DNA from: Blasia pusilla
Lineage: Eukaryota
Direction of reading: 5' to 3'
Assembly (NCBI GenBank): GCA_050084515.1
Contig: CM114271.1
Span: forward strand, 2,356,001 to 2,420,000
Length of the DNA: 64,000 bases
In this document: positions 1 to 64,000 of the stretch, piece after piece
How positions within the stretch are numbered: position 1 is the first letter of the stretch
Layout: every line of letters starts with the position of its first letter
Notes under the pieces: generated by a model
Told to the model about the DNA's origin: nothing
The model's database searches: none
Seen by the model: the letters and a program-made list of their open reading frames with translations, nothing else
Translations under genes and position numbers: made by a program

Positions 1-410
1 AATTGTAGTGTATCGTGGGTAACTCTTGATTTACCTGCAAGACGGAACTGAGTTCCAAGTTCTTCAATGCAATGCGCGGAGACTAACCCACCTGCCAGCT
101 TTTGGCACTGATGACAGTGGTTGAGGTCTAACTTCCTCCCTGATGAATGTAGTTGTGACCTATTCTTTCAGTTAGAAAACCAAAGGTTTCACTGGAGTTA
201 GTTTGTTGAAAGTGGTCGATGTAAAAGTGCGCCTGTAGTAGTCTTGAGACATCAACATAAAGAAGCAAGTGATTCATAGTATGCTTTTTGGCATAAAGGA
301 AATCAATCTTTGCAAGCAACCTCCAAAGTTGAATAGCTGATTTCTCCACTATTCCACTCGTAAAGTATTGGAAGCCTCTTACACTGTCACGTTCATTGGA
401 ACTCTTGTAG

Positions 411-844
411 GTTTGGGAAGGTCAAGGTGTTATTAAATACGGGCGGAAGTTTATCGGGGCAACTGCTCCCCTGGCATCAGAGCCCGGAACAATCCGAGGG
501 GATTATGCAATTTCAGTTGGAAGGTACTTGTGATTTGATTCGCATGTGCATCGGTCGATGGTTCAACTCCTACCAGACTTCCACCTGCCTCTGTTTCTTA
601 CACTTTGATTAGAGCTTTTGCATAGCATTCCTTGTTTTCAAGTGGGGCTTGATTTTGTGCTAGTGAGCTACTGTGGTGACATGCCTTCACTTTCGTGAAA
701 CTAACTGAGATATTTGCCCAATGCAGGAACATCATTCATGGTAGTGATGGACCAGAAACTGCAAAGGATGAAATCAACCTATGGTTCAAGCCAGAGGAGA
801 TCCTCTCTTACAAAAAGGAGACTGACAAATGGCTATATGAGTAG
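411..844 (+). CDS. NDPK3: Nucleoside diphosphate kinase, NDPK3/4-like; last two exons (411-523, 727-844), 5' part outside the window
   Basis: Spliced translation [76 protein letters not shown] contains the NDPK PGTIRGD and catalytic NIIHGSD motifs. GT-AG intron 524-726, stop TAG 842-844. Confidence 0.93.
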
Positions 845-1743
845 AGTTCAGTTATCCTTCTCTGGGTGCCAGAATTTTGGGCAGCTGCCTTCTGGTATAT
901 CCAGAAATTGATTACCAAGCTTGAGTCGTGAGAGATACTACTAAGTGGTGATCTCTCCATCTTTTCCCGCGGTATTTCACCAAAATGTTCTGTACCTACT
1001 TTGAGACAGACTCATCTTATCATTTCCTGATAAGTTTTGCTGGCAGCAGTCTTCCACCTGACAGCGCATCGTGGTTAGTCTTAATAGTGAACATGGTGCG
1101 AAGTCTCGGAGGGAAGTCTAAGGCTTCGTTTCAATAATGAGAAGATTTTCTCTGTAACTCTGTTCGTGCCAGCTAACCCAGTCACCACACAAGTGGTTTT
1201 GCTGAGATCTGGCTTGATAACGAGTTTCATTTTGTAGCTCTAAATTTCCTGAAAGTCAAGCAGACTATCAATCACTTTCTCATACCATCTGCATTTCAAA
1301 GTATCATTTTTACAGAGCAGTTTTCATGGGTGTGGAACATCCGGTGGCTTGAAATCCTGTGTTTGGTCAGAGTACAAAGACATGGACAGGACATGGTGCC
1401 CACTTTGTTGCCGGGGTGGGATAGAGTAAAAACGATTTTGATGTTGTCTTCAGGATTGAGAATTACCCTTAAGGTTCTTTTATCTGTCAGCAGTTTTACG
1501 ATCTTGTGGAAGCAAACAGGTGCACATAGGAATATCCATGGGATATCTTTTGTCAGCGGTCTGGTGCCCAAAACCATTCATTTTTTGTGGAGGAGATGTT
1601 TGGCAACGATCATAGTTCTGCAAATGATTATACTCTTTGCGGACATTCAAATCCGAAGAATCTTTCTCAGAACACTTCAGGAGCACAGTGCTCAAGACCG
1701 TGGTGGTTGTTACTTACAACGAGTTCGGAAGAGAACGTCGAGG

Positions 1744-4700
1744 TTAAATGTCGTACAGCATGCCCACCTCCAAGATCTGAGCATAAGGGATGTTCAAAGT
1801 TGACACCTCGGACCTACAATTAGTTTCCAGAAACCTGTATATTTTTCCTACGAAAATCCGTGTCGCAATCTTAGTAGCTCTACTCACGCGCAACTCACCT
1901 TTCCCCAACACAAATACAGGACCGTCAGCTCGGGCCTTATCCAGAACAGACACCTCCGAAGCTATAGCGTCGGCAGAAAGAGTGTCTCTCTCAAGTGACG
2001 AAGCGGACTGATTCGTTTGTTGAGTGGATAGAATGTACTGAGTCAGAGTCGAAACAAATTGGTCTACAAACTCGTTGTTTTGCATTTTCAAAACATCTCT
2101 GTATCCATACCGAGCTACACACCTGTAAACTCCATTGAACCCGACTCTACCCACGAGAAAACGCTCAGCGGGTAACACCGTTTTCACAGGCAGCCATCTT
2201 ATGGTGGTGAAGACCAGCACACGATGTAAGGAGCGAACATTCTTGACATAGTGAACAAGAATTGGTGGCACTCCCTGCAGCAAGTCCGTGTAGAAAAAAC
2301 AAAGTCCTGACACCCGCACATCACCCACTTGTACCAGGAGATCACCCAAATTCTCCTTAGTGATCTTATTTCTCATCTCGTACTTGAACTTCGCTAGGCG
2401 CCCCATGTTCCAGGAAAACATAATAATTGTAACAATAACGGACACTACAAAAGGTAGCCAACCACCTTGAGGTACTTTAGTCACGACTGCAGACATGTAA
2501 GTACCCTCTACAAGAACGAAAATCAGGAAAAAGAGAAGGGTTAACAGCACTGGAGTCCGCCAAATCACCAGCATCACCAGACTAATCAAGCAGGTTGTGA
2601 TCAGCATTACCGTCACGACAGCCACACCTGCATCCGTCATCGTTCTTCTGTGAGTTTGAAAGTGAGAATACTACGTCTGGAGCAGCGGCAGATTCAGCAT
2701 TCTAGCAGCGCGCTGACACAATTGGCCTAGTAAATCGCCCAAAAATTCCAGCGAGCGTTGTGTTAAGCTTACGGTGAAACTCTATCAGAGAGTGGGACAT
2801 TCAGAGAAAGTATTTACCGAAGGCATTGCCGATTGTAGATGAACTCCTAAATCCGAAAACAACAGCGAGGCAGAGGATCATGAGGATATAGTTGACCTCA
2901 GGTGAGTAGATCTGCCCTTCGACGTCTTCTGAAGTATGCACCAACTTCACACGAGGAAAATAATGCAAGGCAGTCGACTGCTTGATAACGGAGAAAGTCG
3001 CAGAAATTAATCCTTGACTCGCCACTATAGCCGCCAGTGTCGAAATCACAAACATAGGCCAGAACACCTTGCTTGGAATCATTTTGAAGAAGCCTTGATG
3101 ATGGTCACCAGGATGTTTAATGAGATATGCGGTTTGGCCGGCATAAGTTAATAGAACCGACGGATACACCATGGTTGTGAAGGCCAACTGCCACCACCAA
3201 ACTTGTCAGACTTCTCAAAATGCTTCCGTTAGCTAACCATTTTATCATCTTGAGGCTCTTATGAGTATACTAAGAGAGAATATAAAACTTAAATAGAAAA
3301 CTGGATGGAAACCCATAAGGATACAAACGAGGGGCAATAGAGAGGAAAAAAAAAATCCCCAAAGGCCAAAGCCGCCCCAGAAGGGGTTTCCCCACTAATG
3401 ACTAAAATCACAAAAAAATCCATAAGAAAGAAGTCAAACGTATACTAAATACCCTTATGCTTAAATGACCCTCCAACAGATTATTAGAGTTCACATTTAC
3501 TGCCTATGAAATGATCATCAAGCAACTATCTCTTTCATTTGATTTATCAAAGGGCTGAATGCTGTAATGGTCGCGTGATTGCTACTTAGTATCATTTACG
3601 AGTTGGGTTCGGCCCCGTTTGTGATGTGCTTTGAAAAGTGTGGCCTTTCACGAAGAGGCTCGAAGAATGTGCTCACTTGAATTGAACGTTTATTGAAGTG
3701 GCCCATGTCCGCAAACATCGCCTCGGCTCCTGCGCACAGATATGTATTACCGGGTATTTGATAAGAAGGCTCAATAACGATTCCTTGCAAGACCAGCAAA
3801 GGTGGCTAGCAAAGTACGTAGTAGGACTGTAGGACCACAGCGGATTCTCCGGTTTGATACAAAAGAAATCTATCATCGCTCCAAAAATTCCCACTTCTGG
3901 TACAGTTAAACTATTGTGTTTTTGACCTGTTATGCACAGTACGGTCCCACCGAGCATCATCCAAGCATCTTTCTTGTTCGCCTTGAAGAAGTAATAAATG
4001 TGAGCCGGTGAAAATGCCTTGAATATTCCTGGATAGTGGACCGTAATATTATACACACCAACACTGGGAGTCGTCACCAGCCATAGAGCCATGATGGGAG
4101 AAAACACCCTGCTCACACGATGTGTTCCAAATCTTTGGCCTAAAAAGAGTAGGATCAGGATCACGGCAGATACAACCACAACAACAGCTGCATTCGCAAC
4201 AATCCAAGCATGTCAAACAGTCAGTATAGCTCTTTCAGGATTGGCATGGAAGCTCTTTCGCGTTTGGCAACAGAAAATTCTAACAGTTAACCCCCCAGGG
4301 TCCAGTGTTTAAAACTCTCCTTGCTATTCGTTTAAATCAGCTACGCACAAGTACGTCTCACAACAAGATGAATAAGATCGACCATAGACATTGAGCTGCA
4401 TTGTGACCGACTCCACCCTGTGAGTGAAATTACGGAAGCATAACCTTCATTCTCTAAGATGGGATAGCGTTCGAAACGACCCTGTGCGTGCAGTTCCACA
4501 TTTGCTCGCCATGGGTCCTACAAATTGCCAGGAAAGTGGCTGCACCACTCACGGTAATGCTGCTCTAGTTGTCCCGTTAAGAAAGCTCCAAACTCCTCCA
4601 CTTCGGTCGCAACAGAACTGTATAATTAAGTTGTCTCCTAGCTTTATTGTTGTCTGTGCAAAAGCACTCTTCTTATCTTTCCGTTGGGAAATATGTATAT

Positions 4701-7700
4701 ACTCACGATGATAAAATGGCACTTGGAATTTAGCGTACCTTTGTTCAGAGATGGTGTTGCAGTTGCAATCCCTTCGATCGCAGACAGTACTGCAGAGGAA
4801 ATCATGTTACGAACAGTTTTTTATAGCTTCACAAGTCCTGTCTGATTGACTCTTGTTTTTCTTCTTTCACACCTATTTACTTTTATATCTGTCATTAATG
4901 ATAAGGGTGCCCCACTTTACTAGGATTGAACCAAAGAAACTCATCTAGATAATCTTTCGTATTGTGGGTTGCTCATGTTTTGATGACTCAAATCGTTTTA
5001 TCGATGATGGCCTATGAAGAACGTAACTACAGTTAGCGGCCAAACGGTAGCGGGAAGAAATTAGAAATTATCCGAACGATTTCCTCGCTTCTTTCTCACA
5101 ATTTTAAGAAAGTTGCATTTCTCCAAGCAAGTTTCGTACCGGAGATTGCTGGGGTAAGAATACCATCGCCAACCAACATGCACGTCCCCATCATGACTAC
5201 AAAGTGCAGCACCTTTTGCGCTGTTACATTGTTCTCTAGGAAGTATTTCGTAGGATTGTACACAAAAGCTTCTTTCGATTCCGAATGATGAGAAATCGAG
5301 TGGGAAATTCTTCGTCCTCCCATGTCTTGGACTGGACTGTCTGCTCCAGAATCCTGGCTGATTTTCGCATACTGGCACAGTAAGGAGTAAACAGCAAACG
5401 TTCCACCTGAGAATGTACATTAAAATAGTGTTAAGACTATTATTCATTACGGCCTGTACCTGTTTTTTTTTCTCGCTATCTAACCTATCTAGTATAATAA
5501 CTAACTCTCATTGGTTATTTTGCTTACTATGCTTAGCCCAACTACTGATTTGGTTCAGTAATGAGTAAACGCAAACGTGCCACTGTAAATTTAACAGTGT
5601 CAAAATCAGCATTTTGTCTACTATGCTTAGCCCAATGGTGGAGGTCATGCGATTTCCTCAGCGAGGTGAAAAAGACCACAAAGGAAAATCTAGACCAATT
5701 GTCACCATCATTGGTCTAACTCATCCACTACCTTCCAATCTACGGGCCAAAAATCGGCATTTAAATTTAAGAATTTTCGATCCGACCATCAAAATCTCGG
5801 GAAAAAATAGAACCGCAAAACATAGTCGGGGGAGTTTTTTCACGAGAACCGGTACATTGCGGGTGTTTCATAACCCGGATTGGTAAATTCAGATTTCCGG
5901 CCGGTTTTTATGATACTTTTATAAAGAAACTCCCCCTAATCCTACCCAGTTTTTTGCCGACGAGTTTTAAATAAATCCAAAATTTCTGATTTTAGCTGGC
6001 TACAATTACTCGTAACTCCGGATCTCCCGTTCATTGCGGCAAAATGTAGTTTCTTTGTAAAAATTGAAAAAAACCAGCAGATATTTAGAAAATTTCAATG
6101 GAGAATCGGGAAATCAGTATTTTCAGATAGATGAAATTGCTAGAATTCAGGTTCCATAGAGCAAGCACCAAATTTCATTCAAGCAACATGTGGATAATTT
6201 CAATGAAGTGTATTGGAACTAACTAAATTAAAAATTTTAGCACGGAAGAATTTGGTTCGTACAGCTATGGAGAGAAAGGACGAAGTCCACTTCCCTCGAT
6301 GACCAAAGGTTCTTTAATGATGGCCAGCTTGATCAGTGTCACCTTAACTTACTACGAAATTCTAATCATGATTTTGAAGGAAAAGATCAATTTAGGCATG
6401 AAAAACCAGATCTCACTTGTGAAGCCATACTCATATCGAGGAAACTTCACTGGGGTTGAACCGCGCACTACGTGCCTATGGGTCCGAAGGTGCGTAAGCA
6501 CTTTCAGACTACAAAAGAAGTCTACATCCAGACTTTCCAAACAGCTACCACTAATTTCAGCGTTGCACACAAGTTCACTGTGAGCGAGATTGGAAAAGCC
6601 ACTGGTAACTGATTTCTAAATTCATCCCGTAACTTCCTTCCCCGGATTGGACTATTCTCTAAACTCCACTTTACCTTGGACGTACGTGTCACTACAAAGG
6701 TTGGCCGACCATCCCATTGTAAGAATAACGTGACGTTGATGAATACTCCGCATCGATAGATCTTCGGGAGGTTGAAGCAAATAATAGTTGAAAAATGCAT
6801 TGCATTTGAAACAAGACCTTAGACTACTGTCTATGATGTAAAACGAAGCAAGCAAGATAATGTAACAGGCAACGGGAAGAAGATGTAGGTTTAGAGCATA
6901 ACTCGGGGATTCGTCCTCCACTATTGTCCCATGAAAGGTTGTGGGTTGGGTTACGAAATATCAACCTTCGCCATGGTCGTCGGCTTGCAGCACGATAAGG
7001 GTGTACTTTACGACGCCGATCAAAGTGAGGGTCCAAAATATGAGGCTCAAGACGCCTAAATAATCCGCTTCAGTCGGATCTTTGACATTGATTGAGGGAT
7101 AGACATACAAAGGAGAAGTGCCAAGATCACCATACACGACTCCAAGCGTTCCATAAGCGAGAACCAAGGTCTGCCAAAAGGTCTGGTGCTGTTTCCAGGG
7201 TGACCCACTAATAATCAGCATAAGCATTCCACGTTCGGTGAGGAAAAAGCAATACACTGAAGTTAGTCATAGAAACTCCCTACCACTGAGGGCTGGATTC
7301 ATCTGATAGCTCCATACGACCATGGCCTAGGAATTATCTACACTATGGATAATGTACACTTGGATACACACGAGGGAGGAGTTACAGAAAATTCTTCTAC
7401 ATTTGCTTCTCACAAACCCCTCTCTATAACAGACATACTAAATAAATTTACAATCGCACTGTGGCTACAGATTTGCTTTCAATTTCTATTTTTACATTTG
7501 GTTCAACCTATATTTCGACATTTGGATAATTAGGACGAGTATGAGAATTTAAACATATATTTCTTGACTTCGACAGTAAGAAAAATAGGAATCGGTTTAG
7601 TATTTTGATGCACGACTGATGGTGAATGTATTTGGGAACGTCAGAACGTCACTCAAATGAGCGTATCACTCAGACCTGCGGTGGATGTGGAAAAGGCGTG

Positions 7701-7840
7701 TTCGACGATGTCAAACTAGCAGATAGCGACCTATTTCTAGATCCGGCGTCCTCGCTTGCCCCAGCGATCTCTCTTCCATCTTCGTCTGTTGCTGCTGTAG
7801 AGACTTCAAGCGGAAGCGTACTTCCCTCGTTGCCGACCTC
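1744..7840 (-). CDS. KUP/HAK/KT potassium transporter, multi-exon. Exons about 7676-7840, 6966-7188, 5140-5406, 4739-4789, 3927-4187, 3677-3729, 2818-3187, 1744-2627; true start probably further upstream
   Basis: Family signatures [89 protein letters not shown] and C-terminal [13 protein letters not shown] boundaries keep the frame across exons. The two 5'-most exon boundaries are less certain. Confidence 0.93.
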
Positions 7841-9776
7841 CTTGTCCACAGATAAGAATACGGTAGAGGAATTTCTATTCCAAACGAGGACAGAAATGTT
7901 ACAAGCAAGATTCACAATCTTGATAAAACTGCATACGATTATTCTCATTAGACTAAACACAAAGTAACTTGATAAAATGACATATAATAATTATCATTAG
8001 ATTAAAAAATTTCAATTTTGCATAAGAAACGAGTATGTGTCCCAGGGGTCTCTGCATCATCCATTCCCACCCGAGACATAGATGACTTGCGCCAAGGACA
8101 TAAGAGTTTTGGGTCATTTCTCCTCGGACAAGGAGGGCGGTGCTCCTATCATGTAGTTTCCCAACGACGTTTTTTTCTCCCATCCCCTTCTCATGAGCGC
8201 ATCTCTTTTATAAACGCTACAGTGTCTAGTCACCCAGAAAGATCCATTGAATGCTATTCTCTCACTCATACTACTTTCCAATGCAGTTGGAGGAGACTAT
8301 CTACTAAAATGTTTTCTTGTCTTTTCTTGTCTGTTCATTTGCCGCACCAGTAGCCTGAAAACCTTTTGCGGTTTGAACTTCCGCACATATAGTAAGGGCC
8401 CCGGCGCCATTGTTGTGAAGTTGGAGTGGCTTCTGGAGGACAGTCAAATTTCCTGGAGCGGATGACGCAGCTTAGGAAATGGTCTCCAACGTACAGAAAA
8501 GCAAAATACAAAACGGAATCTTTTTCCAATGGTGACCCTAATATTTTGGGTCATCTATTTTTTGGAATGTAAATTTCGGGCAGCTTCCAGTGCGTCCCAT
8601 GCTAGGGATCCCAGACCTCCTCGCGGGCCCATCGCTATCCTACAGTTTTCACGGAGGCCGCCAGGATTCTTAACAGATCTGTGAAAGCAAGCGATTTAAA
8701 ATGTCCCAAAGCCGATCGGTGCAGCGGCGCAGCCAAGCTAGCCACAAAATATGACTTGAAGCGATGCCGCCTTCAAGAAAACACAGAGGCCACTGTTGAG
8801 TTTCCACCAGTCTGAACTCGGCGAATCTAAGAACTGCCTACGAACAGGGGAACTCCGCTATTTCCACTTGAGGATTTAGGACCGGTTCTACGACCCTGAA
8901 CCATCAAAATCCCGAGGACCAGCGCTGGGATTGGGGAAAAAGACATTCCTTAGGTGACAAGTTACATGATACATCAACCTGAGCATCGAAAGCTCTAGCC
9001 TCTTGATGAGAATCGGAGGTGATGGGTGCTCACATCATGAGGAGCACTCATATAGGGACTGTCTGACAAGGCCCCTATCGGCTTGTGTGTCTTTTTTGCC
9101 CGGGGCCCCGTGTGCGGAAATTACAGAAAGGTGAATGGACTCACAAGGTTAGGTTTGTTCACCCCCTTTACTTCACTTCTGAAGTACAGCGTTAAATTGT
9201 CCTTGGGAGTGTGCACGTCATCTTCACACAAGCCGACTTCCTTTTTCAGTTTCCTTGAATTCTTTCAGACATCGCGTTTCTGTTATTCTGCAAAGTCTAG
9301 ACGTAAATGACGTAATCTCCAGGAATCGTGACTTCCGAATTTAGAACGGTTCTCTTGTTTCTTCATGACGCATTGTGATCGCGTCAACGCACAATCTCCG
9401 AAGCTTCAATTGCGACTTCAACACGATCCGATCGAGTGCAGTCTCCAGTTGCTTGCGAAAACTATTTTATACAAGTTTCTTGCCATATAGAGTCTGTGAG
9501 ACCACATGAACAAACCTTGCCTATTTGCAGAGATTACCAAAACGAAACGAAGAAAAGGGTGAGGCGTGAGACCTAAAATCAGAGAATTCACTACGCCGTG
9601 TTGGGAAATCACACGTGGGCATGGCAACGACAAACGGGCTCGTCCCTTGCCATCCAAACCTTCTGGACGTACGTCAGATCTATAGACTGAATTTAGACGC
9701 TTATACAGATCAGTCCTCTGACTGGAGAAAGCACTTTCTCAATCAATCATGTGTAGGAGAGCTAAAAAGTCCCGAC

Positions 9777-10799
9777 CTGAGAGGATGATGATCAGCAGCC
9801 GGGCTCTTCCCTGATGACTCCGGCGACTTATTGATTGGGGTATCAACAGGCGACGGTGATTCCCGAATTTCGATTGAAGATAGAATTGTAGGCTCGGAAT
9901 CGGCATTGGATACCGAAGGATCACTCTCGGGTGTCTTTTGCACAGCGGATCTAAACTGATCCTTCTCTTCTTCGTTAGTTTCCCGAACCTCATCTGAAAA
10001 ATACTGCATTGAAACGAATCCAAAAGTTCACTACAGTTCCTTACATCCGTTAATATTTAAAAGCTTGAGGAGACTCGGTTGAATATCAACTCTTTCTAGC
10101 CATATCTGAACGATTCTGAGCAAGAGGAAACATTCAGTTTCACTACTTCTAGTAACGCGAGTGTCGCAAAAGCAGCCGTATGTAACGAATAAAGGGAAGT
10201 TATTTAATTGGCTCCAAAAGGTACGGATGGCTCGATAACACGATCCCGTATGGACTTCAGATCTACTTGCGTAAGTCAGGCTTTCTTTCACTAACTGAAA
10301 ACTCTCGCTAGGATTTTTTACCAGTTGGAAACGATTGAATTCAAGGCCGAGAATTGGTAAGGACTCTAAACTTACTCAGGATATTACTTTAATTACGTCA
10401 TGGCATCCCAGTAGATGGACCAGGAAGGATCTCTTCACTCCGAACTAGAAAATCTTAAAAGCAATAGAGTAATTTGAACTATTAGGCGCAAATGATGCAT
10501 CAAATCACTAATCACATGGATCGATCCCCGCACGACTCATGACAAGAGTAGCTCGTACTCATCGATGGCGATTCCAACATGATCTTTAAAACTGCGAAGG
10601 GACGCTCGGAACATCTCAACTTCTCGACTAATGAACCCGCGATCATTCTTGCTGCGAAGGAGGCGGAGGAATGACAATCCGAACAGCGCAATTCACAGTC
10701 AAACTTGCTGACCTCAGACACACCACACCACACAACTCCCACGATGCTTCAACACGAGATCGAGCGACTACTGCAGTATAAGTAACTTACGGGCATCAT
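9777..10799 (-). CDS. Possible upstream N-terminal exons of the KUP/HAK gene (ATG ATG CCC at 10799-10791, then an exon at about 10003-9777)
   Basis: Minus strand reads ATGATGCCC|gtaagt (strong donor), then tttcaatgcag|TATTTTTCAGATGAG opens an in-frame acidic, Ser/Pro-rich stretch (YFSDEVRETNEEEKDQF...HHPL) ending at ag|gtcggg. I could not complete the link to the 7840 exon by eye. Confidence 0.4.
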
Positions 10800-11500
10800 T
10801 GATGGATGCGAGCCTGATCCAAGAACAACGAAGCACTCCAATTAAAGCGCGAGAACAACAGTCGGTGCACTGAATCCAACTCCGATCCACGCATTTCAAA
10901 GCAAGCGCCGTCCTGTGCAATTTTAACATTCATATGGCATCCACTTCCGCAGTTTGCACAAAATATTACGCTCTCCATGGACTTTGAGAGAGCTAAGCGC
11001 CGATCAATCTTCGTCTGCACGCGCCCGATCCAGATCCCTCAAGAAGACCAGAAGGCCATGACGACTGCTTCAGTTTTGAATGCTGTATGCAGAGAGGGCG
11101 GGGCAGTTGCGCTGCTCAGCCCGTTCCATCCAGGCCTGGTGCCCTTGACAGAACGCGCGGGCCGCGCGTTATATTGGAAACCACTAGTGTACAACGTATT
11201 TTGGAGGGTGGAAATTTTATTTTTTCCTCTTAAAAAGCAATAAATTTGTTTTCTTGAATTGAAAACTGATAGAAATGAGTGTTAGAAGTCTCATTGGTTG
11301 TCATCTATATTTTTATTTTCCATCTTGATTTGCAAACATTTCTGTGTTTGACATGGCACAATACGAACGGCAAGAAAAAGTTTCTTGGTGTACGGGCAAT
11401 AGGAAAATAATTTTTATTCCACTAGTAACAAAAAAAATTTATTTTTGTATAACATGATTAGTCTTTCATTCCGGTGCACACTAGTGTTTTTTTACTCATA

Positions 11501-11681
11501 CTAGTAAGGTGCCGTGCGATGCACGGGAAATAAAAAAGTATTTGAAGAATTTTTGTTAGTGTATAGTCTGTGAAAGGAAGGGATTAATGATATTGCAATA
11601 AATTCAAACTTTTTTTTTGCTGCCCATGGCATGTGAAACATTTTCTCCCTGCCCTGTTGTCAAATTAAGAAGGCACTCTCC
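11501..11681 (-). mobile_element. Short non-autonomous Helitron-like element, interrupted near its 5' end by Gypsy element A
   Basis: Minus-strand end reads CCCGTGCATCGCACGG-CACCTTACTAG-t (hairpin plus CTAG 3' terminus). Body aligns with 60413-60613 up to aagaaggcactctcc. Confidence 0.7.
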
Positions 11682-12456
11682 TGTCGTGCGCATACATATC
11701 GCTACACAACATACATCGCTGTCACCGAACACACACACAAACACGCACGATCCCATGCTAACTCATGACATCCAAACAACGAGACAAGAAGTATCAAAAT
11801 ATCTCCAATGTAAAGTAAGATCCAATCTCTCTCTACACCATCTCACACCATAGCTCTCAAAGGTGTGCACTCTCTCTCATGTCAAACCAAACCCACTCTC
11901 CTAATGAGAGGCTTGGGTTACACTCACAAGGCAAGGGACCATAGCTCCGCCGCCTCATGCCAAGAGGTTCAACAAAGAGAGAATGAGCTCTCAAGCTCTC
12001 TCTCCTTGGGATATATACCCCTCTCCTCTCCCAAGCTCTGTCCATGGTAACCTATTCTCCCAAGTCACCTCCTTGGCTCTTGGCTTGATGTAGGAGGTCA
12101 AGGGCCACTTACCAAAAATAGAAAGTTGATCATATACCCAAAATGGTACTTACCTAAAATAGTAAGTTCCTCAATATGGATCCAAATGAGCCAAGACGAA
12201 GGGGAAACCTGCTCTCTCAGGTTTCCCGGGGCCTCAGCAGGTCATCCTCGACCTCCTAGGCCTGTCCTCCACTACTTTTGAAGACGCTCTACTAGATCTC
12301 ACCGATCTATCCTAAAGGACGTGACATCTGTCGTACGCATACACATCGCTACACAACATACATCGCTGTCATTAAACACACACACAAACACGCACGATCC
12401 CATGCTAACTCATGGCATCCAAACAACGAGACAAGAAGTACCAAAATATCTCAAAT
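11682..12456 (-). repeat. 3' terminal repeat block of element A: B2 (11682-11808), A2 (11809-12326), 2-bp spacer, B1 (12329-12456); PPT-like tract 12457-12466
   Basis: 11682-11808 and 12329-12456 are near-identical direct repeats (tgtcgtRcgcatacaYatcgctacacaac...). 11809-12326 is the reverse complement of 34377-34890. Confidence 0.88.
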
Positions 12457-15400
12457 CGCCCCCCTAGCTGGTGGTTAGGTCCCTCTAACTCCAGATAGCC
12501 ATCTATCCCTACCTACCATGACATACATCTCTCGGACGCTAAGAGCAAGATGGCCGGGTGCTCATGTGGCCCCATCGTTAGTCGCCTTCCTCTCATCCAT
12601 GTCAGAGAAAAATTTGGGATCGAAACCTACCTAGTATCTCCTCTATGTATATCTGGGACACATCCATCGTCCCCGAGGAACCCTAGTGAGAGGTGGCGTC
12701 AGACATGCCATATGCCAACCTCTCGAACAACCATCATAGACTAGCATCGTGGCCGCACCACGGGCAGAACCACACAACATACAACGCAAGCCTGCATGAA
12801 CTACTGCTAAGCTCGGATCCACTGTACCATCAATGTTAGGAAGGTGATATAGTGCACAATTACGCACATGGTCCTTCCATACCATACCATCGCGTCCCTC
12901 CAGCAAGAGAACACCAAATGGCAAAACGTCACGCACTCTCAAGATAGTGCGCACTGCAATCACATCCAACGTCTTCGGTGTTGTCTGCTGCAAGTAGACA
13001 TAATCTCCATGATGAAACCTCCGGATAGTTGGTCGATAACCACCACCCCGAATAGTCGCATACCTCAACGTATCCCGATTCTGCGCAATCGCCAAGTTCT
13101 CGAACGCCATGGGCATCACTCTCCGAAAAAACTCAGCCCTCTGAGAACATGCTTGCATCCATACATCTGGGTCATCAAGGTCCAACACCTCACCAACATC
13201 TCGACGAATGGCCGCAGGTAAATCTGGCTCTCGGCCATAAAGTAGCAAGTACGATGAAAAAGACGCTAAGGATGCCTGCTTGTTGAATCTATATCCCATC
13301 GCCAACCAAGGCAAGTGGAGGTCCCAATCTCCTAGGTGACCTCTTTGTAAGCAATACTTGCGTAAAACCCTCTTCACCGTCTACACAACTCTCTCTCCGC
13401 TAATCCATCCGCCTCGGGATGATCTCGCGAAGTCGTATGATGGTCGATGAGTGCCTGATCACACAAGGCGTGGAACTCACTTAGAAACTCGGTACTTTGG
13501 TTTGTCAACACCTCAGCCGGTGCGCCATAATGACTCAACACTCTATCAAGGAAGGCATAAGCTACTCCCTCACTCGCTTTGTCAGGCAATGCAACCAACT
13601 CGATCCACTTCGAGAAGTGCTCGACCATCACCACCACATAACGACTGTGATTCTCCGTCAAAGGCAAAGGTCCTGCAAAATCCAAACTCCATCTATACCC
13701 TAAGCCCATGATCGGTAATGGATGCAACTGTTGAGTCGGAGCATTGAACGATGCTCGGACCCGATCACACACCATGCACTTGGCAACAAACTGCTGAACG
13801 TCAGTCTGCATGCCTCGCCACCAATATTGAATCTGGAGCAAGTTGTACGTCCGCTTCATCCCAAAGTGACCCAACTCCTCATGGGCATGTTGCACTAGTC
13901 GTGCTCTCTGCGAAGGATGCGGCACTACGCGTACTCTGCCATCCTCCCAATCCCTGAAAACATGTGTCCCCTCCCAACGAAACCGTCTGGCCCGCTGTAG
14001 GATCCAATCCTGCTCTCTAGCATCCACGATGCTCGCAACGCTGCCAGTACGAAGGTACTCCAAGACTACTCCATCATCATGAATATCTCGGCCACTTGTC
14101 GTGTCCTCATTGGCCTCGGGATCCAAGGACTCTCCACTAGACCTCGCCATCGAAGTCTCCACACTCTGGCTCTCCATATCCAACATGCCTAAATAGGCTG
14201 ACGCGTGCCATCTTGGCACCGACTTGGGGAAAGCTCTCTCCATGCCATCGAGCTCCAGTTGCATCTCGCTGACTCGGGCATGGGTTACGACTCAACCCAT
14301 CTGCATCCTGGTTGAGCATCCTATGTACCACCTAAAAATCATACTCCTGCAACAACAGAGCCCATCTTGCAAGCTTCCGTGTAAGCTTGTCGGACTCCAT
14401 CAACCACTTCAGTGGTTGATGATCAATGATGATGGTAAAGGGGTTGCCCAATAAGTAACACTTGAAATGCGCGACAGCCCACACCGTAGCCAAGCACTCA
14501 CCCTCATACGAGTTGTACTTCACCTCTGCAGCGTTGTTCGAGCGGCTAGCATAAGCCATCACGAACTCTCTACCCTCATCATCTTGCTGGGTGAGCACCG
14601 CTCCAAGCCCCAACATGCTCCAATCTGTGTGCAACTGGAAAGGATGCCCCCTGATCGGTCTCTTGAAGATGGGCACGGACGTCAACCTGTCCTTGAGCAA
14701 TTCAAATGCTCGCTCTTGCTCATCCCCCCAGTGCCACTCGTGATCCCCTTGGTCAGCAGCTTCGCAATCGAATTGAATCCCTTGACGTATCGCCGATAGA
14801 AGTTTGCCAATCCGATGAATGCACGAACACGGCTCACATTTGTAGGGCGTGGAATGCGTGAGATAGCCTCTACCTTCGACAGCTGAACACCAAGGCCCCT
14901 TGGGTATATCGTATGACCCAAATACTCAATCTGGTCGTAGAAGAACTTGCACTTGCCTGGATGTAGCTTCAGCCCATGTAATTGCAATCGTCGAAACACC
15001 TCCTCTAGATGTCGCTCATGCTCCTCAACCGTGGCGCTAAAGACTACGATGTCATCAATATAACACCTAGCAAAATCCAAACCAGCCAAGATCCTATCCA
15101 TGACCCTCTGAAACTCAGCCGGGGCGTTCTTTAACCCAAATGGTAAGAACCGCCACTGGTACAAACAATCCTTCCCGTCAGGATCGATGCCCCAAAATGC
15201 CGTCTTCTGCCTGTCCTCCAATCTGATAGGCAACTGATGGTATCCGGCTCGCAAATCCAATGAAGTGAAGACCTTTGCATGACCAATCGCATCAAAGATC
15301 TTCTCAGGGATGGGCATGGCATACCTATTGGACTTTGTCTGCCGATTGATAGGTCGGTAATCCCCACACATCCGCCTATCCGTCCAGTTGCCATGCACAT

Positions 15401-16031
15401 CCTTCTTGGCGAGCATGACAGTGGCAGATGCATACTTCCCATGCGACATCTCCACTAGTCCTGCTCCAACCAAGTCCTGGCTCCTACTCTGAATCAAAGC
15501 CCTCTCCATATCATTGTACCTGTAGGGTCGTCGGAAGATGGGCGTATCACTCGACAACTCAATGCGGATCCCCGGTCCCTTCAGCGTACCCAAATCCTCC
15601 ATGCTAAACGCAAAGCAGCTCCTATAACTCGTGAGGAACTGATGTATCTGGCGCCGCTCTCCTCCTATCAACTTAGGGCCCATATCTGGCTCCCAAGTCT
15701 CCATCGTGACTACGTTAGGACTCTCCGGCGTGGGTATCGGTGGTTGCTATGGTGCAACCCCGTCTCAAACTACAACACTCGGCCGCTCTCCGCAAGCCAA
15801 CTACAAACTCTGATCTCCTCCAAGTACAGTGCCCAAAACCACGCTCGATGCTCTGGCTATCATCTCCTTGCGTACCTGCAAAATATCCCAAGAAGTCCAA
15901 AGGTGTCTCTCTTGATCTCCCCTGGTGCGTAGATCTCCTCGGGTCTCGCCCCCAGCCACTGCCTCCACCGTCTCAGTAGGCATGGGGCTCACCAACGCAA
16001 CCGCTGTGATCTGTCGCGATCTCATCCAACG

Positions 16032-16990
16032 CTACTCAGCCACTCCCAAGCTGAAGATCCATGTCAAGCAGTTATGGTCCATCACCTGACCCAAGACATG
16101 GCGTCGTGATGCCTCGTCATCGACGGGATTGCCGCTCACTCGGGAAATCCCATCGCCCGCTCTCTCGTCGTTGGGCTCCACCAACCCTCGAACCTGGTCA
16201 TCCCAAACCAAGCCAGGACCGGCCTCCTTGTATGCATAGGAAGCGGGAAAACTCACAAACGTGGGAAAGGCTGCCCGCGACCTGCCTATCCTGTTGACCA
16301 CAGTCAACGGTGGTCGATCATCGTGCCTCACTGCTTGTGATTGACGACCTGGATCTAGAATGGAATCCACTAACAAATGGGAGGGGTGCTCCACTCTCGC
16401 ATACGCCCTCCGTAACACCGCATGGGGCACAAAGTTGGTCCACCATAGACGCAGGCGATGGGCTCTAGAACCTACACTCGGCGCATCCAAGAACACTGGA
16501 GGGCTGATCCAGGCACGCACCTGATGAGCACTCGTCACCACCCGTGACCTGGAGTCTCCTAAGATCGGCACATTCTCCAGAATGTAGGCTGGAGAACGAG
16601 ACTGGTGCTCTTGCAACTTCCGTAAGACCCTCAACATCTCCCAAAACAATCTGGACCGAGTGCCCGCTACCTCGTCCAGCACTCGATTGGCCTTGACGTG
16701 GCCAACCGGCAATGACCAAATCAATGGTCCCTACCTGCTCTAAGTCCTGCGCCCCCAACAAGGAAATATCCCTAGGTAGGGAACTGTGGTACCCCTATAC
16801 CGCGGACGCAGACAATAAGTCGAGAAAACGGAGGCATAACTGCGCCACATGTCATAGTGAGACGCGCCTCAAAACATCATCACTCTCCACATGCAGGTAC
16901 TATTGTACTCGCACTCCTGCCTGCAAAACATCAGCTAACCCGATGCTAATCCCTCCAAAGAGATCTAACACTCGAATACCCTCCTCCGGG
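16032..16990 (-). pseudogene. C5-cytosine DNA methyltransferase domain (DNMT3/DRM-like) in element A
   Basis: Motif I IRVLDLFGGIS, motif IV IDLVIAGWPRQG (catalytic C changed to R), VI YILENV, VIII HRLRLWWTN, X RRHVLGQVMD; frameshifted. Confidence 0.88.
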
Positions 16991-18714
16991 ATACACCACA
17001 CAATGGGTGTGGTATCCAAGGGTGTCATCGTAGCACTCCCTGCTACCTCGGGTTCCTCATACCCATCCCGCTCCGGTGCAAACGCCTCGCTCCACGCGGT
17101 CTGCACGTTCTCATCTGCCAATCGTCGAAGCTTCTCAGTCGAGCCCCACAGCGGCACCTCTCCTCCACGAAATGATGTGGCTACCATAACACTCCTCTCC
17201 ATAGAAATGTCAGGAACGGGAGTATCCTCTGCATGGACATGTCCCTCAATCAAATCACTAGGCCAAGTGATGGCAATGCTAAATGCTGCTAAGGTCGCCA
17301 TCTCTCCTGGCCGTTGCTCAATCACTGCACCTGTGAATCGAACGGGTAATGAGCTAAGGCGCCCATCACCGATCGCCATCCTGGTCTCAGAGGGGCCGAC
17401 TCCTCCCAGTAATCCAGGGAAAACCCCATCGGGTATAATATTGCTCCACCAACCAAGACGTCGTAGGACTCTACATCTGTTACTATCGCCTTGGCGTGCA
17501 CCACGGACTCATCTGTAGGATGTCCCGGGCGAATCCTCACCACGACCTCTTGTCGGGTGATATATTGTGTGGTACTCGCTCCACCCAAGAATGTTTGTAT
17601 CCGGAATGGAAAACGCTCCACATCGGCTCTCGTCAAGCCCAATCCTCTGAATGACGCTTTCCCCAACATCAGGGGTTGCGCTCCTGAATCCAACAAGACG
17701 CGCTGCGGACTAAAAGCTCTACCTCCATGACTCACCAACTGGAAGACCCCTCCTTGGTTATCCAGCAGCACAATGCCAGGAGAAGCCATGGCACGCTTTA
17801 TCGCAGGTCTAGCGGGCATCTCCGCCATCCTAGCAACCGCAACCTGCCATGAATCTGACGTGGACGGTCCGAGCATCCGCTCCAAGGGCAGGTCCATCAC
17901 CTCCTCTGCAATCACCTATGAACGTGATGCAGGAACTCCAACTCCGCGCTCATATAGCAAAGCGGCCAGCCGAAAAGCCTCGGCGGGCGTACCCCCCAAT
18001 GTCATAACATCGGAAGCAGAATAAAGGAGTGCGGTACACAACAGTGGCCGCCCCCAACAATATGCTCGACACATGCCCCTCTTGAGCATCAACAATAGGA
18101 GTCGTCGCACTCGCTTCTCCCATCGCCCTCCGTGCCTGCACACCAACAACATCACCAACTCTCAAGGAACTTTGATGAGGACCCATCGATGGGGTCCTCA
18201 TCCTTCGAACAAGGTGAAAGATTGAGGAAGCCTAGTCTGTTTTCTGGCTTCCCCTCGTTGTGGATCCAACTCTACGGCTGCTCCACTTGTCACAATTGCG
18301 GCGGCCTCCATCTGGGCAACCCCGCACATCCAACCAGGATCCTCCAGATCTTTGGCTGCTCCATATGATGTCGATGCCACGGATCCGGCATCGGGTAACC
18401 TCAATGCCATAGCGGAAATCTGCTCCTGTAGCTGCTATATCTAAGCAGCCATCCCAACCTCACGTCCGGCGTCTCCCTCGGCGCGTCTAGGTGGTGGTAC
18501 TCTACCTCCTCCATGGGCAGCTCCACCACCCTATCGGGCAACTCCAGCTCCTCGTCCCCCAACTGGACCACCTGGTGCATGATCTCTAGGCCCACCCGGA
18601 TCGGCTACTCGCTCTGGTGCCATCTCTGGCCCTCGGTCCGGACGTAACTCAGGATGTAAACTGAAGCACCTGGCGCGTGTATGACCATACCTCTGAAAAT
18701 AGTCACACTGATAA

Positions 18715-19713
18715 TGTCGCGACCCTCATGACCAAACAAGTGCCAAGCGGAACATCGGAACATTAGCGGGCTCACGCTAAAATGGTTTGCGCGTTGGAGT
18801 AGTCTCAAAGAGGAGATAAGAGACGAGACGCGAGCGAGGAGTTGCGTTTCAGATGTTATGGTAGCGACTGAGAAACCTGGACCAAATGCGGAATGAGACT
18901 TGAAAGAAGTCGAGTCTAGGAGGTGGGTTGCCAAAGGAAAGATCCGGATTTGGAACGCCCCTAGCGTTTGAGAGTTTCCGACTGTATTTATGGCCATAAC
19001 TTTTAGTGCCAAGATGCGTTTGGATCAAATAAGGGTGCGTTGGAAAGCTTATAGAGAGCCGGTCCAAACGCACAAAGATCGCTGCAAACGAAGAAGCAGC
19101 AGCTGAGAAAAAACCCAAAAACGACTGTAAGTGGAGTCGGGTTGAGGGCCACAATGAGGGGCCCGACCCTCCTTTTCCAAAGGGGGGTTATTGGAGAACC
19201 CCATAAGTACTAGTAAGGGGGAAGGTCTCCGAGAGTGCTTGGAACCCAAACCCCACTTTGGGCGCCGCGGGGCGGCTCAAGGGCATGGAACGGAACGCGA
19301 GTTTGGGGGTTGGGTTGGAAAACCTGCACCAAGTCCATTGAGGCGATTTTAGACATCCCTCTTGGATTTCACGTCGTGACTCAGTTACTTGGGTCTCGGT
19401 TCGGAACTCATCCGAGGACCGTTGAACAGTTGGGATCGCTAGGCGCGCAAGTGCCGTTTCAGATTCCTGGACTAACCAGGAAGTCTGTTCCAAGTCTTGA
19501 AGGACTTGCCATGTTTTGGAAACTAGGAACTAAGGAAGGTTGAGCTTGATGAGATGCCGAGTTGAGGACTCGGTGGGTTGGAACGCTGGTTGGCTCAGAC
19601 CTGACTAACGAGAGTGCGTGTTTGGGTGCAGACCGGTGATGAGTTCGTGACCTACTGAACGTACGCTTCCGCAACACTAAAGATTGACGTTCAAGGAGAG
19701 TAGGGGCGCGACA
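18715..19713. mobile_element. Solo LTR (family E, ~1 kb) inserted in the gag of element A
   Basis: TGTCGCG...CGCGACA termini, 5-bp TSD GATAA (18710-18714 and 19714-19718), homologous over its length to 40412-41399; host sequence resumes across it. Confidence 0.9.
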
Positions 19714-20418
19714 GATAACCTCCTGGTGCAGCACCATCTCCTCCTCCATGCTGAGGCACACGTCCATGACCCTGACGAGTACAATTGCGCTAATGATGGG
19801 CTCCACCACATGACCAACAAGTAATAATAGGCGGCTGCTGTTGAGCCGCATATGAAGTCGCAGGTCTCTGTACCACGGGCTCCCGGTATCCTCCCTAAGC
19901 TCGTGGTGCCACAGTCGACCTATCTCAAAGTCCACATTGTTGCACATGTGGCGCAGCCAATCGCGACTGCTCTCGCCTAGAACCCATGGTGGCTACGCTC
20001 TCCTCCGCCATATTGCGCTCAATGTTCTCGGCGGTCCTAAAAACATCTCTCAACTTCGGGGAGGTGGTCATAAGAAGCACCCCCTCCTGCACCCGTGGTT
20101 GTAGGGTCTGGTCCAGCATCGCGTACCATAACTGGATAGCCTGAGCCTCTGTCACCCCCTGAGTGACGTTGATCAACCGGCGCAAGCGAGTGTAAGCCTC
20201 ACGTAAACTTTCACCTGGGCGCCTCTAGAAGTTGTGGATGCTCGCAACTTCTCCGTCCGTACCCCCTGGTAGCTCGCCCTCAACTCAGCAAAGAACTCAA
20301 CCACGGGGTTGAACTTGGGACAAACCCGACTAGATGGTGCAACTGCTCCAATGCGAGTGACCCCTCCCAAAATATCACTTTTGGAAGAGGAAGTAGCCTC
20401 TCCTGACTCCTCCTCTTC

Positions 20419-20540
20419 CATAAAGAGGTTTAAACATAGGAATTTCCTTTTCCTAAGCCAATTTACTTAATTCTAATAAAACTCTATCTAACACTTAATG
20501 AGGAAGGAGTTTACACACTAGTTGATTTTACTACACGACA
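20419..20540 (-). repeat. Fragment of a family C LTR terminus
   Basis: Matches ~57467-57588 (...ttacacactRgttgattttactaYacgaca). Confidence 0.85.
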
Positions 20541-23500
20541 GCGTAGCCACCATGAGTCCTGGGCGAGAGCAGTCAAGATTGTCTCCACCACCTGTGCGAC
20601 AACGTGGACTCCAAGATAGGTTGACTATGGCACCATGAGCTCAGGGAGGATACCGTGAGGCCGTGCCACAGAGACCTGCGCCTTCATATGCGGCTCAACA
20701 ACAGCCTCCTATTATAACTTGTTGGTCATGTGGTGGAGCCCATCATTAGCGTGTTTGCACTTGTCAGGGTCATGGACGTGTGCCTCAGCATGGAGGAGGA
20801 GATGGTATTCCACCAAGAGGTTATCGTTGTGACTATTGTTAGAGGTATGGTCATACATGCGCCAGGTGTTTCAGTTTATATCTTGAGTTACGTCCAGACC
20901 GAGGGCAAGAGAGGGCACTAGAGCCAGTAGCCGGTCCGGGTGGACCTAGAGATTGTGCACCAAGTGGTCCCATTGGGGGACGAGGAGCTGGAGTTTCCTG
21001 ACATGGTGGTAGAGCTGCCCGTGGAGAAGGTAGAGTCCTACCACCTAGACGCATCGAGGGAGATGTCGAGCGTGAGGCTAGGATGGTTGCTCAGATACAT
21101 CATCTACAGGAGCAGATTTCCGCTATGGCATTGAGATAACCCGATGCCGGATCCGTGGCATCGACATCATATGGAGTAGCCAGAGATATGGAGGATCCTG
21201 GTTGGATGTGCGGAGTCGCCCAAATGGAAGCACTCATAGTTGTGGTGCGTGGAGCAATCGCAAAGTTGGATCCACAATGAGGGGAAGCCAGGAAACAGAC
21301 TAGGCTTCCTTAGTCTTTCATGTTGTCCGAGACGATGAGGACCCCATCGATGGGTCCTGATCAGAGTTCCTAGAGAGTTGGTGATGTTGTTGGTGTGCAA
21401 GAACGGAGGGCGATGGGAGAAGCAAGTGCGACAATTCCTATTGTTAATGCTCAAGAGGTGTATGTGTCGAGCACTTTGTTGGGGGCAGCCACCATTGTGT
21501 ACCGCACTCCTTTATTTTCTGCTTTCGATGTTATGACGTTGGGGGGTACGCCCGCCGAGGCTTTTTGGCTGGCCGCTTCACTATGTGAGCGCGGAGATGC
21601 CCACTAGACCTGCGATAGAGCATGCCATGGCTTCTCCTGGTATTGTGTTGCTGAATAACCGAGGAGAGGTCTTCCAGTTGGTGAGTCCTGGAGGTAGAGC
21701 TTTTAGTCCGCATCGCGTCTTGTTGGATTCAGGAGCGCAACCTCTGATGTTGGGGAAAGCGTCATTCATAGGATTGGGCTTGACGAGAGCCGATGTGGAG
21801 CGTTGTCCATTCCGGATACAAACATCTTTGGGTGGAGCGAGTACCACAAAGTATATCACCCAGCACGAGGTCGTGGTGAGGATTCGCTCAGGACATCCTT
21901 TAGATGAGTCCATGGTGCGAGCCAAGGCGATAGTGACTGATGTAGAGTCCTATGACGTCTTGGTTGGTGGAGCAATGTTATACCCGATGGGGTTTTCCCT
22001 AGATTATAGGGAGGAGTCAGCGTCCTACACACCAGGATGGTAGTCAGGTGATGGGCGCCTTAACTCATTACCCTTTCGATCCACAGGTGCATTGATCGAG
22101 CGATGGCTAGGAGATGGCGACCTTAGCAGCATTTAGTAGTGCCATCACTTGGCCTAGTGATTTGATTGAGGGACATGTCCATGCAGAGGATACTCCCATT
22201 CCTGACATTTCTATGGAGAGGAGTGTTATGGTAGCCACATCATTTCGTGGAGGAGAGGTGCCGCTGTGGGGCGCGAATGAGGAGCTTTGACGATTGGCAG
22301 ATGAGCATGTGCACACCGCGTGGAGCGAGGCATTTGCACCAAAGCGTGACGGGTCTAAGAATCTGAGGTACCCGGGAGTGCTACGATGACACCCTTGGAT
22401 ACCACACCCATTGTGTGGTGTACCCCAGAGGTGGGTATTCTAGTGTTAGATCTCTTTGGAGAGATTAGCACCGGGTTAGCTGCTGTTTTGCAGGTATGAG
22501 TGCGAGTACATCAGTACTTGTATGTGGAGAGTGATGATGTTGCAAGGCACATCTCACTACGATATGTGGCGTAGTTACGCCTACATTTTCCCAACTTATT
22601 GTCTGCGTCCGTGGTACACGGGTACTAGAGTTCCCTACCGAGGGATATTTCGTTGTTGGGGGCGCAGGACTTAGAGCAGGTAGGGACCATTGATTTGGTC
22701 AGTTTTGGTTGGCCATATCAGGGCCAATCAAGTGTTGGACAAGGCAGCGGGTTGGCTGACACTCGGTCTAGGTTGTTTTGGGAGATGTTGAGGGTCTTAC
22801 GGCAGTTGCAGAAGCACCAGTCTCGTTCTCCAACCTACATTCTGGAGAATGTGCAGATCTTAGGAGACTCCAGGTCACGGATGGTGACGAGTGCTCATCA
22901 GGTGCGTGCCTGGATCGGCCCAGCAGTGTTCTTGGATGCGGCAAGTGTAGGTTCTAGAGCACATTGCCCGCGTTTATGGTGGACCAACTTGGTGCCCCAT
23001 GCGGCGTTACAAAGGGCGTATGCGAGAGTGGAGCGCCCCTCCCATTTGTTAGTGGATTCCATTCTGGATCCAGGTCATCGATCAGAGGCAGTGAGGCACG
23101 ATGATCGACCACCCTTGACTTTGGTCAATAAGGTAGGCAGGCCGCGGGCTGCCTTGTCCATATTTGTGAGTTTTCCCACTTCTTATGCATACAAGGAGGG
23201 CGGTCGTGGCTTGGTTTGGGATGACCAGGTTCAGCGGTTGGTGGAGCCCAACGTTGACGAGAGAGAGCAAGCGATGGGATTTCCCATAGGAGTGACGGCA
23301 ACACCGTCAGTGTCAGAGGCATCACGACGCCATGTCTTGGGTCAGGCGATGGACCTGAACTTCTTGACATGGATCCTCAACTTGGGAGTGGCTGAGCGGC
23401 GTCGTATGAGATCGCGACAGATCACAACGATTGCGACAGATCATAGCGGTGAGCCCCATGCCTACCGAGACAGTAGAGGCAGTGGTTGGGGGCAAGACCC

Positions 23501-23595
23501 GAGGAGATTGGGAGAGACACCCTTGGACTTCTTGGGATGTTTTGCAAGTACGCCAGGAAATGATAGCCACAGCATCGAGCATGGTTCCGGGCACT
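20541..23595 (+). mobile_element. Gypsy element A' (family A fragment: gag end, PR, C5 MTase), inverted relative to A and cut off by element F
   Basis: Reverse complement of ~15820-19996 without the solo LTR; VLLDSGAQ in ORF 21585-22043; MTase ORF 22653-23645. Confidence 0.9.
22430..23400 (+). pseudogene. C5-cytosine DNA methyltransferase domain in element A'
   Basis: VLDLFGEIS (I), IDLVSFGWPYQG (IV, C changed to Y), YILENV (VI), PRLWWTN (VIII), EREQAMGF (IX), RRHVLGQAMD (X). Confidence 0.88.
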
Positions 23596-24754
23596 GGGGG
23601 CTGGTATTCACGCACGAGAGAAAAAGAGAGGAGAGTCTCTCTTAAAAAAAAAGGGCCAAATCCGCCTCCTCTCTTCAAAACTTTTTGACATATTTGAAAG
23701 TTTTGTTTGCTTTCAAATTCATGAAATCTTTAGAAGAGAGTAGGTAGTGGTCGACATTCAGGCCTAAAGAAACCTCCTTTTTCTAGGGGGAGAAAAACAA
23801 GTAGACATCATAAGACCACACCAAACATTTTTCCATCACTCTCCTTGTGAGCCTAAGTTTCTTCACATTGCATGTCTTAGTCTACAGTAAGTTGTGCCCA
23901 GGGGTATTTTTTTTGGAGGACCATTGGCAAATAATTTGACCAGAAGTAGCAATCTCATCTCAATGAAAGGTTCAAATAAAGACTCTAACGATGGTCTCAA
24001 CAGACTACGGTGCTTTTCAAGGTTTAACTTCTCGGAATATTTGGTTGACATTATGGATTGACATCTCTTCTTGCAAAAGAAAGGCACAAGGAAATGCCTG
24101 TAAATGATTGTTGACTCTTCTTGCAGAAGGCATCAATACTCATCATACCACACAGTACCAAAATGAGAATTGTTGAGCTTCCCCCATTCCCAAGTATCTC
24201 TGAAGTGTTAATGTGTCATGAGACCTCACTCAGATGCGCATCAGGTATGATGCCAACCTCTCTTTTCGCAGGGATTGTTGCATGCATCATGGCCTCCCTT
24301 GAATTGCCCCATAATGAATTATGTCTGCTCCAGACCAACTTTGTGAAAGGTAAACACACGAGATGATAATTGAACCAAAAGATTGCTAGTTGTCTTGAGT
24401 AAAGAGGAACTGATGTCCCTTCATTCAGATCTTAAATCTGAGAAACTGAGAAGCTGCACCCCCCCCCCAACTCGTCGGAATTTTACAGGTTGCAACTCTT
24501 GCAACCCGTCGGAATCAGATGGCTTGCACCCCTTGCAAGAAAGCTCACCATAACCAAGGAAAGATTTTGAGAAGTGATTCCATTCCATCCTGCACCCACG
24601 AAAATCCAACAGGTTGGGAATCCGTATGGCAATCCTGCAAGTAGTAGGAATCCAGCACGTCTTAGAGAAGTAAAGAAGCCTACGACTGGTTTGACAATAC
24701 TAGGGGAACGAGCCAAAAGTGAAGAAGCCCGCCACAATGCCTCAAAAGTTGGTC

Positions 24755-25665
24755 TCAGAGGGAAAGAGTCTCATCACTCAAGCACCCAACCTGTCGGAAT
24801 CCGACATCTTGCCTGGAAATGGTTCAAAAGTTACAGTGGTCAAAAAGTGAAATGTTGCAACCCGTCGGAATCCAACAGGTTGCAAAATAAACATTCTAAG
24901 TAGCTAGACGAACATAATCGACTAGTCCAAAAAAAATATTCAACATTTTGTAACAAACGCCTTTATCGTTTGAAAAAATCTTGTCCTTTATTACATCCGA
25001 AGGAAGCTCGGAAAAGTACCATTGATCTAGTCTATGATTTCTTCAGCCTCGTCATCTACAAATTTACTCCTAACTCTCCTAGGTTCCTATACAAAAGGAA
25101 TGTCATGGGATACAAGTGGCTCCTCTGGCCGATTGTAGATGAAAAATGTTGGCGAATTCGAGAGCCTTGCCCCCCCCCTAGGTACACCATAACGGTCCCA
25201 TGTAACCTGATTTGAGTCCCACCGCCTTCCTTGGCAGTATATCTTGTACGCTATGCAAGGTGACACCCATCCAATATCAATATGTGCTCCGTCCTTGGAA
25301 ACACCATCATGGCAATCCGACAGGTAAAGAAGCCCGCCAGAATGCCTCTTAAGTTGGACTAACAGGGAAAGAGTCCGATCACTCACGCAGCCAACCTGTC
25401 GGAATCCGACAGGTTTCCTTAAAGTGGCTAAAAAGATGCAGTGGTCAAAAAGCAAAAAGTTGCAACCCGTGGGAATCCGACAGGTTGCAAAATAAACTGT
25501 CGGAGTACATAGACGATCACAATCAACAAGACCAAAAAAGATATTCAACAAACTTTTACCAATACCATCATCGTTCAAAAAAATCTTGTCCTTTATTACA
25601 TCCGAAGGAAGCTCGATATTGTACATTTGATCTACTCTATGAATTTTTCTTCCTCGTCAACAAAT
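24755..25665 (+). repeat. ~300 bp direct duplication inside the left arm of element F (~24760-25060 and ~25365-25660)
   Basis: Both copies run gggaaagagtc...caacctgtcggaatccgac...aaatcttgtcctttattacatccgaaggaagctcg...cctcgtca. Confidence 0.8.
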
Positions 25666-25718
25666 AAATCCCTACTCCAAAACGCTACAGTCAAGCTGGG
25701 TCATTGAGTTCTTTGAAC

Positions 25719-27042
25719 TCACTCGTCATCGTCCAAAAGCTCTTCTAGAATTACTGTCGGCCTTGCCCTCTCGTTTTTCAGAATCGTGGGAAGTGACGAT
25801 GGTGTCACTACCAATGGTGGGTCTGGAACCGGAGCTCTCGGCTTCGGAGGAGAGTTGTACGCCCCAACTAGCCTGTCGTAATCTGCCTTTGCCTCTTTGC
25901 AAAGGTCAAACAGTTCATGCCTTCCCTCAAGGCAGAGAATGTTCCTGCCACTCTGCCAGACGCCTCTGATACTTGCCCCTGAAAGGCCCACTAAGTCAAA
26001 CACCAAGTCACCCGGCCTTGAGCAGAGCTCGATGAGCGTTTGCATCAGGGCTAGCAACTTTTCCCTTCCTCCAAGTAAGGGGGTACCGTCTTGCATGTAA
26101 ATTCCCGGGGGAGAATTGTATAAACTATCTAAGCTGTACCCATCGGAGCATGGATCCACTGGATCCAGGATCCAGGATCTTAAATACTTGGAAGTTGTGC
26201 TCGGGCCGAACAAAGCAGTAAATATAGGAGTGGTCCATCTATAAAGAAGCAGGTTGAAAACAATGTCAGCAACAAGAAAGAGCTACTTGAACGCTGGTCT
26301 TCTTTCATTATGGTGACACAATGTGCAACACGTCCCCAAAGAACTTTGCTTAACCCCAGAGAACTTCATTATAGTCCTAACATTGGAGCAACCTGTCGGA
26401 GTCCGACGGGTTGTTTTACAAGTGTTAGTGATTTTTTTGCCATGAGTAACCCGTCGGAAGTCGACAGGTTGCTGGCTTAGAGCAACCCTTCGGTTTCCAA
26501 TGGGTTGCATCATTCCAGAAACACAAGGAAAAGCATAAGCACTTGCAACCCGTCAGTTTGCGACGGGTCGCATTACCCAATGGAGACTTGTGGTAAATTT
26601 GCAACCCGTCGCAAACGACGGATTGCAACACCGCAGTCACCAGCTTAGACGATCCGACGGGTTGCATGCAAAGATGCAACCCGTCGGAGCAGGGCAAATT
26701 GTATTTGGGTTTAGAGCCCTTACCTGGATTTGACTCGTCGCCGATCGGAGTGGGAACTCGTTCTTGATGACCCACGAACGCCGTCCTCCACTTCATCAAC
26801 CTCTTCACTCACGCACTGCACGTTGAAGAGCTCGTCCTCGCTCCCTCCAGTCAAGACCAAGAAACAGCCCGTGTCACTGAGATAAGCATCTGCAAAGGAA
26901 AATAGGAGCGCGATCTGGTCATAGGTAAGAGGGACATTCCAGTCTGGGACACTGTCAGACGGATTTTCGCCCCACAAGCGCAACCCAGAAGGCAAATCAG
27001 CGACGAGGAGATCCACCGCCACCTCCTCGACCTCCCCATGGA
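25719..27042 (-). pseudogene. Beta-class N4C/N6A DNA amino-methyltransferase-like gene, left copy (exons ~27042-26724 and 26238-25719), 5'-truncated and frameshifted
   Basis: VDLLVADLPSG...DWN...AYLSDTGCFLV resembles motif IV-VI (cf. VDLILxDL/PPYG...WD...LKxxG). REKLLALMQTLIELCSRPGDLVFDLVGLSGASIRGVWQSGRNILCLE resembles xKPxxLhxxLIxxxSxPGDLVLDPFxGSGTT...GRxxIGIE. GT-AG intron 26239-26723. Confidence 0.75.
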
Positions 27043-28925
27043 TGCAGTGGTCGTAGGTAGGGACAACATTCCGAATTTTGTGCAGCTTGAAGATTTTTTT
27101 GAAGGAGATGCGGACGAACAAGCCCTCGAGACAGCGGAGTTGGTGTCCAATGTCATCATTGCCAAGGACAAATCTATAGCGGGTTTGAAAGCAAAGGCGA
27201 GGGGATCGAAGAATTCCGAGGCCGACTCTTCCACAAAAGAGGCTGACACCTCAAGGCGAGAGGCGGAATTGTTCGGGCAAGCGGGGCGAGAGGGCCGGAC
27301 AAGATCCTCCACCAACAAAACTCCAGTGGAGTCTAAGGTAACAGAGACCCCCACAAGCCGACCGTAGACTCGGGAGAAGCAAAAGCGGGATGCGTCTGGT
27401 TTGTCCTGAGGAGCAGATAAGGATGTGGAATACACTCCATCATCCTTGGGAAGGCATAGAGAAAAAATGACCAAGACAAATGTCCTCATTCACTTCACTC
27501 ATCTTATGGATGAGCTGCAAAGTTTCAGTTCCCAGGAGTCGACATCCGCCATCGACAAATTGACCATGCCGGGACAAAAACTTCAACGAAATGGGCATGC
27601 TTCTTGGACGGTCCATGGGATGGTCAAGGAGGTGGCGGTGGATCTCCTCATCGCAGATTTGCCCTCTGGTTTTCGCTTGTGGGACAACAATCTGTCTGAC
27701 ACTATCCGAGACTGGAATGTTCCTCTTTCCTACGACCAGATCACGATGTTGTTTTCTTTTGCAGAAGCTTATCTGAGTGACAAGGGTTGTCTCTTGGTCT
27801 TGACTAGAGGGAGCGAGGACGAGCTCTTCAACCTTCAGTGAGTGAAGAGATCGCTGAAGTGGAGGACGGCCCAATCATGGATCATCAAGAACAAATATCC
27901 ACTCCGATTGGCGACGAGTCAAGTCCGGGTAAGTGCTCTTAATCGAAATTCAACCCGTCGAATCCCAACATCTTGTGGCTGCGGTGTTGCAATCCGTCTG
28001 AAAGCAACGGGTTGCAAATTTACCACAAGTCTCCATTGAGTGAGTGCAACCCGTCGAAATCCGATGGGTTGCAAGTGCTTGAGCTTTTCCTTGTGTTTCT
28101 GGAGTGATGCAACCCGTCTGAAAGCGACGGGTTGCTCTTAGCCAACCATGGGTTGCTCTAAGCCAGCAACCTATCGAATTCCAACGGGTTGCTCATGGCA
28201 AAAAAAAAAACTTACACTTGTAAAACAACCCGTCGGACTCCGACAGGTTGCTCTACTATTAGGACTATAGGCCAAGTTCTTATGGGTTGGTAATCAACAG
28301 GGACTAGAATGCACTATGGACGTGTTGCATATTGTGTCACCATATTGAGAGTAGACCAGCGGTCAAGTGGCTCTTTCTTTTTGCTGACATTGTTTCCAAC
28401 CTGCTTCTTTACAGATGGACCATTCCTTTGTCTACTATTTTGTAAGGCCCGAGCACAACTTCCAAGTGTTCCAGATCTTGGATCCACTCGATCCATGCTC
28501 TGATGGGTACAGCTTAGATAGTTTATACAATTCCCCCGGGAATATCCATGCAAGACGGGATCCCCTTACTTGGAGGAAGGGAAAAGTCCCCTGCCTTGAT
28601 GCAAACGCTCATCGAGCTCTGTTCAAGGCCGGGTGACTTGGTCTTCGACTTAGTGGGCCTATCAAGGGCAAGTATCAAAGGTGCCTGACAGAGTGGCAAG
28701 AATATTCTCTGCCTTGAGGGAAGGCAGGAACTTTATGACCTTTGCAAAGAGGCGAAGGTTGATTACGATAGGCTAGTGGGAGCATACAAATCTCCTCCAA
28801 AGCCGAGAGCTCGAGTTCCAGACCCACCATTGATAGTGATACTATCGTCACTTCCCACTATTCCAAAAATCGGGAGGGCAAGGCCGACAGTAATTCTGGA
28901 AGAGCTCTTGGACAATGACGAGTGA
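27038..28925 (+). pseudogene. Beta-class N4C/N6A DNA amino-methyltransferase-like gene, right copy with a charged N-terminal extension (exons 27038-27928 and 28415-28925)
   Basis: ORFs 27038, 27425 and 27842 are in one frame separated by in-frame stops. VDLLIADLPSG, SWIIKN, donor cgg|gtaagt at 27929, acceptor ttctttacag|ATGGAC at 28415, then MDHSFVYYFVRP and the SRPGDLVFD block. Confidence 0.75.
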
Positions 28926-30739
28926 GTTCAAAGAACTAAAGGACCCAACTTGACTGAAGCGTTTTGGAGTAGGGATTTATTGGTTTCCAAGGATGGAGCA
29001 TATATTGATACTGGATGTGTGTCACCTTGCAGAGCGTACAAGATTTACTAGTGAGGAAGGCGGTGGGACTCAAATCAAGTTACATGGGACCGTTATGGTG
29101 TACCTAGGAGGAGGGCCAAGGCTCTCAAATTCCCCAACATTTTCGATCCCCGTCTAAAATTGGCTAGAGGAGCCACTTGTATCTCAGGACATTCCTTTTG
29201 TACAGGAATCTAGGAGAGTTAGGAGTAAATTTGTAGATGACGAGGCTGAAGAAATCATACACTAGATCAAATGTACATTTCTGAGCTTCCCTCGGATGTA
29301 ATAAAGGACAAGAATTTTTTGAACCATGATGGTGTTTGTAAAATTTTGTTGAATATTTTTTTGGTCCTGTTGATTGTGTTGGTCTATCTACTCAGACTGT
29401 TTATTTTGCAACCCGTCTGATTCCGATGGGTTGCAACTTTTCAAAATATTTTAAACCACTTTCAGGCAACCCGTCGGATTCCGACAATTTGGCTTGAGTG
29501 ATCCGACTCTTTCCCTATTAGTCCAACTTTTGAGGCATTCTGGCGGGCTTCTTCACTTTTTTCTCGTTCCCCTATTATCGTCAAACCATTCTTCTCTAAT
29601 TTTTCTCTTCTCTAAGACGTGTTGGATTCCTACTACATGTCGGATTGCCATTTGGGATTCCCAACCTATTGGATTGTCATGGGGTGCATGGCGGAATGGA
29701 ATCACTTCTCAAGATCCTTCTTTTGTTATTGTGTGCTTGCTTGCAAGGGGTGCAACCCATCCGATTCCGACGGGTTGCAAGAGTTGCAACCTATCAGATT
29801 CCGACGGGTTGGAAGGGGTGCAGCTTCTCGGATTCTCAGATTTAGGATCTGAATGAAGGGACATGGGTGCGTCAGTTACTCTTTAATCCTAATAGCTAAA
29901 TATCTTTTGCTTCAATTTTCCTCTCGTCTGATCATATTTTCTTCTTGATCAGTTCCTCTTTACTCCTGACACCTATCAATCTTTTGGTTCAATTGTCGTC
30001 TCGTGTGATCACATTTCTCAGTGGCAAAGAGAATAGTGAAACCAAGCTGTCAAATGCACATCAGTCCATGGTATACTTTGTGCACCCATTCATGAGCCCA
30101 CATCATCAAATGATGTAATGAAAGTCTTCGGCTACCATGAGTGACGAGCAATTTTTTCTGTGGTGGAAAACCCCCTTATGGATGAGTATTGATGCCTTCT
30201 GCAAGAAGAATCAACAATCATTTAAAGGCATTTCTTTTTGCCTTTCTTTTGCCCCTTATTGATGAGTATTTGATGCCTTTTGCAAGAAGAGTCAATAATG
30301 CATAATGTCAACCACATATTCAGAGAAGTTAAACCTTGAAGGGCACCGGAGTCAATTGAGACCATAGTTAGAGTCTTTATTTGAACCTTTCATTCAGATG
30401 AAATTGCTACTTCTTGTCAAATTATCTGCCAATGGTCCTCCAACAATAATACCCCTAGGCACAACTAACTGTAGACTTAGACAGGCAATGTGAAGAAAAT
30501 TAGGCTCATATGGAGAGTGATGGAAGAATATTTGTAGTGGTCTTATGATTTCTACTTGTTTTTCGCCCCCCGAATGTGATCCACTTGCTACTCTCTTCTA
30601 AAGATTTCATGAATTTTAAAGCAGACAAAAATTTCAAATATGTCAAAATTTTTTGAAGAGAGGAGGCGGATTCTGCCCTTTTTTTTTAAGAGAGACTCTC
30701 CTCTCTTCCTCTCTCCTGCCAGAATACCAGCCCCCGGAG

Positions 30740-31090
30740 TGAGTTTATCTTAGATTTTACCGATTCTTGTCTTGCTGGTTTAATCAGTTAACTTTGGGAC
30801 AATGGCAAGGTCGCTGTCCGCAAGTAGAGAGTAGCTCTCAGGGCGTGTAGGGCCGAGAGCGCATGTGCGTGAAGTGGGCCGTGAGCGCATTTGCGCATAG
30901 TGCGAGGCATAGTGAGGAGTACTTAAGTTGAGTACTCTTGAGTTCCTTTGCTATTCACGCCCCGCCCATGCTCAGTTTTATCTTAGCTTTTGCTGATTCT
31001 TGTCTTGCCAATTTTATCAAGTGGCTTTGGGACAGTGGCAGGGTCGCTGCCCGCAAGTAGAGAGTAGCTCTCAGGGCGGGTAGGGCCGAG
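30740..31090 (+). repeat. ~115 bp direct repeat pair (30741-30857 and 30974-31090)
   Basis: Shared ttatcttag...gattcttgtcttgc...ctttgggaca...ccgcaagtagagagtagctctcagggcg.gtagggccgag. Confidence 0.8.
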
Positions 31091-33669
31091 TTGAGTACTC
31101 CTATATATATGGAGGATGATTTTAAGTCATACACATTCAAAGTAGAGCTTAAGAAGCTTCCATTCCCAAGTAAACTTTACATGTCTCTAGCTTTCTAAGC
31201 TTTCTAGCCTACCCCTCATGTGGTCTGCCTAGCTACCAACACACAGCACTATGTGGATATTCACCACAACTCCATTCCCATGCGTCGCCCCGGGATTTGA
31301 AATGTGTATAGTACCCTACGCCACCCCAGAATCTGAGCTGGGTGTAGTAGGCCGCCCAAGGTCGACCTTGCATTTCTTTGGAGATGGCGTGAGACGTTCT
31401 TCTGGGTTGGGGTGCGGCGTTCTCTGACATCTTTCTGCAGATTCCCCCTCAATCAAGTATTTGCTTTTGTTGCTGAATCTTCTCAGGTAATGAGAGGGAG
31501 TCCCTTGGACTTTGAATAGGACCTATTTTCTGGAGCCACCCACTGGATTTGGAAAATACCCTTTGTCTGACAACGAAAGATTTTCTCGTGCGGGGAGGGA
31601 GTCTTTTATTGCCCCTTCAAAGCCAGAAGCATGCTCGAGTGTGAGTCTATCACCCCAAGGAGGACTATTGTTGAAGTACATTTTCTTCCACTTCCTCAAG
31701 GACATATAGTGCTCTTGGGAAATTGGTGACCATTTTGAACTATCCAATGATTTTAGATCACCCGAATTTAGACCTTAGTGCTTTTTTTTCTAATGTGACC
31801 TTGGATATACTTTTCCCTTTCCCTTGCGTAGACTTCTTTGCTATAATCCTGGTTGCCATTCTACCTCATTTTGTTCTGTTGTTGATAATGTTTGCAGGGT
31901 TGTGAGAATTGTCGAAACAACAAGAAGGTACGAGAGTAGTTCCAGGAGTTGTCGGAACAACAGGAAGGGACAAGAGTAGTTCCAAAGTCTATCGGCCAGA
32001 AGTTAAACCAAACGTGAAGGAGCACTTCAAAACTGGCATTGCTGTAGAGTCAAGTTGGTGAACTAAAGCGCAAGGAGACTACCAAAACAGAATCTGTACC
32101 CGCACATTATTCAAAGACATATCAAGTACAGCTTCTGTTCCGGTACAACAAGCAAGCAAATCGACTCATTTAGTAGAGCTCCATGAAAGCAAATCAACTC
32201 ACAGTAGAGTTACTTTCATAATAATACAGTTGCAACAATAGACCTTTGAGATCCCTTACACTTGTAATCTCCTATACGGATCAATTAATGTGAGTTGCTG
32301 AAGGCTTCTGCAAAACCAAATGCTTAGTGGCTTCTTCTAAATCTGTAAAACGAAATGCTTCTGTGTATTAGCAAACTTCTTCTAAGCCGAGGTTCTGAGT
32401 GCGTACAATAAATGGAGTCTAAACTGGATGCAAGCAAGCAATAAATATGTTGTTGTGTAAGCTCAAAAACCCTAAGGGCGTCTTATGCCAACTCCTTGAG
32501 AAATGAGAGGGGGACTACATTGATCGATATTCCTTGTCCGATCGTAACTATTGCTAGTACAAAATTCAAAAAAACGGTTAGAAATGTATTGCGGCAGAAT
32601 GACCAAGGTCAAAAATCCTGATGCGATAGCGATCTTGCAAGAAACACGCGACCCAAAGAGAACGGATTTCACACTTGTGAAGCATGCATCCCGAAAGGTG
32701 CATCACGAATCTCAAAACTAAACCTTTTGAATCCCTCATTAGTTTTGAACGCCACGTGTCAAGAGTTGGAGCGTTTGCACTACGAGAGCGCATTTGCGCA
32801 TAATAGTATAGATTCCATGAACATGTTACGGGGATCTTTATGCGACTCCCAAGTGATTAGGCTTTGACTCCCTATCATATTAAAAAAATATATACGTATA
32901 TGTTTTCTTAACATGAATATGCGATAAAAAAAATGATTGAGCTTCTCATTATTAACTAGGCCCCATTTGTTGCAGCACATCAATAATTTTTATTCTTATT
33001 TATCATTTCTTCTTAAAGTTCCTCTTTTCTACTCCACATGGAAATATGGGCTCGTGGAAATTAGGGCCAGTTCCATTATTCCTCCCAAAGTAGAAATTTC
33101 TTTCTTTTCTTTAACTTACTCATCGACGACAAGTCACGGGAGTGGGACAGGCTATTTCAGTTTGATTCTCAATATTATCTCACTCTTTGTGAACTCGTTA
33201 GTAATGAATGGGCCCCTACATATATTGCAACGATGTCTCGAGGGTAAGGTGTTCACCATTTCCATTTCCGAATCATCGGCTGAAAACATATTGAAAATAG
33301 GGGTCCTTTTGCATTTTGCATGCCGGATTCCAGAAGTGCCATGTTCTGTTTTTAGGACCTATGCGGACCATGCGATTTATGTAAAATAAAATCCTTTCAT
33401 TTAAATAGTGTATCATAATTAGATTGTGGAATACTTTTTTAATTAAGAGTGTCTTTCATTTTTCAAACTCCTTTCGACACTTGGCACCGTGGGCCGATTG
33501 TTGCCTTATGAGTCAATAATTTTTTAAATTTAATTATCATTATGGCCCCTACTTTAGGCCTTATTGATGGGTTTGTGCCACGTATTTTGGTGTTCTAAAG
33601 CAATTTAGAGTGCACAGGTTGCTCAATGTGAGTAATTTCTCAATGGAGATGTGACATGTAATAAAAACA

Positions 33670-33795
33670 TTTGTAAGTGAAAAAGATAAGACTTTACTTG
33701 CAATTGAAAAAGATAAGAATTTACTTGTAATTTACTTGTAAGTGAAAAAGATACGAATTTTTACTAGTAAGTGAAAAAGATAAGAATTTACTTGC
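33670..33795 (+). repeat. Minisatellite, ~4 copies of a 27-28 bp unit (acttgtaagtgaaaaagataagaattt)
   Basis: Unit visible at about 33670, 33695, 33734 and 33763. Confidence 0.8.
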
Positions 33796-36700
33796 CTACA
33801 TCAATCTTTTCTCATGCTCAATTATATGAAGCAAAAGTTAGGACCCGTGAAATGACCATGCATCGTACGGTCCCCTCCATGTTTCCCACCCCTAAGACCT
33901 GAACGTCCGCTACTTGAATGGCCCCCTTACCCACGCCTCGTCTTCTAGATTAAAAAGACACGTGTTCCATTTTTTCATGTCGCCATTGGAAATCCGCTCC
34001 TCTGTTAATAGTATAGATTATCAAAAGTAGGACAAAAAAGCACAATAGCAAGTAATGTAATTTCAAATGAAAAAAAGACCCTTCTGTATAAAAAAATATT
34101 TCAATGAAACAAAATTTTACTCATTCATATCTTTGTACTCTACACCTTATTAGCTCTCGTATTAGCTATCATTATGGCCCAATTATTGGGTTTCTGCAAC
34201 ATATTTTGGTGTTCTAAAGCAATTTGGAGTGCACAGGTTTCTCGTGAAAGTAATTTCTCAATAATGATGTGAAATAAAATAAAATATTTGCACTTTTTTT
34301 CGTCTTAGTCAGTGAGAGTTTCCCTTTATGCCGAATTAGTATTTCCCTCCATTTCATTTACGTCCACCCACTGCCATGTCACGTCTTTTAGGATAGATCG
34401 ATGAGATCTAGTAGAGAGCCTTCTCGCGTAGTGGAGGATAGGCTCAAAAGGTCGAGGATGACCTGTTGAGGTCCTGGGAAACCTAAGAGAGCAGGTTTCC
34501 CCTTCGTTTTGGATCATTTGGAGCCATATTGAGGAACTTACTATTTTGGGCAAGTACCATTTTGAGAATATGCTCTACTTTCTCTTTTTGGAAGTGGACC
34601 TTGATCTCCTACATCAGGTCAAGAACCAAGGAGGTGACTTGGGAGCATAGGTTACCATGGAGAGAGCTTGGGAGAGGGGAGGGGTATACCTCAAGGAGAG
34701 AGATTGAGAGCTCATTCTCTCTTTGTTGAACCTCTTGGCACAAGGGCGGCGGAACTATGGTCCCTTGCCTTGTGAGTATAACCCAAGCCTTTCATTAAGA
34801 GAGTGGGTTTGGTTTGACATTAAGAGAGATATGTGAGAGTGCACACATGTGAGAGCTATGGTGTTGTGAGAGAGATTTGACCTTGTTTTACAAATAGAGA
34901 ATGAGAGGGTGAGAGAGCTTCAATGCAGGAGCTCGCTGGTTACTCGCTGTTGGTGCATATTGGGGACCATGTTCCCCATTCAATAGCTCATGGGAGTGCT
35001 CATCGAAGCAAGCATTACTTGTTTTACTGTTTTCCATTATTGATTTTTTGTATGGAAGAGTGGCGCGCGGAAGCGCTGCCCAAATTTCTTTAGAGATGAA
35101 GTTTGGGGATGGCTTTTCCCATTCTAGTGCTTTTGGGAGCACCAAGAAGCTTGTTGGTTTGTGATTTTATAGGTCTGAAGTTTTTTGTGGAAGAAATTAG
35201 CGCTAAAGTGGTGCCGATTTTATCCTACGAGTGCAGATTTGAAGGGCTGCATGACAGTTCCCACCAGTTTTTGTGGGAAAGTTGAATGAAATGTTTTTTA
35301 AAGATTGTCGTAGATCTCAAAGCTATGCGCGTTGTGGAAGAAACGGTGTGCTATTTTGAGCTATGAGCAAAAAGTTATGGTCGATCTTGGAAAATTGCCA
35401 TTGCTAGGCGATTTTTAGGGTAAAATTGTTCAAACCCTAAACTAGCCGTCGCCGTCATAGTCACCGTCAAAGGTCAATCGTCACCGTCAACAATCCACGG
35501 TCAATGTTCCATCGTCACCATCAACGGTCCACCTTCACCATCAATGGTCCACCGTCACCGTTATTATTGTTGTCTGCCGTCAACCGTCGGCCGGCGCCGC
35601 CTCCTAGCGGTGCTTTGAGCGGCGTTCGGCCGTTATCCGCCGTTGGTTGCCATTGCCATTATCGCCATTACGGAGTGGACGGTCTTCCATGACAATCGTT
35701 GATTCTTTGACTTGAGCCGCCACCACGTACTTTGTTGTGGCAGCTGCCTTCATCGCAATTTTGTCGTCAACCAATGATGGCAGGTGACCTCGGGTTGATG
35801 GTGTTTGAGTTTTCATTTCATTCTGCTATGTTGTGATTGGTAGCCGCTCGATGATGATCGAGTACCATGTCGTGACGTCCGGAGCCGCAGCGAGCCGCCG
35901 ATCGCCATGCCTTGCCGCTTGTGGCCGCACTGCACCTTCTCGATTGCGGAGCCGCTCTTTCACTAAGGTGTAGAGCGTGTGTATTGCTGATTGAGGAGGG
36001 TATGTTGTGGAGTGCCGCATCCCATTATCGAGTGTCGTGTCATTTTGTAACCATTCCGTGTCGCGAGTGCCGCACCGTACCGTTGGATCCACACCGCATA
36101 ATGAGGAGATTTGAGCATCGTCAGTACTAGAGGGGTACGACTTGTTGATTGGAGGATTTTTTTGTCAAGACCAAGTTGGGGTCGAGGTTTGCAGTTGCTA
36201 AGGAGCGATCGACATTTATTCTCGTTATCCATTTTGGTCTTTTGCCTGTACGTGTTAGGGAATTTTGGGTATCGGGTAGTTATTTGGGATATTGGGTTTT
36301 GTGTAGATGCTAAGAGCATCGTTGATGTATGAGTTTAGGAGACATAGATATGTGTGAGGTGTCCAGAGTTGAGGGTATGTGTTGTTCATGAGATGATAGG
36401 ACAATACTTGATTTTCCGTACCACGCCGCTTGTTGCCGCACATCACAATTCTCAATGAGAGAGTGTAGATTGAGTGTCGCATGTTAGTTTGAGTGATTGA
36501 GTGATTACTGGCACGATTAAGAGTGATTACGTCAGAGGGGCACAAGGGTCATCATGGCGTCATTTTGGGACTTTGAGAGGCAAGGTGGTGGACCCGAGAG
36601 TAGCTCTAGAGGTTTTATGCGGAGTGGCACCCAAGGCTATAAGAGGGTGGGAGAGCGGCATGTATCGAGAAAACGGAAGTACGGTTAGATCTTGCAGTCG

Positions 36701-38840
36701 TCAAGGGGTTTTCAAGTAAAGGGAGGCTAGGTCAAAAGAGGTACGCAGTGCAAATAGAGGGGAGTTGAGTGAGCTCTCAAGGCGGTAAATTAAGAGGTCA
36801 GCTTGGGAATGTAAGGAGACAAGGTAAGAGGTCAAATTGAGCGCGATAAACCAAGGAGGAGCCCTGAACTTATTAATGCATACCTAAGTCTGCATAGGGC
36901 ATTCTCCAAGTGGATATGAGATAAGCTAACAATGCGTGCAAGTGCATAAGGATGCGTGCAACCGTGCGGGATAGCCAGGCCAAGCCGTGTAAGGGCAACG
37001 TAGCACTTGTATAGGGTTACGTGCCACAAGAAGAGTTCCATTAGACTATATACTCATAAAGATGAGAATTTTCCTTGAATTAGTTAAGATCTAGGAGAGG
37101 ACCATAGGGATTGATTCAAAATTGGAAGCTATTCTTAGTTCCACATCTCCATCGTCAATTCTTGATATTGACCATTTAGCATACATGTTACTAGCAGGAA
37201 AACATAGGAATGATCATGCCTTATGTACTATTGTCAAGAATATAATTGATTTTCACTAGTAGAGATAGAGATGTGGATACGGATCCATTGCAAGTCCATT
37301 TTTTCCAAGAACGACTACTATATGACTTCAGTATAATTGCACTTTTATGAGCCCAATATGTGCAACTCCATTGCTACTGGATGCAACTTTGCAAGTCAAA
37401 ATATTAAGCAAATACAAATAGTCATTTTTTATTTGTGACTTCAAAGACAAGTACCTAGCTTGCAATAGACTCACTTAAAGGGTTTGCGACAACTCACACT
37501 TTACGTTTACCGAATCTCGCATTTCAGTCGTAAGAGGCTCGTAACTTCACTCGTTGGAATTGTAAATGGGAAATTGTATTCCATTTTTGATAAAAGGGCT
37601 CTAAGAGGGATGAGGACCTTATTTCATGTGTGTGATTTTGCTTGGTGATAAGCGATATAGGGAGTATCTCTAAGACTCAAGAGCCTCAGGGGGATATAGT
37701 TGATGGAGATGAGGGTGGCATTACTTGAAAATTTAGTGAGGTGCAAGAGGTTTTATTTAAACTAGGTCTTTGGCAAGAGGCATGTACTCGCCCATGCTTG
37801 CATCAAATGAAGTCCCAATGCCAATAATAGTTCCTCCAAAAAGATGAGACGACTCTTCTGGTTATGAATACTAGGTTGTGATTGATTGCAAGTGTATGTT
37901 GGGAAGACTCCGAACTCATGAGTTAACGAGAAGTTGAAAAGGAGGGAGTATGTGCCTTATATGGAGGAGCCTAAAACCTTCAAAGAGTATTGTATTGAGG
38001 TACACGCAATACAACCAAGAGACTTAAAGTTTATGATGGACTCAATGATCGAGGGAGCATAGTAGCATACCAATGGAGGTAATTATAAAAACTAATTAGT
38101 GATAAAAATAATAATTTCATAGGGATATAGGGATATAGGGATGTGGGATAGGTTAGGGACTTAGTGGTGATTACAATTAAATTATCCATTTGAATAAATT
38201 TAAAAAGGTATAATATTTATGGAAAGTATTATGTTTGTCATTATACATCGTGATATACACTGTCCACTTTTTGCAATGTTTATCTATTCTTAGGGATATG
38301 TGTTATGATGTGCCTCCATCCATAAAGGGATCGGTAATTGATCTAGATAAACTACTCTAGCTTTGAGGGAAAGTGAAGGGTTTATCGCTATCTTTGTTGT
38401 TTTGTTGGCGGAAGCGTGTCTCCATCCTAAAGACAACACAATCATCCATAAAAATGGAGGGTCCATAAAAATGGAGGGTACATGACCTTTAAGGAATATC
38501 CATTGCAATTGAAAATGCAAGGCAAGAATTCGGAAGGATGTGGAAGTCCAATGGTAATATCTCCTCCAACACTCCAAAATATGAGAGCTCCCCTCCAAAC
38601 AATGTTTGTGTTGTGTGTGGATGCTCATAACGCTTGCTTAAAAGTGCAACATGTTAGAATTTCATATAAGATTTTTTGCAATTCAAAATCTTTCGTCCAT
38701 TTTTTTTAGTTTTTATTGTGGTTAGTTCTACAAACCATGGTTACAAGTTTGTCTCTCACCTCAAAGTTCTAAAAGTGAAATCCAAGAGAAGTAGAATTTT
38801 AATATCAACACAACATACTCTACTATCTTGAGACTATACA

Positions 38841-39320
38841 TGTCACTCGTCCAAAGTTGACCCACTCTCTCCAGGAAGTACGGAAGTATATGGTGCCAAC
38901 GTATGGGAATAAGACATGGTACGTAGTCATCGATGTCTGATCTTCTATCAATGACTATCCTAGATAGAAAGAAATATCCCTAAACTCTTCCTAGTATCTA
39001 AAAATAAATATTTCAATCTGTATCTCCTATCCCGTACCTCTACAAGCTGTCACATCTTAGTCAGCTGATAGGTAGAGTTCTACCACGTCGACAATAAAGA
39101 GGTTGTTTGGATGTAAGTTTGTCTTGAGGTGTCAGATGAGGTTGATGAGAGGTCCGTTGCATCGTTTCTAGCGATTCCCTATTTTGTTCTTTTTTCAGGA
39201 GCAGGTCGAGGCTCTCCACGTGAGGGACTGCCTTGACCTCCTTCTATGTCATCTTCAGACAAGGGGGAGAGTGTAGAGCAGTGTGTTAGTGCATCATCGC
39301 ACACAATTAGTGGTCCTACC
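38841..39320 (+). mobile_element. Possible LTR of a further family followed by a truncated PBS-like sequence
   Basis: Begins TGTCA, ends ...CACACA, followed by attag-TGGTCCTACC just before the family C LTR; no second copy in the window. Confidence 0.25.
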
Positions 39321-40411
39321 ATTGTCGTGTCGAGAGCCTTTCTCTGAGTAAGGGCAGGCCTTCTAGCTGCGGCAAACGCGGTCGATGCAAGATGAATTCT
39401 CTAAGAAGATCTCCTTTTTCAATATAAAATTTTTATGTATACTCTCCATTCTCTCACAACAAGTATCACAAATGGAAGTGCCGAGGCGATCACTTCTTCG
39501 TAACATCCGACCCCGAAATTCCTAACTATAAAATCCCTATAAACTATTTTACGCTTGTATACGAGGAAGATAGCACAACTAGTATTAAACCCTACTTGAG
39601 CAGGCCTATTGACGTCCATGGATTGCTATATAAGGACATACAAAGTACAATCCTATGTCCTTCCATATGTGACAATAGGAAGGATCATCGGAGTTGGAGA
39701 TTGAATGACCTGGTTCATGAACGCCTCCCCAAAGTGATAAAGTAAATAGCGAGTGAACCAGTGCCTATCTACAAAGCGTATCTTGATATGGTTTGGATTG
39801 AGGAAAGGAAAGTCGGGCTCAACTCGTGCTCCACCCCACTCCATGCTTGACAGACATTCTCTACTCTCCTCAAGAATGGGTTTTGGCGGAGTTATTCTCC
39901 CAAGAGGGCTAATCCACTCTCATTGGGAAAGTAACAAGCCAAAACATTCACTATTTTAGTATTAATAAACTCCTCTAAGGTGACAAACCTCTCATCTCCA
40001 CACACACACTACACTCTAGAAACCTCTCGAAGAATAGACCATGGTCAAGTTACTCTCCAAAGAGGGGTGATCCACTCTCATTGGAAGAGCAAGCAATCCC
40101 AAAGTCATACACTCAAGAGTGACACGAAAGACTCAAGATGTGGAATAGAAGGTGATGAACCCTTGCTAGGAGCTTCCTTCATTTTGACTAATGTTTCTGC
40201 AATATCTTCTTCGTGCCGCTCTAGCTACTGCATTCAGAGTGCTAGGAGCTCTTTCCTATCGAGCCCGTCTTCCCACAGCAAACCCATCCAAGTGGGTATA
40301 TCTCCTTCTGCTTGCATTATCGGCTTTGGACCTGTCATCAACTCTATAGGCGTGAACCCTGTAACAATGCTGTGAGTGGTTCTATCTACCCATAAAGCCA
40401 GTCAGCATAAC

Positions 40412-41399
40412 TGTCGCGACTCTCATGACCAAACGAGTGCCAAGCGGAACATCGGAACATTAGTGGGCTCACGCTAAGATGGTTTGCGCGTTGGAGTAGT
40501 CTCGAAGAGGAGACAAGAGACGAGACGCGAGCGAGGCTTCGCGTTTCAGATATTGTGGTCGCGACCGAGAAACCTGGACCAAACGCGGAATGAGATTTGA
40601 AAGAAGTCGAGTCTAGAAAGTGGGTTGCCAAAAGGAAGAATCCGGATTTGGAACGCCACTAGCATTTGAGAGTTTCCGATTGTATTTTTAACCATAAATT
40701 TTAGCACTAAGATGCATTTGGATTAAATAAAGATGTGTTGGAAGGCTTATGAAATGCCGGTTCAAACGCACTAAAGATCTCTGCAAACGCAATAGGAGCG
40801 GTGAGAAACAACCCGAAAACGATGTAAGTGGAGTCGGGTTGAGGGCCACAATGAAGGGCCCGACCCTCCTTTTCCAAAGGGGGTTATTGGAGAACCCCAG
40901 AAGTACTAGTAAGGGGAAGATCTCGAGAGTGCTTGGAACCCGAACCCCACTTTGGGCGCCGCGGGCGCTCAAGGGCATGGAAGGCAGGCGAGTTTGGGGT
41001 TGGGTTGGAAAACCTGCACCAAGTCTAGTGAGGCGATTTTAGCGTCCCTCTTGGATTTCACCCCGCGACTCATTACTTGGGTCTCGGTTTGGAGCTCACG
41101 AGGTCCGTTGAGCGATTGGGATCGCTAGGCGCGCAAGTGCCGTTTCAGATCCCTGGACTAACCAGGAAGTCTGTTCCAAGTCTTGAAGGACTTGCCATGT
41201 TTTGGAAACTAGGAACTAAGGAAGGTTGAGCTTGATGAGACGCCGAGTTGAGAACTCGGTGGGTTGGAACGCTGGTTGGCCCAGACCCAACTAACGAGAG
41301 TGCGTGTTTGGGTGCAGATCGGTGATGAGATCGTGACCTACTGAACGTACGCTTCTGCAACACTAAAGATTGATGTTCAAGGAGAGTAGGGGCGCGACA
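40412..41399. mobile_element. Solo LTR (family E) inserted in the integrase of element C
   Basis: TGTCGCG...CGCGACA termini with 5-bp TSD ATAAC (40407-40411 and 41400-41404); host integrase continues as in the copy near 58220. Confidence 0.9.
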
Positions 41400-44379
41400 A
41401 TAACGATCTCCATACGCCTTTACCAATGCTTGAATGATTGGAAAATGTCCCCTTTTGCTCTTGCCGTTTGTCTCCGGATTCATAGAGGTTGTTAATCTCA
41501 ACTGGACTCCATATCTCTTGAAGAACTCTCGTGCTTCCTTTGCATTCAACTCACCTCTATCTACACGGATTCTCCCGACACTCCCATATCGAGCAACAAT
41601 ATCCTCTAGAATAAAACGACATATAGGCTTTGTGGTTTTAGCCCGTAAAGCCCTCCCTTCTATAAAGTTGGACAACTCTTCTCGTGCTAGGACCAGGTAA
41701 CGCATTCCCCAAAGACCTAGTGGCATAGCAACTAGATCTATAACCCATTGATGATGAATAGACAAAGGATATGTGGGTTTAAGTCCATCTCTCATCCTGA
41801 TTTTTTATTGAAACTGACATTCAACACATGACCCAACATATCTCTCAACATCCTTATATAGGCCTTTCCACCAATATCTCTCTTTTATCTTGGTGAAAGT
41901 TGCCCAAGTACCTCTGTGTCCTGCCCATAAAGAATTGTGGAATTCTTTGAGCACTTGCATTTTTGTCCCATTGTCATCCACCATCCTCAAGGGAATTCTA
42001 TCTTTCCTCTTTGGCATTTTCCAAAGATACCCATCTTGTAGAAGATAGCCATACGCCTTATGCCGAATCTCCTTGAATAACTTGTCTGTCCATCCTCCGT
42101 CTCTTTGCAGAGTGCTTAAATAGCGCCCAATTTCTTTTAACCTGCCCTATTACAAATTCTCTTTGAAGGCTATAACATCCTCTATGCCACCTCGTTCTTG
42201 AGATAACACTTGCCACACATATGCATCATCCTCATCTATCTCACTTGCCTCCATATCTTCTTCTTGACTAAATCTAGCTCTAGACAACATGTCACCATCG
42301 AGTTCTCTTCCCACTATATGCTTCAATTGTGGATTCAAGGACCTAATGTAGGCTATCCAACGTAGCATGGCTATATCTGGAGTGGTACAATTCGCAATCA
42401 TACCCAACAGAGGTAGACAATCAACCTCAAGCAATACATAGGCTCCCATGAGATACTCCTTCTCAGCTTTCATTGCAGTTACAACTCCCCAAAGCTCCCT
42501 CTTTACCTGAGGGTACCTCCTCTGTCGTTCCGTGAGTGTACGAGCTCCAAACCTTCTTGCAAATCTTCTTCGTTGTGCGTCATCCTGCCCAACTGCCCAC
42601 CCGATAGTAATAGGACTAGTATCCACTGTGATGAGAATAGGTCTTCCACATTCGTAGCTCATTTGTCGTAGAACTGGTGGCGACTTCAATGCCTCCTTCA
42701 ACTGCATCATTGCTGCTCTTTGCTTCTTCTCCCAAGTGAACTTCTTCTTCTTTCTCAACAACTCATACAAAAGATCAGATATGTGGCCAAAATGAGGAAT
42801 CCACACCTGATAAAACACACAAGCTCCTAAAAACCTTCTCACTTCGGTGACATTTTCGCATTCTCGTATCCTCCCGATGACATCAACTTTTTCTGGATTT
42901 GATTTTCGGCCAAACTCTCCACAAAGATGACCCACTACCACAATCTGAGGAACTCCAAAGCTACACTTTTCTCCAGAAAGAGTAAGATTGACCTCTTCTA
43001 GTCTTGTTAGGATCATATCCACATCACGAATATAATCAGACACAAAGTTTCTACACCCATCTTTCACAACCCTCTCAATCCTATCTTCTATTGCACATCC
43101 TTTTATAGGAATATCATCTACAAAAGGAATGGTCTTCTCAGGAATGAACTCTCTCAAGATTTTATTCATTGCACTCTGCATGTGAGCAACAAAATTTGTT
43201 GCTCCTTGAGGTAATGTGCACATTCTTACAAGCCCAAGTGGAGTGCGCATAGTGATAATATCTCTACTCTCTGTAGCTAATTGGAATTGATCATATCTTG
43301 AGTGCAAATCTCCTATAGAATAGATAGCACGGGCTGCAAAAGCTTCTGTGACTTCATCTATTCTGTGCCCCGCTCCCATATTTCGAATGGTTACCTTATT
43401 TGCATATCTTTAATGAATCGGAGAGCTTCTGATTTCTTCGACACAGTGAACCATCGACTCGAGTAAGGCCCCATAGATGGCTCTAAGATACCTATCTGCA
43501 TCTTCTCCTTCAATAACTCAATCATCTTGGGAATCATAGCTCGTGGTAATGGTATGGGTTTCAAATCCCAAGGCACATATGGAATTGTGAAAATTACCAT
43601 AAGTGCCAGCACACTCGTATCTAGACAACCAATTTCTTGTGTAGTAAAAGAGAAAGCCTTACCATGTCTCCTTAACATCTCGAAAGCTTTTTCTTTCAAT
43701 TTCTGTGAGAAACTCATCCCCTCCGATTTGCAGACGATCTAGCGTCTCTTTTGTGAACTTGTGTCCTATCTTCTTGACATCCCGCAGACTTGGCTCCATT
43801 GATGCACTTTCTACTTGTCTCCCACAACCCTCTGGTAGTTGAGTAGCCATTGGTCCCACCATCCGAGCCACTGTCTTGTATTTTGTGTGCACTTGTGCCT
43901 CCATCGGATGTTCGTCAGACTCAAACACGTGCCCATCCGCTTCCTTCTCTGTAGATTCATATTCATTTTCTCCTTCCATGAACCTTGATATCTCTTCATG
44001 CAACTCACGCGAGTGAATTGTAATCACACTTGTATCCAGCGAGTCGGTGCTCATCTGGGTAAACACCTCTTCAAGACTATCTCCAAAACCCTCTTCTTCA
44101 TACATCCCACTAATGAACTCTTCATCTAATAGAACACCCTCACATTTTAACAAACCCTCTTTTTTTTCATAAAAGGCCTTTTCTTTTCATTCATTTCTTT
44201 CATCATTGGAATCTACTAGACCATGAAGAAAAACATTGAGAAAACCCACACCTAAACATATATGATTCTACCCCTTCTACAAGCGGAAGACTCTTTCTTT
44301 TCTCTGCACCCCCATATTCCCGCTCTACAGGAGTGCTAACTAAAAATCCGAAAACTCTTTCTCTACCTTCATAGGACCA

Positions 44380-44862
44380 TGTCACATATGAGTAACCGAT
44401 AGGCCAAGATCTATCGTGGATAGGGCGTAGGAGCCAACGGACTATCTTGAGTGTAACTTTGTCCCACGGTGTCGGATGAGGTTGAGGATAGGTCCATTGT
44501 GTCAGGAACGTCGTTTCTGACAACTTTCATGTTGAGGTCTTTTACAGCCGGGTGACTTGTTGACCAGGTCACCCACCCCTGGTAACCTGTGCGCGCAGGT
44601 AACCAAGGGGAGGGCTATTTTTAGGGGAAGAGCCTTTTGGCTCTTCCCAACCCTATATAAGAGAGGAAGATGGCTTTCCTAAGCCATCTTTCTCATGTTG
44701 GGCTCTTGGAGCACCTCCCTTGTATGTGTGTGAGATAGGACTAGGGTGCTAGCGTCCGGATTCCTTGATAGCTCAGGGTGGACGAGGCTCGATATGTCGA
44801 TGTAGATTGAGGAGTGGAGTTTTAGGCCGGGTATGCCGTTTTCACTACTCTTTATTTTTACA
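44380..44862 (+). repeat. 5' repeat A1 of element B
   Basis: Near-identical to 53367-53848, ends ...ctctttatttttACA, not followed by B or by a TGG primer site. Confidence 0.9.
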
Positions 44863-47800
44863 CGAGAAAGATGTCAGGGGGCTGGTGGGAATTCGTTGTT
44901 TGCAGGTAGGCAAGCGAGTTGCCTTGGTCGGGAGCCCGTGGAGACGTTGGTTGGCGTTGTATTTATCATTTTTTCTGTTCGGAAGGCCGTGGGCGGAAGC
45001 GCTGTCTATTTTTCTCAGATTTTGTTGGTGCATAGGGATTGGGGACAGTGATAGAGTGTAGTACGGAGTGAGTGTCGGGTGAACGCGAGTGAGGGTGTCG
45101 AGAGAGAGAAGAAAAAGAGAGTTAGGTCTTGCAGCCGTCGGGGGCGTTGACGGGCGTTTAGGTCGGCATGCGCGGACGGAAGGAAGGCGACGGCGCCCCC
45201 CTTTTCCCCCCGCATTTAGGGCCCAAGGGGCCCGCATAGGGCCGCGAGCCAAGTTTCCCCCCTCCAACGTGGTAGGGGCAACGTGGTTCCGCATGGGCAA
45301 CGTGGAGGCGGGGAGGATGTCGACGTGGTGAGTGACCACCATAGTTGGACAACGGATGTGGTCGGGCAAGTCCGGATGTGGTCGGGGTCATATTCATGTG
45401 GTCGGACAGGGCGTACGTGGTAGGATTGGATCCGACGTGGGTGAGTTCGGTTGCGCAGTGGAGAGTTTTGCGGGACTTAGTGTCTCGCGAGCGTGGATGG
45501 GATTTGCGACAGCACTTTGTCGGTCGTTACGAGTAGGTTGGAGGTTGTCATATCATGTGGAGGAGTGCATGTTGACGGTGCAGCAGGTTGGAGGGCGTGA
45601 TCAGGTTACCCATTCGAGTCCCTTTTCCCGCACTTGTCGTGTGTGATTGAGAGTGCTGGGTATTGGGTTGTAGCTGGTGCTAGGTGGGTGCAGTGATGGT
45701 GACAAGTGTAGACTCTTTTCATGTGTAGCATGTTGGTGGATATACGGCGGTTGCCAAGTAGGGATCACGTGTATGACCCGAGAGAGTGTCGCTAGGTTAG
45801 GTGAGTCAATTGGGAGGCTCATGGTGAGCCTGAGTGTTGAGTGTGCGTGAGGCCGGGTATGTCATCACGGGATTGATGTTAGCATAGGTGAGCTAGTGAG
45901 GCGTGTGGGAGACTCTCGGTGAGTCTGAGTGGTTGAGCGGGTGAGATAGGGTTTGTCATCACGACATTCTTCTAGGGTTCGGAAGAACGGGATAGTGCGA
46001 GCAGTAGTAGTGGTGTGACACGGAGTGGAGTGAGATACTGAGGGGTTACCAATGAGGAGCTACCTCGACATCCATCCGTGGCTGGATCTTCATCATTGGA
46101 CACTAGGTCTGGTGACGAGATCGCAGACAGAGATAGTAGTACTTGGCAGGAGATGGACGACATGGGCCATCGGGCATGCGTGGTTTCTCGGGTGCAGTGG
46201 GCACCATCTACTTAGATGATTTTATCCAGGAGTTCGACACATGGTGCGACTTCCAGGAGATATGGACCCCGACACGGTTCAACCCTTTCATGGCATGGAA
46301 GGGGTTGTTCCAGCACTTGGAGGGTTCCTCCGATGGATGACTACATGGAGTTTTGATCACTATATTCAGTAGAGATCGATGCCTAGAGGATGTATTAGGC
46401 TCCAGGGTATGTGTCCACTAGTGGTCGCGAGGCATATGATGGGATTGTGAGAGGAGAGAGACCCACACCATCAGCCCGGAGACTAGATGGAGAGGAGGGT
46501 AGTGAGACAGGCAATGCGGCAGAGACCTCTGGTGGTAGAGGGCCACCCAGCTTCAGCCCCACAATGGAGTTCATCCGACAGTTGGGGAAGAGCTACCAGG
46601 GCGTACGCATCGACAAGCTGAAGAGTCTACAGGATTTTTAGCGATGATCGGGTGAGAGTCTGAGAGAGGCATTCACACGAATGAGGAGGATGATCATTGC
46701 TATGTTTGGAGTGATTGAGGTGTAGTCAATCCAGTATTGGTACGGGGTTCTAGACCGAGAACTACGGAGGAGAGTCCAAGATGCGGTGCTGATTCACACA
46801 GCGAAGCCCACATTGAAGGTGGTCTTTGAGTTCTCTGAGCGTATTGAGCTCAACATGAGTGAGGAGCAAGTAGTGACCACTGGATTTTCTCAAGAGTCGA
46901 CGGGTCCACGAGTGACGGTGACCCCACAAGTGCCACTATGAGCACGAGTACCACGGGAACGGGCCAGTGTGCCCAGAGAGCAGGGCGGGTACCGTGAGCG
47001 TATGAGGCAACGACCCGTACCTACATATGTTGCCCAGCACGGACCGATGTGATCTTGTTGGACGTGTGGAGGGGCCCATAGGTAGAGAGACTGCCCACAG
47101 CATGGGAGAGGACCACCAGTGCCTCCGATTGCTCAAGAGCCACAGAGGATGGCTCCACCACAGCACCAGTGTGACCATTGCCAGAGATATGGTCACACTT
47201 GGGATAGATGTTTTGACCTTCGCCGAGGGGCACGTCCAGAGGTAGGCCGAGGGCCTAGGGGCGGTCATCTTGGAGGAGGTTGGAGAGTTCTTCCTAGACG
47301 TGGTGGTAGAGGACCACCACCAGCCAGAGGAGATGGAGCAGGAGCACCAGAGCCGGCACTTCTCTCAAGCATCGATCAGTTGGAGCAGAGGATTGCTGCC
47401 ATGACGATGATGCAGCTTAAGGAAGGCACGGAGCTGCGAGCAGCTAGTGTGACTCCAGCTTCTACCTCTTACCCTGACCCGGGTGAGGATCTCGCCAGTA
47501 TGGGATTTATGTGTAGTGCAGCCCAGGTTGAGGCAGCTGTAGTGATGCACCGAGCCATCAAGAGGTGGAGTTGAGATTGACCCACTAGAGGGGACCGATG
47601 GGCGGCAGGCTAGGGTTCCACAGTCGTTCACATTGTCGGAGGCACTACACACACCATCGATGCTGCCTCGACAACCAGCGGTGCCTACAGCTCAGGCACC
47701 TACGTCGACATCACGAGGAGTTGGAGTGACAACTCCTATGCCGGCTTGAGTGGAGTCAGTGTCGACCATAGTGTTGGAGGTGGCCACCAGAGTGAGTTAG

Positions 47801-48849
47801 ACTCCACTATTTTCCGCCAAAGAGTTGGCGACGTTGGGAGTTGGACCAACTGAGGTGTTCCGGTTGGCCGCCACATTGTGTGAGCATGGAGAGATGATTG
47901 CTTCTTGTTCAGAGGTAGTTGAGGAGGTGGTGGACTTGCCATCAGAGCCGATGCTCGAGACGTTCCCCATAGAGTCATGGCATGCAGCGGCGGCGAAGTT
48001 GGTAGATATGCCAGCTCAATCGGCCATAGAGCGAGCAGTGGTGACACCTGGAGTAGTGTTACTGGATAACCGAGCTAGAGTATTTTGCTTGGTTAGTCCC
48101 CCGGGGACAGTATACCACCTACAGCTCGTCCTACTTGATTCGGGAGCGCAACCCTTGATGTTAGGGAAGGCGGCGTGTTTAGCGTTGGGGTTACGGAAGG
48201 CCATTATTGAACCTTGTCCCCTCCAGATACAGACCTCGATTGGGGGCGTGTCACCCACTCAATATATGACTCGACAGGAGATTGTTGTCAGAGTCCAGCC
48301 AGAGCATGTGACGGATAGTGCTATGGTGCGCACACGTGCGATTACGACACCACCTGAGTCGTACGATGTGTTGGTGGGGAGTACAGTGTTATATCCCTTA
48401 GGATTCATCCTAGACTTCTGGGAGGAGACCGTTGCTTATCGGCCAGCATGGCGGTCAGGTGACCGCCGGATGAGTCAATTACCCGTGCAGTTTGCGGGAT
48501 GAGGTGGTCGATCACGAGGCGAGTCTATGACCACGTTGGCAGCTTTCACAGGTAGTGTTAGCTGGCCAGGAGAGTTGTTGGAGGGGAACGCACATGCGGA
48601 GGATGTCCTTGTAGCAGATAGTCCCACGGAGAGACATGCCATGGCGGGTGTCTCTTCCCATGTTGGCGAGGCCTCTTCACCATTGTGGGGTACGACTCGA
48701 GAGCTACAGAGGAGTGCCGACGACCTCGTGAGGCAGGCGTGGAGTCATGTTTTTATCCTAGAGCAGCGAGAGTCACGTGGCGATTGGGCTCTTGGAGTGG
48801 AGACGTTGACCCCACTGGATACCACACCTGTTGTGTGGTAGTGCCCAGA

Positions 48850-49830
48850 GGAGGGTGTTAGGGTGTTAGATCTCTTCGGAGGGATTAGCATCGGATTGGC
48901 TGCACTATTGCAGGCGGGCATACGAGTGCATCGGTACCTTTATGTGGAGAGAGATGAGACCGCGCGGTGAGTATCATTACGTCACGTGGCGAGATTGGTC
49001 CAGAGGTATCCTGAGTTGTTGCCGGTATCTGCAGTACGGGGATATTAGATACGCTACCCGCCGACATCTCTTTGGTAGGGGCGCAGGATCTGGATAGAGT
49101 TGGCACCATTCATTTGGTGATTGCAAGATGGCCATGTCAGGGTCATTCATTAGCTGGCCAAGGATTTGGATTGCAGGATCCGAGGTTAGGGATGTTTTGG
49201 GAGATGCTGCGAGTAGTACGACACTTGCAAGAGAGTCAAATATATTCTCCAACATATATTTTGGAGAATGTGCCATTGTTGGGAGACACTCGTGCACGTG
49301 TGATGACGAGTGTACATCAAGTGAGGTCCTGGTTGGGACCTGCTGTGTTGTTAGATGCAACGAGAGTTGGGTCACATGCTCATCATCCACTACTGTGGTG
49401 GACGAACCTGATACCATCAGAGGTACTGAGTCCAACATACGGTGGAGTCTAGAGAGCACCACATCTCACAGTGGATGCTATTTTGGGCTGAGGGCGTCGA
49501 TCTCAGGTGGTGACACGGGATGATAGACCACCGTTGGCCATGGCCAATAGACTGGGGGAGTTGAGGGAAACCTTACCTATGTTGGTGAGCTTCCCAGCAT
49601 CCCATGCCTTTCGTCAGGGAGGGCCAGGCATGATTTGGGATGAGGTGACCGGAGCATTGGAGAAGCCTACAGCAGATGAGCGCGAGCGCGCCATGGGGTT
49701 CACTACCAGTACTACGGCGGTGCCAGGGATGACTGAGGCATCCCGGAGACAGGATTTGGGGCAGGCGATGGACCTCAACTGTCTCACATGGATAGTCAGC
49801 CTAGGTATGGCTGAGCAGAGACGGATGCGA
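48850..49830 (+). pseudogene. C5-cytosine DNA methyltransferase domain (DNMT3/DRM-like) in element B, catalytic PCQ retained
   Basis: GVRVLDLFGGIS (I), IHLVIARWPCQGHS (IV, 49129-49143), YILENV (VI), LWWTN (VIII), ERERAMGF (IX), RRQDLGQAMD (X) in canonical order. Confidence 0.92.
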
Positions 49831-52800
49831 GTATCATCCATGCCGTCATGTCCACGAGTTGGACCATTGCCTCGTGGTGGTCAATATGTATTGGTCAAGT
49901 AGGGCGAGGAGAGATAGGCACCCATGGACTTCTTGGGACGTCGTTTGAGCAGAGAGTGCAAAGGCGGCTAGAGTAGCACATGTTCATTTTTTGGATGTGG
50001 AGCATGGTGTAGGAGGTCAGAGTGGAGTGGCTGTTGCGGAGGTGGCTAGGGTTGCTACATAGCAACCAAAGCCGGAGGTTGCGTCCTCTCCGAGTGAGGT
50101 CACGATGGAGACTTGGAAGCCTGTGATAGGTCTCAAGTTGATAGGAGGAGAGCAACGGCGAGTTCATAGGTTTCTGAGAGGGCATGTGAGTTGTTTTGCC
50201 TTCTGTATGAGAGACTTGGGTACGCTGAAGGGTCCCGGGATATGGATTGAGTTGGCTAGTGATATGCCAATCTTTCGTTGACCCTACAGGTATTCTGACA
50301 AGGAGCAAGCCTTGATTCAGAGCAAGAGTCAGGACTTGTTGGAGGCAGGACTTGTGGAGTTATCACATGGGGAGTATGCATCTGCCACAGCCATGCCGGC
50401 AAAGAAGGATATGTATGGCAATTGGACGGATAGGCGAATGTGTGGAGATTACCATCCTATCAACCGACAGACGAGGTCAGATTGGTACGCCATGCCTACT
50501 CCTGAGGAGATCTGTGATGCGGTAGGGCATGCAAAGATCTTCAGTACTTTAGATCTCCGTGCTGGCTATCATCAGCTTCCTATCAGGTTGGAGGACAGGG
50601 AGAAGACAACATTTAGGGGGATAGATCGGTTCGGGAGAGATTGCTTGTATCAATGGTGGTTCTTACCATTTGGGTTGAAGAACGTGCCTTCAGAGTTTCA
50701 GAGAGTGATGGATAGTATTTTGGCTGGATTGGATTCTGTACGATGTTACATAGATGATATTCTTATCTTCAGTTCCACGGTTGAGGAGCATGAGCAACAC
50801 TTGGAGGAGGTGTTTCACGATTGCAGTTACATGGACTGAAGTTACATCCAAGCAAATGCAGATTCTTTCAGGAGCAGATTGAGTACTTGGGACACACCAT
50901 ATACCCGAGTGGGTTAGGCGTTCAACTGACAAAGGTAGAGGCTATTGCGCAGATTCCATGCCCTACAGATGTGAGTCGAGTCCGAGCATTTCTTGGACTG
51001 GCAAACTACTATCGACGGTATGTCAAGGGTTTTAGTGCGATCGCAAAGTCTTTGACCTTGTTGACGAGACTTGATCAGGTTTGGTTGTGGGGAGATGAAC
51101 AGGAGCGAGCATTTCAGGAGCTCAAGGACAAGTTGACGTCCTCACCCAATTTACAGAGACTGGTTAGGGGTCACCCATTCCAGTTACATACGGATTGGAG
51201 CATGTTGGGTCTAGGAGCAGTGCTTACTCAGAGGGATGACGAGGAGAGGGAGTTTGTTGTGGTTTACGCGAGCCGATCGAACAACATTGCAGAGGCGAAG
51301 TACATCTCCTACAAGGGAGAGTGCTTGGCTGTAGTGTGGGTTGTGGCACATTTTAGGTGCTATTTATTCGGCAACCCTTTCACACTTATCACTGAGTCCG
51401 ACAAGCTTACGGGAAAGCTTGCCAGGTGGGCTCTATTACTATAGGAGTATGAGTTTGAGGTGGTTCATAGGCCAGGTCGGCTGAACCAGGATGCGGATGG
51501 GTTGAGTCGTAATCCATGTCCGAGTCAGAGAGACGACATAGTAGCTCGATGGCACGGAGAGAGTGATGAGGAGATGGTGCCCGGTCGGCATGCATATGCC
51601 TATCTTTGTTGGTTGACTATGGCAGGTCAGCCACAAGTGATGACTCTAGTGGTGGGGTTGGATGATGAGTCTTTGGATCCGGAGGTTAGTGAGGAGGTGA
51701 CAGATGGTCGTGATATCCATGACGACGTGGAGGTTGTGGAGTTCTTGCGCAGTGGCGTCATTGTGAGTACAGTGAGTGCTAGGGAGCGGGATCGGATCCT
51801 ATAGAGAGCCAAGAGGTTCAGGTGGGAGGGGACTCACATTTTGCGGGTATGGGGAGATGGTAGGATACGAGTGGTACCTCATCCTTCCTAGCAAGCACGT
51901 GTAGTGCGACATGCCCATGAGGAGTTGGGACATTTCGAGTAAAGCGACTTACTGACTTACTCCGGTTCGATATTGGTGGCGCGGCATGCATATTGGGGTG
52001 CCGAGTTTGTGGCGGATGTATGGTATGTGACAGAGTGCGAGCATCCTTCAATGCTCCCACTCATAGATTACATCCTTTTCCGATTATGGGTTTAGGTTAT
52101 CGGTGGAGTTTAGACTTTACGGGACCTTTGCCATTGACGGGACGTCATCATCGGTACGTGTTGGTCATGGTGGATCATTTCTCCAAGTGGATAGAGTTGG
52201 TGGCGCTACCAAAAAAGGCAAGCAAGGGAACAGCTTATGCGTTTCTAGATCGTGTGCTTAGTCACTTTGGTGCACCGGCGGAGGTGTTGACTGACCAGGG
52301 TATCGAGTTCTGGGGAGAGTTTCAGGCCTTGTGTGATCAGGGGCTGATAGATCATTGCACCACGTCTAGAGATCATCCTGAGGCGGATGGGTTGGCGGAG
52401 AGAGTGGTACAGATGGTGAAGAGAGGATTGCGCAAGCAAAGCTTGCAGCGGGGACACTTGAGGGAGTGGGACCTACAGTTGCCATGGTTGGCTATGGGTT
52501 ATCGCTTTAGTCGGCAGGCATCCTTGGCGTCATTTTCACCGTACTTTTTGCTCTTTGGGAGAGAGCCAGATTTACCTGCAGCAATTCGACGTGACATGGC
52601 GGAGGTGTTAGATCTTGTTGATCTAGATGTGTGGGTACAAGCATGTTCTCAGAGAGCAGAAGTTTTTCGTAGAATTTTGCCTATGGCCTTTGAGAACTTA
52701 GCTATTGCCCAGCATACAGATACATTGAGGTACGCGACCATTCGTGGAGGAGGTTATCATCCAGGGATTAGGAGGTTTCATCCTGGAGATTAGGTGTATT

Positions 52801-53004
52801 TACAGCAGGAGGCACCCACGACGCTAGATGTCACTGTAGGGCGCACGATCCTACGTGTGCGCGAGGTATTACCGACCGGAGTCCTCATGTTGGAGGGACG
52901 GGATGGTATGGTTTGGAAGGATCATGTGCGCAATTATGTGCCATGTCATCTTTCAAACGTAGATGGGACAGTGGATCCGAGCTTGGGAGTGGTACTTGCA
53001 AGCT

Positions 53005-53150
53005 TGAGGTGTATGTTGTGCAGATCTGCGAGGGATGCAGCCACCATGTTGGTATGTGATGGTTGTTCTCGAGGGTGGCATATGTCATGTCTGACCCCTT
53101 CTCTTGATGTGGTTCCCACCGGACAATGGATGTGTCCGAGATGTGTAAAG
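53005..53150 (+). other. PHD finger at the integrase C-terminus of element B (degenerate copy at 12643-12790 in A)
   Basis: RCMLCRSARDAATMLVCDGCSRGWHMSCLTPSLDVVPTGQWMCPRC shows C4HC3 spacing with the conserved W before the last CxxC. Confidence 0.93.
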
Positions 53151-53216
53151 GATAGTAGGTCATGTCAGAGAGATGTGATATTTTCTACCTGGAGTTGGGG
53201 GGATCCAAGTGCCAGC

Positions 53217-53986
53217 TAGGGGGGCGGTTGTATGATCTCCATGTATATGTATGAGTTGATTTTTTTACATGTGTGGATCGACCCATGTGTGGGGAAGATC
53301 GGAGTTTTGTGGTGTAGATGTGACCAACGATGTATGTTGTGTAGCGATATGTATGCGCACGATAGTTGTCATATATGAGTAGCCGATAGGCCGAGATCTA
53401 TCGTGGATAGGGCATAGGAGCCAACGGACTATCTTGAGTGTAACTTTATCCCACGGTGTCGGATGATGTTGAGAATAGGTCCATTGTGTCAGGAACGTCG
53501 TTTTTGACAATTTTCATGTTGAGGTCTTTTACGGCCGGGTGACTTGCTGACCAGATCACCCGCCTCTGGTAACCTGTGTGCGCGCACGTAACCAAGGGGA
53601 GGGCTATTTTTAGGGGAAAAGCCTTTTGGCTCTTCCCAACCCTATATAAGAGAGGAAGATGGCTTTCCTAAGCCATCTTTCTCATGTTGGGCCGTTGGAG
53701 CACCTCCCTTGTATGTGTGTGAGATAGGACTAGGGTGCTAGCGTCCGGATTCCATGATAGCTCAGGGTGAACGAGGCTCGATATGTCGATGTAGATTGAG
53801 GAGTGGAGTTTTAGGCCGGGTGTGCCGTTTTTACTACTCTTTATTTTTGTTGTGTGATCTCCATGTATATGTATGAGTTGATTTTTGTACATGTGTGGAT
53901 CGACCCGTGTGTGGGAAAGATCGGTGTTGTGTGGTGTAGATGTGACCAGCGATGTATGTTGTGTAGTGATATATATGCGCACGACA
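53217..53986 (+). repeat. 3' terminal block of element B: PPT-like TAGGGGGGCGG, B1 (53229-53364), GT spacer, A2 (53367-53848), B2 (53851-53986)
   Basis: B1 and B2 are near-identical ~135 bp direct repeats ending GCGCACGAYA; A2 matches A1. Confidence 0.92.
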
Positions 53987-56290
53987 ACCATCTCTCAACT
54001 TCTCTCTATTCCTTTCATGACCTACTCATACAATAACGAATTGAATTGATCTTGTTCCATCTGACTTCTAATACGGGCATAATGAGACCCATCATCCATG
54101 ACTTTGGTCTCCATTCTAGATTCTATGATGTAAGGTTGCCCAAGAATCATAGGATAAGCATCTCCATTTTGAACAAAGAAATTTTGCTCAATTAACACAT
54201 CTCCGATACGGGTTTTGACTGATGGACAAGCACCGTAGAGTTCACCTTTTTGGTTGTTAGCCGCTCGTAGTACCCATCCATGCCATGTATCAATTGGCCA
54301 CATCCCTTTGTCGTATACACTTCGTGACATGATGTTGATCTCCAAACCATGATCAACGAGAGCCAGAACTGACTCTTGGAGAGAGCCGAGTCAAACTCTA
54401 GCCTCCGTCGTTGCACGCGCCCAATATGACCGAGAATAGTGTCCACCATTGTGTCTTTCTTCACCTTGTTCTGTCAAGGCTTCTCCTACTCTCGCCTCTT
54501 CTCCTTGTAAGTCAAGCTTTTGTCCAAAAACTTGGCAAAGCTCTTCATCTTCTTCTTTTGTGATGTCAGTATCCAATGCCCTCACCATTACCATATCTGC
54601 AGTCATCTGCCTTTTCCTTTTGATCACATCTATGATCAACTCATGAAAGTCACGTTTGGCTATGCCCAAGACTTCCCTCAAAGAAAACTCTATTTTTGCA
54701 TCCAAAATCCTTTCCTCAAGAATCTCCTTTAAATTCGTGCTTGTCTCTATATCAGACTGCAACTTGTATGTAGGAGTCTTACCCTTGGTCTTCTGGGAAG
54801 ACATCAATTCTTTCTCCTTCATTCCACCTTCTTTCATCTGAGAATCCATCATAAATTCAGATGTAGAAGGCCCTTCTTCTCTTGATGGTTGCGCCTCTGG
54901 TTGCCCTTTCCTTCTTACGGTCCTTGCTCTTCTTGCAACTTCCTCGAGATCAACACCATCATTATCGCGTCTCCTCTTCTCCTCCATACTAGCATTTTGC
55001 CAACTCACATGTTTCTCTTGTGCTAGGTATGCTTTTACACACCCAATTTCCACTGGATCATCCCATCCAGTCAGATGACGGATAGTCTCTGCCCTTCGTA
55101 TCATCACTTCTCGAGGAAATTGTAATGATTCACTTTTAGCTACAGATACAATAGGCGCTTCTATTTTTACTGCAAAGGTATCAGAATCTAATGCCGTAGT
55201 GGCAACTCCTACTTGACTTCTCACTAAGCCTTTCATTCCTCCTCTACCAAAGTTGGTATTCAACGGCATACCATTCTGCGTTGAATGAATCTTCCCATCT
55301 TTGAACTTTACTATTCCATTCCTAAGAGCTTCTGAAAACTCCTCACATTCTCGACGTTGATGTTCAACACTATTACACCATATATATCTTCTCACAAAGT
55401 TCCTACTTGTTGAAGGAGCACCAACACTAGGATTCATATTAAGTTTAAGCTCTGCCATTTCTACTCTCAATTCTCTCAAACCTTTCACCAACTCATCTAT
55501 AGCAGAATCTTCAAGTTTTGTTGAAACGGGCTTAGGCAATGGATTTGAAATTAATACCTCCAACTTGAATAGTGCGGTTCTACCTCTACTTTGATTTTGC
55601 TTTGTAAGGATAGCAACAGCTTCTTCCACTTTCTTCCAATTAGTGCTGACACCTCCTTCTTCGGTCTTGTCCGCCAACATTATGAAAAGCTTGTCCTCCA
55701 AATTCTCGTCAGCCGCCTCAAGGAATAACTCAGTTTTCCTCAAGTCTAGAGTTGCTCTTTCGGAAGAAGACAGTTGAAAAAATCGCTTCTCAAACTCACG
55801 CAATAATTCATTTGGAGTCATTCCCTTCCCTAGACGTTGCTCTATCCATTCTAAAAAACTCCTCTTAGTCACCCGATCCACATCATCATCGAAGAATTCT
55901 CCTTTCAGCAACTGCTCTTATTCCTCCCACGAGGTCGGATTTTCTCCTCTCAACTTCTTCACTTGACTACGAATCTCTAGTATTACAGCTAACTCAAAAC
56001 TTGACACCATATCACCTTGGAGTATACGATTTACCTCCATCTCACAAACGTACTCTCGAACATACTTGATGATGTTTCTCCCATCAAATCTTCCTAACTT
56101 CTTTACAATCGCTTGAAGAGCCCTTGTTGATCTTTGCTCTCCTATGTGAACTCCTCCTTGTTGGCTCAACAATATTGTCAAAGTTCGGAAAAGATCCTCA
56201 GCTCCCTCAGTTCCCATTCATGAAGTACTTCCAAAAGTAGTCATCTTGATCAGACTCCAACTTGCAAACATAATCTACCGCCTCAAAGAT

Positions 56291-56308
56291 CTCTCAGTGG
56301 AAGCACCA
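56291..56308 (-). promoter_or_regulatory. Primer-binding site of element C (TGGTGCTTCCACTGAGAG), tentatively tRNA-Thr
   Basis: Starts with TGG 2 nt inside the LTR end. Its complement CTCTCAGTGGAAGCACCA resembles plant tRNA-Thr 3' ends as I recall them; tRNA identity not verified. Confidence 0.65.
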
Positions 56309-57588
56309 TTTGTCGTGTTGAGAGCCTTTCTTCGAGTAAGGGCAAGCCTTCTAGCTGAAGAAGACGCGGTCGATACAAGATGAATTCTCTGAGAAGATCT
56401 CCTTTTTCAATATAAAATTATTATGTATACTCTCCATTCTCTCACGACAGGTATCACAAATGGAAGTGCCAAGGCGATCACTTCTTCGTAACATCGGACC
56501 CCAAAATTCCTAACTATAAAATCCCTATAAACTATTTTACGCTTGTATACGAGGAAGATAGCACAATTAGTATTAAACCCTACTTGAGTAGGCCTATTGA
56601 TGTCCATGGATTGCTATATAAGGGCATACAAAGTACAATCCTATGTCCTTCCATATGTGACGATAGGAAGGATCATCGGAGTTGGAGATTGAATGACCTG
56701 GTTCATGAACGCCTCCCCAAAGTGATAAAGTAAATAGCGAGTGAACCAGTGCCTATCTACAAAGAGTATCTTAACATGGTATGGATTGAGGAAAGGAAAG
56801 TCGGGCTCAACTCGTGCTCCACCCTATCCATGCTTGACAGACATTCTCTACTCTCCTCAAGAATGGGTTTTGGCGGAGTTATTCTCCCAAGAGGGCTAAT
56901 CCACTCTCATTGGGGAAGTAACAAGCCAAAACATTCACTATTTTAGTATGACTAAACTCCTCTAAGGTGAAAAACCTCTCATCTCCACACACACACACCA
57001 CACTCTAGAAACCTCTCGAAGAATAGACCATGCTCAAGTTACTCTCCCAAGAGGGGTGATCCACTCTCATTAGAAGATCAAGCAATCCCAAAGTCATACA
57101 CTCAAGAGTGACACGAAAGACTCAAGATGTGGAATAGAAGGTGATGAACCCTTGAAGGTCCCTCCTCTTTATATACTCACAAGAGACCCACAAGAGTACG
57201 AAATAGAGTTAATCTTATCTTGTGCCACATGGCTTCCTCTCAAGGCTTAGCCAATCATATTTTGACACAAGTAGATTTTCTCTTATCTCTTCCAAAATAT
57301 CCTCTTTTACCCACTTGATATTTTCCAAATTACCCCAACTAACCTAGCCACCAACCAATCCTACTTTTTATTTTCATTAAAGCACCAACCTCACTACTTT
57401 ACTTTTATAAAGTTATCTTTTATTTATTACCTCTTTCCTAGAGGTGGGCCCGCATAAAAGAGGCACCATAAAGACGTTTAAACATGGGGATTTCTTTTCT
57501 CTAAGTTAATTTACTTAATACTAATAAAACTCTATCTAACACTTAACGAGGAAGGGGTTTACACACTGGTTGATTTTACTATACGACA

Positions 57589-58718
57589 TTCACCCCCTCC
57601 AAACTTGCACATCCTCCGGTATGTGCCGAAAATATCGAGACTTCTTGCTATTTTACTCAAACTTATTTTTGTTGTGCCTCTAGACAGATTGAATCGAAAT
57701 CAAGAAATCCCTCACGTCTACGGAAAATCTTGACCCTTTTTCCTGCAATTGGCAATTTGAGAATTGTGCCATCTAGTTCACGTAGTTTGTAAGTGGCATT
57801 GCCAAAGCAAAGACTACAACGTATGGACCAAACCAACGACGTGCAAACTTCTTAATTGTACTATGCTGGTTGTCGAGGCTATTGTCGTGTACCAAGACCC
57901 AATCTCCTTCTCTTATAGGCTCATTCCGAAGTCGATGCGTTTTGTCGAAGCGCTCCTTATTTTTCAACCTTTGTTCCTTCATTTTGACTAATGCTTCTGC
58001 AATATCTTCTTCCCGCCGCTCTAGCTGCTGCATTCGGAGTGCTAGGAGCTCTTTCCTATCGAGCCCGTCTTCCCACGGCAAACCCATCCAAGTGGGTATA
58101 TCTCCTTCTGCTGGCATTATCGGCTTTTGACCTATCATCAACTCTGTAGGCGTGAACCCTGTAATAGTGTTGTGAGTGGTTCTATGTGCCCATAAAGCAA
58201 ATGGAAGCAATCTAGACCAGTCAGCATAACGATCTCCACACGCCTTTACCAATGCTTGAATGATTGGCGGATGTCCCCTCTCGCTCTTGCCGTTTGTCTC
58301 CGGATTCATGGATATTGTTAATCTCAACTAGACTCCATATCTCTTAAAGAACTCTTGTGCTTCCTCTGCATTCAACTCACCTCTATCTGCACGGATTCTC
58401 CCGACACTCCCATATCGAGCAACAATATCCTCTAGAATAAAACAAGATATAGACTCTGTGGTTTTAGCCCGTAAAGCCCTCCCTTCTATAAAGTTGGACA
58501 ACTCTTCTCGTGCTAGGACTAGATAATGCATTCCCCAAAGACCTAGTGGCATAGCAACTACATCTATAACCCATTGATGATGAATAGACAAAGGATATGT
58601 GGGTTTAAGTTCATCTCTCATCATGATTTTTGATTGAAACTGACATTCAACACATGACCCAACATATCTCTCAACATCCTTATATAGGCCAACATATCTC
58701 TCAACATCCTTATATAGG
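57589..58718 (-). mobile_element. Second family C copy (integrase 3' part and PPT) sharing LTR 56311-57588 in tandem
   Basis: Integrase ORFs 58328-58624 and 57773-58327 (WFGPY) are near-identical to 41400-41860. PPT GGAGGGGGTG (57591-57600) abuts the LTR. A 30-bp tandem duplication lies at the breakpoint (58659-58718). Confidence 0.88.
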
Positions 58719-60412
58719 CGATTGCACTCGTCAGGGTCATAGACACGTGCCTCAACATGGAGGAGGAGATGATGCTACACCAGGAGGTTATCACTGTGAT
58801 TATTGTGAGAAGTACAGTCACACACGCGCTAGATGTTTCAACTTACACCTTGAGTTACGTCTGGATTGAGGGCTAGAGAGGGCACTTGAGCGAGTAGTTG
58901 GTCCATGTGCGCCTAGAGGTGGTGCATCAGGTGGATCCATTGGGGGATAAGGAGTTGGAGTTTCCCCAGGTGATGGTGGAGTTTCCTATGGAGGAGGTAG
59001 AGTTCCATCACCTAGACCCGTCGAGGGAGACGTCGAGCATGAGGCTGGAATGGCTGCTCACATATAGCATCTGCAGCAGTAGATTGCCACTATGGCACTG
59101 AGGTTACTCGATGCCGAATCGGTGGCATCGACGTCATATGGTGCAGCTAGAGATATGGAGGATCTTGGTTGGATGTGTGGGATTGCCCAGATGGAGGCCC
59201 ATGCAGTTGTTATAGGTGGAGCAGCCGTAGAGTTGGATCCACAACGAGGGGAAGCCAAGGGTACAAACAAGGCTTCTTTAGTCTTTCACGTTGTCCGAGG
59301 CGATGAGGACCCCATCAATGGGTCCTGATCACAGTTCCCAGAGATTTGGTGATGTTGTTGGTGTGCAAGCACGGAGGGCGATGGGAGAAGAGAGTGCAAC
59401 AACTCCTATTGCTGATGCTCAAGAGGAGCATGTTTCGATAACTTCTATGGTGTATCGCGCTCCTTTATTTTTTGCTTCCGATATTATGATGTTGGGAGGT
59501 ACGCCCGCCGATGTTTTCCAACTGGCCGCTACGCTATGTCAGCATGGAGTTGGTGTTCTTACGTCACACTTAGGGATGATTGCAGAGGAGGTGATGGACC
59601 TGCCCTTTGAGCCTATGCTCGGGCCGTCCACATCAGATTTATGGCAGGCTGCAGCTGCTAGGATGGCGGAGATGCCCGCTAGATCCGCGATAGAGCCTGC
59701 CATGGATGCTCCTAGTGTTGTGTTACTGGAGGTCTTCCAAGTTGGTGAGTCCAAGAGATAGAGTTTTTAGTCCGCAAGGCGTCTTGTTGGATTAAGGAGC
59801 GCAGCCCCTGATGTTGGGCAAAGCGACATCCACAGGATTGGGCTTGACGAGAGCTGATGTGGAGCGTTGTCCATTTCGGATACAGAAATCCTTGGATGGA
59901 GCGAGTATCACACAGTATATCATCCGATAGGAGGTCGTGGTGAGCATTCTCGTGGGATATCCTACAGATGAGTCCATGGTGCGAGCCAAGGCGACAGTGA
60001 CCGATGTAGAGTCCTACGATGTCTTGGTTGGTGGAGCAGTGTTGTACCCGATGGGGTTTTCCCTGGATTATTGGGAGGAGGCAAGGTCCTACAGACCATG
60101 ATGGCAGTCTGGTAATGGCCGCCTTAGCTCATTACCCGTTCGATTCATCGGTGGAGTGATCGAGCGATGGCCAGGAGAGATGGCCCGGGATTGGAGATAT
60201 TTTGGTACTTCTCGCCTCTGTGTTTGGGTGTCATGAGTTAGCATGGGATTGTGCGTGTTTGTGTGTGTGTTCGGTGAGAGCGATGTATGTTGTATAGCAA
60301 TGTGTATGCGCACGACAGCCATTAACTTCCACCACGCTCTCATGCCCATAATTGGGTACTGCTTATATAAATAATTAAAAGTTCAAAAATTGAGTACTAG
60401 TTTACTAAATAA

Positions 60413-60820
60413 CTAGTAAGGTGCTCGTGCGATGTACGGGAAATAAAAAAGTGTTTGAAGAGTTAGAGTATAGCCCGTGAAGGGAAGAGATTAATGATGC
60501 TGCACATAAATTCAATTTTTTTCTTCTTGCCAGTAGCATGTGAAAGATTTTATCCCTAAATAATTATCATATGTCAAGGAGAGAGGTATTTACAAATCAA
60601 GAAGGCACTCTCCATAATAATATAGACAAGGTGCTCGTGCTATGCTCGGCAAATAAAAAAGTGTTGAAAGAGCTAATTCATTGCCCGTGAAGGGAAGAGA
60701 TTAATAATACTTCATATAAATTCAAATTATTTTTTTAATAGCCCATAACATATAAAACATTTGCAAATCGAGAAGATATTCTCTATTTGCAAATCCAGAA
60801 TCTCCCATAACAAATCAGAT
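60413..60820 (-). mobile_element. Two tandem short Helitron-like elements (60413-60626 and ~60628-60820)
   Basis: The first copy has a TCTATATTATTA 5' end and a hairpin (CCCGTACATCGCACGAG) plus CTAG 3' end; the second is a diverged copy. Same family as 11501-11681. Confidence 0.7.
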
Positions 60821-60927
60821 ACTGATTTTATAAATGATTAATACATATGTACATATTAACCATACTATCGTATACTATTAACCCTACTATTATTTCTCGC
60901 ACCTTTATTGTTTGAAAATAGCCTCAC

Positions 60928-60974
60928 TTTTCGAGCAGTCTACGCCTAGAAGATAGGCGTAGACTGCTCGAAAA
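60928..60974. repeat. Perfect 21-bp inverted repeat with a 5-nt loop
   Basis: TTTTCGAGCAGTCTACGCCTA-gaaga-TAGGCGTAGACTGCTCGAAAA. Confidence 0.95.
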
Positions 60975-61254
60975 CTCGTTTTTATCGAAGTGCATCTTTA
61001 TCCGAAGATAGGCCTATCTATATTGTCGTCATCTAGACCGCTCAACGGAGGTCGTCGTGCGCACCGACAGTACTTTTGTGCTCCCTTCTCTTGTGTGGGG
61101 TTGGGAATGACGTGATTGAGATGAGTTGACTCGTCTGAATGATTGAATGATTTCTTTTCTTCGACGAGTAGAAGAAATCGAGAAGCGAACTCGTGCGCTC
61201 GGAAGACCAGCAGGGAATCTGCCCCGGTTTCCTCTTAGGAATCCGGTTGTGGCC

Positions 61255-64000
61255 ATGACAGGCGTCGGAGATTGTTGGGATTTGATGGCAGTGGGGAAGA
61301 ACGCGAGCAAGAGAGGCGCCATGGGATTGACCTTGATGATTTTGAAAACGATCGCGGTGATTACGATACTGACGCCTGTCGTAGCGATGCGCGACGGACT
61401 TCTGCAGACCACTCGGACGAGTTGCTTCCCAGCGATTATGAGCTTCGGGAGCTCTGTGGCAGACACTGGATCGGAATCCTTCATATCTCCATCAAGTTAC
61501 TCTGCCAAGAATTCTCCATATGGCATGACCTATTTTGGAAAACCTTCCAAGCGCTGGAGCGACGGGCGTCTCCATATTGATTTCTGGGGTATTTTAATCT
61601 GACTACAGTTGGATTTACTGGCAATAGATCGTATGGGTGGAATCGGAATTTTATGTCGCTTTCTATCAGCGGACGCGTTCATAGTCCTCACTAACAGGCA
61701 GTGTATGGAGCTCGGAAATGCTCTTACCGCGCAGGTGTCTTGGTCGCTGCGTAGTGATCATAATAAAAGTTTACAAAACGTCGCTGAGGGATAGAATTTC
61801 GTCGCTGCTGACGAGTACACAAACATGAATCCTGTAGCATCCAAGGGTCCGCTCCTACAGGATTCATGTTTGTGTACGTGTACTCATAATTGATGAAACT
61901 GTCACGTCGGTGCCGCAAAGTGTGGCTCGAACTGAAGCAATATCGAATTAAAAGAAACTTTGCTGCAGTGTCTGAAATGCCGATCGATTAAACTGAAGAT
62001 GGCAACATGAATTAGTTGGTGATCACGGTCAGCAATGTGGCGGTTGATCTGCGTAGTAGTATGCTTATGACAGATTTTGACTCGGTTCATGTACATGCTT
62101 TTACAGCGCTTGCACTTCAGCTACCATTACTGCGTCCAGTTCTTGGTAGCTTCCACTTCCAATATGCCAATGGAGCAAATTTTGCCGCATCGGGGTCAAC
62201 TGCTACGGTTGCTACTGTCGTATCTCCAATGTATCTTGCCGTCCAGATCGACCAATTCAAAGTATTCAAGCGTCAGAAAATGGCACTTTTTAGCCCAGAC
62301 AGACGAGAAGATGAGGGTAAGGCATTTGCAGCAGGGTGTCTTTCGAATCCAGTCGCTCCTAACCATTTGAGTTTCAACTTGCATAAATCTACATATATTT
62401 TTGGGCAAACCGAGTCCGTGGTTACCGTTTGTTGTACATCCGTCATACATCTCAATACCGAAATGCAGTAGAATTGTTACGTTGGCACCTGGATGACCCT
62501 CACACTCTCCGACCAAATAGTCGGAGGAGTGTGAGTTCTCTTCTTGAGTTGCTCTCAGAGATAATGTTGGTCAGGGGCACCTTGATCTACACTAGAAGAA
62601 TCTCTTTTTTAGTGTAGAAAAAGTAGTTTGTGTAATCTCAGCCATTCACGTGTGCAGGTTCTCCTAGTTCGATACCGGATCTAGACGCGTACTTCACAGA
62701 CAGTCTATATATCATAGCAATCGGTGGCAATGACTTCAACCGGTTTGCAAGCATGAACTTGACGGTTGAAGAGTTTGCGGGACGTGTACCGGAGATAAGC
62801 GACGCGATCGTACGAGGCGTAGAGGTGCGCATCTGCCCAGACTTACGATAGCAGGAGTTCTCGGATTTGTGCAGTCAAGCACGATGAGGATTTTGCCTCT
62901 CGATGGCACTCACGTGTCCAGTTGTATCGTAGCAATAATGCAGAACTTTGTTTTACTTGGTTTGTTCATGAGCAGAGCAACGTAATATCATCTGCACGTT
63001 TGTTCTTTCTTTTACTTTACCAGTGCTGAATCGTGAACCGCTGGGATTCGCAGGAACTCTACGCAGAAGGAGCAAGAAGAATTCTGGTTGAAGACGTGTA
63101 CCCGGCAGGTTGCCTCGGAAGCGTTGTGTTTTCCCCGGGAACCTTCAAAGATTCTATAGACTCTACAGGTTGTCTGACAACCATGAATGCTATGGTGCAA
63201 TTGCACAACGTTATTTTGAAAAAGAAGATCGCGGATCTGGCACAACGCCTCCCGGACGCCTCCATTTCAGTTGTCGAAACTTATAGCATACGATATGACA
63301 TGATGATGAACCCTCGGAAATATGGTACGTCTGGCTTTCTCAAAAACCTCTTACTTCGGAATCATCGTCACCGCATTCACTACTTTTGACAGAAGTCTCG
63401 TATTCTCGTTGATTCACGTTTCTCAGACAAGAGTACAACTCTGTGTTGTCTACTTTCAACTTTCAATTCTCGACATAACTTCTACGTAGCCGATTGAAGC
63501 TCCCCAAACTTTTCGTGAAATGAAACTCTCTTAGCCGGTTCACATGGAACCTCCCCACTTTCATAAAAAAGTTTTGGGAGACGGAGCAATCCGTTTGAGG
63601 GCGACATTGAGGCACTGCAGCACGGCAGCCCTCCGTAGCATCCGTTTGGACCGAGCCCGAACGGAAATAGCATATCCCGTCCGACATGCCTCCAAACGGA
63701 AGCGTATCGGCCTCTTGAAATTTTGTTGGTCCTAGAAATTCGTGACACGAATGACGTGATTCAGTCCACGACTCAGTCGTTTCCAGTCTAGAACTCCGTG
63801 TCAGTCTGGATGTGGCCCCTGTTGCAGGTTTCAAGGAAGGGATCCGGGTGTGCTGCGGATTCGGAGGAGGTCAATACAACTTTCAAAAGAACGTTATGTG
63901 CTCCCACAGCATCACCGTCGACGGTCAAGTGTTAACAGCCAAAGCCTGCGACAATGTTTCGGAGCACGTCGTTTGGGATGGCATTCACTACACAGATGCA
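61255..64000 (+). CDS. GDSL/SGNH esterase-lipase. Exons ~61255-61588, 62107-62316, 62658-62824, 63054-63324, 63828 to beyond 64000; start codon uncertain, 3' end outside the window
   Basis: Block I FGSSVADTG, PYGMTYFGKPSKRWSDGRL, GANFAASGS, block III IGGNDF, ELYAEGARR, CCGFGGGQYN, block V WDGIHYT; five-exon layout with GT-AG junctions in consistent phase. Confidence 0.93.

Follow-up and report, generated by a model that had tools for sequence, protein, structure and literature searches.

Judged from sequence, two families of Ty3/gypsy retrotransposons in a 64,000 nt stretch of the Blasia pusilla genome (GCA_050084515.1, contig CM114271.1, positions 2,356,001 to 2,420,000; hereafter the window) carry split direct repeats in the order A ... 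B-NN-A-B, with the right end of B and the left end of A meeting across a two-nucleotide spacer. The reading preferred here, with a probability of roughly 60%, is that these are self-priming elements whose LTR is B-NN-A, and that a palindrome inside this LTR is where the integrase opens joined or circular cDNA.

Split repeats and coding capacity of the window elements

Element B (44380-53986, forward strand) is arranged in the order A1 ... PPT-B1-GT-A2-B2. Its 5’ repeat, A1 (44380-44862), starts with TGTCAC, ends in TTTTTACA and has no B upstream; over 44380-44859 it matches A2 (53367-53848) at 95%. B1 (53227-53364) ends in CGATA, while B2 (53849-53986), which ends in CACGACA, forms the right terminus of the insertion; the two match at 93% (53227-53362 against 53849-53984). 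The polypurine tract CTAGGGGGGCGG (53216-53227) lies immediately upstream of B1, the spacer GT occupies 53365-53366 within the internal junction (...ACA-NN-TGT...), and A2, which is without the ACA that closes A1, abuts B2. A TATA box was identified within A1 (44654-44661), with the presumed RNA start region also inside this repeat. The copy is degenerate. A fragment of a C-5 cytosine DNA methyltransferase (DNMT) domain (49015-49449; PF00145, E 5.9e-08) was found upstream of a reverse transcriptase and RNase H spread across two frames (50282-51441; RVT_1, E 1.9e-20; RT_RNaseH_2, E 1.4e-29), and an integrase core followed by a C-terminal PHD finger was identified at 51921-53216 (rve, E 2.6e-16; PHD, E 1.2e-11), all on the forward strand.

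The 3’ end of a family A element, followed by flank, was identified on the reverse strand by repeat comparison and sequence (11682-12465). It consists of the polypurine tract AGGGGGGCGA (12465-12456), B1 (12455-12329), the spacer GA (12328-12327), A2 (12326-11809) and B2 (11808-11682), with B1 and B2 matching at 94% (12328-12456 against 11681-11809) on either side of A2; the polypurine motif CCAGCTAGGGGGGCG precedes B1, as in element B. Its pol region (12643-15743, reverse strand; Pfam) comprises reverse transcriptase, RNase H, integrase (H2C2 and rve) and PHD finger. A family-A-type A copy without adjoining B (34376-34864, 88% match to the A of family A) stands at the 5’ end of element D on the forward strand (34377-34892 within 34377-34905), again with no B upstream. 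A further B copy of family A (60190-60318, forward strand) is the right-hand terminus of a copy that has lost internal sequence (58788-60318) and is followed by flank and not by NN-A-B. Both 5’ A copies in the window, those of elements B and D, end in TTTTACA with no TGG next to it, as a preliminary description of this DNA had reported. Every copy examined was degenerate, with many stop codons.

The pol order (reverse transcriptase, RNase H, integrase; Pfam) is that of Ty3/gypsy elements (Metaviridae), and the best solved relatives of the family A pol were Ty3 reverse transcriptase (4ol8, E 7.9e-47) and Ty3 Gag-Pol (7q5b). The DDE integrase named in the preliminary description was matched together with its H2C2 zinc domain (PF00665 and PF17921). 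It is Ty3-like, and among solved structures the integrase of PFV ranked second as its relative. Residues D203 and E298 were invariant and D263 nearly so among 16 sequences; with their D,D35E spacing, these are read as the probable catalytic triad. Beyond the integrase, the C-terminus holds a PHD finger and not a chromodomain. The window elements are closer to liverwort and moss proteins (66-74%) than to those of Klebsormidium nitens, which share 41-49% identity with the window integrase. No Pfam match to gag or aspartic protease was obtained for the upstream ORFs (E<=0.01) of the degenerate window copies or for the N-termini of four intact relatives (E<=0.001). By these sequence matches the elements are assigned to Ty3/gypsy, in a lineage with a PHD-finger integrase, some members of which carry a DNMT domain, and whose hosts are streptophyte algae and bryophyte-like genomes.

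Single insertion and layout across related loci

The segment from A1 to B2 represents one insertion, because RNA reads bridge the empty site from 44375 to 53987 with five ambiguous letters (58 reads with 30 starts in X20, 53 reads with 23 starts in X21); the bridged site lies in a paralogue of the host repeat. Both these reads and the flank sequence show the target-site duplication ACCA on either side of element B (44376-44379 and 53987-53990). Duplications outside A1 and B2 had been proposed, and 4-bp duplications were found to flank all seven complete copies (five perfect, two matching at three of four positions). RNA depth along the element ranged from 1 to 25, and the B1-NN-A2 junctions of family-A-type copies were crossed by 42 and 59 RNA reads.

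Elements of the DIRS order are not known to make target-site duplications on insertion. PAT-like and Ngaro-like members of this order share the split direct repeats A1...B1A2B2 (PMC7192593, PMC5890265), and it might be supposed that a tyrosine recombinase acting in trans integrates the present elements in the mode of DIRS, PAT and Ngaro, the layout being a product of that pathway. Such a route is highly improbable. It is contradicted by the duplications at all seven complete copies; moreover, PAT-like and Ngaro-like elements encode their tyrosine recombinase, whereas the elements described here have TG...CA inverted-repeat termini and encode a conserved DDE integrase, with no tyrosine recombinase domain (PF00589, Pfam) in 20 window ORFs and four intact relatives.

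The layout was surveyed among 80 related metagenome loci, of which 52 had B downstream of the integrase; the 28 without B comprised 18 with less than 1.2 kb of downstream sequence and 10 that were unclassified. After removal of eight duplicate loci, those with B were divided into class I (23), loci in which B is followed directly by flank (16) and truncated loci (5). Class I consisted of 20 complete B-NN-A|B-flank ends and three that were cut or partly deleted. The split repeats are not a product of chance, since they recur in 20 independent loci, which belong to three or more divergent groups with integrases 44-66% identical to the query. In both window families, as in each of the listed class I loci, a G-run adjoins the left end of B1, and every B2 closes in ..ACA with unrelated flank next. 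The preliminary description did not foresee the second abundant form, A-internal-B with duplications. This form may represent B1/B2 deletions instead of primary products, a choice on which divergence (5.0-9.5% against 3.3-12.9%) brings no decision.

Genomic copies were accordingly found as A...B-NN-A-B or A...B, and the two complete, identical terminal LTRs that are a feature of Ty3/gypsy were not encountered; no locus had a canonical pair of full LTRs, and B was upstream of A at none of the 11 typed 5’ ends (nine loci and two in the window). A majority of copies with paired A+B LTRs and a primer site, the pattern expected of local rearrangement, was not seen. Ordinary LTR elements of this kind (LTR = A+B), rearranged locally or misassembled at repeats, are very unlikely to explain the data. 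All copies are indeed old and degenerate, and metagenome contigs can jump between repeat copies, of which locus L028, where B-GT-A runs into primer site and leader in place of B, may be an example. However, the layout is shared by two window families, the 20 independent loci and a published K. nitens family, an A+B LTR would need its polypurine tract and primer site elsewhere than at B1 and A1, B is missing from the typed 5’ ends, and the empty site is spanned precisely by RNA reads.

Junction, primer site and proposed integration route

The CA-NN-TG junction was present in both families as first described (CGATA-gt-TGTCA in element B, CGACA-ga-TGTCA in family A). Among 24 B-NN-A junctions the spacer, between ...ACA and TGT/TAT..., was exactly 2 nt in every case (GC 10, AC 7, AT 4, GT 2, GA 1), and a GC spacer produces the perfect palindrome GACAGCTGTC. 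At their termini all groups share an imperfect inverted repeat of 7 bp, TGTCATG...CACGACA, and of the final 40 nt of B, 38 are identical between the window families and 34 are identical to group 1. Related copies differ by 0-4 nt at the A2|B2 joint, most joints being precise. At locus L016 it holds a 17-nt filler and CGA, the latter matching the end of the polypurine tract, and group-3 joints hold 0-3 nt that read as leader-derived. This variation could be due to later mutation.

Next to A1 of element B, and 1 nt past it, lies a putative self-primer binding site, GAGAAAGATG (44864-44873), of which the presumed RNA 5’ end, CATCTTTCTC (44685-44694), 32 nt downstream of the TATA box, is the exact reverse complement. 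The corresponding putative site of element D, AGAGAATGAG (34896-34905), begins 3 nt past A and is complementary to 34711-34720. Overall, the complementary stretch begins 0-3 nt past the right end of A, with its target 26-32 nt downstream of the TATA box, and measures 10 nt in elements B and D and 16 nt in L028. In group 1 it is exact over 9-16 nt in five of seven copies (13 nt in L026, or 20 of 21 by eye), no primer complementarity being found in the degenerate group-1 copies L003 and L023. When the leader was shuffled 500 times, 10 nt was reached in six shuffles for element B and eight for element D; the one 5’ end of group 2 gave a weak match of 8 nt, a length reached in 61 of 500 shuffles, and that of group 3 a weak match of 7 nt, reached in 228 of 500. 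The primer-site sequence differs between lineages and covaries with its target in four of them. No tRNA genes for a test of tRNA priming were present in the 64-kb window. These features point to a Tf1-like self-primer and not a tRNA site, so that the tRNA independence proposed earlier was upheld and the supposed absence of a primer site was not (a self-primer stretch of 10-16 nt lies at the right end of A). Self-priming without a tRNA primer site is known from Tf1/sushi and from plant Tcn1 Gypsy elements (Neumann et al. 2019, PMC6317226), which likewise have a stretch after the 5’ repeat complementary to the presumed RNA 5’ end. They differ in having normal paired LTRs and a chromodomain, as opposed to the permuted repeats and PHD finger of the window elements.

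Only with B-NN-A as the LTR do these elements have the usual arrangement, in which the polypurine tract adjoins the 3’ LTR and the primer site adjoins the 5’ LTR. With the tract at the left end of B and the self-primer site at the right end of A, the canonical LTR is therefore taken to be B-NN-A and A2|B2 a head-to-tail joint of cDNA ends; the insertion ends of these elements differ from the canonical LTR ends. Integrase action at B-NN-A, as suggested in the preliminary description, is retained, while its view of B-NN-A as the circularisation joint is replaced, A2|B2 being the new joint.

In the preferred reading, the RNA would start in A, approximately 30 nt past the TATA box, and run through the internal region, polypurine tract, B1, 2-nt spacer and A2. 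Its 5’ end would fold onto the complementary site right after A1 and prime the minus strand in Tf1-like fashion, with the plus strand initiated at the polypurine tract beside the left end of B. Ordinary reverse transcription would then yield cDNA with B-NN-A as its LTR, each LTR holding a palindrome-like site (...CACGACA-NN-TGTCATG...). The integrase would cleave after each CA of this palindrome and insert both ends, creating the 4-bp duplication with loss of the 2-nt spacer. An A-internal-B-NN-A|B copy would require the true cDNA termini, A-right and B-left, to be joined head to tail, either before integration (a two-LTR circle) or after it (by repair), and a one-LTR form cut at the same palindrome would give A-internal-B.

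A symmetric two-LTR circle predicts the mirror form, A|B-NN-A-internal-B, equally often, and its absence from the 11 typed 5’ ends counts against the circle model. The mostly precise A2|B2 joints are compatible with a templated route. Locus L028, with primer site and leader in place of the second B, also counts against the preferred reading.

Reverse transcription alone could also be envisaged to yield permuted linear DNA, with priming or stop sites at the palindrome setting A-left and B-right, no ligation or internal integrase cut, and an A|B joint arising when reverse transcriptase, at the end of one strand, switches template to the other. This alternative is considered unlikely, though it has more to commend it than those above: the precision of most joints agrees with it, the missing mirror form fits an asymmetric polymerase route, and conservation of the last 40 nt of B extends far past what an integrase end-site needs and could mark a priming or transfer signal. 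However, no series of transfers was found that gives A-internal-B-NN-A-B from an RNA primed at A-right and carrying its tract at B-left, the filler and tract-derived nucleotides at the L016 and L001 joints resemble end joining, and the right end of B is not purine-rich.

Relation to known systems and significance

A suspected precedent in green-algal Gypsy elements does exist. For KnitGypsy-Dnmt3 of K. nitens, a DIRS-like repeat layout is stated in one sentence of the Fig. 4c legend (de Mendoza 2018, PMC5890265). Like element B, it combines a Gypsy pol and a DNMT domain with repeats in the order A-coding-B-A-B; family A differs, having no DNMT match. In the relevant section and legend of that paper, neither a mechanism nor a primer site, a duplication or the sequence of the junction is given (the supplements may hold more). 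In Chlamydomonas, the legend of Fig. 6A in Craig et al. 2023 (PMC9940879) describes the PHD-finger element Gypsy-7a_cRei as having ‘LTR subparts’ and a left LTR without the last 8 bp of its right counterpart; going by this legend, the asymmetry could be the same as here, B being very short.

For DIRS-1, the inverted-repeat member of the DIRS order, the proposed intermediate is circular and double-stranded (PMC7192593). Retroviral integrases are reported to cleave the palindromic LTR-LTR junction of two-LTR circles in PFV (PMC1180852) and, in vitro, HIV-1 (PMC1905944), and an integrase of the same superfamily would here act on an internal ...CA-spacer-TG... palindrome of abutted ends. The retroviral palindrome is made by ligation of cDNA ends, whereas here it lies inside the LTR and would be inherited through the RNA, the ligated ends being A|B. 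Retroviral two-LTR circles are generally held to be a side product; unlike in retroviruses, no integrated form other than the permuted product was seen here. In IS3/IS30-type circle junctions, left and right ends abut 2-3 bp apart and form a reactive substrate for a DDE enzyme. As these are DNA transposons without reverse transcription, in which the junction is made by transposase action, the likeness is one of analogy only.

The genomic copies resemble a two-LTR circle opened at a short palindrome within the LTR, which suggests an unusual route of insertion by the integrase. It is conceivable, at slightly less than even odds, that a whole lineage of DDE-integrase retrotransposons, with hosts among chlorophytes, charophytes and bryophytes, can integrate only from cDNA that is circular or joined head to tail and that the integrase opens at a palindrome inherited in the LTR. 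If true, the long-abandoned model of the ‘circle junction as att site’ would have a natural example, and PAT, Ngaro and TOC1 would owe their split direct repeats to circle-based integration and not to the tyrosine recombinase.

Split repeats and target-site duplication in the window

Element B, a Gypsy element on the forward strand of the window (44380-53986), was found to carry two sets of direct repeats, with 95% identity between A1 (44380-44859) and A2 (53367-53848) and 93% identity between B1 (53227-53362) and B2 (53849-53984). Direct reading of the forward strand gave a flank ending in ggACCA, A1 (TGTCAC...TTTTTACA), an internal region of approximately 8.4 kb reaching to a polypurine tract (CTAGGGGGGCGG) directly before B1, B1 ending in CGATA, the spacer GT, A2 beginning with TGTCAT, and B2 ending in CACGACA, followed by the flank ACCAtctc. 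The same layout was identified at the 3' end of the second Gypsy family of the window, family A (11682-12465, minus strand; pol at 12643-15743), in the order AGGGGGGCGA, B1, GA, A2, B2 and flank. The split-repeat layout claimed for both families in the preliminary description is thus confirmed, and was extended to metagenome loci. The 5' end of element D, described there as an A repeat lacking B, was also verified, as the sequence at 34377 is an 88% copy of the A repeat of family A with no adjoining B. As the internal region of element D (34893-39300) matches nothing else within the window, this element is usable as a 5' end alone. Every copy in the window is degenerate.

Two further structures were observed. 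At 58788-60318, 5' internal sequence of family A is fused straight to a copy of B without a polypurine tract and is followed by flank; this is an internally deleted family A copy with a B-flank right end. A 534-bp segment at 20003-20536, ending in ...TTTTACTACACGACA and followed by GC, is enclosed by two copies of family A internal sequence in inverted orientation, with its last 123 bp found again at 57466-57588; this segment resembles the right end of a third family sharing the terminal motif.

Two RNA runs (X20, X21) and two sets of DNA contigs (X1, X2) with the same species label were mapped to window positions 44000-54400. Reads jumping from 44375 to 53987 were identified in both RNA runs (X20, 58 reads with 30 starts; X21, 53 reads with 23 starts), with five letters ambiguous at the joint; the fifth of these is the T at the start of A, and the duplication is ACCA. 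The bridging reads derive from an expressed, element-free paralogue of the host repeat of element B, which shows that the stretch from A1 to B2 was inserted as one unit, with ACCA on either side. The DNA contigs were approximately 100-200 bp in length, and the B1/B2 and A1/A2 joints were left out of this comparison because variants there are inseparable from graph ambiguity. The host repeat (43659-44379 and 53987-55917) is transcribed from the minus strand and contains a 507-aa ORF with a sub-threshold match to DUF4100. RNA depth on element B was 1-25, too low for the mapping of transcript starts or ends; the direction of the reads suggests that the element family is transcribed at low depth in the sense direction, assuming the usual stranded library type, which fits as the host ORF sits on the minus strand.

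Pfam domains of element B comprise a DNMT fragment, reverse transcriptase, RNase H, integrase core and a PHD finger, and those of family A comprise reverse transcriptase, RNase H, H2C2 with rve, and PHD. The best solved relatives were the Ty3 reverse transcriptase (E 7.9e-47) and Ty3 Gag-Pol, followed by the PFV integrase. With the family A integrase as query, 53 longer proteins were matched, the closest named relatives being from Riccia sorocarpa (72%), Calypogeia fissa (68%), Sphagnum fallax (74% over part of the query), Klebsormidium nitens (41-49%) and Tetrabaena socialis (45%). Most of the matched relatives possess a PHD finger and two possess a DNMT, which among intact relatives lies before the reverse transcriptase in protein P0012 and between RNase H and integrase in protein P0022. 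The cytosine methyltransferase domain of element B (49015-49449) lies upstream of the reverse transcriptase, as in P0012, and none was detected with Pfam in family A of the window. Within the lineage, gain, relocation or loss of the domain seems to have happened repeatedly.

Survey of related metagenome loci

Related loci in metagenome contigs were sought with a 16-sequence integrase alignment, with 571 of 600 stretches confirmed and the best 80 loci kept. A recognisable B was found downstream of the integrase in 52 of these 80, eight of which were removed as re-sampled insertions with identical flanks. After removal of duplicates, 23 independent copies showed the order polypurine tract-B-NN-A (NN being the 2-nt spacer); 20 of these run through the complete B-NN-A|B-flank, with the other three (L071, L032, L027) being cut by a contig end or partly deleted. 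A further 16 independent copies end as polypurine tract-B-flank, and five more are truncated. The 28 loci without B comprise 18 with less than 1.2 kb downstream of the integrase and ten unclassified. These ten have at least 1.3 kb downstream of the integrase but no recognisable B, and L028 alone among them was readable further, leaving nine unclassified. In L028 (8544-9317), no second B comes after polypurine tract, B, GT and A; its place is taken by a self-primer site of 16 nt and leader, which could reflect two tandem elements with one canonical LTR in common, a circle with one LTR or a switch between copies of A during assembly. Parts of the element were also contained in several 'air metagenome' runs (word shares 0.09-0.24).

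None of the best 80 loci showed a canonical pair of full LTRs. B was likewise absent from all 11 typed 5' ends (two in the window, together with L009, L071, L003, L021, L023, L024, L026, L075 and L033), each of which reads flank, A, leader. The preliminary description had regarded two complete A+B LTRs in most copies as the sign of local rearrangement; this pattern was not found.

Seven copies were complete at both ends, all flanked by 4-bp duplications outside the terminal A and B as had been anticipated. Five duplications were perfect (ACCA, AAGG, TACA, TGTG, TACA) and two matched at three of four positions (GGTA/AGTA, GGTT/TGTT). The expectation that full-length copies would always contain B-A-B at the 3' end did not hold, as two of the seven (element B and L009) have the form A...B-NN-A-B and five (L003, L021, L023, L024, L026) the form A...B. 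The latter could be deletions between B1 and B2; when the two forms were compared to see whether the A...B copies are the older, their ranges overlapped. The 3-kb copy in L024 (8957-11934), flanked by GGTT/TGTT, has A, leader, integrase-PHD region, polypurine tract and B, and is an internally deleted derivative with both termini kept.

Putative priming sites and the two joints

In both window families a G-run sits immediately ahead of B1, as it does in every listed locus with B-NN-A at the 3' end; plus-strand DNA should therefore begin at the left end of B. No tRNA-type primer site was found right after the right end of A, in agreement with the preliminary description, and no tRNA genes were found within the 64-kb window. 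A candidate tRNA primer site at TGGTGGGAATTCG, approximately 24 nt after A1, was rejected by eye as not fitting a tRNA 3' end. What the preliminary description had missed is that the stretch after A is complementary to A itself, the target lying 26-32 nt downstream of a TATA box. In element B, GAGAAAGATG is complementary to CATCTTTCTC (6 of 500 shuffles as good) and in element D, AGAGAATGAG to CTCATTCTCT (8 of 500). For the metagenome lineage group 1, the complementarity was 16 nt in L009 (0 of 500 shuffles as good) and 9-13 nt exact in four other copies (L024, L021, L071, L026); in L028 it was 16 nt, by eye. The sequence varies per lineage, with complementarity and position being conserved; complementarity was slight or absent in two degenerate group 1 copies and at the one 5' end that represents each of groups 2 and 3. 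The putative primer site appears to show a self-priming pattern of the Tf1 type; among plant elements, the Tcn1 and TAR lineages are known to self-prime (PMC6317226).

Given this stretch, the minus strand should begin at the right end of A, and together with a plus strand beginning at the left end of B this makes B-NN-A the canonical LTR. The genomic 5' repeat would then be the canonical LTR minus B-NN, and the far-right B would extend past the canonical 3' LTR. Two other assignments, a minus-strand primer at the left end of A2 and B as the LTR, were rejected with hand-worked models, as each predicts B-NN-A-internal-B, which was not seen.

The 2-nt spacer of the preliminary description was found at all 24 B-NN-A joints, lying between ...ACA and TGT or TAT (GC in 10, AC in 7, AT in 4, GT in 2 and GA in 1). 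With GC the joint is a perfect palindrome, GACAGCTGTC, and most other spacers differ from GC by one or two transitions (C>T or G>A). The outer ends of the element are the halves of this site, 5'-TGTCATG...CACGACA-3', with the spacer missing, a loss resembling that of terminal dinucleotides from retroviral ends. The last 40 nt of B (53947-53986, 11682-11721) are identical at 38 of 40 positions between the window families and at 34 of 40 to group 1, a non-coding conservation reaching far beyond the length that an integrase end site would require, with the rest of the repeats unalignable. The two window families are only 76% identical in pol, and no alignment of their A repeats was possible.

The A2|B2 joint, at which the right end of A is set against the left end of B, was found to vary. 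In group 1 it reads ...TTTTCA | (G/A)TTGTGG... in five of seven independent joints, with one or two additional nt in L001 and, in L016, a 17-nt filler copied from nearby A followed by CGA, the final three bases of the polypurine tract. Group 3 joints have none, A or T, AT, or ATC (0 to 3 nt) between ...TTCA and ATACATG, and the single group 3 leader seen starts with ATTTT. The joint of element B lacks the ACA that ends A1. Ligated retroviral cDNA ends show small losses and extra nucleotides derived from the tract or leader, and the variation at A2|B2 is suggestive of such ligated ends; part of it could come from later mutation or inheritance within subfamilies.

Proposed integration route and its significance

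A copy of the form A1-X-B1-NN-A2-B2 (X being the internal region) would be transcribed from a promoter in A1 through the end of A2, giving an RNA composed of R-U5, primer site, X, polypurine tract, U3 (B-NN and the start of A) and R, from which standard reverse transcription would yield B-NN-A-X-B-NN-A. The genomic form A-X-B-NN-A-B corresponds to this product with its tips joined, one of its two palindromes opened and the 2-nt spacer removed, and A-X-B to a one-LTR version opened at its sole palindrome. Because the observed forms correspond to joined cDNA opened at a palindrome, integrase is proposed to act at the internal palindrome of circular or end-joined cDNA. Equivalently, integrase could act first at one palindrome of linear cDNA, with the host then joining both free tips. 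The RNA start, self-priming, palindrome cleavage and circle steps are those that we infer. Integrase action at the internal palindrome is favoured by the precedent of palindromic junctions cleaved by the integrases of PFV (PMC1180852) and HIV-1 (PMC1905944), and by RNA reads across B1-NN-A2 of family-A-type copies (42 and 59), which fit an RNA carrying the palindrome.

In all seven complete copies the duplication-flanked ends fall inside the canonical LTR, and the true cDNA tips appear to be joined to each other inside the element. The preliminary description, which had proposed a circle whose B-NN-A junction of abutted ends is opened by integrase, is supported in part: the 2-nt junction and the duplications stand, with B-NN-A now assigned as the putative canonical LTR and the joined tips placed at A2|B2. 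A symmetric circle should also produce the mirror form A|B-NN-A-X-B, which was seen at none of the 11 typed 5' ends; this form might quickly disappear if its two neighbouring copies of A recombine, or the true intermediate could be asymmetric.

The green-algal precedent suspected in the preliminary description was found in KnitGypsy-Dnmt3, the repeats of which are arranged as in a DIRS element and the domains of which are those of Gypsy (de Mendoza et al. 2018, PMC5890265, legend of Fig. 4c); the parts of that text consulted offer no mechanism for the layout. The name occurs in no other paper of the searched literature, which covers few subscription journals, and no further report of the layout or its mechanism was found there. 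The layout thus appears to have been mentioned once in print, without explanation, and the observation is confirmed and extended here. The PHD-finger element Gypsy-7a_cRei, with a left LTR that is missing the 8 bp at the end of the right LTR (Craig et al. 2023, PMC9940879), may have the same asymmetry as the permuted Gypsy elements.

The permuted Gypsy family is very abundant in some early-diverging plants, with some members carrying their own DNA methyltransferase. In the standard account, LTR retrotransposons and retroviruses insert a linear cDNA through the tips of its two LTRs, and circles are dead ends. If integrase opens joined or circular cDNA in this family, then the family would be misread or overlooked by annotation tools that search for tRNA primer sites and paired LTRs, the split direct repeats of several tyrosine-recombinase retroelements would not need that enzyme, and retroelement DDE integrases would be able to act on circle junctions in the manner of certain bacterial insertion-sequence transposases.

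Follow-up and report, generated by a model that had tools for sequence, protein, structure and literature searches.

The window, by which we mean the whole 64-kb stretch of DNA that was analysed, very probably holds decayed insertions of Ty3/gypsy-type elements whose Gag-Pol carries a captured DNMT3-like domain between protease (PR) and reverse transcriptase (RT), together with a PHD finger after the integrase (INT). Such elements are of a known kind, Gypsy-DNMT3, to which the window adds a member from a streptophyte, probably a land plant, with bryophyte-like element relatives. A tblastn search with an intact Marchantia relative (P0055) as query finds the domain at three sites in the window, 17046-15882 (element A, minus strand), 22368-23414 (element A′, plus) and 48764-49878 (element B, plus), and so bears out the three methyltransferase (MTase)-bearing copies that an earlier, sequence-only reading had placed here. 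The two diverged families of that reading are likewise recovered, with a DNA identity of 87.7% between A and A′ (15827-17825 against 23596-21591) and of only 64% (PR-DNMT) and 75% (RT-INT) between A and B. The features of the four elements are as follows.

44381-53986, plus strand: element B overall, Ty3/gypsy-type
44376-44380, plus: 5′ target-site duplication (TSD) of element B, ACCAT, by direct reading
44381-44859, plus: terminal repeat A1 of element B, LTR-like, 95% identical to 53367-53848
46152-47565, plus: gag of element B in two frames, by tblastn to P0055 residues 2-449
47801-48502, plus: aspartic protease of element B (LLDSGAQ), an ORF that aligns to the P0055 protease region
48764-49878, plus: DNMT3-like C5-MTase domain of element B, decayed; PF00145 at 32.9 bits, 65-66% identity to P0055
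50282-51444, plus: RT (YIDD) and RNase H (RH) of element B; PF00078 (E 1.9e-20), PF17919 (E 1.4e-29), PF17917 (E 2.8e-22)
51921-52793, plus: integrase core of element B; PF00665 (E 2.6e-16)
52794-53219, plus: C-terminal PHD finger of element B, after the integrase; PF00628 (E 1.2e-11)
53227-53362, plus: repeat B1 of element B, directly 3′ of the PPT-like AGCTAGGGGGGCG, 93% identical to 53849-53984
53367-53848, plus: repeat A2 of element B, by repeat alignment to A1
53849-53986, plus: repeat B2 of element B, the 3′ terminus, ending CGACA, by repeat alignment to B1
53987-53991, plus: 3′ copy of the element B TSD, ACCAT, by direct reading
About 12.3-18.7 kb, minus: element A overall, Ty3/gypsy-type
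17322-18714, minus: gag and protease of element A, by ORFs and tblastn
15882-17046, minus: DNMT3-like domain of element A, decayed, by ORFs, tblastn and motif reading
12643-15746, minus: RT, RNase H, integrase and PHD of element A, by ORFs and 75% DNA identity to 50099-53142 of B
12643-13380, minus: PHD finger of element A; PF00628 (E 6.2e-8)
11681-12456, minus: 3′ end of element A overall, repeats B-A-B
12456-12328, minus: B-type repeat of element A
12327-11809, minus: A-type repeat of element A (519 bp)
11809-11681, minus: second B-type repeat of element A
20537-23596, plus: 5′ region, gag, protease and DNMT of element A′ (summary span 20.7-23.6 kb), truncated at 23596
22368-23414, plus: DNMT3-like domain of element A′, a single frame with 3 stops, DLFGEIS and PYQ; PF00145 at 31.7 bits
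56305-60318, plus: 5′ region, gag and protease of element A″, then a single B-type repeat; junction at 60184/60189

Element B displays the Pol order of Ty3/gypsy elements, namely PR, RT, RNase H and a DDE integrase, along with a gag that contains a CCHC knuckle (CDHCQRYGHTWDRC, in the gag ORF 47086-47574). The gag gives no Pfam match at E ≤ 0.01, and the protease piece has no Pfam match, with the intact relative P0281 showing PF13650 at the equivalent position. The solved PHD fingers nearest to that of element B are those of CHD4, PHF12, KDM5, PHF21A and AIRE. Chromoviruses, in which a chromodomain follows the integrase of a gypsy element, resemble the window elements in having a chromatin-reader module on the integrase C-terminus, but the module of the window elements is a PHD finger (PF00628) rather than a chromodomain.

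The ends of element B are not two equal LTRs. Its repeats run in the order A-coding-B-A-B with a 5-bp TSD, a layout that recurs in the metagenome relative L045 and of which the 3′ part (B-A-B) is seen at the 3′ end of element A. The A1 and A2 repeats of element B differ by a K2P of 0.048 (22 substitutions at 479 aligned sites), and the two B-type repeats of element A by 0.066. The start of A1 reads TGTCAC if the T at 44380 is counted, although this base could equally be the last of the TSD. In raw stranded RNA runs of the same species, reads of the empty site join 44380 straight to the sequence from 53992 (70, 60 and 92 reads in runs X19-X21), and it is the TSD together with these reads that fixes the limits of the insertion. 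Element B was inserted as a single unit. A canonical reading, in which the LTR is A+B and the 5′ LTR is damaged, was rejected as less simple, with no B-like sequence present after A1; it is also countered by the TSD and empty-site reads, which put the ends at the A1 start and the B2 end, and by L045, which repeats the layout. The 64-kb window has no tRNA genes, and a search downstream of A1, where a TGG... stretch begins after 22 nt, revealed no convincing tRNA primer-binding site.

Elements A and A′ lie head to head, and in A″ a deletion spans DNMT through integrase; the window is in general a dense repeat nest with truncations and inversions. Such a nest is the one feature that would suit a chance juxtaposition, in which a host DNMT3 gene or pseudogene has been broken by nested transposons and the domain lies outside the element, an explanation that can be regarded as already refuted. 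The domain holds the same position in three copies of two families, single ORFs of relatives span gag to integrase, the TSD and empty-site reads enclose all of B, and neither introns nor PWWP/ADD parts were found in the window pieces A, A′ and B. At the level of sequence comparison, the domain is established as belonging to the element, given its shared place in both families and its residence in relatives within a single ORF with CCHC, PR, RT, RNase H and INT. P0281 exhibits the order CCHC-PR-DNMT-RT-RH-INT in one ORF, and P0082 the order CCHC-DNMT-RT-RH-INT, also in one ORF, with no protease match. The placement first read from the window is in agreement with this order, as in A, A′ and B alike the domain comes after the protease (DSG), and in A and B it lies upstream of RT, A′ ending at 23596.

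PF00145, for which the gathering score is 22 bits, is matched above threshold by B (E 5.9e-8) and A′ (E 1.4e-7), so that the proposed C5-MTase identity passes the profile check in both copies; the two pieces of element A alone are without a Pfam match, yet align to P0055 at 55–62% identity. The motifs are arranged in the unpermuted order I, IV, VI, VIII, IX, X. Motif I reads DLFGGIS in A (16965-16945) and B (48869-48889) and DLFGEIS in A′ (22449-22469), whereas motif IV is GWPRQG (CGT) in A (16707-16690), GWPYQG (TAT) in A′ (22707-22724) and RWPCQG (TGT) in B (49126-49143). Motifs VI (ILENV), VIII (..LWWTN) and X (R..LGQ.MD) are found in all three copies; motif IX (ER..AMGF) is found in A′ and B but is damaged in A. 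The codons confirm that the catalytic Cys is kept in B (PCQ) and has changed from C to R in A and from C to Y in A′, as had been claimed. All three copies are pseudogenes, with stops in each and frameshifts in A and B: the stops of the A′ domain are in frame, that of B has 1 frameshift (near 49040) and 4 in-frame stops, and that of A has 1 frameshift (near 16660) and at least 4 stops. No copy in the window is able to encode an active enzyme.

The loss of the catalytic Cys in two of the three window copies, along with the altered motif VIII arginines of B, might be taken to indicate a catalytically dead, DNMT3L-like module, or a passenger without a methyltransferase role in the life cycle. This is very unlikely in view of the C and Q of PCQ, the E of ENV and one motif VIII Arg, which are invariant in 32 of 32 diverse relatives, and of the dN/dS between A and B. 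The catalytic changes are ascribed to decay because the same copies also carry stops and frameshifts. Intact relatives carry the PCQ Cys and an open frame. Comparison of A with B gives the DNMT domain a dN/dS of 0.19 (bootstrap 0.10–0.27), a rough ratio because dS is saturated at 1.78; the values for PR and RT-RH are 0.16 and 0.12. The codon comparison nevertheless establishes that purifying selection kept the domain while families A and B diverged, and the non-neutral evolution expected between the families is borne out. The value for A against A′, 0.60 (0.40–0.95), is a relaxed one. The between-family value is like that of the KnitGypsy-Dnmt3 element of Klebsormidium nitens, for whose domain the published account gives a Ka/Ks < 0.2 (PMC5890265).

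With respect to its affinity, the domain is a genuine DNMT3-like C5-MTase with unpermuted motifs, the relation to DNMT3 being indicated by profile and by predicted fold. In a PDB profile search with an alignment of 15 relatives, DNMT3A/B is the best match among solved structures (DNMT3A E 4.7e-12, DNMT3B E 3.9e-9), followed by DRM (E 5.5e-7, partial), DNMT2 (E 7e-5) and M.HhaI (E 2.7e-3). For the intact relative P0002, the AlphaFold model reaches a pLDDT of 91.3, and in a Foldseek search of the PDB with this model, all matches among those listed (to rank 50) are DNMT3A/3B/3C, with a best E of 5.2e-19; against isolated methyltransferase-domain chains, the TM by target is 0.78–0.85. DRM of plants, a distant DNMT3 relative, is circularly permuted, with motifs VI–X before I–V, unlike the window domain. 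The alignment of DRM chains is confined to profile positions 24–150 (the motif I–IV part), on the DRM C-terminal part. The label ‘DNMT3/DRM-type’ of the sequence-only reading is therefore too loose: its DNMT3 half is upheld by profile and fold, whereas DRM is permuted and aligns only over motifs I–IV. The catalytic fold and motif order are those of host DNMT3A/3B of animals and of plant DNMT3, although the domain is unlike host DNMT3 in lying inside a Gag-Pol polyprotein without PWWP/ADD, and its identity to human DNMT3A/B is ∼20–23% by structural alignment. Neither the window pieces nor 8 long relatives gave Pfam matches to PWWP/ADD. An ESM Atlas feature search confirms P0002 as ‘C5 methylase’. 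In the same resource phage MTase clusters score equal to a streptophyte cluster, a lead to phage MTases that is unsupported by the profile and fold searches.

Relatives, intact ones included, are common in the database rows for liverworts and mosses (Marchantia, Calypogeia and Sphagnum) and for four chlorophyte genera, and Marchantia polymorpha has at least 17 annotated protein clusters with a related domain. In a tree of transposon copies only, the nearest relatives of the window elements are the bryophyte ones. By a crude filter, 3 of 80 metagenome relatives have an ORF of at least 438 aa and all five motifs, suggesting that most copies elsewhere are dead too. The sole dinoflagellate-like match among those listed (Skav) is distant (E 6.3e-10, 29% identity).

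KnitGypsy-Dnmt3 is described as a gypsy element with a non-rearranged DNMT3-related domain in Pol and with DIRS-like repeats in the order A-coding-B-A-B (PMC5890265). Judged by this published description, the window elements share with it the gypsy domain set, the unpermuted DNMT3-type domain in Pol and, in element B, the repeat layout, and the common A-coding-B-A-B layout favours one lineage. They are unlike it in their host, a streptophyte whose element relatives are nearest in liverworts and mosses rather than a charophyte alga, and in having a PHD finger after the integrase, the term ‘PHD’ occurring 0 times in the main text of the paper (PMC5890265). SymbioDIRS-Dnmt3 of dinoflagellates, as described there, also has a DNMT3-type domain in Pol and the A-coding-B-A-B layout, but uses a tyrosine recombinase, unlike the DDE integrase (PF00665) and 5-bp TSD of the window element (PMC5890265). 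By analogy with the published layout, the window elements most likely belong to the same lineage as the Klebsormidium Gypsy-DNMT3. Persistence and diversification of this lineage in land plants, as put forward by the sequence-only reading, is thus upheld in so far as relatives exist in liverworts and mosses and the layout of B is that of KnitGypsy-Dnmt3; the charophyte continuity is drawn from description rather than from sequence comparison.

Alternatively, the domain may have been captured independently of the Klebsormidium Gypsy-DNMT3, from a green-plant host DNMT3 or between elements, with the likeness being convergent. De Mendoza 2018 argue in the published text for recurrent independent DNMT acquisitions (PMC5890265), and Klebsormidium is absent among the matches listed in the database searches for relatives. 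Moreover, Pol comes in two architectures, PR-DNMT-RT in the window and P0281 as opposed to RT-RH-DNMT-INT-PHD in Haematococcus, Cymbomonas, P0098 and P0101, where the domain lies between RNase H and integrase; the two positions imply that the domain has moved or was captured more than once. However, homology between the DNMT domains of the two architectures is clear, as they match one profile (E 1e-117 to 1e-134) and fall into one tree with supported clades, and the unusual A-coding-B-A-B layout with a gypsy domain set is common to the published description of KnitGypsy-Dnmt3. We consider independent capture unlikely, and a lineage shared with the Klebsormidium element remains the preferred reading.

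RNA reads at ≥90% likeness span all of element B, the DNMT bins included, and derive mostly from other copies, as they are only 90–95% alike. The strand bias places the first mate on the minus strand; with a library made in the customary way, the reads would be sense. The window also contains a host gene, a streptophyte-type K+ transporter ORF that ESM Atlas gives as ‘potassium transporter, Streptophyta’. Together with the bryophyte affinity of the elements, this gene makes a land-plant host likely. In active copies, the protease would free a methyltransferase of ∼350 residues without PWWP/ADD. Our best guess, held at somewhat less than even chances, is that this transposon MTase methylates the new DNA of the element itself or its surroundings. 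New copies would thereby receive their chromatin state, one possibility being a gene-body-like CG mark and another a self-limitation of copy number, and the integrase-borne PHD finger would select the chromatin for landing. The earlier suggestion that the enzyme is packaged and methylates cDNA or the target site is speculation.

Taken more widely, we propose tentatively, as a possibility that is on the whole somewhat unlikely, that one old gypsy-type lineage extends across green plants, from chlorophytes to liverworts, mosses and the host of the window, with a DNMT3-like writer and a PHD reader, the writer being shuffled in Pol, and with DIRS-like split repeats yet a DDE integrase; some members, including those in Marchantia polymorpha, may still be active in land plants and write part of the host methylome. 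The papers searched describe no part of this proposal for land plants. As regards DNMT-bearing retrotransposons in land plants and PHD-integrase elements in bryophytes, a search of the openly readable main texts returned nothing other than the 2018 paper and papers citing it, and later papers mention ‘streptophytes (Gypsy-DNMT3)’ by citing de Mendoza 2018.

In the accessible text of the papers searched, a charophyte alga and dinoflagellates are the only organisms for which the design is described. The window elements raise two points of mechanism, namely a PHD finger on an integrase and the combination of DIRS-like repeats with a DDE integrase and TSD. With the Marchantia polymorpha clusters, transposon-borne DNMT3 can be put to the test in a land plant amenable to genetics, and the questions that this opens are whether methylation is written by a transposon DNMT3, in which sequence context, and whether it helps or restrains the element. 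DNA methylation usually has transposons as its targets, a relation that is reversed in an element equipped with a de novo methyltransferase of its own.

The window is repeat-rich, plant-type DNA, and self-comparison resolves within it a single kind of retroelement in four copies, which fall into two families:

12651-18714, minus strand: copy A (family A), interior
20537-23596, plus strand: copy A' (family A), head to head with A and ending abruptly just past the methyltransferase domain
44381-53986, plus strand: copy B (second family)
56305-60318, plus strand: copy A'' (family A), retaining the 5' region, gag and protease

Copies A and A' are 87.7% identical at the DNA level, and B is 64% identical to A over the protease-methyltransferase region and 75% over reverse transcriptase (RT) to integrase. 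In A'', the protease side is fused to the 3' terminal repeat at 60184/60189 and methyltransferase through integrase are deleted, the deletion spanning the protease end to the terminal B repeat and leaving a single B repeat. With P0055, an intact Marchantia relative, as the tblastn query, the methyltransferase (DNMT) domain was located in A, A' and B:

17046-16663 and 16658-15882, minus strand: domain of A, two frames, 55-62% identity to P0055, at least four stops
22368-23414, plus strand: domain of A', one frame, 61% identity to P0055, three stops
48764-49045 and 49039-49878, plus strand: domain of B, two frames, 65-66% identity to P0055, four stops

The C-5 cytosine methylase profile of Pfam (PF00145, curated cut-off 22 bits) matches B between protease and RT at 32.9 bits and A' at 31.7 bits; two open pieces of copy A searched alone against Pfam gave no match. 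The proposal, made from the sequence alone, of a methyltransferase domain in three retroelement copies is thus borne out by profile and alignment. Pfam also recognizes in B an RT (PF00078, E 1.9e-20), RNase H (PF17919, E 1.4e-29), integrase (PF00665, E 2.6e-16) and PHD finger (PF00628, E 1.2e-11). Read directly, the motif IV codon encodes Cys in B (TGT), Arg in A (CGT) and Tyr in A' (TAT); the Cys to Arg and Cys to Tyr substitutions stem from distinct single-base changes in one codon and were therefore rightly called independent. Motif IX is damaged in A, the second Gly of motif I is changed to Glu in A', and both arginines of motif VIII are lost in B. The three DNMT-bearing copies are all unable to encode an enzyme and are dead relics.

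The match within the inverted A/A' pair (15827-20002 and 20537-23596) extends into the 5' flanks (19714-20002 versus 20825-20537), and the pair resembles one segment duplicated in inverted orientation more than two insertions. The family A 5' region of ∼2.4 kb (56305-58690) is found again as a separate copy at 39318-41864, which contains a 1-kb piece (40407-41404) that also adjoins the copy A gag (18711-19719) in opposite orientation; together these apparently constitute a nest of repeats. Another repeat family has inverted copies at 23596-30735 (23596-24144 versus 30735-30181, 24355-25302 versus 29930-28983, and 25651-26000 versus 28993-28644), inside which lie uncharacterized open reading frames at 25.7-27.9 kb. 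Just one clear host gene was seen in the window, a KUP/HAK-type potassium transporter (K_trans) at 1744-4212, minus strand, which has several exons separated by introns and the open reading frame of which groups with K_trans clusters, mostly of Streptophyta, in the ESM Atlas.

A profile built from 15 relatives was searched against all PDB sequences to give DNMT3A (E 4.7e-12, aligned from motif I to VIII, with a further weak stretch across motifs IX-X), DNMT3B (E 3.9e-9), tobacco DRM (E 5.5e-7), DNMT2 (E 7e-5) and M.HhaI (E 2.7e-3), with no row for DNMT1 at E up to 10. The DRM match is confined to profile positions 24-150 and falls in the C-terminal portion of the chain, as is expected because DRM is permuted. 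P0002, an intact relative, was modelled confidently by AlphaFold from a 32-sequence alignment (pLDDT 91.3, pTM 0.89), and the Foldseek matches of this model in the PDB, as listed down to rank 50, belong without exception to DNMT3A, 3B or 3C (best E 5.2e-19), with TM by target of 0.78-0.85 and 20-23% identity against isolated methyltransferase-domain chains. The profile ranking and the structural matches therefore uphold the 'DNMT3' half of the former 'DNMT3/DRM-type' label and not the 'DRM' half; the domain is DNMT3-like in both sequence profile and fold.

The domain lies in one reading frame with the other Gag-Pol parts in two intact relatives: P0281 (2318 aa) comprises CCHC, aspartic protease, DNA_methylase, RT, RNase H and integrase, and P0082 (2188 aa) the same series, with no protease listed by Pfam. 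Across 32 relatives, 31-76% identical to P0002, four positions never vary: Cys and Gln within PCQ, Glu within ENV, and a single Arg in motif VIII. Nei-Gojobori dN/dS between A and B is 0.19 for DNMT (381 codons, bootstrap 0.10-0.27), 0.16 for protease (181 codons), 0.12 for RT-RNase H (473 codons) and 0.32 for integrase-PHD (455 codons), ratios that are rough because dS is saturated (1.78 for DNMT); dN is far below dS despite this saturation. Neutral evolution between the families, absence from most members and failure to match the profile, which the sequence-only reading had set against itself, were none of them observed. The element is shown to carry a selectively maintained DNMT3-like domain. 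For the close pair A and A' dN/dS is 0.60 (0.40-0.95), as would result if selection acted up to insertion and unconstrained decay followed. Transitions account for 115 of the 185 A-A' differences (aligned blocks in 15.9-17.9 kb and 21.6-23.4 kb), and 39 of the 185 are CpG-context transitions, a pattern as expected for methylated, decaying repeats.

Element B, which starts with TGTCAC and ends with CGACA, was inserted as one unit. RNA reads joining 44300-44380 straight to the sequence from 53992 onward (70, 60 and 92 in three runs) represent the uninterrupted site and fix the limits of the insertion. A B-free copy or allele of this site is transcribed, from the minus strand by first-mate bias. 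The termini are not two equal LTRs:

44376-44380 and 53987-53991: ACCAT, 5-bp target duplication on both flanks of B
44381-44859: repeat A1 (479 bp), 5' end of B
53227-53986: contains B1 (136 bp, directly after the PPT-like AGCTAGGGGGGCG), then A2 (95% identical to A1, K2P 0.048), then B2 (93% identical to B1), 3' end of B
12456-11681, minus strand: same B-A-B arrangement, 3' end of copy A

In both families the B repeats close with nearly identical sequence, 36-40 bases long, which occurs with at most six mismatches in 6 of the 80 metagenome relatives. The full A-coding-B-A-B layout was found among the 80 loci in L045 (A1 5999-6321, B1 14774-14888, A2 14893-15205, B2 15202-15316), which has the same AGCTAGGGGGGCG ahead of B1. 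These terminal bases and the PPT-like word are conserved between families and hosts, and a DDE integrase, split direct repeats and a 5-bp target duplication occur together in one element. A DNA run of the same species label holds joints equal to solo-A and single-B forms of family B.

De Mendoza et al. (2018, PMC5890265) define 'A-coding region-B-A-B' as the DIRS arrangement, describe KnitGypsy-Dnmt3 of Klebsormidium nitens as combining DIRS-element repeats with gypsy-element domains, and leave the role of the methyltransferase open too. Compared with that description, the window elements likewise have DIRS-type repeats with gypsy domains, and this odd layout, common to both, is the best evidence here for the same lineage. 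Gypsy-DNMT3 elements have been known since 2018, and the window elements join that kind. Two later papers cite them for 'streptophytes'; in the full-text literature, with supplements and subscription journals outside the search, we found no description of land-plant elements of this kind or of the PHD-integrase combination.

A word-indexed protein search with a 338-aa open piece of A' gave 51 near-length and 19 longer proteins, and a 32-sequence profile in the same kind of search gave 81 long proteins. The named rows, pooled from both, comprise Marchantia polymorpha (17 cluster representatives), M. paleacea (1), Calypogeia fissa (5), Sphagnum troendelagicum (2), S. fallax (1), Haematococcus lacustris (2), Cymbomonas tetramitiformis (2), Chromochloris (1, EukProt label), Scenedesmus sp. 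(2 'pol' proteins, named via cluster look-up) and a distant 'Skav' row (E 6.3e-10), with no Klebsormidium row among the matches listed. With an E-value limit of 1e-3, an exhaustive profile search counted 4077 cluster representatives, and with a limit of 1e-30 it counted 322; the best 150 all have E < 1e-48, many being polyproteins of 1000-3456 aa. In chlorophyte elements (P0244, P0277, P0098 and P0101; Haematococcus and Cymbomonas proteins) the domain lies between RNase H and integrase, and in the Haematococcus and Cymbomonas proteins, P0098 and P0101 a PHD finger follows the integrase; in the window clade, P0281 and P0082 it precedes RT (after the protease where detected). Two positions imply that the domain moved; it appears to have been shuffled within Pol, the PHD finger being common to algal and window elements. 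In a quick maximum-likelihood tree of 35 DNMT domains, which held transposon copies only (window copies read through with X at breaks, one very partial S. fallax row excluded), A, A' and B group with copies from liverworts, mosses and moss-like metagenomes in a clade of 12 rows (SH-aLRT 99), outside a Calypogeia-Sphagnum-Marchantia subclade (SH-aLRT 96), and algal copies of the RT-RH-DNMT-INT-PHD order make up a separate clade (SH-aLRT 98); the root is unsafe, as it depends on a single, very long branch.

Three stranded RNA runs of the same species label, mapped at ≥90% likeness, gave 890, 905 and 1027 reads, of which 36, 33 and 35 were ≥99% alike and 627, 602 and 720 were 90-95% alike. Reads cover the whole element interior, at a depth of 0.7-6.8 in three DNMT bins, with a strong 'first mate on minus' bias that would mean the element's sense strand, given the usual library type. 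As most reads are only 90-95% alike, the family is transcribed at a low level, mostly from copies elsewhere; a DNA run of the same species label holds very many pieces of it.

Both families carry a PHD finger (PF00628) after the integrase:

12643-13380, minus strand: PHD finger of A
52794-53219, plus strand: PHD finger of B

Chromoviruses have at this position a chromodomain, which guides integration, whereas the window elements have the PHD finger. The nearest solved PHD fingers are those of CHD4, PHF12, KDM5, PHF21A and AIRE, several of which read the unmodified H3K4 tail, and for this reason the finger on the integrase could guide integration by analogy with chromoviruses. In host DNMT3, PWWP and ADD parts restrain and target the enzyme; in active members of the element the protease would free a methyltransferase without these parts, which, being encoded in Pol, would be at hand during cDNA synthesis and integration. 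The reading that we tentatively prefer is that the enzyme may mark the element's own new copies or their surroundings and so set their chromatin state.
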